DNA from: Acidobacteriota bacterium
GTDB taxonomy: Bacteria; Acidobacteriota; Terriglobia; Terriglobales; SCQP01
Assembly: GCA_021818955.1 (NCBI GenBank)
Contig: JAKASR010000002.1
Coordinates: forward strand, 107,659-171,658
Direction of reading: 5' to 3'
DNA length: 64,000 nt
Part shown: positions 1 through 64,000 of the stretch, piece after piece
Layout: every line of letters begins with the position of its first letter
How positions within the stretch are numbered: position 1 is the first letter of the stretch
Made by a program: the position numbers and the translations under genes
Notes under the pieces: model-generated
What the model was told of the DNA's origin: nothing
Database searches by the model: none
Seen by the model: the letters and a program-made list of their open reading frames with translations, nothing else

Positions 1-325
1 GGCGGGCATGATAGAGCGGCTCCAGGTGGTTGAGCAGAGGATCCCTTGCCATCTGCGCCAGGACATCCCCGCGCAAGTCGAGATGCACTTGAAAATGGTC
101 GCGCAGAAAATCGGAAAGCACCCGCAAACATGGCGAGCTTTGCTTTTCCAAAAACGCCAGCAGCGCGCAAATACCGCGGGATTGCAACACCGAGCCGGCG
201 GCGACAAAGAAGCCTTTATCACTATCCTGATAGGCCTGACAAAAAAGGCGACCATATTTCGCCGCAAACAAATCAAGATTGAAGCCAAGCTGGGCCGTGG
301 CCAAAGGGGTTGGGATCGCAGCCAT
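1..325 (-). CDS. cmr5: Type III CRISPR-Cas small subunit (Cas11, Cmr5-like); 5' part only, gene runs off the left edge
   Basis: Absent from the ORF track because no stop lies in the window. Reverse-strand ATG at 323-325 is preceded by GAGGAG (about 335-340). The frame is open to position 1 (108 codons: MAAIPTPLATAQLGFNLDLFAAKYGRLF...SVLQSRGICALLAFLEKQ...). GICALLAFLEKQ resembles the Cmr5 'GL..alaFl..K' segment. Its position after the Cmr4-like gene fits III-C gene order. Confidence 0.5.
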   Translation of the reverse strand, partial: MAAIPTPLATAQLGFNLDLFAAKYGRLFCQAYQDSDKGFFVAAGSVLQSRGICALLAFLEKQSSPCLRVLSDFLRDHFQVHLDLRGDVLAQMARDPLLNHLEPLYHAR

Positions 326-356
326 GTTGAAATTCTCCTCTCGCTGCCATCGCCGG

Positions 357-1346
357 CTATGATTGAATCCACACGCGGCCTAAGCCTCGGGTATTCATGC
401 CGCCAAGGCCAAGATATTGCATTAAGCTAATTCCGCGATTCATCACGTCGCGCAAAGCCGTCATCTCCATCGGCGCTCTTGACCCATTGCTGCCAATGGT
501 AGCGTTGAAAATAGCCGGATTATTATAGACGGCATCGAACCAAAGCAGACTCGAGCGCGGGATAGCTTCATAAGTAAATAATGCGCCGTCTTCGGCCGCC
601 CCGGTTTCCGGCTTAATCGAGACCAGGGTGCGGACTTCCAGATTGTCATCCACCAGGCGCTTAAACATAGCATTGCCGACCAGCACGCATTGCTGAACTT
701 TGTTGAGCAACACAGAAGGAATCGGCTGTAGTTCAGACACCCGATCATCCGCATGCCGCGAGGGAAACCGCCATTGCGCCAGATCGGAATCCTGCAAGCC
801 ATCTAATTTATTTAAATATAGCCAGCCGAAATCCAGTTGCGGTTGAGTGAAGTTGCCTTTTAAAACAATGAAATTTCCATCTTCGATTGCGGGCAAGCCC
901 GACGACACGCCAGCCATTTCTGCAGGCAAGCCCGACGATATGCCAGCCGCCTCAAGCTGCTGTGGACAAGTAATCCAGACCGGCCCGCGAGTCGTCGCGA
1001 TGGGAAAGAGCAACAGGTGGGCGGTAAAGAGTTGTACTAATCCCTGGCGGCTCCCGGATGAGCCTTTGGCCCAGCCAAATGCATGGCAGACGGGGCAATC
1101 GCCACAATGAGACTGGCCTTCCGCCCCCCCCTTCCCGCTGCACTGCGGACGATCCATGCTCAGTGCCGCATAAGCCCGGGTGACACCGCTGAGGCTGGTG
1201 CCGGGGATCACCGGCAGATTCGTGCCAGACTCGCGCAAAACAGGCAAATCAATGCGGCCAATTTTTTGCTGGCCGGCGCCGACATGAAGCGGGTCGAGAG
1301 CGAACATCCAATAGCGGACTTGTTCGAAAATTCTTGGATCAGGCAT
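357..1346 (-). CDS. cmr4: Type III RAMP backbone subunit (Cas7 family, Cmr4-like)
   Basis: IGRIDLPVLRESGTNLPVIPGTSLSGVTRAY matches the Cmr4/Csm3 'iD.P..Re..t..P.ipGSSlKG.lR' pattern. The candidate catalytic Asp33 lies at nt 1248-1250. There is a Cys-rich insert (HCGDCPVCHAFG) and a C-terminal G-rich loop (GLGGMNTRGLG). Confidence 0.75.
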   Translation of the reverse strand: MPDPRIFEQVRYWMFALDPLHVGAGQQKIGRIDLPVLRESGTNLPVIPGTSLSGVTRAYAALSMDRPQCSGKGGAEGQSHCGDCPVCHAFGWAKGSSGSRQGLVQLFTAHLLLFPIATTRGPVWITCPQQLEAAGISSGLPAEMAGVSSGLPAIEDGNFIVLKGNFTQPQLDFGWLYLNKLDGLQDSDLAQWRFPSRHADDRVSELQPIPSVLLNKVQQCVLVGNAMFKRLVDDNLEVRTLVSIKPETGAAEDGALFTYEAIPRSSLLWFDAVYNNPAIFNATIGSNGSRAPMEMTALRDVMNRGISLMQYLGLGGMNTRGLGRVWIQS

Positions 1347-1347
1347 T

Positions 1348-4300
1348 TCAAGCTCCTGAGCGAGCGACGGGTTGGCCTGCCTCGTCGACGCGGGCTAAAG
1401 TAGTCTTGGAAGCAGAGGCACGATCCTCTTCCGGCGGATTCTGGTGAAATAAGGCATAGGCTTCAAAAATCGAGCCATCACAACAGCGATCCAATAAAAA
1501 AGCCCGCTGCGCAGCTGTTAGGGCAGCGGCATGATATTCGATTTGCTGACGCGCTAGCTCACGCCATTCAATATGCCCTGGTGTCTCGGCGGCAGGCGCG
1601 GGATAAGGCAGCCCGATGCGCCAAGTACGAATTTTCTCGGCCAGTAAATCAATCAGGGAATGGCGCACCGATTCGGACGGAATACCGGCCGCCAGCAAAT
1701 CGCGTATCTCGATTAAGTGGGACATTAGGAGTTCAAGCCGTATCGGCCGAACCTGCTGATCATTCCAGGCATAGCTGGGTCGATGCCCATGCTCCGCCAC
1801 CTGCAAGGCAAAGCGCCGGGTGGAGCTATCGAGATATTCATAGTCGTAGGCGCAATCGGCGGCGATGATGCGCATACCCGGGCGAAGATCGCGCAAATGC
1901 AGTACACATAATCTCCCCAGAGAGTCCGGCATGGCATGGTGCCGATCATCCTCATTTAAAGATTCCTCGGAGACAATGAAATACGGATGATAGCTATCAT
2001 CACGACCATCACCGAGGTAGGCAGGCACCCGCCAATGTAGATCGCCCGCCAAATGCAAATCGGTATATCCATTGCCCGCATTGGTCGGCTGTTGACAAAG
2101 CTTATACGATCCCGACATATTATGACGGCTTTGAAAGGCTAGAAGCATGCGGCGGGCAGCGTCGAGCGCAATGTACATGGGAAAGCGAGGCTGAAAAAAC
2201 AAGTTGCCGATCGAAAAGGAGAGGCGGCCCGACACCTTGCCGAAACGGCGTTGAAATTCGGCGGTAATACGTCCGCTTAACTCCACTGCGCGGGCGGCGG
2301 GCACCAAGGCAATAAAGATTTCCGGCGTGGCCAGAATTTCACGATAAGGATAATAGTCGCGCGCAGTCGGATTGCCACTTAATGGAATCGATTCAAGACG
2401 CAGCGGCTCGCCCGAATCCGCATCACATATCCGGGTAAGTGACTTACCAATGAAAGCATCCGTCGACGCTTGATTAATCAATTCAATCCGATTATTTTCA
2501 TCGTCCCAGACGAACTCGACCGGCTGATCGGCAATGAAAGCCTTATAGACCGCATTGGGGGCCAAGACTTTTTCCAGCGCGAGATGGCTTTCAAGTATGA
2601 ACCCCCAACGTTGCATGCGCGGCAAATATTTCCTCAGCAACGGCGTCGAATCGGATCCTGATTGCGTATTTGGTGAGGTCAGGGAACTAAAATATTCCTG
2701 AGTGGTACGCCAGACATCGAGCACGGTGGAAGGGGTGGGAGATTTGGCTGTAATCAGATTGATTAACTGAGATAAACGCACGGGCGTGTCGGCGATTTGC
2801 CCCGCCAATTCGCGTAATTCTGAAACCTTCGCCGCAGAAGGCGCAAATTCACCATGATGGTTTTCCAGAGGCCATGCCTGGCGAGGATCTTTCGGGGTTT
2901 GATTGAAGCGGCCCCCAGGCCAAAATTGGCGATAGAAGCAGATCACGGCACTTGCGAGTTTAAGTTCTTCCTGATCCGCGGTGTCGGCAAAAGCTTTCAA
3001 GCAGACTGCGACTTCCTGGCGAAGCCGCTCGGCATCATAATTTGACCAATCCTGACCCCGTGCGGTTTCCAAATACTGCTTTGACTTCAGTTCATCTGCT
3101 TTAAATAGTTGGGTGTTTCCTAAATCAACCGCCTGGCGCGAAAGCCCGCGCGGTTCGGTAACATACAAAGTACGTATCCGACTGCCATCGAGCCATGGAT
3201 CTAATCCGATGCGGGCCACCAGCAATGCGACATCCCGGCCACGGGCAATTTCATTAATAAAAAGCGTGGCGGCGTCGGCTTGACGAAGCTGCGAAGCTCC
3301 CCGACTGCGCCGGCGGGCGCATATTTCACAACGTTTATCCGATCGCGCTCGCGGATACGTGCGCAACCGGCAGATCGGACAAATCTCCTGATCCAAGATA
3401 GACGGCAAATAGTGTTGAAACGGTTCCAGTCGGCCATCGGCGACGATACGGCCATCGGCATGAATGGGAAATCCGAATTCCTGGCGAAGTTTATTCAACA
3501 CGAAAACGATATCGGTAATATCCCGGGTACCATGTCCGAGCGAGACAAAGCGGGGCCACAATTCGCCCTTCGAGATTATCAACGAGCCATCCAATATTTC
3601 TCGACCGATTATTTCCAACCAGTGCTGATAAGCTTCCCCGATGGAATTGGAATCCATCTTTTCCGGAATTAAAAACAAGATGCAATTATCATCTTCGTAG
3701 ATTGCATTGCCTAGCGCATATATGAATTCGATTTTTTCTCTCGCCGCATGGCGCACCTGGCGAAGCAGGTCGCGGCGGGTAGTGAGGTCGGCAATTTTTT
3801 GGCCGCGCTGAATAAAGCGCACCGCATCCCAGCCCAGTCCCCAGATAGTAAATCGCGCGGATTGAAACACATTGTGTTCCTCCAATTTTTCGGCTGTTAT
3901 GCCAGAATGATATAGTAAATACCACGCTTGAAATACTTTAGTAATGGTGGTTACAGCATAGACATGCTCGAATAGCGAGGTATCATTGCCGGGTCGCGTG
4001 GTATCGCTACAGGCAGGCTTATATTGATCTTCGAGCAACTTCAATAGCCGCCGGCGCGGGGCAGGGTCTTTATCGGGTGGACGTAGCCAACAGGTCTTGA
4101 TCAAATCCTCGCTCGAAAGAGCCGCATATAACTGCTCGCGGTTTGTTTCAAGATTATCATCGCTGATCTGACTTTCATAACCGAATACATTGGAGCGATA
4201 AAAGGAACGCAGAATTTCATTTTCTTGCGGAGGTTTGCTATGATCGCATTGCTCGCCGGCAGGCAAGGGATTATTACGATCAATAGCCGAATCGAGAGCA

Positions 4301-4656
4301 TCGGCCGCCTTTAATGCTTGCTCATAAACGATATGGGGGCTGGGTGCGACATGAGAGGACATTACTCTTTTCGGCGAAAATCTCTCACTGCAACCTATGG
4401 CGAAGGTGATTTCCTGGCTCATTTGCTCCAGCAGAATAGAATATTTATTTTTAAATTCCGGCGTTTCATGTTGATCGAGGAAATCATGATCGTGCGGGTC
4501 TTTATTATAAGCGTCAGGATTAGAATCGGCATACCAAGTGCGGCGATATTTCAGGAAGGCCATGCTTAATTTACCCATATCATGGAATAACGAGCAAAGC
4601 TCACTTCTCAATAACCAATCACGATTATCGCTATTTCGTAATTCCGTTACGCCCAT
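1348..4656 (-). CDS. cas10: Cas10 large subunit, HD motif present, cyclase GGDD motif absent
   Basis: 1102 aa. HD motif LCSLFHDMGK (H25-D26, nt 4579-4584). Palm-1-like WGLGWDAVRFIQ. Zn finger CPICR...CEIC. Palm-2-like block LSFSIGNLFFQPRFPMYIALDAARRML. No GGDD or GGDE anywhere; the expected position reads ILATPEIFIALVP. Confidence 0.8.
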   Translation of the reverse strand: MGVTELRNSDNRDWLLRSELCSLFHDMGKLSMAFLKYRRTWYADSNPDAYNKDPHDHDFLDQHETPEFKNKYSILLEQMSQEITFAIGCSERFSPKRVMSSHVAPSPHIVYEQALKAADALDSAIDRNNPLPAGEQCDHSKPPQENEILRSFYRSNVFGYESQISDDNLETNREQLYAALSSEDLIKTCWLRPPDKDPAPRRRLLKLLEDQYKPACSDTTRPGNDTSLFEHVYAVTTITKVFQAWYLLYHSGITAEKLEEHNVFQSARFTIWGLGWDAVRFIQRGQKIADLTTRRDLLRQVRHAAREKIEFIYALGNAIYEDDNCILFLIPEKMDSNSIGEAYQHWLEIIGREILDGSLIISKGELWPRFVSLGHGTRDITDIVFVLNKLRQEFGFPIHADGRIVADGRLEPFQHYLPSILDQEICPICRLRTYPRARSDKRCEICARRRSRGASQLRQADAATLFINEIARGRDVALLVARIGLDPWLDGSRIRTLYVTEPRGLSRQAVDLGNTQLFKADELKSKQYLETARGQDWSNYDAERLRQEVAVCLKAFADTADQEELKLASAVICFYRQFWPGGRFNQTPKDPRQAWPLENHHGEFAPSAAKVSELRELAGQIADTPVRLSQLINLITAKSPTPSTVLDVWRTTQEYFSSLTSPNTQSGSDSTPLLRKYLPRMQRWGFILESHLALEKVLAPNAVYKAFIADQPVEFVWDDENNRIELINQASTDAFIGKSLTRICDADSGEPLRLESIPLSGNPTARDYYPYREILATPEIFIALVPAARAVELSGRITAEFQRRFGKVSGRLSFSIGNLFFQPRFPMYIALDAARRMLLAFQSRHNMSGSYKLCQQPTNAGNGYTDLHLAGDLHWRVPAYLGDGRDDSYHPYFIVSEESLNEDDRHHAMPDSLGRLCVLHLRDLRPGMRIIAADCAYDYEYLDSSTRRFALQVAEHGHRPSYAWNDQQVRPIRLELLMSHLIEIRDLLAAGIPSESVRHSLIDLLAEKIRTWRIGLPYPAPAAETPGHIEWRELARQQIEYHAAALTAAQRAFLLDRCCDGSIFEAYALFHQNPPEEDRASASKTTLARVDEAGQPVARSGA

Positions 4657-5423
4657 GGCTGCGCGCCTTCAATCCGCGCCCTAAGCTCCGATAATTTATC
4701 GAGATTTTGCAAATTATAAGAGACATGGCGATTGTACAGGCGAGAATTCAAGATCTGATTTCGAGCCAAGCCGAAACCTTTCAGGGTTTTCGCGCCAATT
4801 CCATGAATTGTGAATAGAAGCTGGAGCCAATCGCAAACGAGTGGAAATAGCAATCGAGCTTGTTCTACGCCTTGAGCCTCTCCACGCCCCAAATAGAGCA
4901 CAGAAAATGTTGCCGATTGTCCCGCGCGAACTACATGCGGCGAAACGGGAACCGTACCTTTGCGTGCGCGGCGATTGTGCGGGTTAAAGACTACATGGGA
5001 GTTAGTTTCGTTAAAAAAAGAAGGAAAGAAATGCAACCGGCCTTCCGATTTACTCTCTTTATCCGGTCCAAACGCTTCAATGACAGGTTCGCCGGGATTA
5101 ATCAGATTGGCGACATAACGTAGTCGGCCTTTCCAAGTGGAAGGACGCACCCAAGGACGGCGGTAAACCCATTCCCGGGCAATTGTCTGCGGGCTTGCCG
5201 CCACGACTTCGTCGCCTTTGGATAAATAGGGGGAAATCAAGGTGAATTGAAACTGCAAAAACAATGTTCCGGCAGGAAAATAACGGAAATGATTGGCGAT
5301 TGGTGAAGGTATAAAACTATCGCAGGAGGCGGTCTGCAGCGCATCTTCGCATGTCCGGTTAACCGCGTGCCATGCGGCGCCTTGTTGCAATTGCCGCAAA
5401 GAAGGATAAACTTCTAAACTCAA
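4647..5423 (-). CDS. cmr6: Type III RAMP protein (Cas7 family, Cmr6-like)
   Basis: RPSTWKGRLRY (RAMP 'S.KG.lR' motif). FGPDKESKSEGRLHFFPSFF (Cmr6-like 'FG....G.l.F.d'). G-rich loop IHGIGAKTLKGFGLAR. The stop overlaps the cas10 start by 10 nt. Confidence 0.65.
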   Translation of the reverse strand: MSLEVYPSLRQLQQGAAWHAVNRTCEDALQTASCDSFIPSPIANHFRYFPAGTLFLQFQFTLISPYLSKGDEVVAASPQTIAREWVYRRPWVRPSTWKGRLRYVANLINPGEPVIEAFGPDKESKSEGRLHFFPSFFNETNSHVVFNPHNRRARKGTVPVSPHVVRAGQSATFSVLYLGRGEAQGVEQARLLFPLVCDWLQLLFTIHGIGAKTLKGFGLARNQILNSRLYNRHVSYNLQNLDKLSELRARIEGAQPWA

Positions 5424-6463
5424 GCGCCGCCTCCTGCAGCCAGCGCAAGCGCCGGCTGAATTCGTATAAACGGTTGATTGTCAGGTAAATATTGCTTACG
5501 AATGCCAGCGGCATTTAACCAATCAGGAATTTGACTTAAAAAGCCAGGGTCGAGCACATAACCCCAGGTGCGGCCCGCAGGACGGCCATTTATCGCTGCT
5601 GGAAGTGTAAAAGAAAAAAGACGCTTGCTTTGAATATCTCGGCTGCCGCGGACATGCGCGCGCAATGGATCAAAGCCATCGTTAAATTCTTTAATCGAGA
5701 ACATAGAAGGCCAAGGCATGGCATCCAATCCTAAAAGGTGGTTAAACGAGCCAATTTCCGGATGCGACTCATACAAGGTCACACCTGGCAGAAAGAAGAA
5801 ATAATCTATTCGAGGTAAATCAGGCGTTTCATTGGGTTGTTTTTTTTGCCGGTGTTGCATTTCAACAAGAAAGCGGGTTTTCCATACGTTCACTGGCTCA
5901 TCGTCGGGCATGGCCCCTTGCATTCCGAGTAGTTGAATTAATCCGTAATCACGATGGCATTCATTACCGGCAGCATTTCCTGGCACTGGTTTTAAAGTGG
6001 TCTTACCGCCTAAGGAAGCATAAGTACAAATAATATGAAGGATCGTTGCGAGTAAATGCTGTTGTGCGGAGCGTAATGGCGGCTGCGAGTGTAGAAAACT
6101 AAATTCTAACCAGAATATTTGACCTGCATGAAGTGGTTCAATGCGAATTTCAGAGCGATCCGGTTGTCCATTGAGATCTTTCCAGGCCCGGATACTGAAA
6201 CGAGCCGCAGCGGGAAGTGGGGCATTTCTTTGTGATTGACCACTACCTACGCCCCCGAAGAGTTGGCAGATGAAGCATGGGTCTATATTCGAACAACGCA
6301 AACCAGAATCGGTCGGATCGCAGGCGCGGACGTCGAAAGCACGCACATAGGCCTCAGCCCACCAGCGAATGCTTCCCAGCAAGCTAGTCATTTGAAGCCG
6401 GGAGTTTTGGCGGTGCTCATCGCCCGTCCAAATTTCGCTCAAAGCTTGTAATTTAAAGATCAT
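5420..6463 (-). CDS. cmr1: Type III RAMP protein (Cas7 family, Cmr1-like)
   Basis: LLGSIRWWAEAYVRA (Cmr1 'KGalRfWfRal'-like). CFICQLFGG. G-rich loop ASLGGKTTLK. There are 4-nt overlaps with both the upstream and downstream genes. Confidence 0.6.
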   Translation of the reverse strand: MIFKLQALSEIWTGDEHRQNSRLQMTSLLGSIRWWAEAYVRAFDVRACDPTDSGLRCSNIDPCFICQLFGGVGSGQSQRNAPLPAAARFSIRAWKDLNGQPDRSEIRIEPLHAGQIFWLEFSFLHSQPPLRSAQQHLLATILHIICTYASLGGKTTLKPVPGNAAGNECHRDYGLIQLLGMQGAMPDDEPVNVWKTRFLVEMQHRQKKQPNETPDLPRIDYFFFLPGVTLYESHPEIGSFNHLLGLDAMPWPSMFSIKEFNDGFDPLRAHVRGSRDIQSKRLFSFTLPAAINGRPAGRTWGYVLDPGFLSQIPDWLNAAGIRKQYLPDNQPFIRIQPALALAAGGGA

Positions 6464-7245
6464 GCATGCGCCCCGCGTTTTTTCGCGAGAAAAGTTTCAG
6501 CATCCTCGCTGAACCGATCATCATGCCAGAGCCTATCGAATTCCTCCAAGAAATGTCGCAGTAAAGGATTATGATGGTGGCCACGTTTGAGGATTAGCAC
6601 CGGGTCCCTTAATCCAGAACGCCCGCGCAACAGATAGCCGATGAAGCCTTCCCGATCGTCCACATAGTGCGCCCAGTAGCGGGCGTATTCGCGATAGAAA
6701 CGAACCTTCAATTCCAATTTCCCCCGCATCCCCAGATATGATTCGGCCGTGCTGTTGATTCTGCGGATTTCGGCGCTGACTTCTTCGTTGTTAGGCTCAC
6801 GCCCAAGCTCATGCTTTTTGCTTTCACGAACGCAATCTGCTTCAGGCGCCAATAGCAGAAATCTCAACCGGCACCCCGGATTGAATATTCCTTGTTCGAC
6901 GGTATTCCGAAATTCGGACAAAAATGACCCGCCGCTAATGCCGATGTATGCATATTCCTCGACAACATTTCTCCATACCTGAACGTTGTCAACAATTTTG
7001 AAATGCGGCTTGACGTCGGTCACATATCGTATCACTCGGAAAGGACGAAGAATTATTCCCAATATTGCCGCTAACAAAATCGATCCAAGAATCACAAGTT
7101 TAAGAACGAGGGGATGATTCTGTCCTATAAAAACCGTGACCAGCAGGTCTATAAAGACAATGGCATCAACAAAATAGCTAAAGCGTTCGGGGAGTGCTTT
7201 AGGGGTATCCATTAAATTCTCCCGAAACATGGACAATAAAGGCAA
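6460..7245 (-). CDS. Uncharacterised two-TM membrane protein with a C-terminal soluble domain; first gene of the type III operon
   Basis: Hydrophobic helices FSYFVDAIVFIDLLVTVFIG and LVLKLVILGSILLAAILGIIL are followed by about 180 aa of soluble sequence. The stop TGA overlaps the cmr1 ATG (ATGA at 6460-6463). The ORF-track start is a TTG at 7245. An ATG at 7212 (MDTPKALPERF) with GGGAGA 6 nt upstream is a more likely start. Confidence 0.6.
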   Translation of the reverse strand: MPLLSMFRENLMDTPKALPERFSYFVDAIVFIDLLVTVFIGQNHPLVLKLVILGSILLAAILGIILRPFRVIRYVTDVKPHFKIVDNVQVWRNVVEEYAYIGISGGSFLSEFRNTVEQGIFNPGCRLRFLLLAPEADCVRESKKHELGREPNNEEVSAEIRRINSTAESYLGMRGKLELKVRFYREYARYWAHYVDDREGFIGYLLRGRSGLRDPVLILKRGHHHNPLLRHFLEEFDRLWHDDRFSEDAETFLAKKRGAHA

Positions 7246-7278
7246 CGCCTATCGTACATGTCAGTCGAATGTGGTGGG

Positions 7279-7306
7279 ATTATACTCCAAGAGATTATTA
7301 ATGCAA
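7279..7306 (-). promoter_or_regulatory. Candidate sigma70-type promoter for the type III operon
   Basis: On the minus strand: TTGCAT (7301-7306), 16-nt spacer, TATAAT (7279-7284). It lies about 35-65 nt upstream of the candidate starts. It is bracketed by the inverted 8-mers AGTCGAAT (7263-7270) and ATTCGACT (7330-7337). Confidence 0.4.
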
Positions 7307-7372
7307 ATCCCTTGAGAGCTCCAATCGAAATTCGACTCTTTAACAACCACAATTTAGGTATGCGGGCCGACT

Positions 7373-7401
7373 TTGACTGCCAACTATTGTGCGAATGCAA
7401 T
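7373..7401 (+). promoter_or_regulatory. Candidate sigma70-type promoter for the divergent 7616 gene
   Basis: TTGACT (7373-7378), 17-nt spacer, TGCAAT (7396-7401). This would give a leader of about 210 nt. Confidence 0.3.
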
Positions 7402-7615
7402 CAATCAGCGCCCGCAGCGCGGGAATGTCGTCTTCGGTGGCGAGCCGCAGGCTAAATTCAGGCGGGGTTCCCATGTCCTACCGCTGCTTTCATGTTTTAC
7501 CCGTGGCAGTAGTTTAAGATGGCTCGGCCGCTTATTTCTGCATCCCGGCCGGCGGCGGGATCATCTCTGGAATGTCGCGCCGGCCGCGCGCCCATCTTAA
7601 GACAGGAGTTCCTCC

Positions 7616-8032
7616 GTGTCCCAGTACGATGAAAAGCCTTTTCCGCTGGATTTTCATGACCTCAAGTTGTTGAGCCATCTGGAAGAAATCCTTTTTGCCT
7701 GGCGGGAAGACGGCTTTCCCGGGATGCGGGATAAAGTTTTGGAATATAAGTGCGAACTCAACGAGTTCAACCGAAAAACACTGGCAAATTATAGTCCTAA
7801 GCCGTCCCCGGCCAAACCGTTAAGAATAATAGGGTGCGTGCAAGGCATGCTGCTGGATGAAGACTTCGATCACCCGCCCGATATGAAATTTTTAGATGCC
7901 TTCCTCCCCTGGCGGCTGAATGAAAAAGACAAAGCCTGGTTGAAAGCGATCGGCATCGAGCCGCCCGACTGTTTAGGGCAAGCGGAAAACGGCGGGAAGC
8001 AGCCTCCCGATAACGGAAGCGCGGAAGGATAG
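7616..8032 (+). CDS. Hypothetical protein (138 aa)
   Basis: GTG start preceded by AGGAG. Intermediate GC. Lies 31 nt upstream of the DUF2235 gene. No family recognised. The internal MLLDEDFDHPPDMKFLDAF loosely recalls the 'DFD.PL...F' tail of some small antitoxin-like proteins. Confidence 0.5.
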   Translation: MSQYDEKPFPLDFHDLKLLSHLEEILFAWREDGFPGMRDKVLEYKCELNEFNRKTLANYSPKPSPAKPLRIIGCVQGMLLDEDFDHPPDMKFLDAFLPWRLNEKDKAWLKAIGIEPPDCLGQAENGGKQPPDNGSAEG

Positions 8033-8063
8033 CCTGAATCACTGAACCCGGCCGAGGCGAGGG

Positions 8064-9197
8064 ATGAGCAAAAACCTGGTGGTTTGCTGCGACGGCACCG
8101 GCGACCAGTTCGACAACAGCGACACCCATTCCAATGTCATCAAGCTCTGCCGGGCGCTGGTGCAGCGCGACGCGGAGCAGATGGTTTATTACCACCCCGG
8201 GGTAGGGACCATGGGGGCGCCGCTGGCGCGAAACTGGCTGGCGAAGCAATGGACGCGGTTCCAGGGGCTGGCGTTTGGCGCGGGCCTGCTCGACAACGCG
8301 GGCGACGCCTACCGCTATCTGATGGAAAACTATGCCGCCGGCGACCGGATATTTCTATTCGGCTTCAGCCGCGGCGCCTATACGGCGCGGGTGCTGGCGG
8401 CGGTACTGCACATGTACGGCCTGCTGCATCGCGGCAATCAGGGGCAAATTCGCTATCTCTTCCATAGGTTCGCCATGGCCAGCCGCCAGGCGGGGCGGCT
8501 GCAGCCGGAATTCGCGATCGCGGAGGATTTCAAGCAAACGTTTTCACGCGACGTCGCCGTGCACTTTTGCGGGCTGTGGGATACGGTCAGCTCGATCGGC
8601 TGGATTTACGATCCGGTGAAATTCCCCTACACCGCCTGCAACCCGATCGTGCGCTGCGGCCGGCACGCGGTCTCGATTGACGAGCGGCGCTGCTTTTTCC
8701 GGGAGAACCTTTGGGGCGAGCTGCCGGGCCAGGACCTGCTGCAGGCCTGGTTTGCCGGGGTGCATTCGGACGTGGGCGGAAGCTATCCGGAAGCGCAAAG
8801 CGGGCTATCGAAACTGGCGCTGCAATGGATGGCGGAAGAAGCGGCCGGCCGCGGCCTGCTGCTTGACGCCCGGCGCATGGCCTGCATTTTAGGCCGCGGG
8901 ACGGGCTGCGAAAACTACGCGCCGCCCGATTGCCAGGCGCCACTGCATCATTCCCTGCAAGGGTGGTGGTGGCTGCTGGAATGGCTGCCGCACCGCTACT
9001 ACGACCGGCGGGCGCGGCGGCAGCGCTGGCGCATTCCGCGGGGCGCGCGGCGGGTCATTCCGGAAGGCGCCGCCATCCATGCCAGCGCGCTGGCGCGGGC
9101 CGCCGACCCGGCTTGCGATTATGCGCCGCGGCTGCCGCAAGATTTCAGGGTGGCGCGAACACGAAACCTGCCGTCCGGCCCGGCCGTTAAGGCTTGA
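8064..9197 (+). CDS. DUF2235-family alpha/beta hydrolase (Tle1-like phospholipase catalytic domain)
   Basis: Family hallmarks in order: VVCCDGTGDQF, YYHPGVGT, nucleophile elbow GFSRGAYTARVLA, WFAGVHSDVGGSY. No signal peptide is seen. Confidence 0.85.
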   Translation: MSKNLVVCCDGTGDQFDNSDTHSNVIKLCRALVQRDAEQMVYYHPGVGTMGAPLARNWLAKQWTRFQGLAFGAGLLDNAGDAYRYLMENYAAGDRIFLFGFSRGAYTARVLAAVLHMYGLLHRGNQGQIRYLFHRFAMASRQAGRLQPEFAIAEDFKQTFSRDVAVHFCGLWDTVSSIGWIYDPVKFPYTACNPIVRCGRHAVSIDERRCFFRENLWGELPGQDLLQAWFAGVHSDVGGSYPEAQSGLSKLALQWMAEEAAGRGLLLDARRMACILGRGTGCENYAPPDCQAPLHHSLQGWWWLLEWLPHRYYDRRARRQRWRIPRGARRVIPEGAAIHASALARAADPACDYAPRLPQDFRVARTRNLPSGPAVKA

Positions 9198-9275
9198 CGA
9201 AACGAGCGGGGGCGGCGGTACCCATTTATAGGGCGCGGTCCAGGGCCATGGGCTCGCCGCCGTGGCCGCGGCAAC

Positions 9276-9671
9276 TCAGCGGACGAAATCCAGGCGCGCC
9301 TGGGCGAGAGCGACGCGGGCGAGGGCGGCGGCGTAGCCGGCGCTGGGATCGCCGCCGCGGGTGAGCGGCTCGGCCGCGGCGAGCTCGCGGCGGGCGGCGG
9401 CGACGTCAATTTCCTCCTTGCGCTCGGCAATATCGGCGAGCAGCACGGTGCGCTCCGGGGTAACTTCGAGAAAGCCGCCGGAAATGAGCAGGCGAATCGT
9501 CTCTCCGTTTTCAGTCTCGATCGTGAGCGGGCCGGTGCCGAGCAGCGAGATCAGCGGCTCGTGCCCGGGCAGCAGGCCGAGGAAGCCGCCCTCGGTGGGA
9601 ACCTGAATGGCGCGGGCGCGGGCGCGCAAAACTTGGCGCTGCGGGGTGGCGAGTTCGATTTCCAGCGGCAT
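9276..9671 (-). CDS. atpC: F0F1 ATP synthase subunit epsilon
   Basis: 131 aa, TEGGFLGLLPGHEPLISLL...ISGGFLEV. Last gene of the atp operon. Confidence 0.9.
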   Translation of the reverse strand: MPLEIELATPQRQVLRARARAIQVPTEGGFLGLLPGHEPLISLLGTGPLTIETENGETIRLLISGGFLEVTPERTVLLADIAERKEEIDVAAARRELAAAEPLTRGGDPSAGYAAALARVALAQARLDFVR

Positions 9672-9763
9672 AAGTAAAAATTATCGGCGCTCAGCGTGCA
9701 GCGCGCGGCGAAAAAACATAAGCCTGCAGGCCGGCCGCCGCCAGCCACGGCAAAACCCCGAAA

Positions 9764-11251
<1,488 letters not shown>

Positions 11252-12205
11252 TCAGCCTCGGGCTTCGCCCTCCAGCGCGGCAGCGCCGGAGACCACCTCG
11301 ATGATTTCCTTGGTGATGGCGGCCTGGCGGGCGCGGTTGAGGTTCAAGGTCAGCGAATCAATCATGTCGGCGGCATTGTGCGAAGCGGTATCCATGGCGT
11401 TCATGCGGGCGGCATGCTCGGCGGCAAAAGACTCGAGCAGGGCGCGGTAGATGAGGGTTTCCAGGTAGCGCGGCAGCAGCGCGGCAAGCACGCGCGCGGG
11501 CGGCTGATCGAAGCTGAACCCGCCGGCCGGGCGCAGCGGTTCCGCGGCGGGCGCGTGGGCCAGCCGGTCGCGCCCCGCCGGCGCCGGCTCGGCGGGCAAA
11601 ATCGGCAGCAACAGCCGGCGCTCGACCCGCTGCTGCAGCACCGAAACGAAACGGTTGCCGACCAGCCAAACCGCATCCACTTCACCGGCGATATAGCGCT
11701 CGGCGGCGCGGCTCGCCAGCTCGCGCGCGGCCGCGAAGCTGACGCCGCGGGCGAAGGCCTCGACCGGCTCCAGCATCTGCTGCGGATGGGCGCGGCGCAC
11801 AAAGTCGCGAATTTTACGGCCGACCGGCTCGAAGCGCAGTTGTTCGGCTTCCGGCTCGGCCGCCAGCAGGGCCACCGCTTTGGCCACATTGGCATTGAAG
11901 GCCCCGGCAAGACCTTTGTCGGAGCTGATGGCAACGATCAACTGGCGGCGGCGCGGCGCGCGGCGCGCCAGCAGTTGCAGCAGCCGCTCGCTGGCGGGAT
12001 CGCCGGCGGCGGCCTCGGCGGCAACGTCGGCGGAGGCCAGCGCCGCCAGCAGCTCGGTAATGCGGTCGCCGTAGGCGCGGGCCGCCAGCGCCTGATCCTG
12101 AGCGCGGCGCAGCTTGGCGGCCGCCACCATGCGCATGGCGCGGGTGATCTGCCGGGTGTTGCGCACCGAGCGGATACGACGCCGAATATCGAGAAGATTC
12201 GCCAT
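11252..12205 (-). CDS. atpG: F0F1 ATP synthase subunit gamma
   Basis: N-terminal MANLLDIRRRIRSVRNTRQITRAMRMVAAAKLRRAQ and C-terminal ITKEIIEVVSGAAAL. Confidence 0.9.
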   Translation of the reverse strand: MANLLDIRRRIRSVRNTRQITRAMRMVAAAKLRRAQDQALAARAYGDRITELLAALASADVAAEAAAGDPASERLLQLLARRAPRRRQLIVAISSDKGLAGAFNANVAKAVALLAAEPEAEQLRFEPVGRKIRDFVRRAHPQQMLEPVEAFARGVSFAAARELASRAAERYIAGEVDAVWLVGNRFVSVLQQRVERRLLLPILPAEPAPAGRDRLAHAPAAEPLRPAGGFSFDQPPARVLAALLPRYLETLIYRALLESFAAEHAARMNAMDTASHNAADMIDSLTLNLNRARQAAITKEIIEVVSGAAALEGEARG

Positions 12206-12256
12206 AAAAAGCTACCCGCTGCCCCGGCCTCAGCCGCAGGAAAAACGATCGAACTC

Positions 12257-13795
<1,539 letters not shown>

Positions 13796-13810
13796 AGAGA
13801 AAATTCCCGG

Positions 13811-14350
13811 TCAGGCTTGCCGCAGGTGGCGGCGCAGGCGTTCGAGCCGGCCGCGCAGGCTGGCGTCATAAATGGTATCGCCGATGCGGGCGACGAAACC
13901 GGCGAGCAACTCGGGGTTGAGGCGATAGCCGGCTTCGAGGCGGCGGCCGGAGACGGCGGCGAGGCGGTGTTCCAGCGCGGCGCGGGCGGCGGCCTCCAAC
14001 TCGCGGGCGGAGGTGATTTCAGCGCGCACCCGGCCGTGCGCCTGGCGCTCGAGTTCCTCATAGGCTTGCCAGACCAGCTCCAGCCGGGCCATGCGCCCGT
14101 GGCGCGAGAGCACCAGCAGGAAATTGCGGCTGAGGGGAGCGAGCGCGAGGCGGGCGGCGAGCAGGGCAATCAGACGGGCGCGGGCGGGGGCGGCGACGGC
14201 GGGGCTTTCCAGCGCCGGGCGCAGCCCCGGCGCGGCCTCGAACTCGGCGGTGAAGGCGCGCACATCGCGCGCGAGCGTGTCGGCATCGAGGCGGCCGGCC
14301 GCGACCAGCTCGAACAGCGCCTGCGCGTAACGTTGATCCACCTGCGCCAT
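13811..14350 (-). CDS. atpH: F0F1 ATP synthase subunit delta
   Basis: 179 aa, YAQALFEL... N-terminus. Located between atpF and atpA. Confidence 0.8.
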   Translation of the reverse strand: MAQVDQRYAQALFELVAAGRLDADTLARDVRAFTAEFEAAPGLRPALESPAVAAPARARLIALLAARLALAPLSRNFLLVLSRHGRMARLELVWQAYEELERQAHGRVRAEITSARELEAAARAALEHRLAAVSGRRLEAGYRLNPELLAGFVARIGDTIYDASLRGRLERLRRHLRQA

Positions 14351-14352
14351 GG

Positions 14353-14976
14353 CTAGGCCTGCTTTTCCTCCGCCCCGTGGGCGGGCAGGGATGCGATGCC
14401 GGCGCGCACCAGCGCGGCATCGAGTTCGGGGGAAAGGCGGGAACGCAGGCTCTGCTCGGCGGCTTCCAGCGCCAGCGCGGCGGCATAGTCGTGCAACTGC
14501 TGCCGCGCCAGTTTGCCCGCGGCTTCGATTTCCCGGCGGCTCTGCGCGGCAATCCGCTCGGCTTCGGCGCGCGATTCTTCCTTCAGGCGGGCGTGCTCGG
14601 CGGCGGCTTCGGCTTCGGCCTCACGACGCAAAGCCTCCAGCTCGGCCTCGAGCCCGTCGAGGCGGCGGCGGGCATCGGCCCACTTGCGCTCGGCTTCATC
14701 GTGCGCGGTTTGCGCGCCGGCCAGCCCGCGGCGAATTTCGTCGCCGCGCTGGCGCCACCAGCCGCTCCACGACCAGTTTTCCATGCCCATCAGGGCCATC
14801 ACCCGCGGCATGAAGCGATAGAGCACATAGATGAGGGCGAGGAAGTTAATCCATAAAACAACTTGCCAGATGTCGGCGGAATGGCGCGACCACCACTGGC
14901 TGAGGGCGAGTACATCGAGACCGCCCTCACCGCGGGCGGCCAGGAAGGCGAACAAGCTGAGAAGGACAACGCTCAT
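14353..14976 (-). CDS. atpF: F0F1 ATP synthase subunit b
   Basis: One N-terminal TM segment followed by a long Ala/Glu/Arg-rich helix. Operon position supports the call. Confidence 0.7.
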   Translation of the reverse strand: MSVVLLSLFAFLAARGEGGLDVLALSQWWSRHSADIWQVVLWINFLALIYVLYRFMPRVMALMGMENWSWSGWWRQRGDEIRRGLAGAQTAHDEAERKWADARRRLDGLEAELEALRREAEAEAAAEHARLKEESRAEAERIAAQSRREIEAAGKLARQQLHDYAAALALEAAEQSLRSRLSPELDAALVRAGIASLPAHGAEEKQA

Positions 14977-15452
14977 GCGCCGGCTCCCGGCGGCACGCTC
15001 ATCGAAGCGGCGGCGGCGTGACCGAGCAGGCGGACGAGCACTTCTTCGGCAAGCTCCTGGCGGGCGGCCTGGATTTTTTCGCGGCCGGCCTGCGCCTCGC
15101 GTCCGAGTTGCTCGACCACCGCTTGCACTTCGGCCTTGGCCTGGTGGCGGGCCTCTTCCAACAAACCGCCGCGCTCGGCCAGCGCCGCCTGGCGGCGCTC
15201 CGCCACGCGCCGATAGCCTTCCAGCCGCGCCGCGCGCAGCTTCGACTCGATCTGCGCCAGCAAGCCTTCGGCTTCGCCCAGCCGCACGCGCGCCGCTTTG
15301 ATCAAGCCGGCGGAGCGGCGATGACGCTCTTCCAGCGTCCGCCGCAGCGGACGATAGAGCACCGCGCGCAAATAAAAATGCAGCAGCAGGAAAATCAGCA
15401 CGGTCGGCACCGCGCCGAGAAACAGCCGCCCCAATGCGCCTAACATCTGCAT
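14973..15452 (-). CDS. F0F1 ATP synthase subunit b'
   Basis: One N-terminal TM segment (VPTVLIFLLLHFYL) plus a coiled helix. There is a 4-nt overlap with atpF. Confidence 0.7.
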   Translation of the reverse strand: MQMLGALGRLFLGAVPTVLIFLLLHFYLRAVLYRPLRRTLEERHRRSAGLIKAARVRLGEAEGLLAQIESKLRAARLEGYRRVAERRQAALAERGGLLEEARHQAKAEVQAVVEQLGREAQAGREKIQAARQELAEEVLVRLLGHAAAASMSVPPGAGA

Positions 15453-15665
15453 GCGAAATGGATCGTTAACGCCACCGCTGCCGAAAAATCCCGGTCCTTG
15501 GTTTTTTCTACCCGCGACACGCTTCTCCCCCGTTCTGGACCCGGCACTCTAGTTCGCGACGGCTGGAAGAGGAGGGGTTTAGGTTTTGAGCAACCGACGT
15601 TAACCAGCTATATTAACCAGCCCCGGGGAAAGGGTCAAGAGCGGCTCGGACGGGCCACAAAAAAA

Positions 15666-15692
15666 GGATGCGCAGCCAAGCGCATCCTTTTT
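15666..15692. terminator. Bidirectional intrinsic terminator hairpin
   Basis: GGATGCGC-AGCCAA-GCGCATCC, an 8-bp perfect stem. An A-run lies on one side and TTTTT on the other. Confidence 0.6.
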
Positions 15693-15734
15693 CGGAAGCA
15701 GAACAGAAGACCCACGCAAAGCGTGGGCCCGATC

Positions 15735-15785
15735 TTACTTCTTTTTCTTTGCGGGCTTCTTGGCTGCCTTTTTCTTCGCTGCCAT
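15735..15785 (-). CDS. Candidate 16-codon Lys-rich micro-ORF (MAAKKKAAKKPAKKKK)
   Basis: ATG preceded by AAGGAGGAGAA, with a TAA stop. Two hairpins follow it. An in-frame stop 6 codons upstream of the ATG excludes a longer form. Confidence 0.3.
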   Translation of the reverse strand: MAAKKKAAKKPAKKKK

Positions 15786-15854
15786 TTCTCCTCCTTGTCG
15801 GGTTTAAACCCAATGGCCTCCCCGATATTTAGGGCTATCGGGTTAGCCATACAA

Positions 15855-15884
15855 GATATAGTGCCCCCACGCTAAGGGAGTCAA
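15855..15884 (-). promoter_or_regulatory. Candidate sigma70-type promoter upstream of the micro-ORF
   Basis: On the minus strand: TTGACT (15879-15884), 17-18 nt spacer, CTATAT/TATATC (15855-15861). Confidence 0.35.
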
Positions 15885-15962
15885 GAAAAATCTGCATGCA
15901 TTCGCAATTATTTTCTTGACGGAATAACCGGGTTGGCGCTATGCGGCGAAGAAGCCCGGGGG

Positions 15963-16480
15963 TCAGAACTTAAATTCCGCCTTGACGCGCTCGGATTTTT
16001 CGTGCACGGAGCGTTCCAATTCCTGTTTATAAGCCAGCAGGCGCTCGCGCAAGCGCGCGTCCTGGAGGGCAAGGATAGAGATGGCGAGAATGGCGGCATT
16101 GCGGGCGCCCGCATCGCCGACGGCCATGGTGGCGACGGGAACGCCGGCGGGCATCATGGCGGTGGACAGCAGGGCGTCGAAGCCGGAAAGCGGCGAGGTG
16201 GCCATCGGCACGCCGACTACCGGCAGGATGGTTTCAGCGGCGATGACGCCGGCCAGCGCGGCGGCGGCGCCGGCGCCGACGATGAGCACGCGCAAACCGC
16301 GGGAGGCGGCGTTGCGGGCGTATTCGGCGGTGCGCTGCGGCGAGCGATGGGCCGAGGTGATTTCGATTTCGCAGGGCACCTCGAACTGCTTCAGCAGCTT
16401 GGCGGCCTGCGACATCACCGGCAGATCGGTATCGCTGCCCATTAAAATGCCGACGAGCGGCGCGGAAACGGAATCTGGCA
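15963..16480 (-). CDS. purE: N5-carboxyaminoimidazole ribonucleotide mutase
   Basis: VGILMGSDTDLPVM...SAHRSP...GAGAAAALAGV...PVVGVP. The chosen start is MPDSVS, preceded by GGAGGA. The ORF track extends it to 16535. Confidence 0.9.
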
Positions 16481-16574
16481 TGAGTCCTCCTGGCAGAAAT
16501 TTTATGATACGCGAGCGCCATCGCCGGAGCCGCAATTTTCCGCCTAAGGCGGCTGAGGGGTTGAGCCGCGGCGC

Positions 16575-17849
16575 TCAGGCGCCGGCAAGGGTGCGGCCAA
16601 TATCGCGGCGATAATGCATGCCCTGGAAATGGATCTGACCGGCCGCGGCGTAGCAGCGGGCGAGGGCGGCATCGAGCGTAGCGGCGCGGGCGGCGACCGC
16701 GAGCACGCGTCCGCCGGTGGTGCGCCAGGCGCCCTCGGCGAAGCGGGTGCCGGCGTGAAAGACGATGGCTTCGCCGGCGGCGGCGACTTCCTCCAAGCCG
16801 GTAATGACGCGATCGCGGGCGTAAGGGCCGGGATAGCCTTGCGCGGCGAGCACGACGCAAGCGGCGGGCTCCGGCGAGAAGGCGGGGACGCTGGCGGGCG
16901 CGAGCGCGCCCTGGGCGGCGGCAAGCAAGGCGCCAGCGAGGTCGCCATCACAGCGCAGCATAAGCGGCTGGGTTTCGGGATCGCCAAAGCGGGCGTTGAA
17001 CTCGAGCACGCGCGGTCCCGCCGGCGTGAGCATGAGACCGCAATAGAGCACGCCCTGAAACGGCGCCTGTTGCTCGGCCATGCCGGCGAGCACGGGTTCG
17101 ATCACTTCCTGGCGGACCTGGTCGGCCAAGGCGGGCGAGAGCAGCGCGTCATCGGAGATGGCGCCCATGCCCCCGGTGTTGGGGCCGCTATCGCCCTCGC
17201 CGACGCGCTTATGATCGCGAGCCGGCGGCAGGAGCCTGGCGCGTTCGCCGTCGCAAAGCGCCAGCAGGCTGAGCTCGGGGCCGCGCAAGCACTCTTCAAT
17301 GACGACGCGGCGCCCGGCATCGCCGACCAGATGGCCGCTGAATAGCGCGGCGAGCGCCGCGCGGGCTTCCGCCTGGGTCGCGGCGATGAGCACGCCTTTG
17401 CCGGCGGCCAGGCCGTCGGCCTTCAGGACGACGGGGAGGGGAAAGCGAACCAGCGCGCGCTCAGCCTCGGCAAGCGAATCGCAGAGCATGAACCCGGCCG
17501 TGGGGATGTGATGCCGCTGCATGAACCGCTTGGCGAAAAATTTACTGGTTTCCAACTGGGCGGCAATGCGGCTGGGGCCGAAGACGGCCACCCCGGCGGC
17601 GCGCAGGGCATCCGAAACCCCGGCGGCGAGCGGGGCTTCGGGCCCGACCACCACCAGATCGATGCGCTGGCGGGCGGCGGCGGCCACGACGGCGGCCGCG
17701 TCGCAAGAATCACCGGCCAGGCATTCGGCCAGCGGGCGCATGCCATCGCTGCCCGGCAGGGCATAAAGGCGCTTGAGCCGGGGCGAGCGGGCGAGGCGCC
17801 AGGCGAGCGCGTGTTCGCGGCCGCCGCCGCCGAGCAAAAGAATGTTCAT
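16575..17849 (-). CDS. purD: Phosphoribosylamine-glycine ligase
   Basis: MNILLLGGGGREHALAWRLARSP. ATP-grasp core; 424 aa. Confidence 0.95.
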   Translation of the reverse strand: MNILLLGGGGREHALAWRLARSPRLKRLYALPGSDGMRPLAECLAGDSCDAAAVVAAAARQRIDLVVVGPEAPLAAGVSDALRAAGVAVFGPSRIAAQLETSKFFAKRFMQRHHIPTAGFMLCDSLAEAERALVRFPLPVVLKADGLAAGKGVLIAATQAEARAALAALFSGHLVGDAGRRVVIEECLRGPELSLLALCDGERARLLPPARDHKRVGEGDSGPNTGGMGAISDDALLSPALADQVRQEVIEPVLAGMAEQQAPFQGVLYCGLMLTPAGPRVLEFNARFGDPETQPLMLRCDGDLAGALLAAAQGALAPASVPAFSPEPAACVVLAAQGYPGPYARDRVITGLEEVAAAGEAIVFHAGTRFAEGAWRTTGGRVLAVAARAATLDAALARCYAAAGQIHFQGMHYRRDIGRTLAGA

Positions 17850-18784
17850 GAGGAAGCCTCCGGCTCACTCGCAAGGTTGGTTTCCAGGGCGCCCGTGAGC
17901 AAGCGGACGGCGGGAATGCCGCGCTGGCGGCAGAACTTTTCCAGGCCGCGCAGCACCGACTCGGTGGCGCGGGGGTCCCAGAAGTTGGCGGTGCCGACCT
18001 GCACGGCGCTGGCGCCGGCGAGCAGGAACTCGACCGCATCCTCGCCGGAAGCGATGCCCCCTATCCCGATTAGCGGCAAGCGCACCGCACCGTGCGCCTC
18101 GTAAACGGCGCGCACCGCCAGCGGCTTGATCGCCGGACCGGAAAGCCCGGCGACGCGGTGGAGGAAGCGCGGCCGGCGGGTATGCACGTCAATCGCCATG
18201 CCGAGAAAGGTATTGACCAGCGAGAGCGCGTCGGCGCCGGCGTTTTCGGCGGCGCGGGCCAACTCGCCAATGCGGGTCACGTTGGGGCTGAGCTTGATCC
18301 AGATGGGGCGGCGGGTGACGGCCTTGACGGCGGCGGTCAACTCGGCCAGCGGCGCGGGATCGGAGGCAAACAGCTCGCCGCCGGCGCGGGTGTTGGGACA
18401 ACTGGCGTTGATCTCATAAGCGGCGATGCCTTCGCCTTCATTGAGCATTTCGACGGCGCGGACGTATTCGGGCACGCTGTCGCCGTAAACATTGGCGATC
18501 ACCATGACGCCGAGACGGCGCAGGCGCGGCAGGCGGGTTTCAAGAAAGGCCGGGATGCCGATATTCTGCAAACCGATGGAATTGAGCATGCCGGCGGAGG
18601 TTTCAAACAGGCGCAAGCCGGGATTGCCGGGCCTGGGCTCGCAGGAAAGCCCCTTGGTGACGAGGCCGCCGAGACGAGGCAAGTCCACGATATCTTCAAA
18701 CTCGACCCCGTAGCCGAAGGTTCCGGCGGCGGCCAGGACGGGATTGCGAAGGCGCAGGCCGGCGATGTCGACGCTTAAATCCAT
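17846..18784 (-). CDS. pyrD: Dihydroorotate dehydrogenase, class 1
   Basis: LRNPVLAAAGTFGYG, MLNSIGLQNIG, IGIGGI. The chosen start is MDLSVDIAG. The ORF track extends it to 18907. Confidence 0.9.
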   Translation of the reverse strand: MDLSVDIAGLRLRNPVLAAAGTFGYGVEFEDIVDLPRLGGLVTKGLSCEPRPGNPGLRLFETSAGMLNSIGLQNIGIPAFLETRLPRLRRLGVMVIANVYGDSVPEYVRAVEMLNEGEGIAAYEINASCPNTRAGGELFASDPAPLAELTAAVKAVTRRPIWIKLSPNVTRIGELARAAENAGADALSLVNTFLGMAIDVHTRRPRFLHRVAGLSGPAIKPLAVRAVYEAHGAVRLPLIGIGGIASGEDAVEFLLAGASAVQVGTANFWDPRATESVLRGLEKFCRQRGIPAVRLLTGALETNLASEPEASS

Positions 18785-18891
18785 GCCGTAAATTCCGGAT
18801 TCCGGGTTGCGGATTCCGAATGCGGAAATGAGAACCGGATCAAATTGTATAGTAAACAGAAGCCTGGCCGCGGCGGCGGCGGGACCAGAAC

Positions 18892-20145
18892 TTGCCCATG
18901 AGCACACTTTCAGCAGCGGAACAGATGACGCGGCTGCGCAAAGGCGCAGTCGAGATCCTGACGGAGGCGGAACTGGCGGCGAAGCTGGAGCTGGCGCGGC
19001 AACAGGGGCGCCCGCTGCGCGTCAAGGCCGGCTTCGACCCGACCGCGCCCGACCTGCACCTGGGACACACGGTGCTGCTGCGGAAATTGCGCGATTTCCA
19101 GGATCTGGGACACGAAGTCATCTTCCTGATCGGCGATTTTACCGGACTGATCGGGGATCCGACGGGCCGCTCGGCCACCCGGCCGGCGCTGACGCGCGAG
19201 GAAATCGCCGCCAATGCCGAAACCTACCGCCGGCAGGTGTTTAAGATACTCGACGAAAACCAGACCCGGGTGGAGTTCAACAGCGCCTGGCTGGGCAAGC
19301 TGGACGCTTATGAATGGGTGCGGCTGTGCGCCAAAACCACGGTGGCGCGCATGCTGGAGCGCGACTTTTTCCACGAGCGCTGGGTCAAGCAGCAGCCGAT
19401 TTCGATCCACGAGTTTCTCTATCCGCTGACACAGGCCTATGATTCGGTGGCCTTGAAGGCGGATGTCGAACTGGGCGGCGCGGACCAGAAATTCAATTTG
19501 TTAATGGGGCGGGAAATCCAGCAGGCGTACGGGCAGCGGCCGCAGGTGGTGCTGACCATGCCGTTGCTGGAGGGCCTGGACGGCGTGCAAAAAATGTCGA
19601 AGTCGCTGGGCAACTACGTCGCCATCGCCGAACCGGCGGCGAGCATGTTTACTAAGCTGATGTCCATCTCGGACGAGCTGATGTGGCGCTACTGGCTGCT
19701 GCTGACCAGCCGGAGCGAGGCGGAGATCGCGGCGCTGCGGGCGGCGGTGGAGCGGGGCGAGCGGCATCCGATGGAAGTGAAAAAAGAGCTGGCGGAACGG
19801 ATCGCGGCGGATTTTCACGGCGCCGAGGCGGCACGGGCGGCGCGGGAGGAATTCGAGCGGGTGGTGCAGCGCAAGCAGGCGCCGGCGGAAATAGAAGAAA
19901 TCACACTGAATTTACCTGCCGGTTCCGGGAAAACTCATTTGGCCTTGGCTGCCGCCATTGCGCAAGCGAAATTAGCCCCCTCGCGCACGGAAGCGGAACG
20001 GCTGATTAAAGCCCGCGCCGTTTTGAAAAATGAAGAAATAGTGGTTGACGTTAGCGATCAAATAAAGCTCAACGAATTCGTCGTGATTCAGATTGGCAAA
20101 TCGGGCAAGAAACGGCTGGCCAAAATCCATTTAAAATCCGGTTAA
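18892..20145 (+). CDS. tyrS: Tyrosyl-tRNA synthetase
   Basis: HIGH-type [22 protein letters not shown], and a C-terminal S4-like domain. Confidence 0.95.
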
Positions 20146-20292
20146 CCTCCTCCCGGCAGCGGCAAAAGCGTGACCGCAGCTGGATAGACGGCGCTATTTT
20201 GTGGCGGCGCATGAGCATCAACCGCGTCGCGTTACACTAGAATTTCGGGGCTGAAACCGGGCTTCAGCCCAGCCCAAATACCGGAGTAAAAC

Positions 20293-21804
20293 ATGGAAAT
20301 TGAAGCGCAGAACGCCGCGCCGGCGCAGTGGGCGACGGAAGCTTTAGTGATTCTGGCGCCGGAACTGGAGGGCCGGCTGAATCCGCAACTGGAGGCGCTG
20401 GATCGGGCCACGCAGGGATGGTTGAGCCAGTTGCAAGCGGCCGGAGAGTTCAGCGGGCGCATGCTCGAGAGCACGCTGCTGCACCGTCCGCCGGGGATCC
20501 AAGCGCAGCGGCTGCTGATTTTGGGCTGCGGCAAGAGCGCGCCCGGACCTTTCGAATTGCGCCGGCTGGCCGGCACGGCGGCGCGGTTGCTGAAGGCCAA
20601 AGGCGTGAAAGAGATGGCGCTGGCGCTGCCGCCGGAGGCCACCGAGACCAGGGCCGCCACCGCGGCGGCTCTGCCGGCGGCGATTGCGGGAGCGTGGGCG
20701 GGCAATTTCGAGACCGGTATCTATAAAAGCGAACGCCCGCCGGAGAAGCGCCTGGAGCGGCTGACGCTGTTGATTCCCCCCTCGGTGACCCCGGCCGAAG
20801 CCGAGCCGGCGCTGCGCCGGGGCAAGGCCATTGGCGCCGCCGTGGAGCGGGCGCGCGAGTTGGCCAACTATCCGAGTAATTATCTGACCCCGCGGCGGCT
20901 GGCGGAAGAAGCGGAAGCGCTGGCGCGCCGCGCCAGCCTGGAATGCGACATTTTGGACGAAGCCCGAGCGCGCGCGCTGAAAATGGGGGCGTTTTTAAGC
21001 GTGGCGCAAGGCAGCGCCGAGCCGCCGCGCATGATCGTATTGCGCTACCACGGCGGCAGCGGCGCGGACCAAGCGCCGGTGTTGGGCTTAGTGGGCAAGG
21101 GAATAACCTTCGATACCGGCGGCATTTCCATCAAGCCCGCCGAGGGCATGGAAAAGATGAAGTACGACATGAGCGGCGGGGCCACCATGCTGGCGGTAAT
21201 GCAGGCGCTGGCCGAGCTGCAGCCCAGGCTGGAGGTCATCGCGATCATTCCAGCGACCGAAAACATGCCCGGCAGCCGGGCGCAGAAGCCCGGGGACGTG
21301 CAGTATGCCATGTCGGGCAAAAGCATAGAAGTGCTCAACACCGATGCCGAGGGGCGGCTGGTCCTGGCCGATGGACTGTGTTACGCGAAGAAGCTGGGCG
21401 CCACCCACCTGGTGGACGCGGCCACGCTGACCGGAGCGGTCGCGGTGGCGCTGGGCGCCGTCTATGCCGGCGCGTTTGCCAATCAGGATGGCTTCTATCG
21501 CCAGTTCGAGCAAGCGGCGGCGGCGGCCGGCGAGAAGTTCTGGCGGCTGCCGCTGGATGAGGAGTATCGGGAGCAGATTCGCGGCACGGTGGGAGATTTA
21601 TTGAATACCGGCGGGCGTTATGGCGGCGCGATCACCGCGGCGGAATTTCTGCACGCCTTTGCCGAAGACACGCCCTGGATCCATCTTGATATTGCCGGCA
21701 CGGCGTGGTGGGACGAGGGCAAAGCCTGGATGCCGAAAGGTCCGACCGGGATTGCCGTGGCCAGCCTGGTGGAGCTGGCGCAGCGGCTGGCGATGGAGTC
21801 ATAA
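20293..21804 (+). CDS. pepA: Leucyl aminopeptidase (M17)
   Basis: NTDAEGRLVLAD signature and VGKGITFDTGGISIKP. Confidence 0.9.
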   Translation: MEIEAQNAAPAQWATEALVILAPELEGRLNPQLEALDRATQGWLSQLQAAGEFSGRMLESTLLHRPPGIQAQRLLILGCGKSAPGPFELRRLAGTAARLLKAKGVKEMALALPPEATETRAATAAALPAAIAGAWAGNFETGIYKSERPPEKRLERLTLLIPPSVTPAEAEPALRRGKAIGAAVERARELANYPSNYLTPRRLAEEAEALARRASLECDILDEARARALKMGAFLSVAQGSAEPPRMIVLRYHGGSGADQAPVLGLVGKGITFDTGGISIKPAEGMEKMKYDMSGGATMLAVMQALAELQPRLEVIAIIPATENMPGSRAQKPGDVQYAMSGKSIEVLNTDAEGRLVLADGLCYAKKLGATHLVDAATLTGAVAVALGAVYAGAFANQDGFYRQFEQAAAAAGEKFWRLPLDEEYREQIRGTVGDLLNTGGRYGGAITAAEFLHAFAEDTPWIHLDIAGTAWWDEGKAWMPKGPTGIAVASLVELAQRLAMES

Positions 21805-21807
21805 GGC

Positions 21808-22995
21808 GTGATGGCGGAAGGCAACCGGTTTCCTCGGATTGCGCTGATCGTGCTCGATAGCGTAGGCATTGGCGCGATGCCGGATGCCGCGCGCTATGGC
21901 GATGCCGGCAGCGACACCCTGGGCCATCTGCTGGCGGCGCGGCGAACGCGGCTGCCGCGGCTGGAAGCGCTGGGGTTGGGCAATATCCGGCCGCTTACCG
22001 GAATAGAGCCGGCCACGCCGCCCTTGGCCAGCTACGGCAAATGCGCACTGCTGTCGGACGGCAAAGATACCACCACCGGGCATTGGGAAATGGCCGGCAT
22101 TATCCTGGAAAAAGGCTTCCCGGTTTATCCCCGCGGTTTTCCCGCCGAACTGATGCGCGAATTCGAGCGGCGCATCGGACGGGGCACGCTGGGCAACGTC
22201 GCCGCCAGCGGCACGGAAATCATCAAGCAACTGGGCGAAGCGCATCTGCGCACGGGCCAGCCCATCGTCTACACCTCGGCCGACAGCGTGTTTCAGATTG
22301 CGGCGCATGAAGCGGTGATTCCGCTGCCCGAGCTGTACCGCATCTGCGAGATCGCGCGCGAGCTGCTGCAAGGGCCGCACCGGGTGGGACGGGTGATTGC
22401 GCGGCCCTTTATCGGCAGCAGCGCCGCCGATTTCCAGCGCACGCGGCACCGACACGACTACGCCATTCCGCCCCCGCAGGGGATGTTACTCGACCGGCTG
22501 GCGGCGGCCGGGGTGGGGGTGTACGCGGTCGGCAAAATCTTCGATATTTTTCTTGGGCGCGGCATCCGCGAGCACGTGCCGATGCAATCGAATGCCGACG
22601 GGCTGGAGGCGACCCTGGCGCTTCTGGAGCGCGTGGATCACGGCTTGATCTTTGTCAACCTGGTGGATTTTGACATGCTTTACGGGCACCGCAACGATAT
22701 CGAGGGCTATGCCCGGGCGTTGGAAGAGTTCGACCGCTACCTGGCCCGGATCGAGGCGCGGCTCAAACCCGACGACCTGCTGCTGCTGACCGCCGATCAT
22801 GGTTGCGACCCGACTACGCGCTCAACCGACCACTCCCGCGAATACGCGCCGCTGCTGGCGCTGTCGCCACGGCGGCGAGGGACAGCGCTGGGCACGCGCC
22901 GCAGCCTGGCGGACATTGGCGAGACCATTGCGGAAAATTTTCAGGTGCCGCTGCATCGCGGCGAATCTTTTCTGCCGGCGCTGGCCACGGCATGA
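21808..22995 (+). CDS. deoB: Phosphopentomutase
   Basis: IALIVLDSVGIGAMPDAARYGDAGSDTLGH and LTADHGCDPT. Confidence 0.9.
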   Translation: MMAEGNRFPRIALIVLDSVGIGAMPDAARYGDAGSDTLGHLLAARRTRLPRLEALGLGNIRPLTGIEPATPPLASYGKCALLSDGKDTTTGHWEMAGIILEKGFPVYPRGFPAELMREFERRIGRGTLGNVAASGTEIIKQLGEAHLRTGQPIVYTSADSVFQIAAHEAVIPLPELYRICEIARELLQGPHRVGRVIARPFIGSSAADFQRTRHRHDYAIPPPQGMLLDRLAAAGVGVYAVGKIFDIFLGRGIREHVPMQSNADGLEATLALLERVDHGLIFVNLVDFDMLYGHRNDIEGYARALEEFDRYLARIEARLKPDDLLLLTADHGCDPTTRSTDHSREYAPLLALSPRRRGTALGTRRSLADIGETIAENFQVPLHRGESFLPALATA

Positions 22996-25928
22996 ACACG
23001 GTGCCCAGCCGCCCCACGGCTCCGGCAGCGAACCCCGGCGCCGAGGTCGCACCTGCCGCGGCGGGCGAGGGGGGCGAAGCGATTCGCGTGCGCGGCGCGC
23101 GCGTGCACAATCTCAAGAACCTGAATGCCGATATTCCCCTGGGACGCCTGACGGTGGTCACCGGGGTTTCCGGCTCGGGCAAAAGCAGCCTAGCCTTTGA
23201 AACGCTCTATGCGGAAGGGCAGCGGCGCTATATCGAATCGCTCTCGGCGTATGCCCGCCAGTTTTTAGAGCGGCTGGAGAAACCGGACGCGGACGCGATC
23301 GAGGGGATCGCGCCCGCGATCGCCATCCGGCAGAAAAACACCAGCCGCAACCCACGCTCGACGGTGGCGACCGCCACGGAAATTTATGATTATCTGCGGT
23401 TGCTCTACGCCCGCGCCGGGCGGACCATTTGTCCGGATTGCCGGTTGGAAGCCCGGCGCGACAGCGTGGACGAAGCCGTGGCGGCGCTGCTGAACCAGCA
23501 GGCCGGGCGGCGGGCGTACCTGTTGTTCCCGCTGAGCGTGGAAGCCGCGGCGGAGAACGGCGCCCGCCGCCGGCGCAAAACCTCGGCAAGCTCGGCTAAA
23601 TTAGCGGGCGAAGCGCAAATCCGGCGGCTGGCGGAATTGCGCGCGCAAGGCTTCCACCGGCTTTATCAGGAAGGGCGAATCGCGGAATTTGCCACGCCGG
23701 AATCGCTGCTGGAATTGGATTTTTCCCGGCCCGTATGGATCGTCGCCGATCGCATGACGCTGCACCCGGAAAACCGCGGGCAACTGGCGGAGGCGGTCGA
23801 GGCCGCTTACCGCGAAGCCGGCGAGCTGCGGGTGGAAATCCTGGCCGAGGAAGGTTTAGCGCCGGTACTTGCGCGCTTTAGCGAGCGCTTCGAATGCAAG
23901 CAGTGCGGGCGTAAATTTGAAACGCCGCAACCGCGAATTTTTTCCTTCAATCATCCCGCCGGCGCCTGCCAGCGTTGCCAGGGGTTTGGCAACACCATGG
24001 ATTACGATCCGGGCAAAGTCATTCCGAATCCGGATCTGATGCTGAATGAGGGCGTGGTGGATCCCTGGACAAAGCCGCGTTACCGGAGCTGGGCGCGGGC
24101 AATGCGCGAAGCGGCGCGGCGAGCGGGAATCCCGCTGGACACTCCCTGGAAACGCCTGAATGCCAATCAGCAGGCGATTGTGCTCGAGGGCGACGGTGAC
24201 TTCCCCGGGGTGCGGGGCTTTTTCGAATACCTGGAACGGAAAAAATACAAATTACACGTGCGGGTTTTTTTGAGCCGCTACCGCGGGTACACACTCTGCG
24301 AGACCTGCCATGGCTACCGGTTAAAGCCGGAGGCGCTGTGGGTCGAGCTCCCCGCCCCCGAGGGGCAACCCCCTTGGCAGGGCTGGCACCTGGGGCGCGT
24401 GGTGGCGCTGACGGTGCGGGGAGTGAAAGAATTCTTTGCCCGGCTCCGGCTATCGCCGGCGGAAAGCCAGTTGGCCGCGCCGCTGCTGGAGGAGATCCGG
24501 CAAAGGCTGGACTTTCTCGAACAGGTGGGATTGCATTATTTGACGCTCGACCGGCTGGCGTCGAGCCTTTCGGGAGGCGAGGCGCAACGCATCCAATTGG
24601 CTACCTGTTTGGGGTCGCACCTGGTCGGCACGCTTTATGTCCTGGACGAACCCTCGATCGGGCTGCACAGCCGCGATACCGGGCGGCTGATCGCCATCCT
24701 CGAACAACTGCGCAACGAGGGTAATACCATTCTGGTGGTGGAACATGATGCCCAGATCATGCGCGCCTCCGATTATCTGCTCGACTTGGGGCCGGGAGCG
24801 GGCGAGCACGGCGGCACGGTGGTGGCGGCAGGCGGCTGGAAGCAGGTCTGCGATGTGCCGCAATCGCGTACCGGGCGCTATCTGGCCGGGCAATTGCGGC
24901 TGCCGGAACATAAGCCGCGCCAGCCGCGTCCCGGCCTAAAGGTGGTAGGCGCCAACCGGCATAACCTGAAGCAGCTCGATGCGGCCTTTCCGCTGGGCAC
25001 GCTCATGGCGGTAACCGGAGTTTCCGGATCGGGCAAAAGCACCCTCGTCCATCAAGTGCTCTACGCCAACCTGCAACGGCTGCGCCGCAACCCGCATGCC
25101 GAGCTGGAAGATTGCCGCGCGCTGGAAGGCTGGGAACGGGTGAGTGAAGTACACCTGGTGGATCAGTCACCGATTGGGCGCACGCCGCGCTCCAACCCTG
25201 TGACCTACGCCGGCGCCTATGACGGCATTCGCGCGTTATTTGCCCAGACCGCGGAAGCACGCCGCTTGGGCATGAAGCCTGGACATTTTTCCTTCAATGT
25301 CGCCGGCGGGCGCTGTGAAACCTGCCGGGGCGCGGGCACGATCACCGTCGAGATGCAGTTTCTGGCCGATGTCGAACTGCCCTGCGAAGCCTGCCACGGA
25401 ACGCGATTCAAGCCGGAAGTGCTCGCAGCGCATTTTCAAGGCCGCAACATTGCTGAAACCCTGCAGTTGACGGTCGAGGAAGCTTTACGCGTATTTGCCG
25501 GGCATGCGCGCGTGTTGACGCCATTAAAGCAACTGGCGGAAGTCGGACTGGGATATTTACGCTTGGGGCAGCCGGCCACCACGCTTTCCGGTGGCGAAGC
25601 CCAGCGGCTCAAGCTGGCCGCTCACCTGGCCGCCGCCGAACAACTGCACGATGCTTTGTTTCTCTTTGACGAGCCGACCACCGGTTTGCATTTCGACGAT
25701 ATTGCGCAACTGCTTCGCGCGTTCGACCGGCTGGTGGGAGGGGGAGCCACCGTGGTGGTGATCGAACACAATCTGGACTTGATTGCCGCCGCCGACCGGG
25801 TGCTTGATCTGGGACCGGAAGGCGGAGATGAAGGCGGGCGGGTGGTTGCGCAAGGAACACCGGCGGAAGTGGCGCAGTCGGATACCTATACCGGAAAAGC
25901 GCTGGCGCAGCATTTTCACGGCCGGTAA
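22992..25928 (+). CDS. uvrA: Excinuclease ABC subunit A
   Basis: Two ABC modules ([12 protein letters not shown] and [11 protein letters not shown]) plus Zn-finger CxxC pairs. The chosen ATG at 22992 overlaps the deoB stop. The ORF track extends it to 22803. Confidence 0.95.
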
Positions 25929-26206
25929 GTGAAGAGGTTATTTTCAAGTTGATCGCCGCTTATTTCCGGCCTCATCTCTGAGACGGATACAGGCTTATGC
26001 CGGGGACGTAAATGCAAGAAATTAGAGGGGTTTAAGGCGCCGGGTGAGATTGAAGGCCGGCCGGAAGCCGGGCCGGACGAAGGCGATGATATTTCCGGCG
26101 CGCAGGCATTGAAAGCGCATCCTAATAAATAGCGGGTGAGAAAAGCTTGATTTTCTCCATGATCGCGTTATGGTAGATACCCAAGCCTCGCCCGGGAGGT
26201 CTGGTC

Positions 26207-26719
26207 GTGCGATCCGCGACAGTGTGCAAAATCGCAATGGCGGCAGCGCTGATGGGCGGCATGGCAATCCCGGCCGTTGCCGGACGCCTGAATTCGCAAA
26301 AAATCCAAGCCCGCTACCGCAAACTGGAGAAAAAGCTGCAGCGCAGCCATGGCACCCGGCGCGCCCGGCTGCTGGCGAAACTGGCCCAGTTGGATCTGGA
26401 TCGGGCCTACATAAATTTTCAATCACAACAGGTGCTGGCCGGCAACGAAGCGCTGAACCGGGCGCAGCAACATGCGCAACAAGCCATGCTTCCGCTGGCG
26501 CAGGAAGCGGCGCGGGGAAAAAGCAAAGACATGCGCAAAGTGGAGCTGAGTTTTCACAAGATCAGCTTCGGCCTGAGTGGGCTGGTGCACATTGCGCCCT
26601 ATCCGACCGCGCCGCGCATTCGCGCCGTACGCGCCTACATCGGGCAATTGCAAAGCAAGCTGCTGCGGTGGATGTTCGGCCCCGGGGTTTCCATTGCGCC
26701 GAACCCGGCCCAGAACTAA
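26207..26719 (+). CDS. Hypothetical secreted helical protein
   Basis: GTG start with GGGAGG upstream. Signal-like IAMAAALMGGMAIPAVAG. Confidence 0.5.
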   Translation: MRSATVCKIAMAAALMGGMAIPAVAGRLNSQKIQARYRKLEKKLQRSHGTRRARLLAKLAQLDLDRAYINFQSQQVLAGNEALNRAQQHAQQAMLPLAQEAARGKSKDMRKVELSFHKISFGLSGLVHIAPYPTAPRIRAVRAYIGQLQSKLLRWMFGPGVSIAPNPAQN

Positions 26720-26817
26720 AACCCGGCGGTCCGACTCGGCCGTTAACCTTTCGGCCAGGCGCCGATGCGTTTTCGCGGTTCTAAACGCGGGCCGGCAAGC
26801 CGTTCTAAACTTCAAAT

Positions 26818-27390
26818 ATGACAAAGCGATGCGCTGCAAAATGCGCTCTGCTGGCCGCGTGCCTGGGAGCGTTGCTGCTGGTTACCGCCGGTCAGGCTTC
26901 CGCTCAGCTTTTTCAACGCGATCCGTTGACGCGAAGCGAAGCCAACGCATTGCGCCAGGCCGCCGGCAATCCCGCCAAGCGGATTAATTTATTGCTGCGC
27001 GACGCCGCGCGCCGGCTGGGCCGCTTCGAGCACATCCAGCATGGACACGGCGAAGGGCGGCGGGACAAAATGTACCGTTTGCTGCAGAACTATCGCACGA
27101 TTATAAGTGAGCTGGACGACAATATTGACCAGATGGTCAGCGGACGGCGAACCGAATTTATGGGCAAAGTCAAACCGGCCAAGCCGCTCAAACAGGTGAT
27201 CCGCACAGAAACCGGCTTTCTGGCCCAATTGCAACATATACGGGCCAGTTCGTTGCCCTCGGACCTGGCCAGCTATCACTATGAGCTACAGAACTGCCTG
27301 GATCGCACCCGGGAAAGCCTTTCCAATGCGAAAGACGATTTAACGGCGGCGCGGGCCAAGGCTAAAAAAACCAAAAAGTCCAGAAATTAA
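26818..27390 (+). CDS. Hypothetical secreted helical protein
   Basis: Signal-like CALLAACLGALLLVTAGQASA. Lys-rich C-terminus. Confidence 0.5.
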   Translation: MTKRCAAKCALLAACLGALLLVTAGQASAQLFQRDPLTRSEANALRQAAGNPAKRINLLLRDAARRLGRFEHIQHGHGEGRRDKMYRLLQNYRTIISELDDNIDQMVSGRRTEFMGKVKPAKPLKQVIRTETGFLAQLQHIRASSLPSDLASYHYELQNCLDRTRESLSNAKDDLTAARAKAKKTKKSRN

Positions 27391-27439
27391 GGCAGGCTCT
27401 TGGCGTTGCGGAAGATTCAGGTAAATATCCGGGGGCGGC

Positions 27440-28255
27440 ATGAATGAGCGGGAAACGGCCGCGGCGGTTCCTGCGCACGGTGGCGCCCAGCTTTGTTTGC
27501 CGGGATTGGAGCCAGCCACCGGCGCCATGACGAACAGCGTGAATACGCCGCCGGCCGCGTCCCCGGGCAGGATGCGGGATCTGTATCCCACCTTCGCCGC
27601 GGTGCATCGCGAACTGAAGCCGCGCAGCCCGCTGCCGGAAATCGAAATCCATTTTTACGCCTTTGCTCATCTCAACCACACCATCCGGCTGCGCGATGGA
27701 CGCATGCGGGTGCGGATCAGCGATCTGCTCCAAAGCGCTCCCGAACCGGTGCTGGAAGCGCTGGCGCAGATTCTTATGCGCAAGCTGTACCGCAAGCCAT
27801 CGGCGGCGAGGTATTTAGAGCGGTATCGACGCTATGTCAACCGGCGGGAGATGGCGGCGCAGATCGAAATTATCCGCCGGCATCGCGGACGCAAGCGATT
27901 GAGCGGACCTCGCGGCAAGGTCTATGATCTGGAAGAAATCTATGCCGAGCTGAATGCCGCCTATTTCCACGGGCTGCTGGCGCGGCCTCAATTAAGTTGG
28001 GGACAGGTACGATCACGGCACAATCTGGCGCATTTTGACGCGGCGCACAACGCCATCCTGGTCAGCCGCATTTTCGACCATCCCAAAATGCCGCGCCGGG
28101 TGCTGGCGTTTGTGCTGTATCACGAAATGTTGCATATCAAGCACCCGATCCGGCACGAAGGCGCGCGGCGGCGGATTCATCCGCCCGAATTCCAGGCGGA
28201 CGAGCGGCGTTTTTCCCACTGGCGTGAAGCCGAAGCTTTTTTAAAAAAGCTGTAA
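27440..28255 (+). CDS. SprT-like/DUF45-like zinc metallopeptidase (HExxH)
   Basis: LYHEMLHIKHPIRHEGARRRIHPPEF near the C-terminus. The start is uncertain. Confidence 0.55.
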   Translation: MNERETAAAVPAHGGAQLCLPGLEPATGAMTNSVNTPPAASPGRMRDLYPTFAAVHRELKPRSPLPEIEIHFYAFAHLNHTIRLRDGRMRVRISDLLQSAPEPVLEALAQILMRKLYRKPSAARYLERYRRYVNRREMAAQIEIIRRHRGRKRLSGPRGKVYDLEEIYAELNAAYFHGLLARPQLSWGQVRSRHNLAHFDAAHNAILVSRIFDHPKMPRRVLAFVLYHEMLHIKHPIRHEGARRRIHPPEFQADERRFSHWREAEAFLKKL

Positions 28256-28396
28256 GCCGTAAGCCCCATCGCGTTCTAAAAGATACAAGAGCGGCGGGTG
28301 GAACCCGGTAGCCGGCAGCGCCATCTGTATTAGCATGGTGGTGTTTCCTCCAGGCGGCCGCGGGTCGCCGGGCGGTCAGGCTTCAGGAGCACTTCC

Positions 28397-29536
28397 GTGA
28401 TTTTGCGCAATTATTTGAAAATTCCAGCCCTGCTGCTGGCCTTGCCGCTGTTGGGCGCCGCCCAGCAGCAACAGCAGAAACCCACCCCGCCGCCGGCCGG
28501 CGGCGGACCGAGCGGAAATACCGGGCCGATCATCATTCCCCGTTCCTCGCAACCGGCTCCCTCGACCGGTCCGCTTTCCGCGCCGTCCAAAGCCCCGAAG
28601 CCCACTAAGCCCAGCTACGCCTATCACGTCAGCGTGCCCGAAGTACGCATTCCGGTCATCGTGGAGACCAAAGACGGCAACTTCATCGGGCACTTGGGCA
28701 AAGATAACTTCCGCATTTATGAAGATCACAAGCTGCAAAATATCACCGCCGTAAACTACACCGACCAGGCGCCGATGACCGTGGTGGAAATGGTGGAGTT
28801 CAGCAACGCCCAGTGGTGGCCCTTTCTCTATCACATCCTGGAAGCCAGCTATGCCTTCACCAGCCAACTGGAGCCGCGGGATTGGGTGGCGCTGGTGACC
28901 TACGATCTGCGTCCGCATATCAAGGTGGATTTTACCCATAACAAGCAAGCGGTGTACGCCGGTTTGAACTCGCTGTTTTATCCCGGTTTCAGCGAATCGG
29001 ATTTATACGATTCGCTGGCGTGGACGATTAACCGGCTGAACGGCATCAAGGGACGCAAGGTCATCGTGCTGATCACGACCGGTATCAATACCTTCAGCCG
29101 CATCAATTTTGGGCAGATCGAAAAAACCGTGCAGAGCGCGCATGGCGTCACCATCTTCCCGGTGGCCATCGGCTGGTCTATCCGGCAATACATGGAAGAA
29201 AACGGCTACTTGGGCGCGATGGGGGAAATGAATTACATTGTCGCCAACAATCAACTGCGTTACTTCGCCAAATGGACCGGGGGGCGGTTTTACGAGCCCC
29301 GATTTGAAGGCGCATATCCGGATGTGTTTCGCGATATAGCCGCCTCCGTGCGCAATCAATACATCGTGACGTACCATCCGACGGACACCAAGCTGGATGG
29401 CACTTATCGCAAGATCAAGGTGGAAGTCGTCGGTAACGACGGAAAGCCCCTGCGGATCGTAAACCGCAAAGGCAAGAAAGTGGGCTACAAGGTCATCGCG
29501 CAAGCCGGCTATCGCGCCCGGCAAGCCGTGCAATAG
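28397..29536 (+). CDS. Secreted VWA-domain protein (acidobacterial VWFA-related type)
   Basis: A signal peptide followed by a Gln/Pro-rich linker. The layout of a VWA-like core (VIVLITTGINTF) resembles the VWFA-related acidobacterial domain family. Confidence 0.6.
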   Translation: MILRNYLKIPALLLALPLLGAAQQQQQKPTPPPAGGGPSGNTGPIIIPRSSQPAPSTGPLSAPSKAPKPTKPSYAYHVSVPEVRIPVIVETKDGNFIGHLGKDNFRIYEDHKLQNITAVNYTDQAPMTVVEMVEFSNAQWWPFLYHILEASYAFTSQLEPRDWVALVTYDLRPHIKVDFTHNKQAVYAGLNSLFYPGFSESDLYDSLAWTINRLNGIKGRKVIVLITTGINTFSRINFGQIEKTVQSAHGVTIFPVAIGWSIRQYMEENGYLGAMGEMNYIVANNQLRYFAKWTGGRFYEPRFEGAYPDVFRDIAASVRNQYIVTYHPTDTKLDGTYRKIKVEVVGNDGKPLRIVNRKGKKVGYKVIAQAGYRARQAVQ

Positions 29537-29564
29537 TTTCCGGCTTTTCGAAGCCAAGCTCCCC

Positions 29565-30956
29565 ATGGTAGTGAACCGCGCCGAGAACCCGCTTCGGGCC
29601 ATACCGCAAGTGGACGAACTGCTGCAGCGGCCGAGCTTGCAGCCGCTCTGGCGCGAGTTAGGCGCGCAGCAGGCCCGCCGGGTCATTCGCGAGACTCTGG
29701 AAGAATTGCGCGCGCGCTGCGCCGCCGCGCCCGAAGCCGCCGCGGATACTCTCTCGGCCGGGCTCGCCGGCCTCGAAGCCGAACTGGAAACGCGCACCCG
29801 GTCAAGACTCTCGCCCTCTTTACGCGCCGTCATTAATGCCACCGGCGTCGTGCTGCACACGAATCTGGGCCGGGCGCCGTTGAGCGCAGCCGCCTGCCAG
29901 CGGCTGGGCGAGATCGCGGGCGCCTACACCAACCTGGAATACAGTCTGGCGGAAGGCCGGCGGGGCAAGCGCGATACGCATATCGAGGCTCTGGCTTGCG
30001 AGCTGACTGGCGCGGAACGCACGCTGGTGGTCAACAACAACGCCGCCGCCCTGCTGCTGGTGGCGCGCACGCTAGCCGGAGGAGGCGAGATTCTGATCTC
30101 GCGCGGCGAACTGGTGGAAATCGGCGATGGCTTCCGTGTTCCGGAAATCCTGATCGCGGCCGGCGCGCGCCTGGTGGAAGTGGGCACGACCAACCGCACG
30201 CACCTGGCCGATTATCGCCGGGCCGCCGGGCCCGCCACGCGGCTGCTCTTGCGCGTGCACCGCAGCAATTTCGAAATGAGCGGATTTACCAGCCGCCCGC
30301 GCCGCGAGGAATTGGCCGCGCTGGGGGCCGAACTGGGCCTACCCGTGGCCGAAGACCTGGGCAGCGGCTGCCTGCTCTCGCCCGCAATCAGCGGTTTTGC
30401 CGAGGAGCCCACCGTTTCCGAGTGCCTGGCCGCGGGCATGGAGATTGTTACCTACAGTGGCGACAAACTTTTGGGAGGGCCGCAAGCGGGTTTATTGAGC
30501 GGCAAGAAAGTTTGGCTCGACCGGCTGCGAGCCGAGCCGCTATTCCGCGCGCTGCGCGTGGACCGGCTGACGCTTGCGGCGCTGGAAGCCACATTGGATG
30601 CTTACGCGCGCGAGTCCTGGGACGAGGTTCCGGTCTGGAGAATGTTGCGGGCGCGCGATCTGGAGGCGCGCGCCCAAAGCTTCGCCAGCCGCCTGGCGCC
30701 GGCCTGGCAGGCCGCAGTTGAGCCGGACGAGTCTCCGGTGGGAGGTGGCGCTTTGCCCGGCACGCGGCTGCAGAGCTGGGTTATCTGGCTAAAACCTTCG
30801 GGCTACGGTTGCATGGAATTGGCGGAGCGCTTGCGTAAGGCGGAGCCGCCGGTGCTGGCGCGCATCCAAAACGACCGCCTGGGCTTGGATTTGCGGACGG
30901 TGTTCCGCGAACAAGAAAACGCCCTATTGCAAGTTTTCGAGAGCCTGCAGAGTTAG
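29565..30956 (+). CDS. selA: L-seryl-tRNA(Sec) selenium transferase
   Basis: IPQVDELLQ and VINATGVVLHTNLGRAPL. PLP-lysine context YSGDKLLGGPQAG. Confidence 0.9.
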   Translation: MVVNRAENPLRAIPQVDELLQRPSLQPLWRELGAQQARRVIRETLEELRARCAAAPEAAADTLSAGLAGLEAELETRTRSRLSPSLRAVINATGVVLHTNLGRAPLSAAACQRLGEIAGAYTNLEYSLAEGRRGKRDTHIEALACELTGAERTLVVNNNAAALLLVARTLAGGGEILISRGELVEIGDGFRVPEILIAAGARLVEVGTTNRTHLADYRRAAGPATRLLLRVHRSNFEMSGFTSRPRREELAALGAELGLPVAEDLGSGCLLSPAISGFAEEPTVSECLAAGMEIVTYSGDKLLGGPQAGLLSGKKVWLDRLRAEPLFRALRVDRLTLAALEATLDAYARESWDEVPVWRMLRARDLEARAQSFASRLAPAWQAAVEPDESPVGGGALPGTRLQSWVIWLKPSGYGCMELAERLRKAEPPVLARIQNDRLGLDLRTVFREQENALLQVFESLQS

Positions 30957-31018
30957 CTCCGCGACTTATCCGTCCAAGGATGATCCTGGACCTGATTCCA
31001 CCGCAACCGGTTCGCCTT

Positions 31019-31582
31019 TTACCGTGGGGTGAGCGAGCGGGCAGCAGGTAATAACATCCAGGCGCCCAGCCAGGCCGGGATCAAGCCACACAACAGCCAA
31101 ATCAGCGGGGAAGACGTGAGAGGCAAACGGTTCAGAGGCTGGCGTCCGAGCCGCCCCAGCCAATCTTCCAGGCCATAAAAACCCACCATAATCCCGGGCA
31201 ACAATAAACCAAAGCCCAACAACAGGCGCGCCAGGGCATGATGCCGCGCCGCCCAGATCGCGCCCAGCGCCAGGCCGGGCACTAAAAGCCAACCTCCGGC
31301 GGGAAAGGCAATCATGGTTCCCAGCAACGCCAGCAACAGCGCCGGCAAGGGAAAGCGTTCCAATAAAGCGATGCCGGCGATGGCGAAGGCGGCGCCAATC
31401 GCGGGCATCCAGCGCGGGTAAGGAACGCCGGCGCGAGCGGCCAGGCGGGTGAAATGAAAGGCATGAAAGTCGCGCGCCAACATCAGCGCCGCGCCCAAGC
31501 CAACCAGGAACAATGCAAGCCGCAACGCCGGCATGCGCCGCGCGGGCGCGGGACGTCGAGACGGATAAAAAGCATCGGGCAT
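31019..31582 (-). CDS. Hypothetical polytopic membrane protein
   Basis: Four to five hydrophobic segments. Preferred over the overlapping Arg/Ala-rich ORF at 30966..31754. Confidence 0.5.
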   Translation of the reverse strand: MPDAFYPSRRPAPARRMPALRLALFLVGLGAALMLARDFHAFHFTRLAARAGVPYPRWMPAIGAAFAIAGIALLERFPLPALLLALLGTMIAFPAGGWLLVPGLALGAIWAARHHALARLLLGFGLLLPGIMVGFYGLEDWLGRLGRQPLNRLPLTSSPLIWLLCGLIPAWLGAWMLLPAARSLTPR

Positions 31583-31798
31583 AACTTCGAACTATAATAA
31601 ACGACTGGAGCGCTGCGGCTCGGCCGCTTTTACGTTTAGGCGTAAACCTTTTCGCAAGGGTCCGGTCGAAACCGGACGCATGGCGAAAACGCATGGACGC
31701 CATAGGCGCGGAACCTAAAAAGGAGCCCGCGCTTCGGCCCGCGAGCTCGGACATGAACTGCGGTTCGACTCGGTCGTTAACGCTTTAGGATCGCTGCG

Positions 31799-32989
31799 AT
31801 GAAATCCATACATGCCGTCCGGTTAGCGGAGCGGATGAGCCGTTTGGGCACGGAAAGCGCCTTTGAAGTGCTGGCGCGCGCCCGCCAGCTCGAAGCCCGC
31901 GGCAAATCCATTATTCATCTGGAAATTGGCGAGCCGGATTTTCCCACGCCGGCGAATATCGAAACCGCGGCCGTGCGGGCGCTGCGCGATGGCTATACCC
32001 ATTACACCCCCGCCCAGGGCCTGCCGGCGCTGCGGGAAGCGGTGGCCGCCTACGTCAGCCGCACGCGCGGGGTCGAGGTCGATCCCGACGAAGTCCTCAT
32101 CGGCACCGGTGGCAAGGCGATTTTGTATATCGTCTTGACGGCGCTGCTCGAGCCGGGCGATGAAGTGATCTATCCCGACCCCGGCTACCCCATTTATGAA
32201 TCCATGATTCGCTTTTTGGGGGCGCAGGCCGTGCCGGTGCGGTTGCGGGAAGAAGCCGAGTTCGCCATGACCGCGGAGGATATTGCCGCGGCGCTCACCC
32301 CGCGCACGCGCATGTTGATTGTGAACTCGCCGCATAATCCCACCGGCGGCGTGCTGCCACGGGAAGAGGTGCGGCGGCTGGCGCAGTTGCTGGCCGACCG
32401 CGATGTGATCGTCTTTTCCGACGAGATTTACAGCCGTATTCTGTTCGAAGGCGAGCACCATTCGCTGTTTTCCGAGCCGGGCATGCGGGAATGCACCGTG
32501 CTGATGGATGGCTATTCCAAAACCTATGCCATGACCGGCTGGCGGCTTGGTTTTGGGGTGATGCCGAAAGAACTGGCGCGCGCGGCCACGCAATTGACCA
32601 TCAACGTCAATTCCTGCGCCGCCGCTTTCACCCAAATGGCCGGCATCGAGGCGCTGCGCGGCGATCAATCGGCGGTCGACGCCATGGTGGCGGAGTTCCG
32701 CCGCCGGCGCGACGCCTGTCTTGCCGGGCTGCGCAGCATACCGGGATTCCGCTGCCAGCAGCCGCACGGCGCATTTTATATGTTTCCCAATATCGAAGCC
32801 ACCGGCTACCGCTCGCGCGAGTTGCAGGAAGCGCTGCTCAATGAAGCCGGCGTCGCCGTGCTGAGCGGCACCGCGTTCGGCCCGAATGGCGAAGGATTCC
32901 TCCGGCTGTCAGTGGCCAATTCGCTGGAAAACATCGAAGCCGCGATGACGCGCATCCGGAACTGGATGCTGGCTCACCCGCGGGCGTAA
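31799..32989 (+). CDS. Class I pyridoxal-phosphate aminotransferase (aspartate aminotransferase-like)
   Basis: NSPHNPTGGVL and YSKTYAMTGWRLG (PLP lysine). Confidence 0.9.
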   Translation: MKSIHAVRLAERMSRLGTESAFEVLARARQLEARGKSIIHLEIGEPDFPTPANIETAAVRALRDGYTHYTPAQGLPALREAVAAYVSRTRGVEVDPDEVLIGTGGKAILYIVLTALLEPGDEVIYPDPGYPIYESMIRFLGAQAVPVRLREEAEFAMTAEDIAAALTPRTRMLIVNSPHNPTGGVLPREEVRRLAQLLADRDVIVFSDEIYSRILFEGEHHSLFSEPGMRECTVLMDGYSKTYAMTGWRLGFGVMPKELARAATQLTINVNSCAAAFTQMAGIEALRGDQSAVDAMVAEFRRRRDACLAGLRSIPGFRCQQPHGAFYMFPNIEATGYRSRELQEALLNEAGVAVLSGTAFGPNGEGFLRLSVANSLENIEAAMTRIRNWMLAHPRA

Positions 32990-33001
32990 GCTCGCTCCCC
33001 T

Positions 33002-34135
33002 ATGGCCGCACCTCCATACCGTTTTCGTGTTTTCGCCACCGCCGATATTGGCCGCGAGGCGCTGGCGATTTTGCAGCAGCAGGGTTACGAAATCGAAGTT
33101 TATCCCCAACTGGAAGCGCCTTCGCACGACTTGATTGTGGACAAGGTGCGGGCGGGCGTGGATGGCCTGATCACGACCTTGCGCGACCGGATCGACACGG
33201 AAGTCTTCGAAGCCGGCAAAGGGCGGCTGCGGGTGGTGGCGCAAGATGCGGTGGGTTTCGACAATATTGACCGTGCCGCCGCCAACCGCGCCCGGATTCC
33301 GTTCACCCACACGCCCGAGGTGCTGACCGAAGCCACAGCCGAATTTGCCTGGTTCATGCTGGGCGCGGCGGCGCGCCAACTCTGGGCCAGCGAACAACTG
33401 GTGCGCGAGCAGCAATGGCGGTTCTGGCATCCGTATTATCCGCTGCTGGGCACCGAGGTGACCGGTAAAACGGTAGCGGTGATCGGAACCGGACGCATCG
33501 GACAAGCCTTCATCCGCAAAAGCCTGGGCTTCGAAGTGCGGCTGCTGTGCCACGATCCGGTGCGGCAAGATGCCGAATTCGTGCAAAAAGTGGCGCGGCT
33601 GCAAGCGGAAGGGCGGAAGTCGGGCCTGTTGCGGGCCAGCGCCAGCATCGCGTATACCGGCTTGCGCGAAGCCTTATCGGAAGCCGATTTCGTCAGCCTG
33701 CATGTGCCGCTGCTGCGCGCGGGCGAGAGCCCAGCACCCACCTACCATCTGATCGACGATGAGCGCATAGGCTGGATGCGAACCGGCGCCTGGCTGATCA
33801 ACACCTCGCGCGGGCCGGTGGTGGACGAGGCGGCGTTGCTCCAAGCGCTGCGCGCCGGGCGGCTGGCGGGAGCGGCGCTGGATGTCTATGAAACCGAGCC
33901 GCTGCCGGAAACGAGCGGGCTCCGGGCGGCGGACCTGGTGCAACGGGTACGGCTGTATCCGCATGCCGCCAGCGCCACCATCGAAACCCGGCTGTCGCCC
34001 GATCCCGAACGCGGCATGGCCGGACGCTGCGTGCAGGCGTTGCGCGACGTGCTGGAGGCCAATTACGGCGGCCAGCCGGCGCGCATGCCCTACGTGGTCA
34101 ATAAAGAAGCGTTTCAGGACGGCGGGACGGCATGA
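33002..34135 (+). CDS. D-isomer-specific 2-hydroxyacid dehydrogenase
   Basis: NAD fold VAVIGTGRIGQAF, INTSRGPVVDE, and AALDVYETEP. Confidence 0.85.
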   Translation: MAAPPYRFRVFATADIGREALAILQQQGYEIEVYPQLEAPSHDLIVDKVRAGVDGLITTLRDRIDTEVFEAGKGRLRVVAQDAVGFDNIDRAAANRARIPFTHTPEVLTEATAEFAWFMLGAAARQLWASEQLVREQQWRFWHPYYPLLGTEVTGKTVAVIGTGRIGQAFIRKSLGFEVRLLCHDPVRQDAEFVQKVARLQAEGRKSGLLRASASIAYTGLREALSEADFVSLHVPLLRAGESPAPTYHLIDDERIGWMRTGAWLINTSRGPVVDEAALLQALRAGRLAGAALDVYETEPLPETSGLRAADLVQRVRLYPHAASATIETRLSPDPERGMAGRCVQALRDVLEANYGGQPARMPYVVNKEAFQDGGTA

Positions 34136-34755
34136 GCTGCGCGGTGTGCGAGCGGCGCAAGCCTCGCCGCGATTGTCCCGCGCTGGGCAAAGGAATTTGC
34201 GACGCCTGCTGCGGGCGTTATCGCGAGCTGACGCTCGATTGCCCGGCCGAATGCCCGCACCTGATCGATGCCTATCGCTATGAGCGGCAGCGGCCGGTGC
34301 CGGAGTCGCGAAAATTTCGCCCCGATTTTCCCCTCTCGGCGCGGCAGGTGGACGAGATCCAGCAACTGCTGACGACGCTGCTGGAAGGCTTGCAGGCGTT
34401 CCGGCAGCGGCATCGCGAACTGGCCGACGCGGACCTGGCGGAGGCCATGGAAAGCCGGCTGAAAGCGCTGGAAACCCAGGCCAGCGGCCTGGTCTATGAT
34501 GCCTCGCCGGTGGGCGGCCTGGGGCGGGAACTTTATCAGCAATTGGCGGAGTTGGAGCAGAAGCCGGGCCAACGCTCGGAACTGGCGCCGGCCACGGTCC
34601 CCACCCGCGAGCAGCGCATCCTGGCCTACGTTTTGCTGATTCGGACCGTGAAGATCAATAGCAGCGGGCGGGCGCGCGCCCGCGGCTTCATGGTTTGGCT
34701 GAACGACCGATTTCCCCCCCGGGCTCCGGAAGCGCCTTTGGTGATCGCCCCTTAA
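34132..34755 (+). CDS. Hypothetical Cys-rich protein
   Basis: N-terminal CAVCERRKPRRDCPALGKGICDACCGRYRELTLDCPAECPHL. ATGA overlap with the upstream gene. Confidence 0.5.
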   Translation: MSCAVCERRKPRRDCPALGKGICDACCGRYRELTLDCPAECPHLIDAYRYERQRPVPESRKFRPDFPLSARQVDEIQQLLTTLLEGLQAFRQRHRELADADLAEAMESRLKALETQASGLVYDASPVGGLGRELYQQLAELEQKPGQRSELAPATVPTREQRILAYVLLIRTVKINSSGRARARGFMVWLNDRFPPRAPEAPLVIAP

Positions 34756-34814
34756 GCCCCGGCGGGTGTGCGAAAATAACCTACACTAGAATTTTCCAAG
34801 GCTATTCGCTCCGC

Positions 34815-36542
34815 ATGTCTTCATCGCAACCTCTACCCTCGACCCCTCCTTCCGCCGCTGACGCGGAAGCCACGCCTCAGCCGGAAGCGGCCCAGCCGCC
34901 CCCAAAAGCCGAGGAAGAAACCAGCTTCGCGCGCCTGTTGGAACAATACAGCGCGGATACGCCGGCCTCCGGCCCGAAGACGGGCGACCGCCTGGAAGGA
35001 GTGGTGGTTAACCTGACGGCGGACGCGGCGCTGGTGGATATTGGCGCGAAAGCGGAAGGTTTTATCCCGATTGAGCAGCTGCGCACGCCGGAAAACGGAA
35101 TCAGCGTGCAACCGGGCGACCGCTTGCCGGTGATTGTCGAAGGGCGCGACGCCGAAGGCTCGCTGCGGCTCAGCGTGCTGCATCCCGACCGGCCGCGGAA
35201 TTTCGAGGACCTGCGGCTGGCGCACGAAGAAGGCCGGCTCGTGACCGGCAAAGTGATGGGGCTGGGCAAGGGCGGCTTAAGCGTGAAGTTCGGCGAAGGG
35301 CGGGGCTTTCTGCCGGCGGCGCGCAGCGGCGCGCATAACCAGGAAGAAATGCACGCGCTGGTGGGGCAGGAAGTCCGCGCCCGCATCATGCGGCTGGAGC
35401 CGGCGCGCAACAGCGTGGTGCTGGACCGGCGTTCGGTGCTGGAAGAACAGCGGCTGGCGGCGGAAAACGCCGCGCTGGAACGGCTGCACGAGGGCGATGA
35501 GATCGATGCCCGCGTGGCCAGCTTGGCGCATTACGGCGCTTTCGTGGACCTGGGCGGCATCGAGGCGCTGCTGCATGTCAGCGACATGAGCTGGCAGCAT
35601 TTGGATAATCCGGCCACGCTGGTTGCCATCGGCGATACGGTACGGGTGCGGGTGCTAAAAATCGAACCGCAGAAACGGCGCATTTCGGTCGGCATCAAGC
35701 AGCTCGGCCGCGATCCCTGGGAAGATGTGCCGAACAAGTACGCCGTCGGGCAGCGGGTGCGCGGAAAAGTCATGCGCACCACCGATTTTGGCGCTTTTAT
35801 CGAGGTCGAGCCCGGAGTCGAGGGCCTGATTCACATCAGCGAGATGAGCTGGTCGCGCAAACAGCCGCGGCCGAGCGATATCGTCAAGCCCGGCGAGGTG
35901 GTCGAAGCCGTGGTGCTGGGCGTCAAGCCCGAGGAACGGCGCTTTTCCCTGGGCTTGAAGCAGGCGCTGGGCGATCCCTGGCAGGAAGCCGAGAAGCAAT
36001 ACGCGCCGGGCAAGATCGTCGAAGGCAAAGTACGCAACCTGCAGCCTTTTGGCGCCTTTGTCGAACTGGCCGAGGGCGTGGATGGCATGATCCACATCGG
36101 CGATTTGAGCGAACAGCGGTTGAAGCACCCCAGCGAAGCGGTCAAGGTGGGCGATCAAGTGCGGGTGCAGGTGCTGGAATTCGATCGCGCCAAGCGCCGC
36201 ATCCGGCTGGGGATGAAACAGCTCGCGCCCAAGCCGGTGGATCTTTATATCGCCGCGCATCAAACCGGAGAGGTGGTCAGCGGGCGCGTGGTGCGCGCCT
36301 ACCCCGGACGCGTGCAATTGGACGATGGCGTGGACGCGAACTGCCCTTCGGCGGTCAAACCCAAGCCGAAGATCGAGGAAGGCACGCTGGCGGCCAAACT
36401 CTCGGCCGTGTGGAAGCGCCCGGGAGCCGAGCCGCAGCCGGAAGCGCCCGCCGGAGTGCAGTTGAAGGCCGGTGAAACGAGAAAGTTCCGGCTGACGAAA
36501 CTCGACGCCGAACAGCGCGCGGTGGAAGTCGAACCGGTGTAA
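34815..36542 (+). CDS. rpsA: 30S ribosomal protein S1
   Basis: Repeated S1 domains (G..V.G.V......GAFV.L..GVEGLIHISE). The chosen start is MSSSQPLPS. The ORF track extends it to 34695. Confidence 0.93.
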   Translation: MSSSQPLPSTPPSAADAEATPQPEAAQPPPKAEEETSFARLLEQYSADTPASGPKTGDRLEGVVVNLTADAALVDIGAKAEGFIPIEQLRTPENGISVQPGDRLPVIVEGRDAEGSLRLSVLHPDRPRNFEDLRLAHEEGRLVTGKVMGLGKGGLSVKFGEGRGFLPAARSGAHNQEEMHALVGQEVRARIMRLEPARNSVVLDRRSVLEEQRLAAENAALERLHEGDEIDARVASLAHYGAFVDLGGIEALLHVSDMSWQHLDNPATLVAIGDTVRVRVLKIEPQKRRISVGIKQLGRDPWEDVPNKYAVGQRVRGKVMRTTDFGAFIEVEPGVEGLIHISEMSWSRKQPRPSDIVKPGEVVEAVVLGVKPEERRFSLGLKQALGDPWQEAEKQYAPGKIVEGKVRNLQPFGAFVELAEGVDGMIHIGDLSEQRLKHPSEAVKVGDQVRVQVLEFDRAKRRIRLGMKQLAPKPVDLYIAAHQTGEVVSGRVVRAYPGRVQLDDGVDANCPSAVKPKPKIEEGTLAAKLSAVWKRPGAEPQPEAPAGVQLKAGETRKFRLTKLDAEQRAVEVEPV

Positions 36543-36577
36543 AAAAAGAGTTCAGTTTCGCATTGAGGATTTCGAGC

Positions 36578-36607
36578 TGGCGGCTTTCGGGCCGCCATTA
36601 TTTTTTT
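36578..36607 (+). terminator. Intrinsic terminator of rpsA
   Basis: TGGCGGC-TTTCGG-GCCGCCA followed by TTATTTTTTT. It overlaps the 3' end of the convergent coaX. Confidence 0.7.
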
Positions 36608-37419
36608 CTCAACGCCATTTTTCCGGCGGAATGCTGTTTTTTAGATGAATTCGGCTCGCGATTTTTTTCCCAGATCAGGCGCAGGCCTTCCAGCGTGAGG
36701 TGGGGATCGTACTCCTTCAGGTGGCGCGAGGCGGACATCAGGGTTTCCGCCCAGCCGCCGGTGGCGAGCAGGTGAGTATTGGGCCCGGTTTCCGCCAGCA
36801 GCCGCTCGATCAGGCCATCCACCATGGCAAGATAGCCGTAATAGAGTCCGGATTGGATGCTGCCCACGGTGGTGCTGCCGATCAACTGCTGGGGCGGACG
36901 GATCTCGACCCGGGGCAGGCGGGCGGTGCGGGTGAACAGCGCCTCGGCGGCGATGGCGATTCCCGGCAGGATGATGCCGCCGACATATTCTCCGCGGGCG
37001 GAAACGACATCGAACGTGGTGGCCGTGCCGAAATCCACGACAATCACCGGCCCGCCCAGGCGCTCCAGCGCGGCCACGGCGTTGACAATGCGATCGGCGC
37101 CGACATCGGCGGGCGGCTCATAAAGCACCGGCATGCCGGTTTTCAATCCCGGCCCGACAAACAGCGGCTCGAGGCCGAAAATGCGCTCGAGCGCCTGGCG
37201 CAGCGCGGCATCGAGCGAGGGCACGACCGAGGCCACAATGATCGCAGCCACATCGGAGGGCGCGATGGGATTGCCGGTCAGCAGCCCCCGCAGCAGCAAG
37301 CCGTACTCATCCACCGTGCGGCTGGCGAGGGTGCTTAACCGCCAGGACGCCTGCAGGCGCGAGCCGTCGAATACCCCCAGCGCAATATTGGTATTGCCGA
37401 CGTCGAGAACTAAAAGCAT
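36598..37419 (-). CDS. coaX: Type III pantothenate kinase
   Basis: MLLVLDVGNTNIALGVF and VDFGTATTFD. Confidence 0.9.
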   Translation of the reverse strand: MLLVLDVGNTNIALGVFDGSRLQASWRLSTLASRTVDEYGLLLRGLLTGNPIAPSDVAAIIVASVVPSLDAALRQALERIFGLEPLFVGPGLKTGMPVLYEPPADVGADRIVNAVAALERLGGPVIVVDFGTATTFDVVSARGEYVGGIILPGIAIAAEALFTRTARLPRVEIRPPQQLIGSTTVGSIQSGLYYGYLAMVDGLIERLLAETGPNTHLLATGGWAETLMSASRHLKEYDPHLTLEGLRLIWEKNREPNSSKKQHSAGKMALRKK

Positions 37420-37541
37420 GCGCTACCATCCTATCGCGCCCGGCAGCCGCAAGGCGGCTCGTCCGCTTTGAAAGGGCCGTGATAAGGGGCGGAACTTAAA
37501 CGGCACGCGGCGCTGCCGCCTGCGATTGCGCACATGAACAT

Positions 37542-38609
37542 CTATTCGGCTCGGCCGTTGATGCTTGTAACGGCACCCACCGCCCGCACCGGGCCGGAGA
37601 CTACCGTCACCAGTTCCTGGTCGCTTTCCCGCCGAACCCGCAGAAAGCCGGCCTCGTCCAGGCCTTCGGAACGCCCCTGCCAGGCGGCTTCCCCCTCGCC
37701 CACGCACACCCGGCGGCCGCGGGCATAGGAAGAGGCGCGCTCGAATTCGGCGCGGATTTCGGCGGCGCCGCCGGCCAGGGACTGGCGGTAACGCGTTTCG
37801 AGCAATTCCAGCAAACGGGCGCAGAGTCCGACGCGGGTGGGCGGGCGCGGGCAATGCTCGGCCAGGGTGGTGGCGATCGGGCGCAACTCGGCGGGAAAAG
37901 CCATCGCCCCGATGTTGATGCCGATGCCGAGCACGGCCCACTGGATGCGGGTGGCCTCGGCCTGCATTTCCAGCAGGATGCCGGCGCATTTTTTGCCTTC
38001 GAGCAGGACGTCGTTGGGCCAGCGCAGATCGGGTTCGAGGGCGCAGGCTTCGGCAATCGCCTGGCGCACGGCCAGGCCGGACGCCAGCATGAGCGGCAAC
38101 AGCAGCGACGGAGGCCCTGGCGGCCGCAACAGCAGGCTCATATATATCCCGGCGGCGGGCGGTGAATTCCAGCGGTGTCCCTGGCGGCCGCGTCCGGCCG
38201 TCTGTTCCTCGGCGAGAAAGACGCTGCCTTCCGGCTCCCCCTGCTGCGCCGCCAGTTGCGCGGCGGATTGGGTGGAATCGAGGCGAAAGGCGTGATGCAG
38301 GCGGCGCCCAAAAAGCGGCGAGCGCAGGTTGGGGCGCAACAGCTCGGGCAGCAGCAAGTCGGGCACGGCGGCGAGGCGATAGCCCATGGCGGGATGGCCG
38401 CGAACCAGCACGCCTAAACGGCGCAAATGCTGCACCGCGCGCCACACCGCAGAGCGGCTGATTTTTCCGGGCGCCGTGCCCGCGGCCTGGTTTGGACTGA
38501 GCTGGCGCGCCAGCCGCGAGCCGGAAAGCACCATGGTGGCGTTGGCCAGCAGCTCGCGCATCAACCCGTGCAGCAGTGGTTCGCTGGCTTCAGGCCTGGA
38601 TGCATGCAT
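37542..38609 (-). CDS. birA: Bifunctional biotin-[acetyl-CoA-carboxylase] ligase/repressor
   Basis: HTH-like SRSAVWRAVQHLRRLGV and GRGRQGHRWNSPPAAGIYMSLLL. The chosen start is MHASRPE at 38609. The ORF-track extension to 39026 overlaps nadC. Confidence 0.85.
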   Translation of the reverse strand: MHASRPEASEPLLHGLMRELLANATMVLSGSRLARQLSPNQAAGTAPGKISRSAVWRAVQHLRRLGVLVRGHPAMGYRLAAVPDLLLPELLRPNLRSPLFGRRLHHAFRLDSTQSAAQLAAQQGEPEGSVFLAEEQTAGRGRQGHRWNSPPAAGIYMSLLLRPPGPPSLLLPLMLASGLAVRQAIAEACALEPDLRWPNDVLLEGKKCAGILLEMQAEATRIQWAVLGIGINIGAMAFPAELRPIATTLAEHCPRPPTRVGLCARLLELLETRYRQSLAGGAAEIRAEFERASSYARGRRVCVGEGEAAWQGRSEGLDEAGFLRVRRESDQELVTVVSGPVRAVGAVTSINGRAE

Positions 38610-38626
38610 GAATGCGGCTCGCGAAA

Positions 38627-39496
38627 TTACAGGCGGCGCCAGCGCTGGCCGAAATCGGCCACGGGAGCGGATTGGGTCAGGGCGCCAATGCTGAAGCGGC
38701 GGATGCCGGCGGCAACGTAGGCGCCGATGTTTTCCAGGGTCAGCCCGCCGCCCACCTCCACCATGACCGTGGGCGGCGCCAACGCCAGCGCCTGGCGCGC
38801 CAGTTCGGGCGTGACATGATCGAGCATGACGTGGGCGGCGCCGGCAGCGACCGCCAGGCGCATTTCCTCGAGCGAGACCACCTCGACCGCCAGCAGTTGA
38901 TCGGGACGGCGGCGGGCGCGAGCGCGTTCGAGCGCGGCGGCCACGCCGCCGGCCAGCGCCACATGCGAACGCTTGATCAGGATGCCGTCGGACAGGTCGG
39001 CGCGGTGCGTCTGACCGCCGCCGCAAATGACGGCGTATTTTTCGAGCTGCCGCAGCCCGGGGGTGGTTTTCCGGGTATCGAGGATGGCGGCGCCGGAGCC
39101 GCGCACGGCATCCACGAACTGGCGGGTAAGGGTGGCAATGCCGCTGAGATGTTGCAGAAAGTTTAACAGCACGCGCTCGCAGGCCAGCAGCGCGCGGGCG
39201 CGTCCGCGCAACACCGCCACCGTCTGGCCGGGGCGCAGCCGCACCCCATCGAACACTTCCGCCTGGCTGCCGACAAAGACCATCGGCCCGGAGGGCATCT
39301 GCAGGCTGGCAAAGACTTCATAAATTTTCGAAACCAGGCCCAGGCCGGCCAGCACGCATCCGTAACGGGAAAACAGTTCCGATTGCGCTTCTTCCTGCTC
39401 GCCAATGGTGGCGAGCGTAGTTTGGTCGGCCAGCGCGTGATCTTCGCGCAGGGCGGCCTCGACCAGTGCGGTGATGCGGCGGGAATTCCAGTCCAT
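38627..39496 (-). CDS. nadC: Nicotinate-nucleotide pyrophosphorylase (carboxylating)
   Basis: ILDTRKTTPGLR, and EVGGGLTLENI near the C-terminus. Confidence 0.9.
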   Translation of the reverse strand: MDWNSRRITALVEAALREDHALADQTTLATIGEQEEAQSELFSRYGCVLAGLGLVSKIYEVFASLQMPSGPMVFVGSQAEVFDGVRLRPGQTVAVLRGRARALLACERVLLNFLQHLSGIATLTRQFVDAVRGSGAAILDTRKTTPGLRQLEKYAVICGGGQTHRADLSDGILIKRSHVALAGGVAAALERARARRRPDQLLAVEVVSLEEMRLAVAAGAAHVMLDHVTPELARQALALAPPTVMVEVGGGLTLENIGAYVAAGIRRFSIGALTQSAPVADFGQRWRRL

Positions 39497-39722
39497 CGGG
39501 GAAGAATTCTATACTAACGCGACCCGCGGCGGGTAGGACCCCCAGATCGGCGCTAATTATAGCGACTCGGAATTTCAGGCGCGCGCAGCCGCTTGCCATG
39601 CCGCCGGATTTGCCGCTGAACCAGGCAAGCGGCGGGCAGTCTTTGCGCGGGCTGGGCTATACTGAAAGCGCGTCCGCACGACGTGGGAAATCGTGCGTCG
39701 GGGCGGATTTTTAGCCGCACAC

Positions 39723-39796
39723 TGCCGGGTCGTTCAATGGTAGGACAGCAGACTCTGGATCTGCCTATCGGGGTTCGAGTCCCTGCCCGGCAGCCA
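39723..39796 (+). tRNA. tRNA-Gln (anticodon CTG)
   Basis: Hand-folded cloverleaf: acceptor TGCCGGG/CCCGGCA, D stem GTTC/GGAC, anticodon arm GCAGA-CTCTGGA-TCTGC, T arm CGGGG-TTCGAGT-CCCTG, discriminator G, encoded CCA. The U1-A72/G73 pattern matches tRNA-Gln. Confidence 0.85.
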
Positions 39797-39959
39797 TATA
39801 TTTTCAATCACTTACAGGTAATACTTCCCACTCGCTCGAATCAAGGTTTTGCGGCGATATTGCGGATTGTTGCGTGGTAGTCATAGGCTGGGGGTCGTTG
39901 CTAGCGGGTAGCTGTCAACCGCATTTCCCCCCTGCATCGGGCTACGTCATAATTTAGCC

Positions 39960-40700
39960 ATGGCGGCTCGCTCTCCATCCCGGACGCGCGATGCGCCCCG
40001 CTGGCTGCCAGCGCTTGCAGCCTGGCCGCCCTATGCCAGCCTGCCGCCGGAACTGGGCGCGGCCCTGGCCCAGGCGGCCGCGGTGCGCGAGTTCAAGCGC
40101 GGCCAGGCCGTCTGGCGCGAAGGCGAGCCGGCCACGCATTTTTACCTGATCTTGCGCGGGCTGGTGAAAATCGTCCATCCCACGGCCGGCGGCGGCGAGC
40201 CGATTGTCGGCATCTTCGGACAGGGAGACAGCATCGGCGACAGCGCCGTGGTGCAGCGCTCCACCTATCCCGCCGACGCGCTGGCCAGCAGCCATGCCGC
40301 CACGCTGTTGCAACTGGAAAGCGCGCCCTTGTTGCGCGCGCTCGAGGCCATTCCCGCCACGGGACAGGCCATGCAGCGCGTGCTGCTGGGCCACACCCGC
40401 GAGCTGCGCGAAAAAATCAATATCACCTCCGCCGGCAGCGTGCCGCAGCGCCTGGCGGCGCTGTTGCTCTATCTCGCCCGCCGTTTCGGCTCGGCTCCGC
40501 CCGCCGGACCTTGGACCATGCCGCTGGCCATCTCCCGCGCCGAGCTTGCCGCCCTCGCCGGCACCACCGTCGAAACCACCATCCGCACCCTCAGCCGCTG
40601 GCACCGGCAAGGACTGGTGCTGCCCGCCGGCCGCGCCGGCCTGACTTTCCCCCTGCCGCAAAAGCTCGAAGCCATCGTCTCCGGCGAATCGCCTCCGTAA
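39960..40700 (+). CDS. Crp/Fnr-family transcriptional regulator
   Basis: cNMP-binding-like FKRGQAVWREGEPATHFYLILRGLVKI. C-terminal HTH ISRAELAALAGTTVETTIRTLSRW. Confidence 0.8.
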   Translation: MAARSPSRTRDAPRWLPALAAWPPYASLPPELGAALAQAAAVREFKRGQAVWREGEPATHFYLILRGLVKIVHPTAGGGEPIVGIFGQGDSIGDSAVVQRSTYPADALASSHAATLLQLESAPLLRALEAIPATGQAMQRVLLGHTRELREKINITSAGSVPQRLAALLLYLARRFGSAPPAGPWTMPLAISRAELAALAGTTVETTIRTLSRWHRQGLVLPAGRAGLTFPLPQKLEAIVSGESPP

Positions 40701-40754
40701 TGCGGCTGGTGGAATCGTTTTGTATTTGCCATGAAAGCGGGCTAGGCTGTTGTC

Positions 40755-40967
40755 ATGGGCTGGCCTCAGACCATCGCGATTGTCGCGGCTATCCTGATCT
40801 CGGTCATTGGCGCGGTGCTCTATAACAACCGCCGCTTGGACGATTTGCGGAATGATATCAATGCCCGCTTTGCCGATTTCAATAGCCGCTTTGCCGAGGT
40901 CCACGAAGACCTGCGCGAAATTCGCTCCATGCTGAATGAACTGCTGCGTACCCGCGCCGAGCATTAA
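40755..40967 (+). CDS. Small membrane-anchored coiled-coil protein
   Basis: One TM segment (IAIVAAILISVIGAVL) followed by a helical tail. Confidence 0.45.
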   Translation: MGWPQTIAIVAAILISVIGAVLYNNRRLDDLRNDINARFADFNSRFAEVHEDLREIRSMLNELLRTRAEH

Positions 40968-41073
40968 AACCATTTAATTTTTAAATTTTTCCCGGTTTCG
41001 CAATCGGAAGCAGGCCCTGAGCCTTCCGTTTGAATTAAGGAAGCCTGCGGCGCGGGACCTAACCGGAGTCCCG

Positions 41074-42216
41074 CTAGCCGGCGGCGGATAGCGGGCTGGC
41101 GCCCGCTTGTTTCTTTCCCGCCCGCGCGCTGACCGCCACCGTCGCCAGGAAAAGCAGCAGCGCCACGATATTGAGCAGTCCGGCAAGCTGCCAGAGCGGC
41201 ACCGGAGTCGGATGGGCCAGGTCGGCGGCGATCCGGCCGGCCAGCGAAACTTGCAGCAGCGCCGCGGGCAGATAAAACCAGCGGCTCCAGCGCAGCGGGC
41301 GTCCCGAGATCGCGGGAAAAATAATCGGGGCGTGGGCGAAGACCATGGTCATGACGAAGCCCAGAAACAGGCTGTGCAGCAGGGCGTCATAGTGGTAATA
41401 CAGCGCGCCGGCGTAGCGCGTCCACAGCCCGGCGCTGATCAGCAGCCAGAGCTGGCCGCAGCCCAGATTGGCGCCGATATAGCGCGCCAGGCCGCCACGC
41501 GCAAGCTGCGGCCCAACCCGATCGTAAACCAGCAGCCAGAGCGCCAGCGCCAGCATGCCCGCCCCCGCCAGCCGCATGCCGCGCACCGGATGCGGAGCGG
41601 CCAGGCCCACGCCGGCGCCGTAGACGGCAACCGCCAGCCAGGCCAGCGTCGTCCGCAGGCGCGATGAGCGCCGCAGCCAGCTCAATTCCAGCCGCTCGCC
41701 GAAGATGGTGAGCAGCAGAAACGCCGCCCACCAATACACCATCAGCGGAATCATCACTCCCGCGGCCCAAAAAATATTGCCCAGCAGCAAGGCCACGGCT
41801 CCGGCGGTCATGATTCCGATTTCGGCGGCGGCGCGGCGGCGCAAAATCACCCCATAGGCGCCCACCAGCGCCAGGCTGCCGGCGATCATCAGCCCGCCCG
41901 CCAGCCGCGCCCAATCCGGCACTAGCGCCAGCGCGCCCGCGGCCAGCAGCAGCGGCGCCGCAAACGTCCAGCGCGCGCCGCAGGCGACGGCCCGCTCCAG
42001 CGCGATCAGCGCGCCCAAAAAACCGCACGCCATCAACGGACCGTGCGCCAGCGTCAGGTCAGGCCGCCGCGGCTCGAGCCGCACCCCCAGCCGTTGCATC
42101 GCCGCCCACAGTCCGAAAACCAGCGCCGCGATTGCCAGCCCGCCCGCTGCCGCCGCCAGCGGACGCAGGTTAACCTTGGCTTTTCGGTTGGGAGTGATGG
42201 CCGTAGCTTTTGGCAA
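41074..42216 (-). CDS. Polytopic membrane protein, NnrS-like
   Basis: About 12 hydrophobic segments; 380 aa. LHSLFLGFVMTMVFAHAPIIFPAISGRPL resembles the NnrS 'H.lt.G....M......GHtGRpL' region. Its neighbours (Crp/Fnr, DUF2249, ferredoxin) fit the assignment. Confidence 0.45.
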   Translation of the reverse strand: MPKATAITPNRKAKVNLRPLAAAAGGLAIAALVFGLWAAMQRLGVRLEPRRPDLTLAHGPLMACGFLGALIALERAVACGARWTFAAPLLLAAGALALVPDWARLAGGLMIAGSLALVGAYGVILRRRAAAEIGIMTAGAVALLLGNIFWAAGVMIPLMVYWWAAFLLLTIFGERLELSWLRRSSRLRTTLAWLAVAVYGAGVGLAAPHPVRGMRLAGAGMLALALWLLVYDRVGPQLARGGLARYIGANLGCGQLWLLISAGLWTRYAGALYYHYDALLHSLFLGFVMTMVFAHAPIIFPAISGRPLRWSRWFYLPAALLQVSLAGRIAADLAHPTPVPLWQLAGLLNIVALLLFLATVAVSARAGKKQAGASPLSAAG

Positions 42217-42424
42217 TGTGTTTATGCCCGCCCCCTGTTAGCGCGCATTGCCGTCCGGCGCGGTGCTTTCGGCGCTCTTGCCGCCTGGCGAGCTGGCCCG
42301 CACGCTCGCGGCGGCCGGTTTCCACCCTGCCGGCGCAGCCCTGCAAAGAGCCGGCTCACCGGAACGCAATAGATTGCCTCAAAGGCGATGGCGGCGCTTC
42401 CCCCTTGCCTGGCTTTATCCCCTT

Positions 42425-42649
42425 CTACACTTTTCCGATCTTCACCCGCCACACCTCCGGGCCGTTTTCCAGATATTCCCAACTGAACGCGCCGGCTTGC
42501 TCCGCCTGGAACTGATAATAAAGCGGCTTAGGATCGTGATCGTTGACCAGCACGAACGCTTCCGCCGGCGTCAGTTGTTCGAAAGTGTGAAAGATCAGCG
42601 GATGGCGTTCCCGCGGCGCGACAGTGCGGACATCGAGTGTTTGCGTCAT
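42425..42649 (-). CDS. DUF2249-domain protein
   Basis: LDVRTVAPRERHPLIFHTFEQLTPAEAFVLVNDHDPKPLYYQF...WEYLENGPEVWRVKI matches the DUF2249 pattern. Confidence 0.8.
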   Translation of the reverse strand: MTQTLDVRTVAPRERHPLIFHTFEQLTPAEAFVLVNDHDPKPLYYQFQAEQAGAFSWEYLENGPEVWRVKIGKV

Positions 42650-42667
42650 GCTGTTCTCCTCTGTTGT

Positions 42668-42937
42668 TTACTTCGCCTCGGCGGCGTAATGCCCGGCGTT
42701 GCTGGCGGCGAACTTCGCCCACTTCTCCGGCAGATCGTCTTGCGCGAAGATTGCGGCCACCGGACAGACCGGCACGCAGGCGCCGCAATCGATACATTCC
42801 AGCGGGTTGATATACAACTGCGCCGCTTCGCCGAATTCGGCTTCATGCTTGCCCGGATGAATGCAATCCACCGGACAGGCATCCACGCAAGCGGTGTCTT
42901 TCACCCCTATGCAGGGCTCGGCGATAACATATGCCAT
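42668..42937 (-). CDS. fdxA: 7Fe-type ferredoxin
   Basis: MAYVIAEPCIGVKDTACVDACPVDCIH plus CIDCGACVPVCP. Confidence 0.9.
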   Translation of the reverse strand: MAYVIAEPCIGVKDTACVDACPVDCIHPGKHEAEFGEAAQLYINPLECIDCGACVPVCPVAAIFAQDDLPEKWAKFAASNAGHYAAEAK

Positions 42938-42985
42938 AAAGACTTCTCCCTGCCGCTTAGTATGCTCAGCCTCGCCTCTCCGCGC

Positions 42986-43003
42986 TTATGACCGGGGTCA
43001 TAA
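42986..43003. promoter_or_regulatory. 18-bp perfect palindrome upstream of the ferredoxin operon (candidate operator)
   Basis: TTATGAC-CGGG-GTCATAA, about 50 nt upstream of the fdxA start codon. Confidence 0.35.
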
Positions 43004-43191
43004 AAAATGCGGCCGGCGCGATATGGCTTTCGCCGCAATGCGCTAGCGATTGAATTCGCCTGCTGGCCATGCTTTGGCTATTGCCGGCGCGGCTCGGCCG
43101 CTTTTATTTTTAGGCGCTGCCGCCGCTCGATGCCGGCGCCTCTCCGGAGGCAATGGAAATTGTGAGTGGAAATCTCTACACTGTGCGGGTG

Positions 43192-46100
43192 ATGAAACTC
43201 CGGATTGCCCGCATCCTGTTGGCCGCAGTAAGCATTGCCACCTGGGCGGCGCAGGGCGCCGCGCAAGCGCCGGCGCGCAAGGTATGGCAGATTGGCGCCT
43301 TCGATCAATCCTCGAAGGGCTTCAATTACGATCCGGCATGGGGGCCGGGGCCGCAGCCGGCGTTTATAGTCGGGCAAAGTCCGGTGAGCGCCTGGCCGGC
43401 ATGGCAGCCGGGCTCGGAAAATCCGGCGACCGGGAAGCGGCCGCACCCCTATATCATCCTGTTTCGGCTGCCCTCGCGGCCGCGCGGCGATTATCGCCTG
43501 ACCATCGCTTTCGTCTGCGCGCATCCGCGCGTGCCGCGCCTGGAAATCTCCATCAACGGCCGGCGCGGCTTGTTCCGGCTGCGCCGGCATCCACTCTACT
43601 CGCCTAAAAATCCCGGGTTCGATAACGCCATCTACAGCGGCGGCACGCTGCGGGCGCGGCTGCCGGCGGCGGCGTTGAAGGCGGGCGAGAACCGCCTGGC
43701 GCTGACCGCGGTGGACGATCCGCGGGATGGGCCGGGGGATTCCTGGCTGGATTACGACGCGCTGCGCCTCAGCGCCCTGCCCCCGGGCGCGGCCGCGCCC
43801 CGGCTGCGGCTGGAGCCCACGATTTTTTACATTCGCCGCCGCCGGCGCCTGCTGGAGCGGGTGCGCGCCACGGTCACGCTAACGCGGCGCGTACGCCATG
43901 GCCTGCTGCAACTCAGCCTCGCCGGACATCACTACACCGCGGCGCTCTCGCCGCAATACGATTTTGGCCAGCAGCAAATTACTTTTGCCGTTCGGGCGCT
44001 TTCCGCGCCCGCGCCCGCCACGCTGGAGCTACGCGCCGATGGCCGGAGCTATCGCCGGCAATTCACGCTGCATCCGCGGCGGCGCTGGCGGCTGTTCGTG
44101 GTGCCGCACGCGCACCTGGATGTCGGCTACACCGATTACCGCGGCAAAGTAGCCGAGGTGCAAAGCCGCAATCTGGATACGCTTTTGCGCCGCATGCCGC
44201 GGCATCCGCATATGCGCTGGACGGTGGATGGCTCCTGGGTAATCGAGCATTATCTGGCCACGCGCACGCCCGCGGCAGGACGCGAATTGCTGCGCCTGAC
44301 GAGGGCGGGCCAAATCGGCGTGCCCGCGCAATATGCCAACCTGCTGACCGGTTATGCCAGCCTGGAAGAGCTGATCCGCTCGAATTTCTATAGCTGGCGG
44401 CTGCACCTCCGCTCCGGCGTGCCCTACGACTACGCCAACATCACCGACGTGCCCAGCTATAGCTGGTCGTATGCCACCATCCTGCACGCGCTGGGCATCC
44501 GCTATTTCGCCGCCGCCAGCAATAACGACCGCGCGCCGGTGCTGCTGTGGGGACGGTGGAACGAGCGCTCGCCCTTCTGGTGGGAAGGCCCGGACGGCAG
44601 CCGGGTGCTGATGTCGTATGCGCGGCAGTATTTTCAATTCAGCGCGGTTTGCCAATTGCCGGCGCAGGCCGCCGCTTGCCGCCAATCGCTGCCGCTGTTT
44701 CTCTCGACCTATCGCCATCCCGGCTACCTGCCCGACGCGGCGCTGCTGTTCGGCTCGCAGGTGGAAAACACCGCGCTGGTGCGGGGCGACACCGCCTTTG
44801 CGCGGCAATGGAACCGGCAATATGCCTGGCCGCGAATCGAGCTGGCGACCTTTCCCGATTATTTCCGCTACGTCGACCGCCATTGGGGGGCGCGGCTGCC
44901 GGTGGTGCGCGGCGATTTCGGCCCGTACTGGGAAGACGGAGCCGGCGCCGATGCCCGCGACACCGCCACCGACCGCGCCGATCAGGAACGCGCGCTCTCG
45001 GCGGAAAAGCTTTCCACCCTGGGCGCGCTGCTGACGCCCGCGGTGGCGGGCGAGCGCGGCGAGCTGCGCCGGATGTGGCAAAACCTGATCCTCTACGCCG
45101 AGCATACTTATGCTTCCTGGGACAGCTACTCCCGCCCGCGCAGCGACGAGTCGCGCCGCCAGAGGCAAAGCAAAATCGGCTATGTGCGGCGGTCGCGGCG
45201 CGAAATTCGCGCCATCGACGAGCAGGCGCTCAGCCAGTTGGCCGATCAAATTCATCTGCCCGCGCCGGCGCTGGTGGTTTTCAATCCGCTGAGCTGGCAG
45301 CGCAGCGGCCTGGTCTCAACCGATCTGGATGACGGCGATGGCCTGGTCAACGCCGCCGGCGGCCAGCCCGTGCCGCTGGAAGTGCTGCGCCAGGGCAGCG
45401 GCTACCGGCACGTGCGCTTTCTGGCGCGCGATGTGCCCGCGCTCGGCTACGCCTGCTACCGCATCGTCCGCGCCCCGGCGGCCACCGGCGCGGCAAGCCA
45501 GCCGCCCGCCGCGCTCCCGCTTGCCAACACCATCGAGAACCGGTTTTACCGCGTGCGCTTCGACCCCGCGGCCGGAGCGATTGCCGGCATTTACGACAAG
45601 CAACTCGGGCAAGAGTTGATCCGGCAGCATGGGCCCTACCGCGCCAACCAATACTTGTACGTTAGCGGCGGCGAAGGCTCGCGCATCGTTTACCTGGATT
45701 TTACGCGCCCGCCGGCGCAGTTGACCATTCATCCATCGCGCCCGGGCCGGGTCACCGGCATACGCCGCACCGATTGGGGCACGATACTGAGTTATGAAAC
45801 CAGCGGGCAGGATGCGCCGCGCATACGGTCGGAAGTGATTTTATTCAACCGGCGCAAGCAGATCGAATTCATCAACCACATCGAAAAGCAGCCGACGCGC
45901 CATAAAGAGGCGATCTACTTCGCTTTTCCCTTCGCCATCCGGCATCCGCGCTTCGATTACGAAATCCAGAACGGCTGGGTGAATCCGGCGCGCGACACGC
46001 TCCTGGGCGGCAGCCTGGAGTGGTTCACGGTGCGGCATTGGGTGCGGGTCGCGGGCAAGCGCTTCGCGGCGGGGCTGACGCCGCTGGATGCGCCGCTGGT

Positions 46101-46719
46101 CTCGCTGGGCGATATCAACCGCGGCGCCTGGCCGCGGCGCTTCCATCCGCCGAGCGCCACGATCTTTTCCTACGCTTTGAACAATTACTGGCACACCAAT
46201 TATTTTCGGGTGCAGGGCGGGCGCTATACCTTCCGCTATCGGCTCACCAGCGGCCGCCGGCTCTCGCCCGTACGCCTGGCCCGCATGGGGCGCGCGGCGA
46301 TGACGCCGCTCGAGCACGAGCAGATCATCGGCAACGATAAAAACGGCAACCCGCCGCGCCCGCTGCCGCCCACGCCGCAAAGCTTTCTTCAGGTCAGCGC
46401 GCGCAATGTCGTGGTCGAAGATTGGAAAGCGGCGCTTCACCGCGAACGCGGCACACCCGCCGCGGCGAATAGCCACTCCGCCGTGACGGATACGATTCTG
46501 CGGCTGGTGGAAGTCGGCGGGCGCGCGGCCGAGGTCAAGCTGACGTTTCCGCGTTTTCTGCTGAAGCGGGCCTGGATCGACAACGCCGTCGAGGTCAATC
46601 AAGCGCCGCTGGCGGTCAGCGGCCACTCGCTCGAGCTGCAAATCAAGCCGCACGCCATTGTGACGCTGCGCATCGAGGCGGCAAAAATGGATGGAGTAAT
46701 GGCCGCCCGCAGGCCATAA
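43192..46719 (+). CDS. Secreted glycoside hydrolase family 38 (alpha-mannosidase-like) with an N-terminal accessory domain
   Basis: Signal peptide MKLRIARILLAAVSIATWAAQGAAQA. GH38 N-terminal motif FVVPHAHLDVGYTDY. About 1175 aa. The ORF-track start is 43153. Confidence 0.8.
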   Translation: MKLRIARILLAAVSIATWAAQGAAQAPARKVWQIGAFDQSSKGFNYDPAWGPGPQPAFIVGQSPVSAWPAWQPGSENPATGKRPHPYIILFRLPSRPRGDYRLTIAFVCAHPRVPRLEISINGRRGLFRLRRHPLYSPKNPGFDNAIYSGGTLRARLPAAALKAGENRLALTAVDDPRDGPGDSWLDYDALRLSALPPGAAAPRLRLEPTIFYIRRRRRLLERVRATVTLTRRVRHGLLQLSLAGHHYTAALSPQYDFGQQQITFAVRALSAPAPATLELRADGRSYRRQFTLHPRRRWRLFVVPHAHLDVGYTDYRGKVAEVQSRNLDTLLRRMPRHPHMRWTVDGSWVIEHYLATRTPAAGRELLRLTRAGQIGVPAQYANLLTGYASLEELIRSNFYSWRLHLRSGVPYDYANITDVPSYSWSYATILHALGIRYFAAASNNDRAPVLLWGRWNERSPFWWEGPDGSRVLMSYARQYFQFSAVCQLPAQAAACRQSLPLFLSTYRHPGYLPDAALLFGSQVENTALVRGDTAFARQWNRQYAWPRIELATFPDYFRYVDRHWGARLPVVRGDFGPYWEDGAGADARDTATDRADQERALSAEKLSTLGALLTPAVAGERGELRRMWQNLILYAEHTYASWDSYSRPRSDESRRQRQSKIGYVRRSRREIRAIDEQALSQLADQIHLPAPALVVFNPLSWQRSGLVSTDLDDGDGLVNAAGGQPVPLEVLRQGSGYRHVRFLARDVPALGYACYRIVRAPAATGAASQPPAALPLANTIENRFYRVRFDPAAGAIAGIYDKQLGQELIRQHGPYRANQYLYVSGGEGSRIVYLDFTRPPAQLTIHPSRPGRVTGIRRTDWGTILSYETSGQDAPRIRSEVILFNRRKQIEFINHIEKQPTRHKEAIYFAFPFAIRHPRFDYEIQNGWVNPARDTLLGGSLEWFTVRHWVRVAGKRFAAGLTPLDAPLVSLGDINRGAWPRRFHPPSATIFSYALNNYWHTNYFRVQGGRYTFRYRLTSGRRLSPVRLARMGRAAMTPLEHEQIIGNDKNGNPPRPLPPTPQSFLQVSARNVVVEDWKAALHRERGTPAAANSHSAVTDTILRLVEVGGRAAEVKLTFPRFLLKRAWIDNAVEVNQAPLAVSGHSLELQIKPHAIVTLRIEAAKMDGVMAARRP

Positions 46720-46791
46720 AAAAAGCCGCTGCAACTTTGCTTGCATTGCCGCCATCGGCCATTTAATCCATTGCTGATCAGCAATTTACGC

Positions 46792-46818
46792 ATGGCGGCA
46801 AATTATTTTTGCCGCCAT
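46792..46818. repeat. 11-bp-stem hairpin built from inverted TTGCCGCCAT units
   Basis: ATGGCGGCAAA-TTATT-TTTGCCGCCAT. Further direct copies of TTGCCGCCATC lie at about 46747-46757 and 46820-46830. Confidence 0.6.
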
Positions 46819-47060
46819 CTTGCCGCCATCTTCAAGCTAACCTCAACACCTACAATGAGTTACACACGGATTTCCCGCCAATCATCAATCCAGAGCAAAA
46901 AATAAGCCCTTTGTTTACATTTGCTTTGCTGATGGTGGCACCTTATGAAACATCGAGCGGGAGTATGTAAGGCGCGGTAAATAAAAGGTTGAATAGATTG
47001 GTTTTTAATTTCAGTTTGTACATTTATTCATTGGGTTAATTCTTATTTTGGAGCGTGCCG

Positions 47061-48236
47061 ATGATTTATGCCTTCGCCCTGCTGATGGCGTTTTTAACGC
47101 CGCCGCGAGCCGCGCGGCACTGGGTGGGAACCTGGGCGGCCTCGCCGCAACGGGTTGAGCCGCGGAACATGCCGCCGGCGCCCGGCTTGCCGCACTCCAC
47201 GCTGCGCCAGACGATTAAAGTCACCCTGGGCGGCCGGCGCATGCGCGTGCATTTCTCCAACGCTTACGGCGACGGACCGCTCGAAATCCGCGCGGCGCAA
47301 GTGGCGCTGCCGGCCGGTCCCGGCGCCATCTGCCGCTCGACGCGGCGCAGCTTGAGCTTTCATGGACGCAAGGCGATCACGATTGCTCGCGGAGAAGAAA
47401 TCGTTTCGGACCCGCTGCGGTTCCGGCTGCGGCCGCTCTCGGAGCTGACCATCACGCTCGAGCTGGGCGCCGCGCCGTCGCATATCACCGGGCATCCGGG
47501 CTCGCGCACTACGACTTTTCTCCAGCCCGGCGATTATGTTTCCGCCGCCACCCTGCCCAACCCGGCAACCACGGTGCACTGGTACATTCTCGACGGCGTG
47601 GATATCGAGACGCGGCGTCCGGCGTCCGCCGTGATCGCTTTCGGCGACTCGATTACCGACGGCTACGGCACCACTACCGATGGCAACGACCGCTGGCCCG
47701 ACGACCTGGCGCGCCGGCTGGCGGCCCAGGCCGCCACGCGCCGCATTGCGGTCTTGAATGCCGGCATCGGCGGCAACTGCATCCTGCGCAAGTGCCTCGG
47801 ACCGGCCGGGGTGGCGCGCTTTGGCCATGACGCGCTCGAGGCGGCCGGCGCGCGCTGGGTGTTGCTGTTTGAGGGCGTCAATGATATCGGCACCTCGCAG
47901 CATTCGGTGGCGCAGGCGCTGATCGCCGCCGACCGAAGGCTGATCGCGCAAGCCCACGCGCATCATCTGCTGATTTACGGCATGACCATCACGCCTTTGG
48001 GCGGCTCGTTTTACGATTCGCCCGCGCATCGCGCCGACTGGCGGCAGGTCAATCATTGGATCCGTTCGAGCGGCAGCTTTGACGCCGTAATCGATTTCGC
48101 GGCGGTGGCGCGTGATCCGCGGCATCCTTTCCGCCTGCTGCCGGCCGACGATCATGGCGATCATCTGCATTTCAATCCATCCGGCTACGCCCGGCTGGCG
48201 GCGGCAATCCCGTTGCGCCTGTTCCGCCGGCGCTAA
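47061..48236 (+). CDS. SGNH/GDSL-family hydrolase
   Basis: Block I VIAFGDSITDGYG, and a C-terminal DDHGDHLH (DxxH). GGAG lies 7 nt upstream of the ATG at 47061. The ORF-track start is a GTG at 47055. Confidence 0.8.
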   Translation: MIYAFALLMAFLTPPRAARHWVGTWAASPQRVEPRNMPPAPGLPHSTLRQTIKVTLGGRRMRVHFSNAYGDGPLEIRAAQVALPAGPGAICRSTRRSLSFHGRKAITIARGEEIVSDPLRFRLRPLSELTITLELGAAPSHITGHPGSRTTTFLQPGDYVSAATLPNPATTVHWYILDGVDIETRRPASAVIAFGDSITDGYGTTTDGNDRWPDDLARRLAAQAATRRIAVLNAGIGGNCILRKCLGPAGVARFGHDALEAAGARWVLLFEGVNDIGTSQHSVAQALIAADRRLIAQAHAHHLLIYGMTITPLGGSFYDSPAHRADWRQVNHWIRSSGSFDAVIDFAAVARDPRHPFRLLPADDHGDHLHFNPSGYARLAAAIPLRLFRRR

Positions 48237-48476
48237 GCGAGCATTTTCCGGCGATGTCGCCGTGGGCGGTTTTTTGGGCGACCGGATCGGGAGATGGATG
48301 AGGCCAGCGAAGCGGGGTTAGTGTTAACCAATCCGGTTCCATATTTCCCAACCGGCTACGAATTTCATGCTGAAACGTAGTGGAATGTGTAGCTAAGTAA
48401 TTGATCCTTAAGTAGATTGTTTTTGGCTATTCACCTGCATTTGAATGTAACAAGTCGGCAGTACGAAGGAGTTTTT

Positions 48477-49019
48477 ATGCATATTCCGGGAAATTGGAAA
48501 TGGGGGGTCTTGGCGGGGCTAGCCGTGGCATTGGCTTCGCCGGTTTTAGCGCAACATGGGGGTCGTCCGGGGATGGGGCCTGGCATGGGTCACATGGGCA
48601 TGGAGCCCGGTCATTCCACGCCGCGCTTCGGGCACAAGCAATTCAATCCCGACACCATGATGCGGGCGCACGGAAAAACCGCCGCGCAAATTTTAGCCCA
48701 CAACAATCAGCTCTCCAGCCGGCTGGCGTCGCTGCTGCCGGCGGGCATGAACGTGCAAACCGCCGCCGCCGGGTTCCGCAACCTGGGCCAGTTCATCGCC
48801 GCGGTTCACGTCTCGCATAATCTCGGCATCCCGTTTCTGGCATTGAAGGACAAAATGCTGGGGCCGCCCAGCATGAGCCTGGGCAAGGCCATTCATACGC
48901 TGCGTCCGGCGGCGAACGCGAAATCCGCGTTGCGCAAGGCCGATGGCGAAGCGCGCCGCGACTTGCGCGATAGCACGCGCAAAAAAGAATCCATGCTGGC
49001 GCTTTCCTGGATTCTGTAA
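48477..49019 (+). CDS. Hypothetical secreted protein (Gly/Met/Pro-rich N-terminal region)
   Basis: GAAGGAG upstream of the ATG. Signal WGVLAGLAVALASPVLAQ. Also GMGPGMGHMGMEPGH. Confidence 0.5.
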   Translation: MHIPGNWKWGVLAGLAVALASPVLAQHGGRPGMGPGMGHMGMEPGHSTPRFGHKQFNPDTMMRAHGKTAAQILAHNNQLSSRLASLLPAGMNVQTAAAGFRNLGQFIAAVHVSHNLGIPFLALKDKMLGPPSMSLGKAIHTLRPAANAKSALRKADGEARRDLRDSTRKKESMLALSWIL

Positions 49020-49064
49020 TTCACCCTCGCGTCCCGGCTTGGCCGGGCGCGATTTCCGGAAAGT

Positions 49065-49090
49065 AAGGCGGCCCGGCCGCCTTGTTTTCC
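49065..49090 (+). terminator. Intrinsic terminator
   Basis: AAGGCGGC-CCG-GCCGCCTT followed by GTTTTCC, 46 nt after the stop. Confidence 0.6.
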
Positions 49091-49163
49091 GGCTCGGCGG
49101 TTAACGATTTTGCAAGGCGGCATTCAGCCAACCGCCCTGAAAATAGACGGCGGTTAGCCTCTC

Positions 49164-49231
49164 GCCAGCCGGCCAGTTCCGGCTGGGCCACAGTTTCGCC
49201 AGGCCGGCCAGTTCCGGCTGGGCACAGTTTC
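49164..49231 (+). repeat. Two tandem 34-nt units, each containing an 8-bp-stem hairpin
   Basis: Unit 1 is GCCAGCCGGCCAGTTCCGGCTGGGCCACAGTTTC. Unit 2 is GCCAGGCCGGCCAGTTCCGGCTGGGCACAGTTTC. The hairpin is CCAGCCGG/CCGGCTGG. Confidence 0.7.
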
Positions 49232-49359
49232 CTTCCCGCCGCGTGCGCGGGCCTGGCGCCAGGCTCGCGCCGCGGTTCCAGTGTGTGTGGGCCGAGCGAT
49301 TCGCCGCCCGCGCCGCGGTACTCGCGAACGAGACGTCGTTCGCACATAGGGAAGGGAGA

Positions 49360-49400
49360 AACTCCGCGCGGGGTCGCTCCCTGCGCGGAGTTTTCCTTTT
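49360..49400 (+). terminator. Intrinsic terminator-like hairpin upstream of the P-loop kinase gene
   Basis: AACTCCGCGC-(13 nt)-GCGCGGAGTT followed by TTCCTTTT. It ends 70 nt before the ATG at 49471. Confidence 0.5.
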
Positions 49401-49470
49401 ACGGCGGCGGCGCGCGCGGCTCAAATCGCCATCGCATGCCCGCCGGCGCGGGGCGCTTTACACTGTTCCC

Positions 49471-49992
49471 ATGCCCGCGCCGCGCATCGTCATCCCCTCC
49501 GGCGCGCTGGTGGTTTTGATCGGCGCGGCGGGCGCGGGGAAATCCAGTTTTGCGCGGCGGCATTTTCCGGCGACTTCCATCCTTTCCTCCGACGCCTTCC
49601 GCGCCATGGTGGGCGACGATGAGGACAATCAAGCCGCCAGCGCCGACGCCTTTAAGCTGCTCGACCAAGCCGCGCGCATGCGGCTGGCCCATCGCCGGCT
49701 GACCGTAGTGGACGCAACCAGCGTGCGCCGCCGCGCCCGCCGGCCGCTGCTGGAGCTGGCGAAAGAACTGGGCGCGCCCCCGGTCGCCATCGTCTTCAAT
49801 CTGGACGAAAGCCTTTGCCGGGCCCGCAACCGCCGCCGCGGACGGGTGGTGCCGGAAGACGTGATCCATCGCCAGGCGGAGGCGCTGCGCCAATCCCTCG
49901 CCGGTTTGCGCCAGGAAGGCTTCGCTCGGGTTTGGGTTTTCGAGCGCGCGGGCGAGGCCAGCCGCGCCGCAGTTGAACTTAAAAGCGATTAA
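49471..49992 (+). CDS. P-loop kinase (AAA_33/polynucleotide-kinase-like ATPase)
   Basis: Walker A VVLIGAAGAGKSSFARRHF. 173 aa from the ATG at 49471. The ORF-track GTG start at 49243 crosses the terminator-like hairpin. Confidence 0.7.
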   Translation: MPAPRIVIPSGALVVLIGAAGAGKSSFARRHFPATSILSSDAFRAMVGDDEDNQAASADAFKLLDQAARMRLAHRRLTVVDATSVRRRARRPLLELAKELGAPPVAIVFNLDESLCRARNRRRGRVVPEDVIHRQAEALRQSLAGLRQEGFARVWVFERAGEASRAAVELKSD

Positions 49993-50049
49993 AAATTCTT
50001 TTCAGACAGGGATTCCATTTCCGCCATTCGGGATTATACTCGTCGCACC

Positions 50050-50814
50050 ATGTCGCGCGGAGCCTTGGCGGGAGCGTCGGCTCGATTGGCAAAAACGCGA
50101 GCCATCCTGGTTGTTCCATCCGCCGTTTTTCTGGTTTGGGCTGCCTCGCATCCAGCCTGGAGCCAGGCCGCCGCCGGCCCGGCGAAAACTTCCCGGCCGG
50201 CTGCCGCCGCGAGTTTCCAAAGCCATTCCGCGGAAATGGCGCCGGCAAAATCGGCATCGACTATAACGACCGCGCAAGCGCCCTGGCCGCCGGAATTCCA
50301 GAACGCTTTGCTGGCCGAGTTCGCGGCCGCGCCAGCCACGGCGCGGACCCAGCGGCGGGCGTTGCGCGGCGATCCGCGGGCGGAATTTCAATTGGCGATG
50401 GAGCGCTATCGCCGCGCCACGGCAGCAGATTTTGCGGCGGCGGCGCATTGGGCCCGGCAAGCCGCACAACAGGGTTATGCGGCGGCCGAATACCTGCTCG
50501 CCGGGCTTTACGCCGGCGGCTGGGGAGTTCCGCGCGATCTGGCGCGCGCCTATGCCTGGGCCGGCCGCGCCGCCCGCGATGCGGCGAAACCGTCCTACTT
50601 ATTAAGCTATGCCGGGCATGTGCGGCTGGCGCATCGCTGGCCTCCGCCCACGCGCCAGTTGGATATCACCGGCTCGGTGACCGGGCTGGAACTGCCAGCC
50701 TCGCCGCCGCAGGCGCGCGCCGCCCGCCGGCTGGCCGGCGCCCTGGCGCGCCGCCTCCCGCCCGCGCAACCGGCCCGCGCCCCGCGGGCGAGAAATACGC
50801 CGCCGGCGGAATGA
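50050..50814 (+). CDS. Sel1-like repeat protein, secreted
   Basis: Signal-like AILVVPSAVFLVWAASHPAWSQA. SLR unit AAHWARQAAQQGYAAAEYLLAGLYAGGWGVPRDLARAYAWAGRAA. Confidence 0.65.
   Translation: MSRGALAGASARLAKTRAILVVPSAVFLVWAASHPAWSQAAAGPAKTSRPAAAASFQSHSAEMAPAKSASTITTAQAPWPPEFQNALLAEFAAAPATARTQRRALRGDPRAEFQLAMERYRRATAADFAAAAHWARQAAQQGYAAAEYLLAGLYAGGWGVPRDLARAYAWAGRAARDAAKPSYLLSYAGHVRLAHRWPPPTRQLDITGSVTGLELPASPPQARAARRLAGALARRLPPAQPARAPRARNTPPAE
50757..50787 (+). repeat. Left copy of a perfect 31-bp direct repeat
   Basis: CCCGCCCGCGCAACCGGCCCGCGCCCCGCGG, identical to 52041-52071 (offset 1284 nt). Verified base by base. Confidence 0.9.
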
Positions 50815-50872
50815 AGCCGCGGAAATCGATTGATTTTCCAGTTAATCATCATCGCCCATTAACTCTAAGATT

Positions 50873-51280
50873 TCATATTGCTTTTTTTGGCGTTCCTTTT
50901 CCTTTGGTGTCCAGTATTTTTCGCATTAGTGGCAGTTCTAATTCTACTTTTTTATGTTGCACAGTTGGTTTTATACGTCCACGAGGACCGCGTTCCAATT
51001 GCAATAAGCCGTATCCTTCCATCGTTTTTAAGGTGCGGGAAAGGTTGGATTTCGCCCTGCCTGTCAAGCGAGCCAGCTCATCCAAGGATTTTGGCGAGTG
51101 CTCGGCAATCACTTTCAACAAGTCGCGATTGCCGGCAGAAAGCACTTTCGCAAACGATTCGATTGATGCGAACCAAATCTTCGGCTCGTTTTTGGCTACT
51201 CGCCTCTGCCCGCGCGCAATAGCCAGGGTTCGCGCCTTCATTTCCGCATAATTGGCGATGCCGACTCGCAAAGTTTTCAT
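50873..51280 (-). CDS. HTH transcriptional regulator, candidate antitoxin partner of the upstream gene
   Basis: MKTLRVGIANYAEMKARTLAIARGQ...IWFASIESFAKVLSAGNRDLLKVI...SLDELARLTGRAKSNLSRTLKTMEGYGLL (winged-helix). 4-nt overlap with 51277..51618. Confidence 0.6.
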   Translation of the reverse strand: MKTLRVGIANYAEMKARTLAIARGQRRVAKNEPKIWFASIESFAKVLSAGNRDLLKVIAEHSPKSLDELARLTGRAKSNLSRTLKTMEGYGLLQLERGPRGRIKPTVQHKKVELELPLMRKILDTKGKGTPKKAI

Positions 51281-51618
51281 TGAAATACGCCCCGTTCGCG
51301 CAGAACTGAATCCACCAGATTCCAGAAATCCTCGATCAGCTTTGCCGCATTTTGAAATTCATACCGTTTGATCGTTTGCAAGCGATGGAAATGATCTTGA
51401 GCATCGCCTTTTTGGCCTTTCACGCGATGGGCGTTATCGAAACCGGCCAATCGCTGGCCATCCGGTCCATGCAGGGTAATTGAATAATCCAGGCCATGAG
51501 GTTTCTGAGACGAAATTTGAACGGGCTTGAATTTAAACTGCACCCAATGATTTCCCTCTGTATCAACTACGAGAATCGTCCCATCCAATTCGAGCAATGA
51601 AAGAGGGTGTGCGTACAT
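51277..51618 (-). CDS. TumE/DUF6516-like protein (candidate toxin)
   Basis: 113 aa. The GFDNAHRVKGQKGDAQDHFHRLQ...YEF...LIEDFWNLV pattern resembles, from my recollection, TumE-family toxins paired with an HTH partner. Confidence 0.45.
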   Translation of the reverse strand: MYAHPLSLLELDGTILVVDTEGNHWVQFKFKPVQISSQKPHGLDYSITLHGPDGQRLAGFDNAHRVKGQKGDAQDHFHRLQTIKRYEFQNAAKLIEDFWNLVDSVLRERGVFQ

Positions 51619-51805
51619 TTTGTTTCCTCATGCTAAATTCACCTCCTCGGCCGCCAAATTGGCTGTTCCCAGCACTTTGACCGCTCCTCACGTTCCCCTT
51701 TGGGGATCAGGGCCAGGCAATTAAAGGTTATCATACAATGATAACCTTATTCAGTGATTTGACTGTTTTGTATTATGGCAAGATAATCCGCCACTGGAAC
51801 GGCCA

Positions 51806-52040
51806 ATGATCTACAAACGCGGCAAGAAGGGCATCTACCGGTATAATTATTTTGGCAGAGCCGGATGATTTACGAAACGACGCGGCAGGATAACCCATGT
51901 GTGGCCGGAGCCGGCGGCAGATTCTCGAAATGGGGCAAGACGCCTAAATCCCTGCCCATCATCCGCATGCTGCCGAGAGAATATCACCGTGACAGGGTGA
52001 TCACTCCAGAGGAAGAACGGCGCTACTTGACCGCCGTCGC
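51806..52040 (+). pseudogene. Tyrosine-integrase remnant (frameshifted and truncated)
   Basis: MIYKRGKKGIYRYNYFGRAG-stop resembles the integrase N-terminal 'M.YKRG..WWyrf' arm-binding start. In the next frame, IIRMLPREYHRDRVITPEEERRYLTA resembles the 'E.n.R.R.Lt.eEe.rLL.a' linker. No catalytic domain follows. Confidence 0.5.
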
Positions 52041-52071
52041 CCCGCCCGCGCAACCGGCCCGCGCCCCGCGG
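52041..52071 (+). repeat. Right copy of the perfect 31-bp direct repeat
   Basis: Identical to 50757-50787. It begins exactly where the integrase-like similarity ends. Confidence 0.9.
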
Positions 52072-52276
52072 ACGGCACACACCATGCAGCCGGCGCAGCC
52101 TGAGGATTAAATTCCGCGACGCTGGCAGGGCACGTTCCAATCGCGCCACCTGCAAAATCAAATACTGCCGTACCGGCAGGCTGGTCGCCAAACTGGCTGC
52201 CAACTGATATTGGCACCCGGCTGATCCACCATTTCCAGCAGGTGGGTAAGCATCGCGCTCAAGCGATGGTGACCGA

Positions 52277-52675
52277 TCATGCGCGGGTCCGCATCGAGCT
52301 GTCGAGCCGCTCCAAACCCTGCTCCTGCCCGTGCACCATAGCCACGACGATGGCGTGATTGAGGTCCACCACCGGGTTATCGGACATACATTGCAACAGC
52401 GTTTCAGTCAATCGCAGTCGATGATCGGCAGCTTTCAGCAATAGAGCCCCGCCATCGGAACTGCCATGCCGATGGTCAAATTGCACAATAATCGGTTTGT
52501 AGAAAATATCGGGAAACAAAGACACTGTGTCGTGGTATTGTGACCCATATGAAAGCCTTTTTTGGTTTAAACCTATTTCCAAACAGGTTTTACCATCAAG
52601 AAGATTTCCCTGTCTCCAAAATTCGTGAATTTTCCGGGTTAAGGCGGAGAAAATACTATGATGCCACCTCAGCAT
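52277..52675 (-). pseudogene. IS1380-family-like transposase N-terminal fragment
   Basis: IIVQFDHRHGSSDGGALLLKAADHRLRLTETLLQCMSD resembles the IS1380 N-terminus 'f.gg.lTSdaGllLLre.d.rlgLt..la.cl.D'. No DDE domain follows. Confidence 0.4.
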
Positions 52676-53521
52676 AAGATGGAAATACCATTATTAAAAG
52701 TATTAGCAGATTTCGGGGAACCTGTTGAGGCCAACAAGGTTTATCCTGAAATGAGAAAGTATTTCCCGAATATTACGGATGAGGATTTAAATGAACCTCT
52801 TCAAAGTGGTGGAAATAAATGGATAAACCGTATTCAATGGGTAAGGCAAACTCTTATTAGACGAGAAGAAATATCCAGCCCAAAATGGGGGGTTTGGCAA
52901 ATAACTGAAAAGGGTAAAAGACGTCTTCGTGTAAATGCTACACCTATTCCTGAGCCCAGCTCTCCGTCGATTTCTAATGCAAATCCACAATCAAACCCTC
53001 AGCCAAATCTACCTGAAACAAATGGTGATTTAAATTTGGAGGATATTTCGGAAGCATATCTAGAATCTTTTAAACAATTGCTATTGAATAAGCTCCATGA
53101 TTTAACCCCAGAAAGATTTGAACATTTTGCTGCTGCACTTTTAAAAGGATATGGGTTTCAAAATATAACTGTAACTGGTAGGCCAAGTGATGGTGGTATA
53201 GATGGATATGGACATTTGAAAGTGGGATTGGCCTCTATTAAGGCAGCGTTTCAATGTAAAAGATGGCAAAATCAAGTAGGCTCCCAAGAAATACAAAAAT
53301 TCCGTGGCGCAATCCAAGGACAATATGAGCAAGGTTATTTTTTTACCACATCTACATTCTCAAAAGCTGCTCAAGATGAATCCATTAAAGCCGGTGCAGC
53401 ATCAATAATATTATTTGATGGAAGACAGATTGTAAGTATAATGATTGAAAAAGGAATCGGAATCAGAAGACGACCAGTTGAAACATATGAAGATCAATTA
53501 GATCAAATATTTGAAAATTGA
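52658..53521 (+). CDS. mrr: Mrr-type (type IV) restriction endonuclease
   Basis: Mrr_N-like winged helix (IPLLKVLADFGEP...WINRIQWVRQTL). Catalytic core FEHFAAALLKGYGF...DGGIDGYG...FQCKRW. This is the most AT-rich gene in the window. Confidence 0.85.
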   Translation: MMPPQHKMEIPLLKVLADFGEPVEANKVYPEMRKYFPNITDEDLNEPLQSGGNKWINRIQWVRQTLIRREEISSPKWGVWQITEKGKRRLRVNATPIPEPSSPSISNANPQSNPQPNLPETNGDLNLEDISEAYLESFKQLLLNKLHDLTPERFEHFAAALLKGYGFQNITVTGRPSDGGIDGYGHLKVGLASIKAAFQCKRWQNQVGSQEIQKFRGAIQGQYEQGYFFTTSTFSKAAQDESIKAGAASIILFDGRQIVSIMIEKGIGIRRRPVETYEDQLDQIFEN

Positions 53522-53563
53522 TTTACTTCCAACGTAATGAAAGATTCATATCAATCAGAATCT

Positions 53564-53794
53564 TCATCCATTGGGCAGCGTGATTTCGCGGTCTTCAGCT
53601 CTCCAAGCGGCATAGCGTAACGCCTGCAATACGTCTTCGCGGTCAAGGTAGGGATAATCCGCAAGAATTTCCTCAATACTGCGTCCGGCGCCAATCTGGC
53701 CGACGATCATGCCGACAGTTACCCGCATGCCGCAAATACAGGCTTTGCCGCCCATCGTTACCGGTGTTTGCATAATGCGATCCAATCCTTCCAT
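53564..53794 (-). CDS. DUF433-domain protein (antitoxin-like), no partner gene
   Basis: GGKACICGMRVTVGMIVGQIGAGRSIEEILADYPYLDREDVLQALRYAA matches the DUF433 pattern. Confidence 0.8.
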   Translation of the reverse strand: MEGLDRIMQTPVTMGGKACICGMRVTVGMIVGQIGAGRSIEEILADYPYLDREDVLQALRYAAWRAEDREITLPNG

Positions 53795-53940
53795 AATCTA
53801 CCCCAATGCGCATAGCATATCGCGCGGCAGGACTATTCGCATGGTTCCCACTCTATTTTCTTTTCATCAAACTGCCACCATCACGCACCAGCCGGACGAG
53901 AAGGTATAATAAAATTCTTGACGGATTGGCCGCCGCTTGC

Positions 53941-54017
53941 GCGCCCTTAGCTCAGCTGGATAGAGCGTCTGGCTACGAACCAGAAGGTCGGGAGTTCGAA
54001 TCTCTCAGGGCGCGCCA
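53941..54017 (+). tRNA. tRNA-Arg (anticodon ACG)
   Basis: GCGCCCT/AGGGCGC acceptor, GCTC-AGCTGGATA-GAGC D arm, TCTGG-CTACGAA-CCAGA anticodon arm, GGGAG-TTCGAAT-CTCTC T arm, encoded CCA. Close to the E. coli tRNA-Arg(ACG) layout. Confidence 0.9.
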
Positions 54018-54020
54018 TCC

Positions 54021-54519
54021 TCAGCCGCGCCGCGCCGCTTCGATGGTTGCGATATCGATTTTTTTCATCGGCATCATCGCCTCAAACGCGCGTTTTGCCT
54101 CGGCCCCGCCTCTCCCCAGCGCCTCGGTCAGCGCGCGTGGCGTGATTTGCCAGGAGAGCCCCCAGCGGTCCTTGCACCAACCGCACGCGCTTTCCTGCCC
54201 GCCATTGCCGACAATCGTATTCCAGTAGCGGTCCGTCTCCGCCTGATCGTCGGTGGCGATCTGGAACGAGAACGCCTCGCTGGGCTTGAACTCCGGGCCG
54301 CCGTTCAGGCCGAGGCAGGGGATGCCGACGACGGTGAACTCCACCGTCAAAACCTCGCCCGCCTTGCCGCCGGGGTAATCAGCCGGCGCCTTATGGACAG
54401 CGGTTACTTCGCTGTCCGGAAAAGTCGAGGCGTAGAAACGCGCCGCATCCAGCGCATCCTGGTCAAACCAGAGGCAGATCGTGTTTTTGGGCTTCATTGA
54501 CTTGATTCTATTCCCCATA
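54021..54519 (-). CDS. VOC-superfamily protein (PhnB/3-demethylubiquinone-9 methyltransferase-domain-like)
   Basis: ICLWFDQDALDAARFYASTFPDS...EVLTVEFTVVGIPCLGLNGGPEFK...CGWCKDRWGLSWQI. The start is uncertain (54519 or 54498). The ORF track extends it to 54821. Confidence 0.75.
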
Positions 54520-54590
54520 GTAGATTCCCGCCGCGGCGAAGCCTTCACGACGCGCCATTCTAATTTCCTATATAATTTCCCGCAAAACCG

Positions 54591-54884
54591 ATGGCCCGGC
54601 GTAAACCCACTCCCCGCCCGCACGAGCCGCTGACCAGCTTTGACGCCCGGCGCGACATTGCCGGCATCATCCTCAACCGCTGGGGACATGCCTACCTCAA
54701 CCCGCAGCCCGGCTTCTTTTTCGGCAAGGATGGCGAGCCGGCGCCGCGCGAAATCCTCCGCCGCGCCCCCTTTGGCCGCATCGCCTTTGCCAATACCGAC
54801 CTTTCCGGCGCGCCCGATCACAAAACCGCGATCATGGAAGGCTTCCGCGCCGTTGGCCAGTTGCTCGACCGCGTGCTCACCTAA
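54591..54884 (+). pseudogene. Possible C-terminal fragment of an FAD/NAD(P)-dependent amine-oxidase-like oxidoreductase
   Basis: ILNRWGHAYLNP...PFGRIAFANTDLSGAPDHKTAIMEGFRAVGQLL resembles the C-terminal end of spermidine-dehydrogenase-like enzymes. Only 97 codons, with no dinucleotide-binding N-terminus. Confidence 0.35.
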
Positions 54885-54962
54885 AACGCCGGGCCGCGCC
54901 GCTTACCCCCGAATCATTCCGCTTGCGGCGGGCCGCCGGTTTGCACATGATAAAAGCCGGCC

Positions 54963-55634
54963 ATGAAAAAAGCGGCGCCGAAATCGCGCGGAAAAGCGCC
55001 GGCCGCAACCGGCGGCCCCGCGCGCAACCGCGCGATGGAATTTTTCGATCGGCAGTTTGCGCGCCAGATCGCCGCCGGCGATTTCGCCCTGAATCCATTT
55101 GAGCGGACGGCATTGCCCTTTTTATCCGGCGAGGTGCTCGATCTTGGCTGCGGGTTGGGCAATCTGGCGCGGGCGGCGGCGAAACAAGGCTGCCGCGTGA
55201 CCGCGCTCGACGCCAGCCCGCAGGCCATCGCTCACCTCGAACGCTGCGCCCGCCGGGAACAGTTGCCGATCGTGGCCCGCCAGGCCAACCTGCAACGGCT
55301 GGAATTCCTGCTCGCCGCCGGCGAGCGTTATGACGCCGTCGCCGCCATCGGGCTGCTGATGTTTTTGCCGCGCGAGCTGGCCCGGGCCGCGGCGGCCGCC
55401 ATCGCCGAACTGGTGCGCCCCGGCGGCCGGGCGGTCCTGAACGTGCTGATTGAAGGGACGACCTTCCTGGATATGTTCCAGCCGGACGGCTTTTATTTAT
55501 TCGGCCCGCGGGAGCTGCCCGAATTTTTTCCAGGGTGGAAGCAGGAGCATTTTGAGCTTTCCATTTTCCCGGCGCCGCGCGAGACCGTGAAACGCTTTTG
55601 CACGCTCATCGCGCGGCGACCAGGGAATGTATGA
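54963..55634 (+). CDS. Class I SAM-dependent methyltransferase
   Basis: Motif I VLDLGCGLGNLARAAAKQGCRVTALDAS. Confidence 0.8.
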   Translation: MKKAAPKSRGKAPAATGGPARNRAMEFFDRQFARQIAAGDFALNPFERTALPFLSGEVLDLGCGLGNLARAAAKQGCRVTALDASPQAIAHLERCARREQLPIVARQANLQRLEFLLAAGERYDAVAAIGLLMFLPRELARAAAAAIAELVRPGGRAVLNVLIEGTTFLDMFQPDGFYLFGPRELPEFFPGWKQEHFELSIFPAPRETVKRFCTLIARRPGNV

Positions 55635-55714
55635 AAGCAGCCTTTATATAAATACCCGGCGGCGAAACTTGCGCGCGCGGTCATTCGTCCAAATTCGGAA
55701 GGAGTAAACAGGAG

Positions 55715-55951
55715 ATGCCGCGCAAATTCCCGTCTGAACGCGAGATCGATGCGGTTGTGGACGTCATGGGCAGCATTGTGGCCTGGCGATGCTCGGCCTG
55801 TCGCTGGAGCAAGCTGGCCGGGGCTGGCGGAAGCACCATCGGGCAGATCAAACTGGAATTTGAAGAACACCATTGCACGGAACATCCCAAGCGGCCGCAA
55901 GCAATGAATAAACGGCTGGGCAAAGCCTTGTTTGGCAAGCTGGCTCGCTAA
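55715..55951 (+). CDS. Hypothetical small protein
   Basis: 78-aa ORF with CSAC...HHC residues. No family recognised. Confidence 0.35.
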   Translation: MPRKFPSEREIDAVVDVMGSIVAWRCSACRWSKLAGAGGSTIGQIKLEFEEHHCTEHPKRPQAMNKRLGKALFGKLAR

Positions 55952-56068
55952 GCGCCGACGGCCGAGCCGGAGGGCAGTTCAGGGCAGCCATTCGCCATCA
56001 TCGGTGAAAGCGCTTTCGGCTTTTCCATCGTTCCATAAATGTAACTGCCTATCGAAGCCAGCCTCCGT

Positions 56069-58525
56069 GTGCGACAATGCGGCCAGGCCATGCGACCTCC
56101 CCGACCTTGCACCCTGCGGCAATTGCGCTGGTTTCTTCCTCTCATTTTTATTGCCCTTTTGCCGGGCCAGCCGCCCAAGCGGCAGCCGTTCGGCAACCCG
56201 CGGGTAACGCAATATGCGCCTCGCCGCCGCTATCATGTCGTCGCCTACCGCATCCGGCTTCGGCTGCATGAGCGGCGGCGGGCCATCGCCGGCGCCGTCA
56301 CCATCACGCTGCGCCCGCTGGCCGGGAATTTCCACCGCTTTGCCCTGGATAGCGCCGGCCTGATTATCGAATCGGTGCGCCTGCTCTCGCCGGCCGGCCC
56401 GCAAAACTTACGTTTTGGGCTCACCGGCCCCGCCAATCCCGCGGCTGGCGCCCCCGCCCGGCAGGCTCCTGCTCGCGGCGCGGGCCGCCGCGCCGCCGGC
56501 ACCGATATCGGCAACACCGCCCAATCGAAGTTATGGGTGACGCTGCCGCGCGCCTTCCGGCGCGGCGAGAGCTTGCGCGTGCGCATCGCCTATCACGCTA
56601 CTCCCCAGCGCGGCTTGACCTTTCTGGCGCCCAGCGCCCGCTCGCCCCATCGTCCCGTCCAGGTCTGGTCCTACGGCTGGCCGGAAAACAACCATTATTG
56701 GTTTCCCTGCTGGGATTACCCCAACGACAAGGCGGCGAGCGAAACCATCATCACCGTGCCCGCCGGCCAATCGGTAGTCTCGAATGGCAAGCTCCTGCGG
56801 GTCACCCGCGGCGCCGGCCTGGCGACCTACGACTGGAGCGAACCGGTCCCGCACAGTTCCTACCTGATCTCGATTGCCGCCGGGCAGTGGACGGAACTGC
56901 GGCAGCATTTAGGCCGCTTGCCGGTGGATGCTTATGTGCCGTATGGCGTCAGCCTCGCCCGCGCCAGCCGTTCGTTTGGTTTGACGCCGGATATGATCGG
57001 CTTCTACAGCCGCGTCTTCGGCCTCGACTACCCGTATGCCAAGTATGCCCAGGTGGCGGCACATGATTTTCCCGGCGGTCTGGAAAACATCAGCGCCACC
57101 ACCCTGACCGATTTGACCCTGCATTCCGCCGCCGGCGAGCCGGATGAATCGTCAATTGGCCTGGTTGCGCACGAGTTGGCGCACCAGTGGTTTGGCGACC
57201 TGGTAACCGAGCGCAGTTGGGCCAATGCCTGGCTGAGCGAGGGCTTCGCCACTTTTGGCGCCGCGCTCTACGCCGGCCATCATGGCGGGCCGCACGCCTA
57301 TCGCTACCAGATTTGGCTGGATCAGCACGCCGCCCGCGCCGAAGATCGGCGCTACCGCCGTCCCATCGTGGACCGCCATTACACCCATCCCTGGGGCATC
57401 CTCGACCGCACGACTTACGAGAAAGGCGCGGCGGTGCTGGATATGCTTCGCATGACGCTCGACGGCGGCCGCGAACCGGCCTTGGCCTCGCCGCGCGAGC
57501 CTTTATTTCGCGCCTTCAGCGCCTATCTGCAGCGTTACCGGGCGCGCAATGCCGATACCCACGACCTGATCAACGCCCTGCGCCGCAGCACCGGCCGCAA
57601 CCCGCGCCGCTTTTTCGATCAGTGGGTTTATGGCGCCGGCTACCCCGCCTATCGCGCGCGCGCCAGCTATGACGCGCAACGCAAAATCGAGACGGTCGAG
57701 ATCGCGCAAACGCAAAAACCGGCGTGGCGCACCGCGCGGGTATTTGCCCTGCCCCTCGAGCTGGCGTTTGCCGGCGCCGCGGGCCAACGCCAAACCGCCA
57801 TCGTGCAGGACCGGCGCCGGCATCAGACCTTCACCTTTCCGCTGGCCTTCGCGCCGCGCTGGGTCGATTTCGATCCGCACGACTATATTTTGAAGTCGGT
57901 GGATTTTCCGCAATCGCCCCGGCAGTGGCTGGCCGCCGCGAATCAAGATCCGGTGATGATGGCGCGGCTGCAAGCCGCGCGGCAATTGGGCCAGGCTCGG
58001 CATTGCGGCTGTGGCGTGGTGAAGGGCCTGGAAAAAGTCCTCACCGGCGACGCCTTTTATGGCGTGCGCGTGGAAGCGGCGCGGTCGTTGGGGCGGCTGC
58101 GCCGGCCGGCGGCTATGCGGGCATTATTGCAGGCGCTGCAAGCGCATCCGGCACAGGCCGGCCACGCGGCGGTTCGTTTATCCAGCCGGGTGCGCGCCGC
58201 GGCGGTTGCCGCGCTGGGCAACTACAGCCTGCGGCCGCCGGCGTTTGCGCAATTGGCGCGCTCGCTCCACGCCGATCCCAGCCCGGCGGTGGCCTCCGCC
58301 GCCGCGCGGGCGTTGGGCCGTCCGGGAAGTCCAGCGTCGTATCCGCCGCTGGCCGCACGCTGGCGAAGCGCGCATTCATATCGGCTGGAAGCGGCGTTGA
58401 TTCAAGCTCTTGCCGCCACCCGCGATCCCCGCGCCCCGGCCCTGCTCCAGCAAATTTCTCAACAGGCGCCCAGCCGCATGCTGCGTCAAATGGCGAAACG
58501 TCTGGCGGCATCGGCCGCGAAATAA
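56069..58525 (+). CDS. M1-family aminopeptidase with C-terminal HEAT-like repeats
   Basis: GGLENISATT (GAMEN-like), HELAHQWFGD, WLSEGFATF. The start is uncertain. Confidence 0.85.
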   Translation: MRQCGQAMRPPRPCTLRQLRWFLPLIFIALLPGQPPKRQPFGNPRVTQYAPRRRYHVVAYRIRLRLHERRRAIAGAVTITLRPLAGNFHRFALDSAGLIIESVRLLSPAGPQNLRFGLTGPANPAAGAPARQAPARGAGRRAAGTDIGNTAQSKLWVTLPRAFRRGESLRVRIAYHATPQRGLTFLAPSARSPHRPVQVWSYGWPENNHYWFPCWDYPNDKAASETIITVPAGQSVVSNGKLLRVTRGAGLATYDWSEPVPHSSYLISIAAGQWTELRQHLGRLPVDAYVPYGVSLARASRSFGLTPDMIGFYSRVFGLDYPYAKYAQVAAHDFPGGLENISATTLTDLTLHSAAGEPDESSIGLVAHELAHQWFGDLVTERSWANAWLSEGFATFGAALYAGHHGGPHAYRYQIWLDQHAARAEDRRYRRPIVDRHYTHPWGILDRTTYEKGAAVLDMLRMTLDGGREPALASPREPLFRAFSAYLQRYRARNADTHDLINALRRSTGRNPRRFFDQWVYGAGYPAYRARASYDAQRKIETVEIAQTQKPAWRTARVFALPLELAFAGAAGQRQTAIVQDRRRHQTFTFPLAFAPRWVDFDPHDYILKSVDFPQSPRQWLAAANQDPVMMARLQAARQLGQARHCGCGVVKGLEKVLTGDAFYGVRVEAARSLGRLRRPAAMRALLQALQAHPAQAGHAAVRLSSRVRAAAVAALGNYSLRPPAFAQLARSLHADPSPAVASAAARALGRPGSPASYPPLAARWRSAHSYRLEAALIQALAATRDPRAPALLQQISQQAPSRMLRQMAKRLAASAAK

Positions 58526-58866
58526 AGCGGCCAGCGCGCGCAAGAATTAACTTATTGGCTAATAACTTATTGATGAACAACAAACTCAGGAAATATGAGC
58601 GTTTTCCAATGAAAATGAGACAGTGTGAAATATAGATAACGCCTGCCCATAAATAGCGGCATTTATTTACTTTACGCTCGCTTTTCATGGGGTTCGTTTT
58701 CGCGCGCGTGTCTCATTTCTTCTTTATGCCCTCCATGCTTTTCTCCGTGCCGCGCCGGCCAGCCGCGGATCAGCTTGCGCGGCGGCCAGCGCTTCTTTAA
58801 GATGACGGCTCAGCCGCTTTTGCGCTAGGCGCGGGGTTGGCGCCTGCGCATCCGGGAGGAACCGCC

Positions 58867-59943
58867 ATGTTTCAGCCGCAGACATATCTGCTCGCGCTGC
58901 TTTTCATGATCACCAGCATGCTGTGCTGGGGATCGTGGGGCAATACGGTCAAGCTGGCGCGCGGCTGGCGTTTCCAATTGCTCTATTGGGATTACACCTG
59001 GGGTCTGGTGCTGGGAATGTTGTTCTGGGGCTTTACGCTGGGCAGCATCCATAGCGGGCCGGCCAGCTTTCTGCCCGCGCTGGCCTCCGCCGACCGAAGC
59101 CATTGGCTCTGGGCGCTGGCCGGCGGAGCCCTGTTCAACGTTGCCAATCTCTTGCTGGTGGCGGCGATTGAGATTGCCGGCCTGGCGGTAGCTTTTCCGA
59201 TCGGCATCGGGCTGGCGCTGGTGGTGGGCGTGTTGCTGGATTATCTGCTGAAACCGCAGGGCAATCCCCTGCTGCTGTTCGGAGGCGTGGCGCTGGTTGC
59301 GGCTGCGATCGTACTCGATGCGCTCGCTTACCGCCGCCGCGACGTAGCCGCCGCGCAACCCCGCGCTTCCGCCGCTGCGGGCGCGGAGAGCGGAATGGTC
59401 TCCGGGCCCGCGGCTTCCGCCGGCCACGCCGGGCCTGCGGCGGCGCTGGCCCGCCGCGGCCTCCTGATCAGCCTCGCCTGCGGCATTCTCATGGGCTTGT
59501 TTTATCCGCTGGTGGGGAAGTCCATGCTGGGACCGGGCCGGCTGGGTCCCTATGCGGTGGCTTTCGTGTTTTCGCTGGGCGTGCTGCTGAGCACCTTTCC
59601 GGCGAACGGTTGGCTCATGCGCTATCCGCTCGATGGCAACTCGCCCCTTGCGCCGCGGGAATATTGGCACGGCCGGGCGGGCGCGCATCTGGCCGGGTTA
59701 TGCGGCGGCTTTATCTGGGCGACCGGCGGGGTCTTTAACTTTGTCGCGGCGCATGCCCATCTGATCGGGCCCGCCGTCAGTTATGCCATTGGCCAGGGCG
59801 CCACCATGATCGCGGCGATCTGGGGAGTCTTTATCTGGCGCGAGTTTGCCGCCGCTCCCCGGCGCGTGACGCGGCTGCTGTTTTGGATGTTCGCCTGCTT
59901 TTTGGTGGGCTTGGGCGCGGTGGCCGTCGCGCCTTTATTTTAG
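58867..59943 (+). CDS. Polytopic membrane protein, DMT/GRP-like sugar-transporter candidate
   Basis: About 10 hydrophobic segments. N-terminal LCWGSWGNTVK resembles GRP/RhaT-type transporters. GGGAGGA lies upstream of the ATG at 58867. Confidence 0.5.
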   Translation: MFQPQTYLLALLFMITSMLCWGSWGNTVKLARGWRFQLLYWDYTWGLVLGMLFWGFTLGSIHSGPASFLPALASADRSHWLWALAGGALFNVANLLLVAAIEIAGLAVAFPIGIGLALVVGVLLDYLLKPQGNPLLLFGGVALVAAAIVLDALAYRRRDVAAAQPRASAAAGAESGMVSGPAASAGHAGPAAALARRGLLISLACGILMGLFYPLVGKSMLGPGRLGPYAVAFVFSLGVLLSTFPANGWLMRYPLDGNSPLAPREYWHGRAGAHLAGLCGGFIWATGGVFNFVAAHAHLIGPAVSYAIGQGATMIAAIWGVFIWREFAAAPRRVTRLLFWMFACFLVGLGAVAVAPLF

Positions 59944-60044
59944 CCACAACCTGCCGCCAGCTTTCGCCCGGCAACTTATCCGCCGGACGCCGGCTTGAAC
60001 TCGTCCGGAAGTCGGCGCAGACTGATGGCTGCGGAGGTGGCCCC

Positions 60045-61124
60045 ATGCACGCATTCCAGCTAAAAAGGCTGCCCATCATCTTAGCCGGCGGCATGCTGCT
60101 ATTGCTGGCCTCACGGCCGGGCATGGCCCAACGAAATTATGGCGACGCCGACACTATAACCGGCCGGGTCTTGTTGGCGCCGGGCATGGTCAATGCCAGC
60201 GGCGCCACGGTCACGCTGTCTTCCGGGACCGGGCAGTTTGTCTCCAGTACGGTGACGAATGCCGATGGCCGCTTCAGCTTCAGCAGCATGAGTCTCAGCA
60301 ATGCGCCCACCACCAGCGGCCATGATTATGTAGTGAGCGCCAGCCTGCCGGGTTATCGCCCAGCGGAAAGCACGCTCAATATGCAATTTGAGGCGCAAGG
60401 CGAGGCTACACTGATCTTGCAGCCGCTGCCCAATGCCTCTTTGTCGCCAAATTATTCCCTGGGCCGCTATGCATTGACCGCCAAGGCCAAGTCCGCCTAT
60501 CAACGCGCGGTGAAGCTGCTCCAAAAAAACGACTATTCGCATGCCCTTTCGGCGTTGGCGTCGGTAGTGGCGGCCGAGCCGACTTTCGCGCCCGGCTACC
60601 AGATGATGGGCGAAGCCTACGCTCGGCTGCACCAGCGGAAGCAGGCGCGCCGGGCCTGGCGCAAGGCGCTGCAACTCGATCCCACGCTGATTCCCTCCGC
60701 CGTGAGCCTGGCCCGCTACAATAACGATCACCATCGTTGGCAACGGGCTTTAAAAAGGCTGCACGCTGCGACCGCGCCGGCGGCGTACGCCAAAGTCAGT
60801 CCGCCTTCGGCGAAAGCGCCGGCCGCGGCGCGGCCCTGGCAGTGGTATTGGGAAATGGGGCGGGCCGAATATGGCAGCCAGCATTGGCGCCGCGCGCAGG
60901 CCGCGCTGGCTCACGCCGAAGCCGCCGGCGCGACCCCGGCGAACCTGCATGTTCTGCTGGCGAATCTGGCCGTCCGCGGCCACAACTTTCCCGCCGCCCG
61001 GCACGAATTCGAGCTTTATTTGAAGGCCGACCCTCATGGCAAGTTTGCCCATCGCGCCCGCGCGATCGTGAAGGATATGATCGCTCACCATATCCCCGAA
61101 CCCAACGGTCAAACGGGGCGATAA
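60045..61124 (+). CDS. Secreted CarboxypepD_reg-like + TPR-like protein (paralog A)
   Basis: Signal peptide, then GRVLLAPG...NADGRFSFSS...SASLPGYRP (carboxypeptidase regulatory-like fold), then helical repeats. GGAGGTG lies upstream of the ATG. Confidence 0.6.
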   Translation: MHAFQLKRLPIILAGGMLLLLASRPGMAQRNYGDADTITGRVLLAPGMVNASGATVTLSSGTGQFVSSTVTNADGRFSFSSMSLSNAPTTSGHDYVVSASLPGYRPAESTLNMQFEAQGEATLILQPLPNASLSPNYSLGRYALTAKAKSAYQRAVKLLQKNDYSHALSALASVVAAEPTFAPGYQMMGEAYARLHQRKQARRAWRKALQLDPTLIPSAVSLARYNNDHHRWQRALKRLHAATAPAAYAKVSPPSAKAPAAARPWQWYWEMGRAEYGSQHWRRAQAALAHAEAAGATPANLHVLLANLAVRGHNFPAARHEFELYLKADPHGKFAHRARAIVKDMIAHHIPEPNGQTGR

Positions 61125-61304
61125 GCGGCGGGGCCGCGCTGCGACAAGCCCGAAGCCATCCGCCAAGCGGGAGGGCGTCCAGGGATTCGTTGCTCATCCC
61201 GAGTTGACCGGTTTTCCACTTCGCTTCGTCCATTAATTTCCCCGCTTGCCGGCTTGAACTTGATTGAAAGCCGGGGCAGACTTATTGCCAGCGGAGAAAG
61301 CCCG

Positions 61305-62309
61305 ATGCATGCCGTATGGCTTAAAGGTCTGGCCACGATGCTGGCCGGCGTTTTGCTGACGCAATTCATCACCAACAATCGGGTTCTGGATGGCCGGGTA
61401 TGGGCGGGAACGGTGGCGGCCGCAGGCGCCAGCATCAGCTTGAGCACCGAAAGCGGCGAACTGATCGCCACGACGGTTTCCAACAGCAATGGCCAATTTA
61501 GCTTCAACAATCTGCCCAGCGGTTATTACCTGGTTCGGGCCAGCTTGCAGGGCTATCGCGCCACCCAAACCGATGTGGATCTGGCCAGCGTGAACCAGAC
61601 GATAGCCACGCTGATACTGCAACCGCGGCGGACGGTGCTTTACCCGGCGCCTTCCCTGGGCCACTATTCGCTGGCGTCCAAGGCTAAAGCCGGCTACCTG
61701 CGCGCCGTGAAGCTGCTGCAGGAAAACCACTTTAAAAAGGCGATTCCGGCGCTGCAGTCGGTGGTCGCGGCCGAGCCGGCTTTCGCTCCCGGTTACGAGC
61801 TGATGGGCGAAGCCTACGCTAAATTGCGCAAACCGAAGCAGGCGCGCCAGGCTTGGCGCAAGTCACTGCAACTCGACCCCGCACTGATTCCTGCCGCCGT
61901 CAACCTGGCCCGCTACGATAACAATCACCACCATTGGAAACGCGCCTTGCGCCGGCTGCAATCCGCGAATGTGCACGTGGGCGCGGCGGCGGCCCAGACG
62001 GCGGCGGCGAAGCCGGCGGCAGCTCCGCGGCCCTGGCAATGGTATTGGGAGCTGGGACGGGCCGAATACGGCAGCCGGCATTGGCGCCGGGCGCAGGCCG
62101 CGCTGGCACGCGCCGAAACCGCCGGCGCGACCCCGCCCAATCTGCACATCCTGCTGGCGGACCTGGCGGTTCGCGGCCGCCATTTTCCCGTCGCCCGGCA
62201 TGAATTCGAGCTGTATCTGAAGACCGATCCCCAGGGCCGGTTCGCTAAGCGCGCCCGCGCCATTGTGAAAGATATGGTTGCACACCACATTCCCGAACCG
62301 CCGGGATAA
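61305..62309 (+). CDS. Secreted CarboxypepD_reg-like + TPR-like protein (paralog B)
   Basis: GRVWAGT...NSNGQFSFNNLPSGYYLVRASLQGYRA. The C-terminal half is near-identical to paralog A (PWQWYWE[ML]GRAEYGS...ARHEFELYLK...RARAIVKDM[IV]AHHIPEP). Confidence 0.6.
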   Translation: MHAVWLKGLATMLAGVLLTQFITNNRVLDGRVWAGTVAAAGASISLSTESGELIATTVSNSNGQFSFNNLPSGYYLVRASLQGYRATQTDVDLASVNQTIATLILQPRRTVLYPAPSLGHYSLASKAKAGYLRAVKLLQENHFKKAIPALQSVVAAEPAFAPGYELMGEAYAKLRKPKQARQAWRKSLQLDPALIPAAVNLARYDNNHHHWKRALRRLQSANVHVGAAAAQTAAAKPAAAPRPWQWYWELGRAEYGSRHWRRAQAALARAETAGATPPNLHILLADLAVRGRHFPVARHEFELYLKTDPQGRFAKRARAIVKDMVAHHIPEPPG

Positions 62310-62374
62310 ATTGACGACGGATTTTTGAACTTTCGTGTTCCGGCCTGCGTAGTGAAAGCCAGGAGGAATGCCTC

Positions 62375-62905
62375 ATGTACTGCAACCGGTGTGGCAAGCC
62401 TTTGCCGGAAGGGGCTGGGTTCTGTCCCGCCTGCGGCGCGGGCGCCACGGCGGGCGGCGCAGCCGCAGCCGCCCCCGTTTTACCTTCAACCCCGCCCCGC
62501 GGACGCGTGCTGCGCCATCTCAACGTGCTGGCCGTACTTTGGCTGGTGCTGGGCCTGCTGCGTCTGTTTCCGGCGCTGGTCCTCATGGGTTTCGGCGCGA
62601 TGGCGACCAGCGGTGTCTGGATGCATACCATGGGCGTGGGCATGATGCCGCGTTTCGCGCTGGGATGGATGACGATTATCGGCTGGCTTTTTTTAAGCGG
62701 CGGCTTGCTCTCGCTGCTGGTGGCCTGGGGATTATATCAACGCCAAAACTGGGGACGTATTTTCGGCATCGTGATGGCGGTGCTGACTATCGTATTTTTC
62801 CCGCTCAGCTTAGGCCCGCTGGGGATCGCGCTGGGCATTTATACCCTCTGGGTGCTGGCGCCGGAGGCGTCGGAACGGGAATGGGAGGCGATGGAAGCGA
62901 AATAG
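62375..62905 (+). CDS. Zinc-ribbon membrane protein
   Basis: MYCNRCGKPLPEGAGFCPACG followed by 4 hydrophobic segments. Confidence 0.6.
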   Translation: MYCNRCGKPLPEGAGFCPACGAGATAGGAAAAAPVLPSTPPRGRVLRHLNVLAVLWLVLGLLRLFPALVLMGFGAMATSGVWMHTMGVGMMPRFALGWMTIIGWLFLSGGLLSLLVAWGLYQRQNWGRIFGIVMAVLTIVFFPLSLGPLGIALGIYTLWVLAPEASEREWEAMEAK

Positions 62906-62941
62906 AACAGCGGTAAAAAGGGAAGAAAGCCGGCCCGCCGC

Positions 62942-63178
62942 TCAGTGCTCCAGCCGCAGTCCAATAATGATTTGATAGGCCACCACGGCCAGCATAAACA
63001 GCACATACACGCGCAGCGCCCAAAAAAGCAGCTTTTCGCCGCGGCTTAATTTTCGCCGCGGCGGAACGGCATGCCGCATGCCGGTCAACTGTTCGCGTTC
63101 CAGCAAGGCCAGCGCCAGCTCTTGTTCGGTGGAAGGCTGCACTTTGGCGGGCTCGGATTCGGGCGGCGGATTCATCAT
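62942..63178 (-). CDS. Small membrane protein downstream of the Nramp gene
   Basis: One C-terminal TM segment (LLFWALRVYVLFMLAVVAYQIII). Lies 8 nt after the Nramp stop. Confidence 0.4.
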   Translation of the reverse strand: MMNPPPESEPAKVQPSTEQELALALLEREQLTGMRHAVPPRRKLSRGEKLLFWALRVYVLFMLAVVAYQIIIGLRLEH

Positions 63179-63186
63179 CGACTTCC

Positions 63187-64000
63187 TTAATGGGCGAAAG
63201 CGCGCAGCAGGCCGGGGGCGATCACACTGATGCCGTAGAGCACGCCGGCGGTGACCAGGAAGAGCACAATGCCGGCGGCCAGCAGGTTGGCCCAGAGCGG
63301 GGTGACCTGGTCGCCCATCAATTCGCGATCGTTCGCCAGCAAGAATAAAAACACCAGCGCCGGCGGCATGGCCAGCACCGCAATCACATTGACCACCAGC
63401 ACCACATACACGAGCGGCAAGCCGGGGATGAGCACGATGGCGGCGGCGGCGGCGGCGCAGAGCAACAGCACGGAATAAAATGGGCGGCCTTCGCGCAAAG
63501 GCAGGTTGAGACTGTGCGGGCTGCGGGCCACTTCTCCAAAGGCATAGGCAGAGGAGATGGAAATAGTAATACTAGCCACCAAGCCGGCTTCGACAATGCC
63601 CAAGGCAAAGAGCGCGGCGCCCAGGTGACCAATGCGGGGCGCCAGCGCCTGGGCAAACCCGGCCGCTTGCAGATCGGCGGCGTTGAGATGATGAAACAGC
63701 GGGGCGGTGGCGATGATCGTCGCCACGGCGGCGATGGTGGCCAGGATGGCGCCGAGCAGGGTATCCAGGCGGCCAATGCGGATATCCTTGCGGGTCAGTC
63801 CCTTATCCACCGTGGCGCTCTGCTGGAAAAACAGCATCCAGGGGGTGACGGTAGCGCCAATCACGGCCAGCAGTACCAGCAAGGTGGAGGGGGTCAGGCC
63901 GCCGGGCAAGGGCCGCCAGGTCAGCAGCGCCGAGCCAATGGCGCGCCAATCCGGGTGCGTCATCAGCGCGACTGGAACAAAGATCAGGTTGCAGAGCGCC
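63187..64000 (-). CDS. mntH: Nramp-family divalent metal transporter, C-terminal part (gene continues beyond the right edge)
   Basis: VIGATVTPWMLFFQQSATVDKG and polytopic TM segments. The frame stays open upstream of the ORF-track Met to position 64000. Confidence 0.8.
   Translation of the reverse strand, partial: ALCNLIFVPVALMTHPDWRAIGSALLTWRPLPGGLTPSTLLVLLAVIGATVTPWMLFFQQSATVDKGLTRKDIRIGRLDTLLGAILATIAAVATIIATAPLFHHLNAADLQAAGFAQALAPRIGHLGAALFALGIVEAGLVASITISISSAYAFGEVARSPHSLNLPLREGRPFYSVLLLCAAAAAAIVLIPGLPLVYVVLVVNVIAVLAMPPALVFLFLLANDRELMGDQVTPLWANLLAAGIVLFLVTAGVLYGISVIAPGLLRAFAH

Follow-up and report, generated by a model that had tools for sequence, protein, structure and literature searches.

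To our knowledge, no classical type III CRISPR–Cas subtype has been studied less than III-C. Its members have no cyclase sites and no known effectors, about half of them keep the HD domain (PMC11229360), and they usually come without arrays (PMC12669027) and without cas1 and cas2 (PMC5541045). As for RT modules, III-C appears as a possible exception in one survey (PMC5513706), and RTs are listed with III-B/C systems in another (PMC5541045). The III-C locus on plasmid pANACY.02 of Anabaena cylindrica PCC 7122 has the gene order cmr1, cmr6, csx11, cmr4, cmr5, cmr3 and a Csx11-family large subunit whose cyclase motif is lost, and lacks an accessory membrane gene, cas6, adaptation genes and an adjacent array.

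Here, we analyse a stretch of 64,000 nucleotides (the window) from an uncultured Terriglobales (Acidobacteriota) bacterium, in which positions 1–8050 very probably represent the promoter end of a complete III-C locus that was acquired horizontally. It has the same gene order as the Anabaena locus and a large subunit of the same family (about 26% identical), with the cyclase motif likewise lost, whereas, read together with a second contig, it has all of the elements that the Anabaena locus lacks. The locus is thus of a known type, III-C with RT-based adaptation, plus an uncharacterised III-C-linked membrane accessory gene. With its relatives it forms a lineage of complete III-C systems that have an RT-Cas1 module, arrays of their own, an intact HD domain and a conserved membrane-anchored accessory protein, and this lineage is a specific candidate in which to study the cellular organisation of a type III system that works without signalling.

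A tightly packed III-C operon

The minus strand of the window carries, at positions 1–7245, a tightly packed operon for a membrane protein, Cmr1, Cmr6, Cas10c/Csx11, Cmr4 and part of Cmr5, and profile searches (Pfam, NCBIfam and PADLOC) assigned a family to every gene, with weak matches for Cmr1 and Cmr5. A candidate sigma-70-like promoter on the same strand (TTTGCA-17-TATAAT, 7279–7307), recognised by its consensus match only, is one of four promoter-type sites in the region, where 0.9 are expected from shuffles. The accessory gene (6460–7212) is followed by the RAMP gene cmr1 (5420–6463; PADLOC Cmr1 E = 1.1e-6, Pfam RAMPs E = 4.6e-9, TIGR01894 22.9 bits and below its cutoff), which takes the first RAMP position in all related operons, and by cmr6, a Cas7-type RAMP (4647–5423; PADLOC Cmr6 E = 6.4e-32, Pfam RAMPs E = 3.3e-8) that overlaps cmr1 by 4 nt. 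The large-subunit gene cas10c (1348–4656) overlaps cmr6 by 10 nt and is separated by a 1-nt gap from cmr4 (357–1346), which encodes the Cas7-type backbone subunit and predicted target-RNA nuclease (TIGR02580 114.2 bits against a cutoff of 87; PADLOC E = 3.7e-42). The small-subunit gene cmr5 (1–325), with the ribosome-binding site GAGAGGAG upstream, runs past the left edge after the first 108 of its 137 codons. Full-length Cmr5 (137 aa), read at 7217–7630 of the continuing contig L001 described below, has a weak PADLOC match to III-C Cmr5 (E = 0.0026), and its placement between cmr4 and cmr3 is kept in the related loci L003, L004 and L006. Cmr1 and Cmr5 are thus tentative assignments, resting on weak profile matches and synteny.

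With cmr5 and cmr3 read on L001, the subunit order cmr1, cmr6, cas10, cmr4, cmr5, cmr3 is that of subtype III-C. A previous, sequence-only reading of the window had described minus-strand genes packed with 4–10-nt overlaps or short gaps, had placed Cmr1, Cmr6, Cas10, Cmr4 and Cmr5 after the membrane gene and had called the subtype III-C. The measured overlaps and gap agree with the packing; the Cas HMM profiling that it proposed bore out the order, assigning the RAMP-like proteins (Cmr1 weakly) and the 1,102-aa protein; and the subtype call holds, as the best Cas10 profile is Cas10c and the gene order fits.

The large subunit (1,102 aa) comprises an HD domain, a Zn finger and a degenerate cyclase palm. 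The III-C model is its best PADLOC match (Cas10c, E = 1.6e-96, residues 10–1013), whereas generic Cas10 models reach only 1.7e-4; with the NCBIfam Csx11 model TIGR02682 it reaches 247.8 bits and misses the curated cutoff (248.95) by 1 bit. Named relatives carry the Csx11 annotation, the closest being 36% identical, and Cas10c alone as the query in a scan of genome contigs gave no confirmed relative. The HD residues H25/D26, H55, H102 and D119/D122/D126 are conserved, as is a CxxC...CxxC motif at 426–446, and Cmr4 D33 aligns with the catalytic D26 of Pyrococcus furiosus Cmr4 (PDB 4wnz), so that the catalytic residues for RNA and DNA cleavage are present and the activity itself is predicted. In a profile alignment, the GGDD motif of P. 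furiosus Cmr2 lies opposite ATPE (residues 777–780), a position that is non-acidic in the family consensus, and this loss of the cyclase motif agrees with III-C. No CARF or SAVED domain was detected in any protein of the locus by Pfam, NCBIfam or PADLOC scans.

Residues 273–331 of Cas10c also contain an invariant block, GWD...RR...IYxDD...P, which resembles a palm-domain active-site hairpin. Neither a Pfam scan of residues 255–420 nor hhalign of the two palm regions gave a palm-like signal, and an active palm hairpin (YxDD) at residues 270–331 was set aside as a motif resemblance only.

Continuation beyond the window edge

An ENA metagenome contig (L001, ERZ27237313) is 100% identical to window positions 1–7541 and extends leftwards through the rest of cmr5, cmr3 (286 aa, PADLOC E = 1.7e-54), cas6, an RT-Cas1 fusion, cas2, a leader that adjoins cas2 and an array of 37-nt repeats, at least 13 in number and the last of them degenerate. 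The fusion gene (L001 9584–11680, outside the window) encodes RT and Cas1 domains in one protein (Pfam RVT_1 and Cas_Cas1; PADLOC RT E = 3.9e-81 and Cas1 E = 5e-86; TIGR00287 247 bits) and with the cas2 and array that follow constitutes an RT-Cas1 module. The repeat sequence contains a hairpin and, after it, a tail of 8 nt; a search with it of JGI metagenome contigs returned no match. This left part is read from a different assembly than the window's own contig, with 100% identity over 7.5 kb, and we infer the join from this identity and from the spacer match described below.

The sequence-only reading had expected cmr3 just left of the window, where it is present on L001, and the leftward extension that it suggested recovers cas6, RT-cas1, cas2 and an array as well. 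Its statement that the array, cas6 and adaptation genes are missing is right for the 64-kb window, in which no repeat-spacer array, cas6, cas1 or cas2 was found, and does not extend to the locus: all are present on L001, and they are missing from the window because of where it was cut. For annotation, the lesson is that an apparent loss of array and adaptation genes can be a window-edge effect.

A host-derived spacer

Spacer 6 of the array (L001 12585–12625) is identical over 41 of 41 positions to the minus strand of the window at 15712–15752, with no such match in 100 shuffles; one of the 11 spacers is host-derived. At the level of sequence, this match ties the L001 array to the window's genome. 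The site comprises the last codons and terminator hairpin of a tiny minus-strand host gene with a strong ribosome-binding site and terminators, all predicted from sequence, and such a location fits the uptake of spacers from RNA, which has been reported for RT-Cas1 modules (PMC5541045, PMC6821258). Reading of the array from the leader would give a spacer in the sense of the presumptive mRNA, and hence a crRNA unable to pair with it. In a search of viral contigs, three spacers found no counterpart, and the spacers of six related arrays did not match their own short contigs; small numbers of matches are a known property of the spacer repertoires of RT-associated arrays (PMC5513706). The host-derived spacer is a naturally occurring case that agrees with RNA-templated uptake, here in a soil bacterium that has not been cultured.

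Composition and origin

The block differs from its surroundings in composition, with a GC content of 0.509 for positions 1–7541 compared with 0.636 for 8064–64000 and a tetranucleotide distance that exceeds those of all other 4-kb blocks two- to threefold. The scan proposed by the sequence-only reading therefore sets the block apart from the rest of the window and makes horizontal acquisition plausible, as had been suggested, but it moves the transition from the earlier estimate of 7.6–8.0 kb to about 8.03–8.06 kb. The description 'AT-rich' is valid only relative to the host (about 51% against 64% GC) and not in absolute terms, as the block is about 51% GC. Given the position of the step, the low-GC block takes in a plus-strand ORF of 138 aa and unassigned function (7616–8032, GC 0.51), which probably belongs to the acquired DNA on account of its low GC. 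Its protein has no family match in the profile search and is present, as an exact copy, in a public collection. AtpD of the host is 83–92% identical to proteins of Terriglobales MAGs.

The membrane accessory gene

The first gene, previously labelled merely 'the membrane gene', is by its sequence and neighbourhood a conserved III-C-linked accessory gene. Its ORF spans 6460–7245, with a likely start at the ATG at 7212 (homologue alignment and gene call) giving 250 aa, and its 4-nt overlap with cmr1 suggests translational coupling. Two N-terminal transmembrane helices (hydrophobic segments at about residues 10–30 and 32–56; N-terminal transmembrane segments in all 57 aligned family members) precede a cytoplasmic PLD-like domain that matches Pfam DUF5919 (33.5 bits against a gathering threshold of 23.5, residues 120–244 of the 261-aa reading). 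The AlphaFold2 model used was alignment-based (pLDDT 92), as opposed to a single-sequence model with a pLDDT of only 48. Foldseek matches it to Zucchini/MitoPLD, Nuc, PssA, FAM83 and TrmBL2 (4ggk, 1byr, 8yr6 and 9fhs: E values of 1e-5 to 2e-4, target-normalised TM-scores reaching 0.55), and model and matches together assign it the PLD fold. Of the 57 members, 27 have His and 24 have Tyr at position 182, with no Lys two residues further on, hence no HxK(x)4D motif, and no conserved GSxN. Because the HKD motif is not conserved, nuclease or lipase activity is unlikely, and the protein is probably not an enzyme.

An exhaustive phmmer search of 1.84 billion proteins found 85 representatives, which makes this a small family. 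Related loci, sought with an 11-sequence alignment as the query, show close relatives within the III-C operon in each of the ten additional loci open to examination (L003, L004/5, L006, L007/8, L010, L011, L012, L016 and L018), whereas the distant members L013 and L019 are not CRISPR-linked. A tblastn search of plasmids with the protein gave no match. No description of the family turned up in the literature that could be searched; cluster C3a152 (Cylst_6373), termed 'III-C specific' by Shah et al. in a paper that gives no sequence for it, might be the same family.

Proposed mechanism and alternatives

The operon reads candidate promoter, TM/PLD-like gene, cmr1, cmr6, cas10c (csx11), cmr4 and cmr5 and continues beyond the window edge, on L001, with cmr3, cas6, RT-cas1, cas2, leader and CRISPR array. 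The identities of the genes, their motifs, the completeness of the locus, the spacer from the host and the linkage of the accessory gene are results of this analysis; the biochemical activities and what the accessory protein does are inferred, and from what is known of these protein families we would expect the following. Cas6 would cut the 37-nt repeats at the base of the hairpin, leaving the 8-nt 5′ tag ACUGAAAC on each crRNA, and the Cmr1–6/Cas10c complex would bind the crRNA and recognise complementary transcripts. The target RNA would then be cut by Cmr4, whose catalytic Asp33 is conserved, and target binding would turn on the intact HD nuclease of Cas10c, degrading nearby single-stranded DNA. 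A cyclic-oligoadenylate signal would not arise, given the loss of the GGDD motif and the absence of any CARF or SAVED effector gene. RT-Cas1 and Cas2 would add new spacers, at least partly from RNA, and the accessory protein would most likely tether the complex at the inner membrane or otherwise partner it physically there.

More tentatively, and with less than even confidence, the TM/pseudo-PLD (DUF5919) protein may be a dedicated, previously undescribed component of the RT-bearing III-C lineage that needs no nucleotide second messenger for its action. It might, for instance, dock the Cas10c complex or the RT-Cas1 machinery at the membrane, or direct contact with the activated complex might turn it on. 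If true, no ancillary partner would have been known before it for a type III subtype with a dead cyclase. More speculative still is that the IYxDD block of Csx11 could be a relocated nucleotide-processing site whose product is bound by the PLD-like domain.

Two other readings would change what the locus is. An orphan III-C effector module serving arrays elsewhere in trans, with no array or adaptation genes of its own, would suit a 64-kb window devoid of array, cas6 and cas1/2, and has precedents in the many III-C loci without arrays (the majority; PMC12669027) and in the Anabaena plasmid locus, which is of that type. It is nevertheless very improbable, since on L001, identical over 7,541 nt, cmr3 is followed immediately by cas6, RT-cas1, cas2 and an array, the window contains the sequence of spacer 6 from that array, and related loci have arrays too. 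Slightly less remote, yet still improbable, is a III-B system misfiled as III-C, in which an active Cas10 cyclase would signal to an effector not yet recognised as such, perhaps the membrane/PLD-like protein, gated by a nucleotide. Cmr-type subunits are common to III-B and III-C, the Csx11 score falls just short of its NCBIfam cutoff, the 273–331 block resembles a palm hairpin, and Cas10 products are known to gate some membrane effectors (Cam1, Csx23 and CorA; PMC11229360); against this stand the gulf between the Cas10c and generic Cas10 profiles, the ATPE at the canonical GGDD position, the lack of a palm-like signal in the two comparisons above and the lack of CARF or SAVED domains in any gene. 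We rejected both readings on these grounds.

A decaying or domesticated locus without immune function, for example one acting in regulation through host-derived spacers, might explain why one spacer in 11 comes from the host and why the three searched spacers found nothing in the viral collection. We give it very little weight, as all ten genes are intact and tightly coupled with their catalytic residues kept, the crRNA of spacer 6, if the array is read from the leader, would be in the wrong sense to pair with the presumptive mRNA, and few spacer matches are usual for RT-associated arrays (PMC5513706). A complete III-C locus with its own adaptation module and array thus remains the preferred reading.

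Comparison with known systems

The III-C operon of Candidatus Kuenenia (L007, GCA_900696675.1) likewise has an RT-based adaptation module (RT, Cas1 and Cas2), cas6 and an array, with a TM/DUF5919 homologue (24% identity, E = 8e-18) and a Cas10c that is 29% identical. In Kuenenia, however, RT and Cas1 are separate genes, unlike the fusion studied here, and the accessory gene lies between cmr3 and the RT gene rather than ahead of cmr1. Marinomonas mediterranea III-B and Vibrio vulnificus III-D have the same type of RT-Cas1, a group-II-intron-like RT fused to Cas1 and followed by Cas2, whereas the module described here is tied to a III-C effector and its RNA uptake is putative.

Zucchini/MitoPLD, the DUF1669 domain of FAM83 and the C-terminal domain of TrmB share the fold of the accessory protein by Foldseek (E about 1e-5, probability 1.0), whereas sequence identity to these PLD-superfamily matches is 9–15% and the HKD motif is not conserved. 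Zucchini/MitoPLD has an N-terminal membrane anchor, as does the accessory protein. Cam1, Csx23, CorA and the uncharacterised membrane families of Shmakov et al. likewise combine N-terminal transmembrane helices with a cytoplasmic domain within type III operons (PMC11229360; bioRxiv 10.1101/270033). Whereas the known proteins of this kind respond to nucleotides made by Cas10, which they detect with CARF-like or dedicated sensor domains, the accessory protein described here has a PLD-like fold and belongs to a subtype without a cyclase site.

Completing the III-C locus beyond the window edge

The left end of the window carries a minus-strand operon of five complete ORFs (6460-7245, 5420-6463, 4647-5423, 1348-4656 and 357-1346, in operon order) and a sixth that begins at 325 and continues beyond the edge. 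Successive genes overlap by 4, 4 and 10 nt and are then separated by gaps of 1 and 31 nt, the latter containing a ribosome-binding site, GAGAGGAG, ahead of the sixth ORF. For the first gene, homologue alignments and the public gene call point to the ATG at 7212 as the probable start, which gives a protein of 250 aa, rather than to the TTG at 7245.

An exact-protein search returned two ENA metagenome contigs, including L001 (ERZ27237313; 13,097 nt), which belongs to another assembly and matches window positions 1-7541 at 100% identity and without gaps. Leftward of the window edge, this contig encodes a full Cmr5 (137 aa; PADLOC III-C Cmr5, 0.0026), the Cmr3 that a sequence-only reading of the window had predicted there (286 aa; PADLOC, 1.7e-54), Cas6 (353 aa; PADLOC, 2e-53), an RT-Cas1 fusion (698 aa; PADLOC RT 3.9e-81, Cas1 5e-86) and Cas2 (91 aa), followed by a 226-nt leader and an array in which the 37-nt repeat CTTCAAAGGCACCGCGCCGCATTTAGGCGACTGAAAC occurs at least 13 times, with spacers of 35-42 nt. 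The final repeat on L001 is degenerate, and the repeat folds into a short hairpin, after which come the 8 nt ACUGAAAC; both features are consistent with an array transcribed from its cas2-proximal leader and with crRNAs bearing a standard type III 5' tag. We found no repeat-spacer array anywhere in the 64-kb window, where Rfam and ARAGORN identify two tRNAs as the only RNA genes. The earlier statement that array, cas6 and adaptation genes are absent is thus literally true of the window, but it reflects where the sequence was cut, as all of them are present on L001. The locus is a complete III-C system and not an orphan module.

Subunit assignment and loss of the cyclase site

We assigned the proteins with three profile libraries: Pfam, NCBIfam (TIGR models) and PADLOC. 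The 329-aa protein is Cmr4 (TIGR02580, 114 bits against a cutoff of 87; PADLOC, 3.7e-42), the 258-aa protein is Cmr6 (PADLOC, 6.4e-32) and the 347-aa protein matches Cmr1 weakly (PADLOC, 1e-6; TIGR01894, 22.9 bits, under the cutoff). D33 of Cmr4 aligns with D26, the catalytic residue of Pyrococcus furiosus Cmr4. The cmr4 gene also contains an in-frame 33-nt tandem duplication (window 888-948; 28-nt copies, 89% identical) encoding a repeated SSGLPA segment in a Cmr4 insertion region.

The 1102-aa large subunit is Cas10c, or Csx11 (PADLOC Cas10c, 1.6e-96; TIGR02682, 247.8 bits against a cutoff of 248.95; Pfam Cas10 palm-2, 0.0013), and its homologues are annotated as Csx11, the nearest at only 36% identity. 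In a ten-sequence Csx11 alignment, the HD-domain residues are kept (H25-D26 in LFHDMGKL, H55 in DPHD, H102, and D119/D122/D126 followed by RNNPL), as is a four-cysteine zinc finger at 426-446. When profiles were searched against solved structures, residues ~775-865 matched palm 2 of P. furiosus Cmr2, whose GGDD falls opposite ATPE (residues 777-780), so the cyclase site has been lost, as III-C demands of its Cas10 (PMC11229360, PMC12669027). Together with the Cas10c profile matches, this loss bears out the III-C classification proposed from sequence.

The same alignment contains a block at 273-331, GWD..RF..K..DL..RR...GN.IY.DD....FLxP, that is invariant in Csx11 proteins and looks like a palm-domain YxDD/GGDD hairpin, despite the loss of the canonical palm-2 GGDD; neither Pfam nor hhalign supports reading it as a palm active-site hairpin.

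Drawing on family knowledge and the conserved residues, the core mechanism would comprise crRNA processing by Cas6, RNA recognition by the Cmr complex, target cleavage by Cmr4 and DNA cleavage by the HD domain, with cOA signalling predicted to be absent and adaptation carried out by RT-Cas1 with Cas2.

A compositionally distinct block

GC content is 0.509 for window positions 1-7541 and 0.511 for a plus-strand 138-aa ORF without a family match (7616-8032), compared to 0.636 for 8064-64000, and tetranucleotide distances to the rest of the window reach 0.37-0.49 in the first two 4-kb blocks versus 0.14-0.22 in typical ones. The shift noted from sequence at 7.6-8.0 kb therefore exists, but lies at ~8.03-8.06 kb, immediately ahead of a plus-strand Tle1/DUF2235-type phospholipase-effector-like gene of host-like GC (8064-9197; Pfam, 3.2e-78). 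Horizontal acquisition of the CRISPR block, as already suggested, is a reasonable reading of both measures. AtpD is 83-92% identical to Terriglobales MAG proteins; relatives of the locus in other Acidobacteriota MAGs share ~65% identity in RT-Cas1 and only ~33% in Cas10c. A second low-GC block (51000-54000; 0.43-0.50 versus ~0.64) ends beside a tRNA-Arg (53941-54017) and is possibly another acquired island.

A spacer matching the host genome

Spacer 6 (41 nt; L001 12585-12625) matches the minus strand of the window at 15712-15752 over 41 of 41 positions, with no matches in 100 shuffles, and thus places the L001 array and the window in one genome. The site is intergenic and lies 8 kb away from the cas operon, flanked by the ATP synthase genes and a putatively purE-like 190-aa ORF (15963-16535). 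It lies in a tiny minus-strand, gene-like element (15650-15830; no Rfam match) with a ribosome-binding site, AAGGAGGAG, a 16-codon Lys-rich ORF, MAAKKKAAKKPAKKKK (15735-15785), a GC-rich 10-bp terminator hairpin (15708-15730) and, directly after it, a second strong hairpin; the entire element folds with z = -3.5.

The spacer spans the final codons of the small ORF and the first terminator. The match also suggests that the adaptation module has been active in this host. Read in the cas-gene direction, the spacer shares its sense with the small transcript, so its crRNA should neither pair with that mRNA nor lead to self-targeting of it. Its origin is compatible with spacer acquisition from RNA, as described for RT-Cas1 systems (PMC5541045, PMC6821258), but may also lie in DNA-derived uptake. 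For three further spacers, a search of a viral collection gave no exact match.

A membrane-anchored accessory family linked to III-C

The first operon gene encodes a DUF5919 protein (Pfam, 33.5 bits against a cutoff of 23.5) with no match in the PADLOC or NCBIfam profile searches. An AF2 model built from a 57-sequence alignment (pLDDT 92) begins at the N terminus with two hydrophobic helices (residues 6-29 and 36-63) and continues as an alpha/beta domain, which may be cytoplasmic, judging from the basic stretch that follows the second helix. By Foldseek, this domain resembles PLD-superfamily structures (Zucchini/MitoPLD, Nuc, phosphatidylserine synthase and poxvirus F13) as well as FAM83 and TrmBL2, which are non-catalytic relatives. 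The HKD motif is not conserved in the family: the candidate His position carries His in 27 of the 57 members and Tyr in 24, and partner Lys or Asn residues are lacking. The family is small, with only 85 relatives, nearly all of 235-290 aa, among 1.84 billion representatives in an exhaustive phmmer search, and a full-text literature search found no mention of DUF5919.

Ten further loci, with L004/L005 and L007/L008 each taken as two, hold a homologue and have enough flanking sequence to assess its linkage; in every one of them the gene is III-C-linked. It lies immediately upstream of cmr1 in L003, L004/L005, L006, L010, L011, L012 and L016, with a 4-nt overlap in the window, L006 and L016, and between cmr3 and the RT/Cas1 genes in Candidatus Kuenenia (L007/L008) and L018. 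A full III-C operon is visible in eight loci with the homologue; in L010 nothing beyond the start of cmr1 is visible. Distant family members in Actinoplanes (L013) and L019 are not CRISPR-linked, and the gene is absent from two III-C loci, L009 and Anabaena pANACY.02. As L004 has the accessory gene but no RT-Cas1, it is apparently the effector module with which the gene is associated. Our best guess, which topology, fold and linkage constrain, is that the protein most likely acts as a non-enzymatic membrane tether or partner.

The compared loci show further variation. In L009, the place of the DUF5919 gene is taken by a 114-aa protein (2301-2645) that carries a comparable TM segment and, at its C terminus, an FxEqFEEFW-like motif; this protein may be a truncated derivative. 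The related III-C locus of L004 lacks cas1 and has a Cmr3-Cas2 fusion in one 380-aa ORF (14490-15632), and a Cas6-RT-Cas1 triple fusion (879 aa; 8564-11203) adjoins the III-C operon of L018. PRTRC/ThiF/E2-type genes lie upstream in L004 and also adjoin the Anabaena plasmid III-C locus (L004 3411-6840; L015 1344-3752), shared neighbours which hint that such modules are carried on mobile elements.

Comparison with known type III systems

Three features are of specialist interest: a conserved membrane/pseudo-PLD accessory gene within a cyclase-dead subtype, an RT-Cas1 associated with III-C, and a spacer putatively derived from a host transcript. Links between membrane proteins and type III loci have been described before (bioRxiv 10.1101/270033), and Shah et al. 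list a ‘III-C specific’ cluster, C3a152 (PMC6546367). The locus is a new, fairly divergent representative of a known type of system.

Follow-up and report, generated by a model that had tools for sequence, protein, structure and literature searches.

Among the closest described counterparts of the protein reported here are membrane accessories of type III CRISPR systems such as Cam1, Csx23 and Cam2, in which a cytoplasmic domain at the C-terminus follows N-terminal transmembrane (TM) helices (PMC11229360). Of the common type III subtypes, III-C is understood least, and its Cas10 is unable to make cyclic oligoadenylates (cOA). A 2024 census reported neither cyclase sites nor known effectors for III-C (PMC11229360), and its polymerase is regarded as inactivated (PMC8730458; PMC12669027). 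Our literature search found no experimental study of III-C, no description of a III-C accessory of the present kind and no published account of the protein family, and DUF5919, the domain that it carries, was likewise unmentioned; the "III-C" of the CoCoNuT paper is a different system. Here, we describe a gene encoding a two-TM protein with a PLD-like DUF5919 domain, which leads a III-C operon within a 64,000-nucleotide stretch of DNA (hereafter the window). An initial sequence-only reading had held that a membrane accessory would be undescribed for III-C, in keeping with the census, and the family, an accessory of a single clade of III-C, has apparently not been described before. The explanation that we favour, as a tentative one, is a dedicated accessory of a single III-C (Csx11) clade, in which the cyclase motif is lost and the HD motif kept, acting as a contact-gated membrane effector.

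From the window gene onward, the operon comprises the membrane-protein gene, cmr1, cmr6, csx11/cas10c, cmr4 and cmr5 (Table 1), and on an identical public contig (L006) it goes on with cmr3 (PADLOC Cmr3 1.7e-54), cas6 and RT-cas1. The canonical III-C order is cmr1-cmr6-cas10-cmr4-cmr5-cmr3, and this set and order is found here when contig L006 is used together with the window for cmr5 and cmr3, so that by profile matches and gene order the operon is classified as canonical type III-C. The TIGR02682 (csx11) score of the window Cas10c lies just below the cutoff, and its homologues carry the NCBI name Csx11. In the alignment, this Cas10c has ATPE at the GGDD position, and [ST][ST]P[NDE]-type residues replace GGDD in all 18 linked full-length Cas10c proteins inspected. 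The description of the operon as cyclase-dead III-C, originally made from the letters alone, is thus borne out by this substitution and by the identification of Cmr1-like, Cmr6, Cas10c/Csx11 and Cmr4 proteins. The HD motif is retained, as FHDMGKLS and DPHDHD in the window protein and as LLHDxGKLS in 18 of 18 linked proteins, and the system is therefore not left without effector activity. No CRISPR array was found within the 64-kb window, and the array presumably lies beyond its left edge; the related loci tested have arrays of 5-26 repeats, and most have adaptation genes.

Table 1. Features of the III-C operon and of the membrane protein, in window coordinates.
Feature	Position	Strand	Details
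cmr5, 5' part	1..325	minus	extends beyond window edge; PADLOC III-C Cmr5 0.0026
cmr4	357..1346	minus	329 aa; TIGR02580 114.2 bits, cutoff 87; PADLOC Cmr4 3.7e-42
cas10c/csx11	1348..4656	minus	1102 aa; PADLOC Cas10c (CAS-III-C) 1.6e-96; TIGR02682 247.8 bits, cutoff 248.95
cmr6	4647..5423	minus	258 aa; PADLOC Cmr6 6.4e-32
cmr1-like RAMP gene	5420..6463	minus	347 aa; Pfam RAMPs; PADLOC Cmr1 1.1e-6; TIGR01894 22.9 bits, under cutoff
ATGA stop/start overlap, membrane-protein gene/cmr1	6460..6463	minus	stop 6460-6462, cmr1 ATG 6463-6461
Membrane-protein gene (FAM)	6460..7212	minus	250 aa; ORF, identical public protein P0001 and Pfam DUF5919
Cytoplasmic PLD-like (DUF5919) domain	6502..7023	minus	residues ~64-237
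TM helix 2	7051..7107	minus	residues 36-54; AF2 helix 34-63; inter-helix loop ~6 residues
TM helix 1	7126..7182	minus	residues 11-29; AF2 helix 6-29
In-frame 5' extension up to TTG 7245	7213..7245	minus	GGGAG Shine-Dalgarno at 7219-7223 inside
Sigma-70-like promoter candidate	7279..7307	minus	TTTGCA, 17 nt, TATAAT; upstream of operon; consensus match only

The gene had been delimited by the sequence-only reading as an open reading frame at 6460-7245, and a minus-strand frame of that extent exists, but its start is most likely the ATG at 7212, giving 250 residues, rather than the TTG at 7245, because GGGAG lies 6 nt upstream of this ATG, the N-termini of homologues align there and the public gene call (P0001, identical to the window protein) is of 250 aa. 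The extension up to the TTG is probably 5' untranslated region. The gene is not a chance frame, as a full scan returned 85 cluster representatives at E <= 1e-3, nearly all of them 235-290 aa long. As originally noted, it stands at the head of the cas operon and its stop codon overlaps the start of cmr1. An identical 4-nt overlap recurs in relatives, between the membrane-protein gene and cmr1 at locus L013 and between cmr3 and the membrane-protein gene at locus L016. Judged from this arrangement, the gene is predicted to be co-transcribed with the effector genes and, in the window, also translationally coupled to them. The upstream promoter-like site is likewise present, as a consensus match, in a region where 4 such sites were found versus 1.6 expected.

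A hydropathy scan gave hydrophobic segments at residues 11-29 and 36-54 (250-aa numbering), both helical in the AF2 model and followed by ~185 soluble residues, in agreement with the two N-terminal TM helices and about 180 soluble residues first proposed. With a simple hydropathy threshold, two TM segments were found in 32 of 37 relatives. Counted over 32 proteins, lysine and arginine together number 62 in the N-terminal tail, 21 in the loop and 113 after the second helix, which indicates an N-in/C-in orientation with the soluble domain in the cytoplasm. The protein is thus predicted to be held in the inner membrane by a two-helix hairpin with both ends cytoplasmic. Conservation is lowest in the TM region (mean pairwise identity 17.6% versus 28.9%), which keeps no polar residue family-wide.

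This variable TM region and the loop of ~6 residues count against an effector, as they are no less compatible with a passive anchor than with a pore, and with the HD motif of Cas10c intact a second effector is not obviously needed. A passive tether would consist of a pseudo-PLD that binds the III-C complex and a hairpin that keeps the complex at the inner membrane face and leaves the membrane undamaged, either where entering phage genomes or early transcripts are met or near RT-Cas1 adaptation. We regard such a tether as possible, if somewhat doubtful. The weakly conserved TM segments, the lack of conserved polar residues in them and the very short loop all suit it, as does a Cas10c that could carry interference alone by virtue of its HD motif, and one variant (L052) has ~250 extra helical residues that look scaffold-like. 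The place in the operon, the coupled translation and the co-divergence with the effector subunits apply to a tether just as to an effector. The tether is harder to reconcile with the conserved residues of the soluble domain and with family members located outside cas loci, both considered below.

The soluble domain scores 33.5 bits with Pfam DUF5919 (PF19319), whose gathering cutoff is 23.5, at an E-value of 4.5e-8 and over positions 23-158 of the 161 in the profile, which turns a resemblance suggested by the sequence-only reading into a curated match; the four sequence blocks on which that suggestion was based are all present in the protein. Among the relatives, 24 of 37 match DUF5919 at E <= 1. 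The domain is typically found as the C-terminal part of soluble HTH regulators, mostly in Actinobacteria. The AF2 model (pLDDT 92.1, pTM 0.82) was matched by Foldseek to TrmBL2, Zucchini, F13, PLD, PssA, Nuc and FAM83 with a probability of 1.0 and E of about 2e-5 to 5e-4, the TrmB-family C-terminal domain being the best structural match, and the Foldseek viral library also backed the PLD-fold assignment. Sequence identity in these matches is 9-15% and the TM-score on the query is 0.34-0.43, partly owing to the unmatched TM hairpin; a profile search of PDB sequences gave no meaningful sequence-level relation to solved PLDs. The structure prediction and fold search that had been suggested as a check therefore returned the PLD-like fold that had been surmised.

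Matches to Zucchini, Nuc, NucT-like proteins and bacterial PLDs could also indicate an active enzyme that would degrade nucleic acids or lipids during interference, either a phospholipase or a membrane-anchored nuclease resembling Zucchini/PLD6 or Nuc. Zucchini is likewise anchored in a membrane by its N-terminus and serves an RNA-guided defence pathway, and H182 is invariant in the window's own subfamily. Across 60 relatives, however, position 182 is Tyr in 34 and His in 24, position 184 (the Lys position of HxK) is occupied solely by V, L, I or F, and no other column forms a conserved HxK. The catalytic HxK(x)4D(x)6G(G/S)xN motif was not found, the profile search gave no sequence-level match to solved PLDs, and none of 37 members matched a PLDc Pfam family even at E <= 1. 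The HKD motif has been lost and, with no HxK conserved, the domain is in all likelihood non-catalytic; an active PLD-family enzyme is very improbable, and we rejected it as the main reading. The initial statement that the protein has no HxK holds for conserved positions across the 60 relatives, but not to the letter, as a lone H70-F71-K72 tripeptide occurs in the window protein; in our judgement it does not coincide with the usual position of the PLD motif, and neither H70 nor K72 is conserved in the alignments.

Y89, G91, L119, W180 and W229 are invariant in the family, R/K171 and D/N185 are near-invariant, and the conserved polar and aromatic set consists of Y89, G91, S93, R/K171, Y/H173, W180, Y/H182 and D185. 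The polar members R/K171, D185, Y89 and S93 suggest more than a docking surface, which speaks against a mere tether. Together with R/K171 and the aromatic residues, the Gly-rich loop could equally form a small-molecule or nucleic-acid pocket, and gating would then be by a ligand rather than by contact. In such an arrangement, the pocket would sense a product of the activated III-C complex, for example some non-canonical product of Cas10c or fragments of cleaved RNA or DNA with terminal phosphates, and would drive a TM output like that of Cam1, Csx23 and CorA. The invariant Y89-x-G91-x-S93 loop before a helix, with R/K171, W180 and Y/H182, is compatible with phosphate or base binding; the C-terminal domain of TrmB, the best structural match, is part of a sugar-sensing domain; the fusion of DUF5919 to HTH regulators fits an input domain; and links to radical-SAM enzymes hint at small-molecule chemistry. 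The TM-plus-sensor layout also resembles that of known cOA effectors (PMC11229360). We nevertheless consider ligand gating rather unlikely: GGDD is missing from all full-length linked Cas10c proteins inspected, the III-C polymerase is taken as inactivated (PMC8730458; PMC12669027), and cOA effectors are usually peripheral and variable in position, whereas the window gene, in its embedding and coupling, resembles that of a subunit. Nor does the protein have a known nucleotide-sensor signature, as searches of Pfam, NCBIfam and PADLOC gave DUF5919 only and no CARF, SAVED, Csx23 C-domain, REC-like or CorA sensor, in accordance with the initial reading that no CARF/SAVED-like signature is visible. 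It was also right to call the protein uncharacterised, since it matches no named defence or Cas family in PADLOC or NCBIfam and is nameless in all sources.

Relatives were gathered by a full HMMER scan, as a word-indexed search was almost blind to the family (2, then 4 matches). Of 30 distinct relatives (<95% identity), 28 have cas neighbours: intact III-C effector genes in 25, RT only in two that are on short contigs, and a cmr1 fragment in one. In the III-C loci, the gene lies either ahead of cmr1 or behind cmr3, always abutting and co-directional, so the linkage stays while the position shifts. The recurrence of homologues at the head of III-C-like loci, which the sequence-only reading had posed as a check, is therefore borne out as a strong enrichment in III-C loci, and has to be widened to include those at the operon tail. 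In the reverse direction, both of two Csx11 homologues picked on Cas10c similarity alone carry the membrane-protein gene. Pairwise identities of the membrane protein correlate with those of Cmr3, Cmr4 and Cas10c (Spearman 0.86, 0.87 and 0.82), and these sequence comparisons indicate that the gene and the effector genes are passed on jointly. A housekeeping or chance neighbour is ruled out by the cas linkage and the reverse samples, and the profile searches, in favour of the sequence-only reading, placed the protein in no housekeeping family. The clade carrying the gene includes Acidobacteria MAGs and Candidatus Kuenenia, and NCBI-named Csx11 homologues of the clade come from Deltaproteobacteria, candidate division WS5 and Chloroflexi. 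The gene is absent from at least one III-C locus, that of Anabaena cylindrica plasmid pANACY.02, and hence does not belong to III-C systems universally. No III-C loci were found on viral contigs.

Two clear family members reside outside cas loci in other defence-like islands, one adjoining a SIR2-NACHT protein gene and the other behind a B12-radical-SAM gene amid genes for ABC ATPases and PUA-like/metallophosphatase proteins, and radical-SAM enzymes are fused or adjacent to some family members. Such locations suggest a portable module, and they weigh against the tether, as a Cmr-specific anchor would have no cargo there. Locus layouts also bear on a non-effector role within the CRISPR system, such as complex assembly or stability, a brake on activity or a connection to spacer acquisition by RT-Cas1. 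The space between cmr3 and RT or RT-cas1 is exactly where the gene sits in tail-type loci; in L010 and L014, a divergent promoter separates it from cas6 and RT-cas1, which it faces; and most loci are accompanied by RT-type adaptation genes. Yet L018/L019, L039 and L021 have the gene and effector genes with RT not nearby, and the gene always abuts and runs with an effector gene, not with adaptation genes, which leaves a non-effector role improbable.

A tether and a contact-gated effector had both been raised, as possibilities, by the sequence-only reading. Under the favoured contact-gated effector reading, the PLD-like domain would be a module for docking or sensing, in direct contact with the Cmr-like complex, a job for which a Cas10 nucleotide signal is not available. 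Binding of target RNA by the complex would cause a change that is relayed to the TM hairpins, which would then oligomerise and perturb the membrane, providing a dormancy or abortive-infection arm beside the HD nuclease arm. Such logic would be closer to that of Csx28/Cas13b or Csx29/Cas7-11 than to that of the cOA-dependent Cam1 and Csx23. We infer both the binding to the complex and the effect on the membrane. A physical association with Cmr proteins is suggested indirectly, by the place of the gene inside the operon, by its stop/start overlaps and by its co-divergence with effector subunits. In its most specific form, which we put forward as a speculative proposal, the protein would be a membrane effector subunit that needs no messenger, the first of its kind in type III, with a pseudo-PLD that reads a cyclase-dead complex by contact and triggers depolarisation on target RNA. 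If this were true, III-C would have an abortive-infection arm without cyclic-nucleotide signalling, bypassing phage ring nucleases and nucleotide sponges, and the effector would be immune to phage measures that destroy or sequester cyclic nucleotides. Further, a large III-C clade is marked by a conserved, co-evolving membrane protein within the effector operon. This offers a handle on how signalling-dead type III systems work and on whether there can be a direct connection between a CRISPR complex and the membrane, and would supply a first function for DUF5919 and a further case of non-catalytic reuse of the PLD fold.

One described accessory that could belong to the same family is C3a152 (Cylst_6373) of Shah et al. 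2018, a cluster of three members that is listed as "Type III-C specific" and occurs exclusively with III-C (PMC6546367). Set against C3a152 by its description, the window protein is doubtfully of the same family; a tblastn search with two family members as queries gave no match among 72,556 plasmids, and the Nostocales III-C plasmid locus examined is without a family member. With Cam1, Csx23, CorA, Cam2 and Cam3, the window protein shares a place in a type III locus and an N-terminal TM region followed by a C-terminal cytoplasmic domain (PMC11229360). Those effectors depend on a Cas10 cyclase product and on CARF, REC-like or other dedicated sensors, whereas the window protein has a pseudo-PLD in the sensor position, a partner Cas10c without GGDD and no PADLOC match. 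With DUF5919 (PF19319) it shares a match above the curated cutoff and a predicted PLD-like fold, but the domain is here fused to a two-TM hairpin inside a cas operon, unlike in the soluble HTH regulators. TrmBL2, the TrmB C-domain and FAM83 DUF1669 have the same fold, likewise without HKD residues, and Zucchini/PLD6 combines this fold with an N-terminal membrane anchor and an RNA-guided defence pathway, as here; the identity of the window domain to PLD-fold proteins is nevertheless only 9-15%, with no sequence-level relationship. In Csx29, gating depends on direct contact between the protein and its target-bound effector. Csx28 (type VI-B) and Csx29/TPR-CHAT (type III-E) belong to other CRISPR types and are unrelated to the window protein in sequence and fold, but as accessories without nucleotide messengers they may serve, by functional analogy, as precedents for the proposed logic.

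The membrane gene of the window heads a series of four further minus-strand ORFs that follow it without a gap (see the table), and the translational coupling proposed in the sequence-only reading is visible in the ATGA at 6460-6463, where its stop overlaps the ATG of the Cmr1-like ORF. The canonical III-C order is cmr1-cmr6-cas10-cmr4-cmr5-cmr3; cmr5 is truncated by the window's left edge, and in L006, a public contig identical to the window operon, the operon goes on with cmr5, cmr3, cas6 and an RT-cas1 fusion. With genes for ATP synthase subunits epsilon and beta 2-4 kb upstream, the locus is chromosomal. A 138-aa ORF without a family match precedes a Tle1-like gene, both divergent from the cas operon and missing from related loci with a visible upstream flank (L001, L010, L014). 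The start of the membrane gene had been placed at TTG 7245 and is more likely ATG 7212, which has GGGAG six bases upstream, encodes the Met at which homologue N-termini align and agrees with public gene calls (P0001, 250 aa, identical to the window protein).

Coordinates of features in the window and in the other loci examined (L numbers)
Locus	Feature	Position	Strand	Remarks
Window	Cmr4	357-1346	minus	TIGR02580 114 bits, above cutoff 87
Window	Cas10c/Csx11	1348-4656	minus	PADLOC 1.6e-96; TIGR02682 247.8 bits, just below cutoff 248.95
Window	Cmr6	4647-5423	minus	PADLOC 6.4e-32
Window	Cmr1-like	5420-6463	minus	Pfam RAMPs; PADLOC Cmr1 1.1e-6
Window	Membrane protein, TTG start	6460-7245	minus	
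Window	Head-type TM pattern	about 7099-7167		residues 16, 22, 38
Window	Sigma-70-like site	7307-7279	minus	upstream of operon
Window	138-aa ORF	7616-8032	plus	
Window	Tle1-like T6SS phospholipase / DUF2235	8064-9197	plus	Pfam 3.2e-78
L001	ThiF / prokaryotic E2 cassette	5872-9301		PRTRC-like, with PRTRC_E and Prok_Ub
L048 (Anabaena plasmid)	ThiF / prokaryotic E2 cassette	4344-6752		adds MPN/JAB gene
L006	Cas6	8491-9552		extra N-terminal AF_1859_N domain (PF27225; annotation), also in L014, L049, L052
L006	RT-Cas1 fusion	9584-11082		also L009, L010, L013, L014, L038
L015	Separate RT and Cas1			also L022, L024, L027, L029, L049, L052
L015	ORF of about 72 aa	5843-6061		also L022-L024, L026-L027, L029-L032, L034-L035, L038, L040-L042
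L008	cmr1-like fragment	1292-1483		Acidobacteriaceae MAG contig
L043	Family gene and radical-SAM gene	8415-10714		
L046	Split family gene	1466-2249		
L052	496-aa variant	4908-6398		also L053; family domain residues 8-241

Scanning 1.84 billion representatives in full with HMMER (E <= 1e-3) gave 85 relatives, nearly all of 235-290 aa. From context look-ups and two collection scans, 30 distinct members (<95% identity) were obtained, and the cas genes around them were mapped by tblastn. Enrichment of homologues at III-C loci, raised in the sequence-only reading, was found: intact III-C effector genes adjoin 25 of the 30, in a mostly metagenomic sample selected with patterns built from the family itself. 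Two members on short contigs have only an adjoining RT in view, one (L008) has only a cmr1 fragment downstream, with no further cas genes in the 9.7 kb beyond it, and two (L017, L043) lie without cas genes nearby; the L008 arrangement may result from decay of the locus or from a join made in assembly. The gene always abuts the effector genes in the same direction, with four-base overlaps in the window, L013 and L016. It stands either before cmr1 (head: the window, P0002, the Acidobacteria MAGs L009 and L010, P0012, P0031) or after cmr3 (tail: for example P0014, P0045 and 26/27 metagenomic loci), where it precedes RT, RT-cas1, cas1-cas2 or cas6. In L046 the gene after cmr3 is split across two overlapping frames, which may reflect a frameshift, a pseudogene or a sequencing error.

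In a reverse test, two Csx11 homologues were chosen on Cas10c similarity alone (28-29% identity), and both loci carry the membrane gene, as a 258-aa tail copy in Ca. Kuenenia (HMM 247 bits) and as a 496-aa head copy in L052. In the latter, about 250 further, helical residues follow the family domain; neither Pfam nor PADLOC recognises them, and they could serve as a scaffold or as an additional domain for interactions. The gene is missing, also by HMM search, from the more distant III-C locus of Anabaena cylindrica pANACY.02, so that, with two reverse-sampled loci having it and one lacking it, it characterises a clade within III-C rather than the whole subtype. In pairwise identity the membrane protein follows Cmr3, Cmr4 and Cas10c (Spearman 0.86, 0.87 and 0.82, respectively); it diverges at about the rate of Cas10c and has been passed on as a component of the effector module.

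All five loci tested have CRISPR arrays, with 5-26 repeats; the classification paper describes arrays as missing from most III-C loci (PMC12669027). Nearly all of the family's III-C loci have an RT-Cas1 fusion or an RT with Cas1-Cas2. Between cas10c and cmr4, tail-type loci have a conserved ORF (about 72 aa), unmatched in Pfam and PADLOC and missing from the window's head-type locus. ThiF/E2 cassettes lie beside III-C on two unrelated replicons, one with the membrane gene and one without.

Strongly hydrophobic segments span residues 11-29 and 36-54, and the Lys+Arg counts of 32 relatives (62 in the N-terminal tail, 21 in the loop of about six residues, 113 in the 15 residues after TM2) point to an N-in/C-in hairpin with a cytoplasmic soluble domain. 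The head-type subfamily has a conserved acidic residue in TM1 (F-x-D-L) and a conserved basic residue at the start of TM2 (L-R/K-W), which could form an intramembrane salt bridge; the pattern was not seen among tail-type members. The likeness to DUF5919 suggested in the sequence-only reading was right (Pfam, residues 109-233, 33.5 bits, cutoff 23.5), and PADLOC and NCBIfam hold no model for the protein. A confident AF2 model (37-sequence alignment, pLDDT 92.1, pTM 0.82) places two long helices before an alpha/beta domain, for which only PLD-fold proteins reached Foldseek probability 1.0 against the PDB: the TrmBL2 C-terminal domain, mouse Zucchini/PLD6, vaccinia F13, bacterial PLDs, phosphatidylserine synthase, Nuc and the FAM83 pseudo-PLD domain. 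The viral library gave poxvirus F13-like proteins, a PLD phosphodiesterase and a NucT-like nuclease; no sequence-level match to a solved structure was found.

Across 60 non-redundant relatives, Y89, G91, L119, W180 and W229 are invariant and R/K171, D/N185, S/T93, P123, G192, G197 and G200 nearly so. By motif spacing, position 182 would best fit the catalytic His; 34 of the 60 have Y there and 24 have H, and the residue two further on is hydrophobic in all, leaving no conserved HKD motif in the set. The domain is thus most likely non-catalytic, and catalysis by it is very improbable. A putative binding site seems to be retained, judging by the conserved polar and aromatic residues and by a Gly-rich loop that leads into a helix. 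That loop and the TrmB-like sensor fold speak for a ligand-gated effector, an unlikely reading; III-C is not known to produce the signal it would require.

The Cas10 nucleotide route looks closed, in agreement with the earlier view, since 18/18 full-length linked Cas10c have [AST][ST]P[EQVND] in place of GGDD. They retain the N-terminal HD motif (LLHDxGKLS, then DPH[DE]), and the HD nuclease is probably intact. An intact HD motif and poorly conserved TM segments would suit a passive tether, a somewhat doubtful explanation; a role in assembly, regulation or adaptation is quite improbable.

Two clear family members lie outside CRISPR loci: P0033, near a SIR2-NACHT STAND protein, and the L043 copy, which overlaps a B12-binding radical-SAM gene at that gene's 3' end. 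The L043 island is defence-like and also contains ABC/AbiEii-like ATPases, metallophosphatases, a PUA-like protein and a methylase. Weak, below-cutoff radical-SAM matches occur within the polypeptides of the remote relatives P0071 and P0085, and this association may mean that the module has a second use, outside CRISPR. Actinoplanes has remote two-TM DUF5919 proteins without cas genes, and there are hints of a portable module serving more than one defence system. We tentatively favour, as one possible reading, a contact-gated membrane effector, because the protein is built like known membrane effectors, the family is also found in other defence islands and the conserved putative pocket is retained; the PLD-like domain would dock on, or sense, the Cmr-like complex, and the TM hairpin would be the output.

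Our literature search found no paper mentioning DUF5919. The 2024 census describes III-C without cyclase sites or known effectors (PMC11229360), and the 2025 classification makes no mention of a III-C membrane partner (PMC12669027). The undescribed three-member 'Type III-C specific' cluster C3a152 (Cylst_6373) of Shah et al. 2018 (PMC6546367) is a doubtful candidate for overlap with the family. The protein is of a known kind, a CRISPR-linked membrane protein, and stands out by its new input domain and by its subtype, which has no nucleotide signalling.
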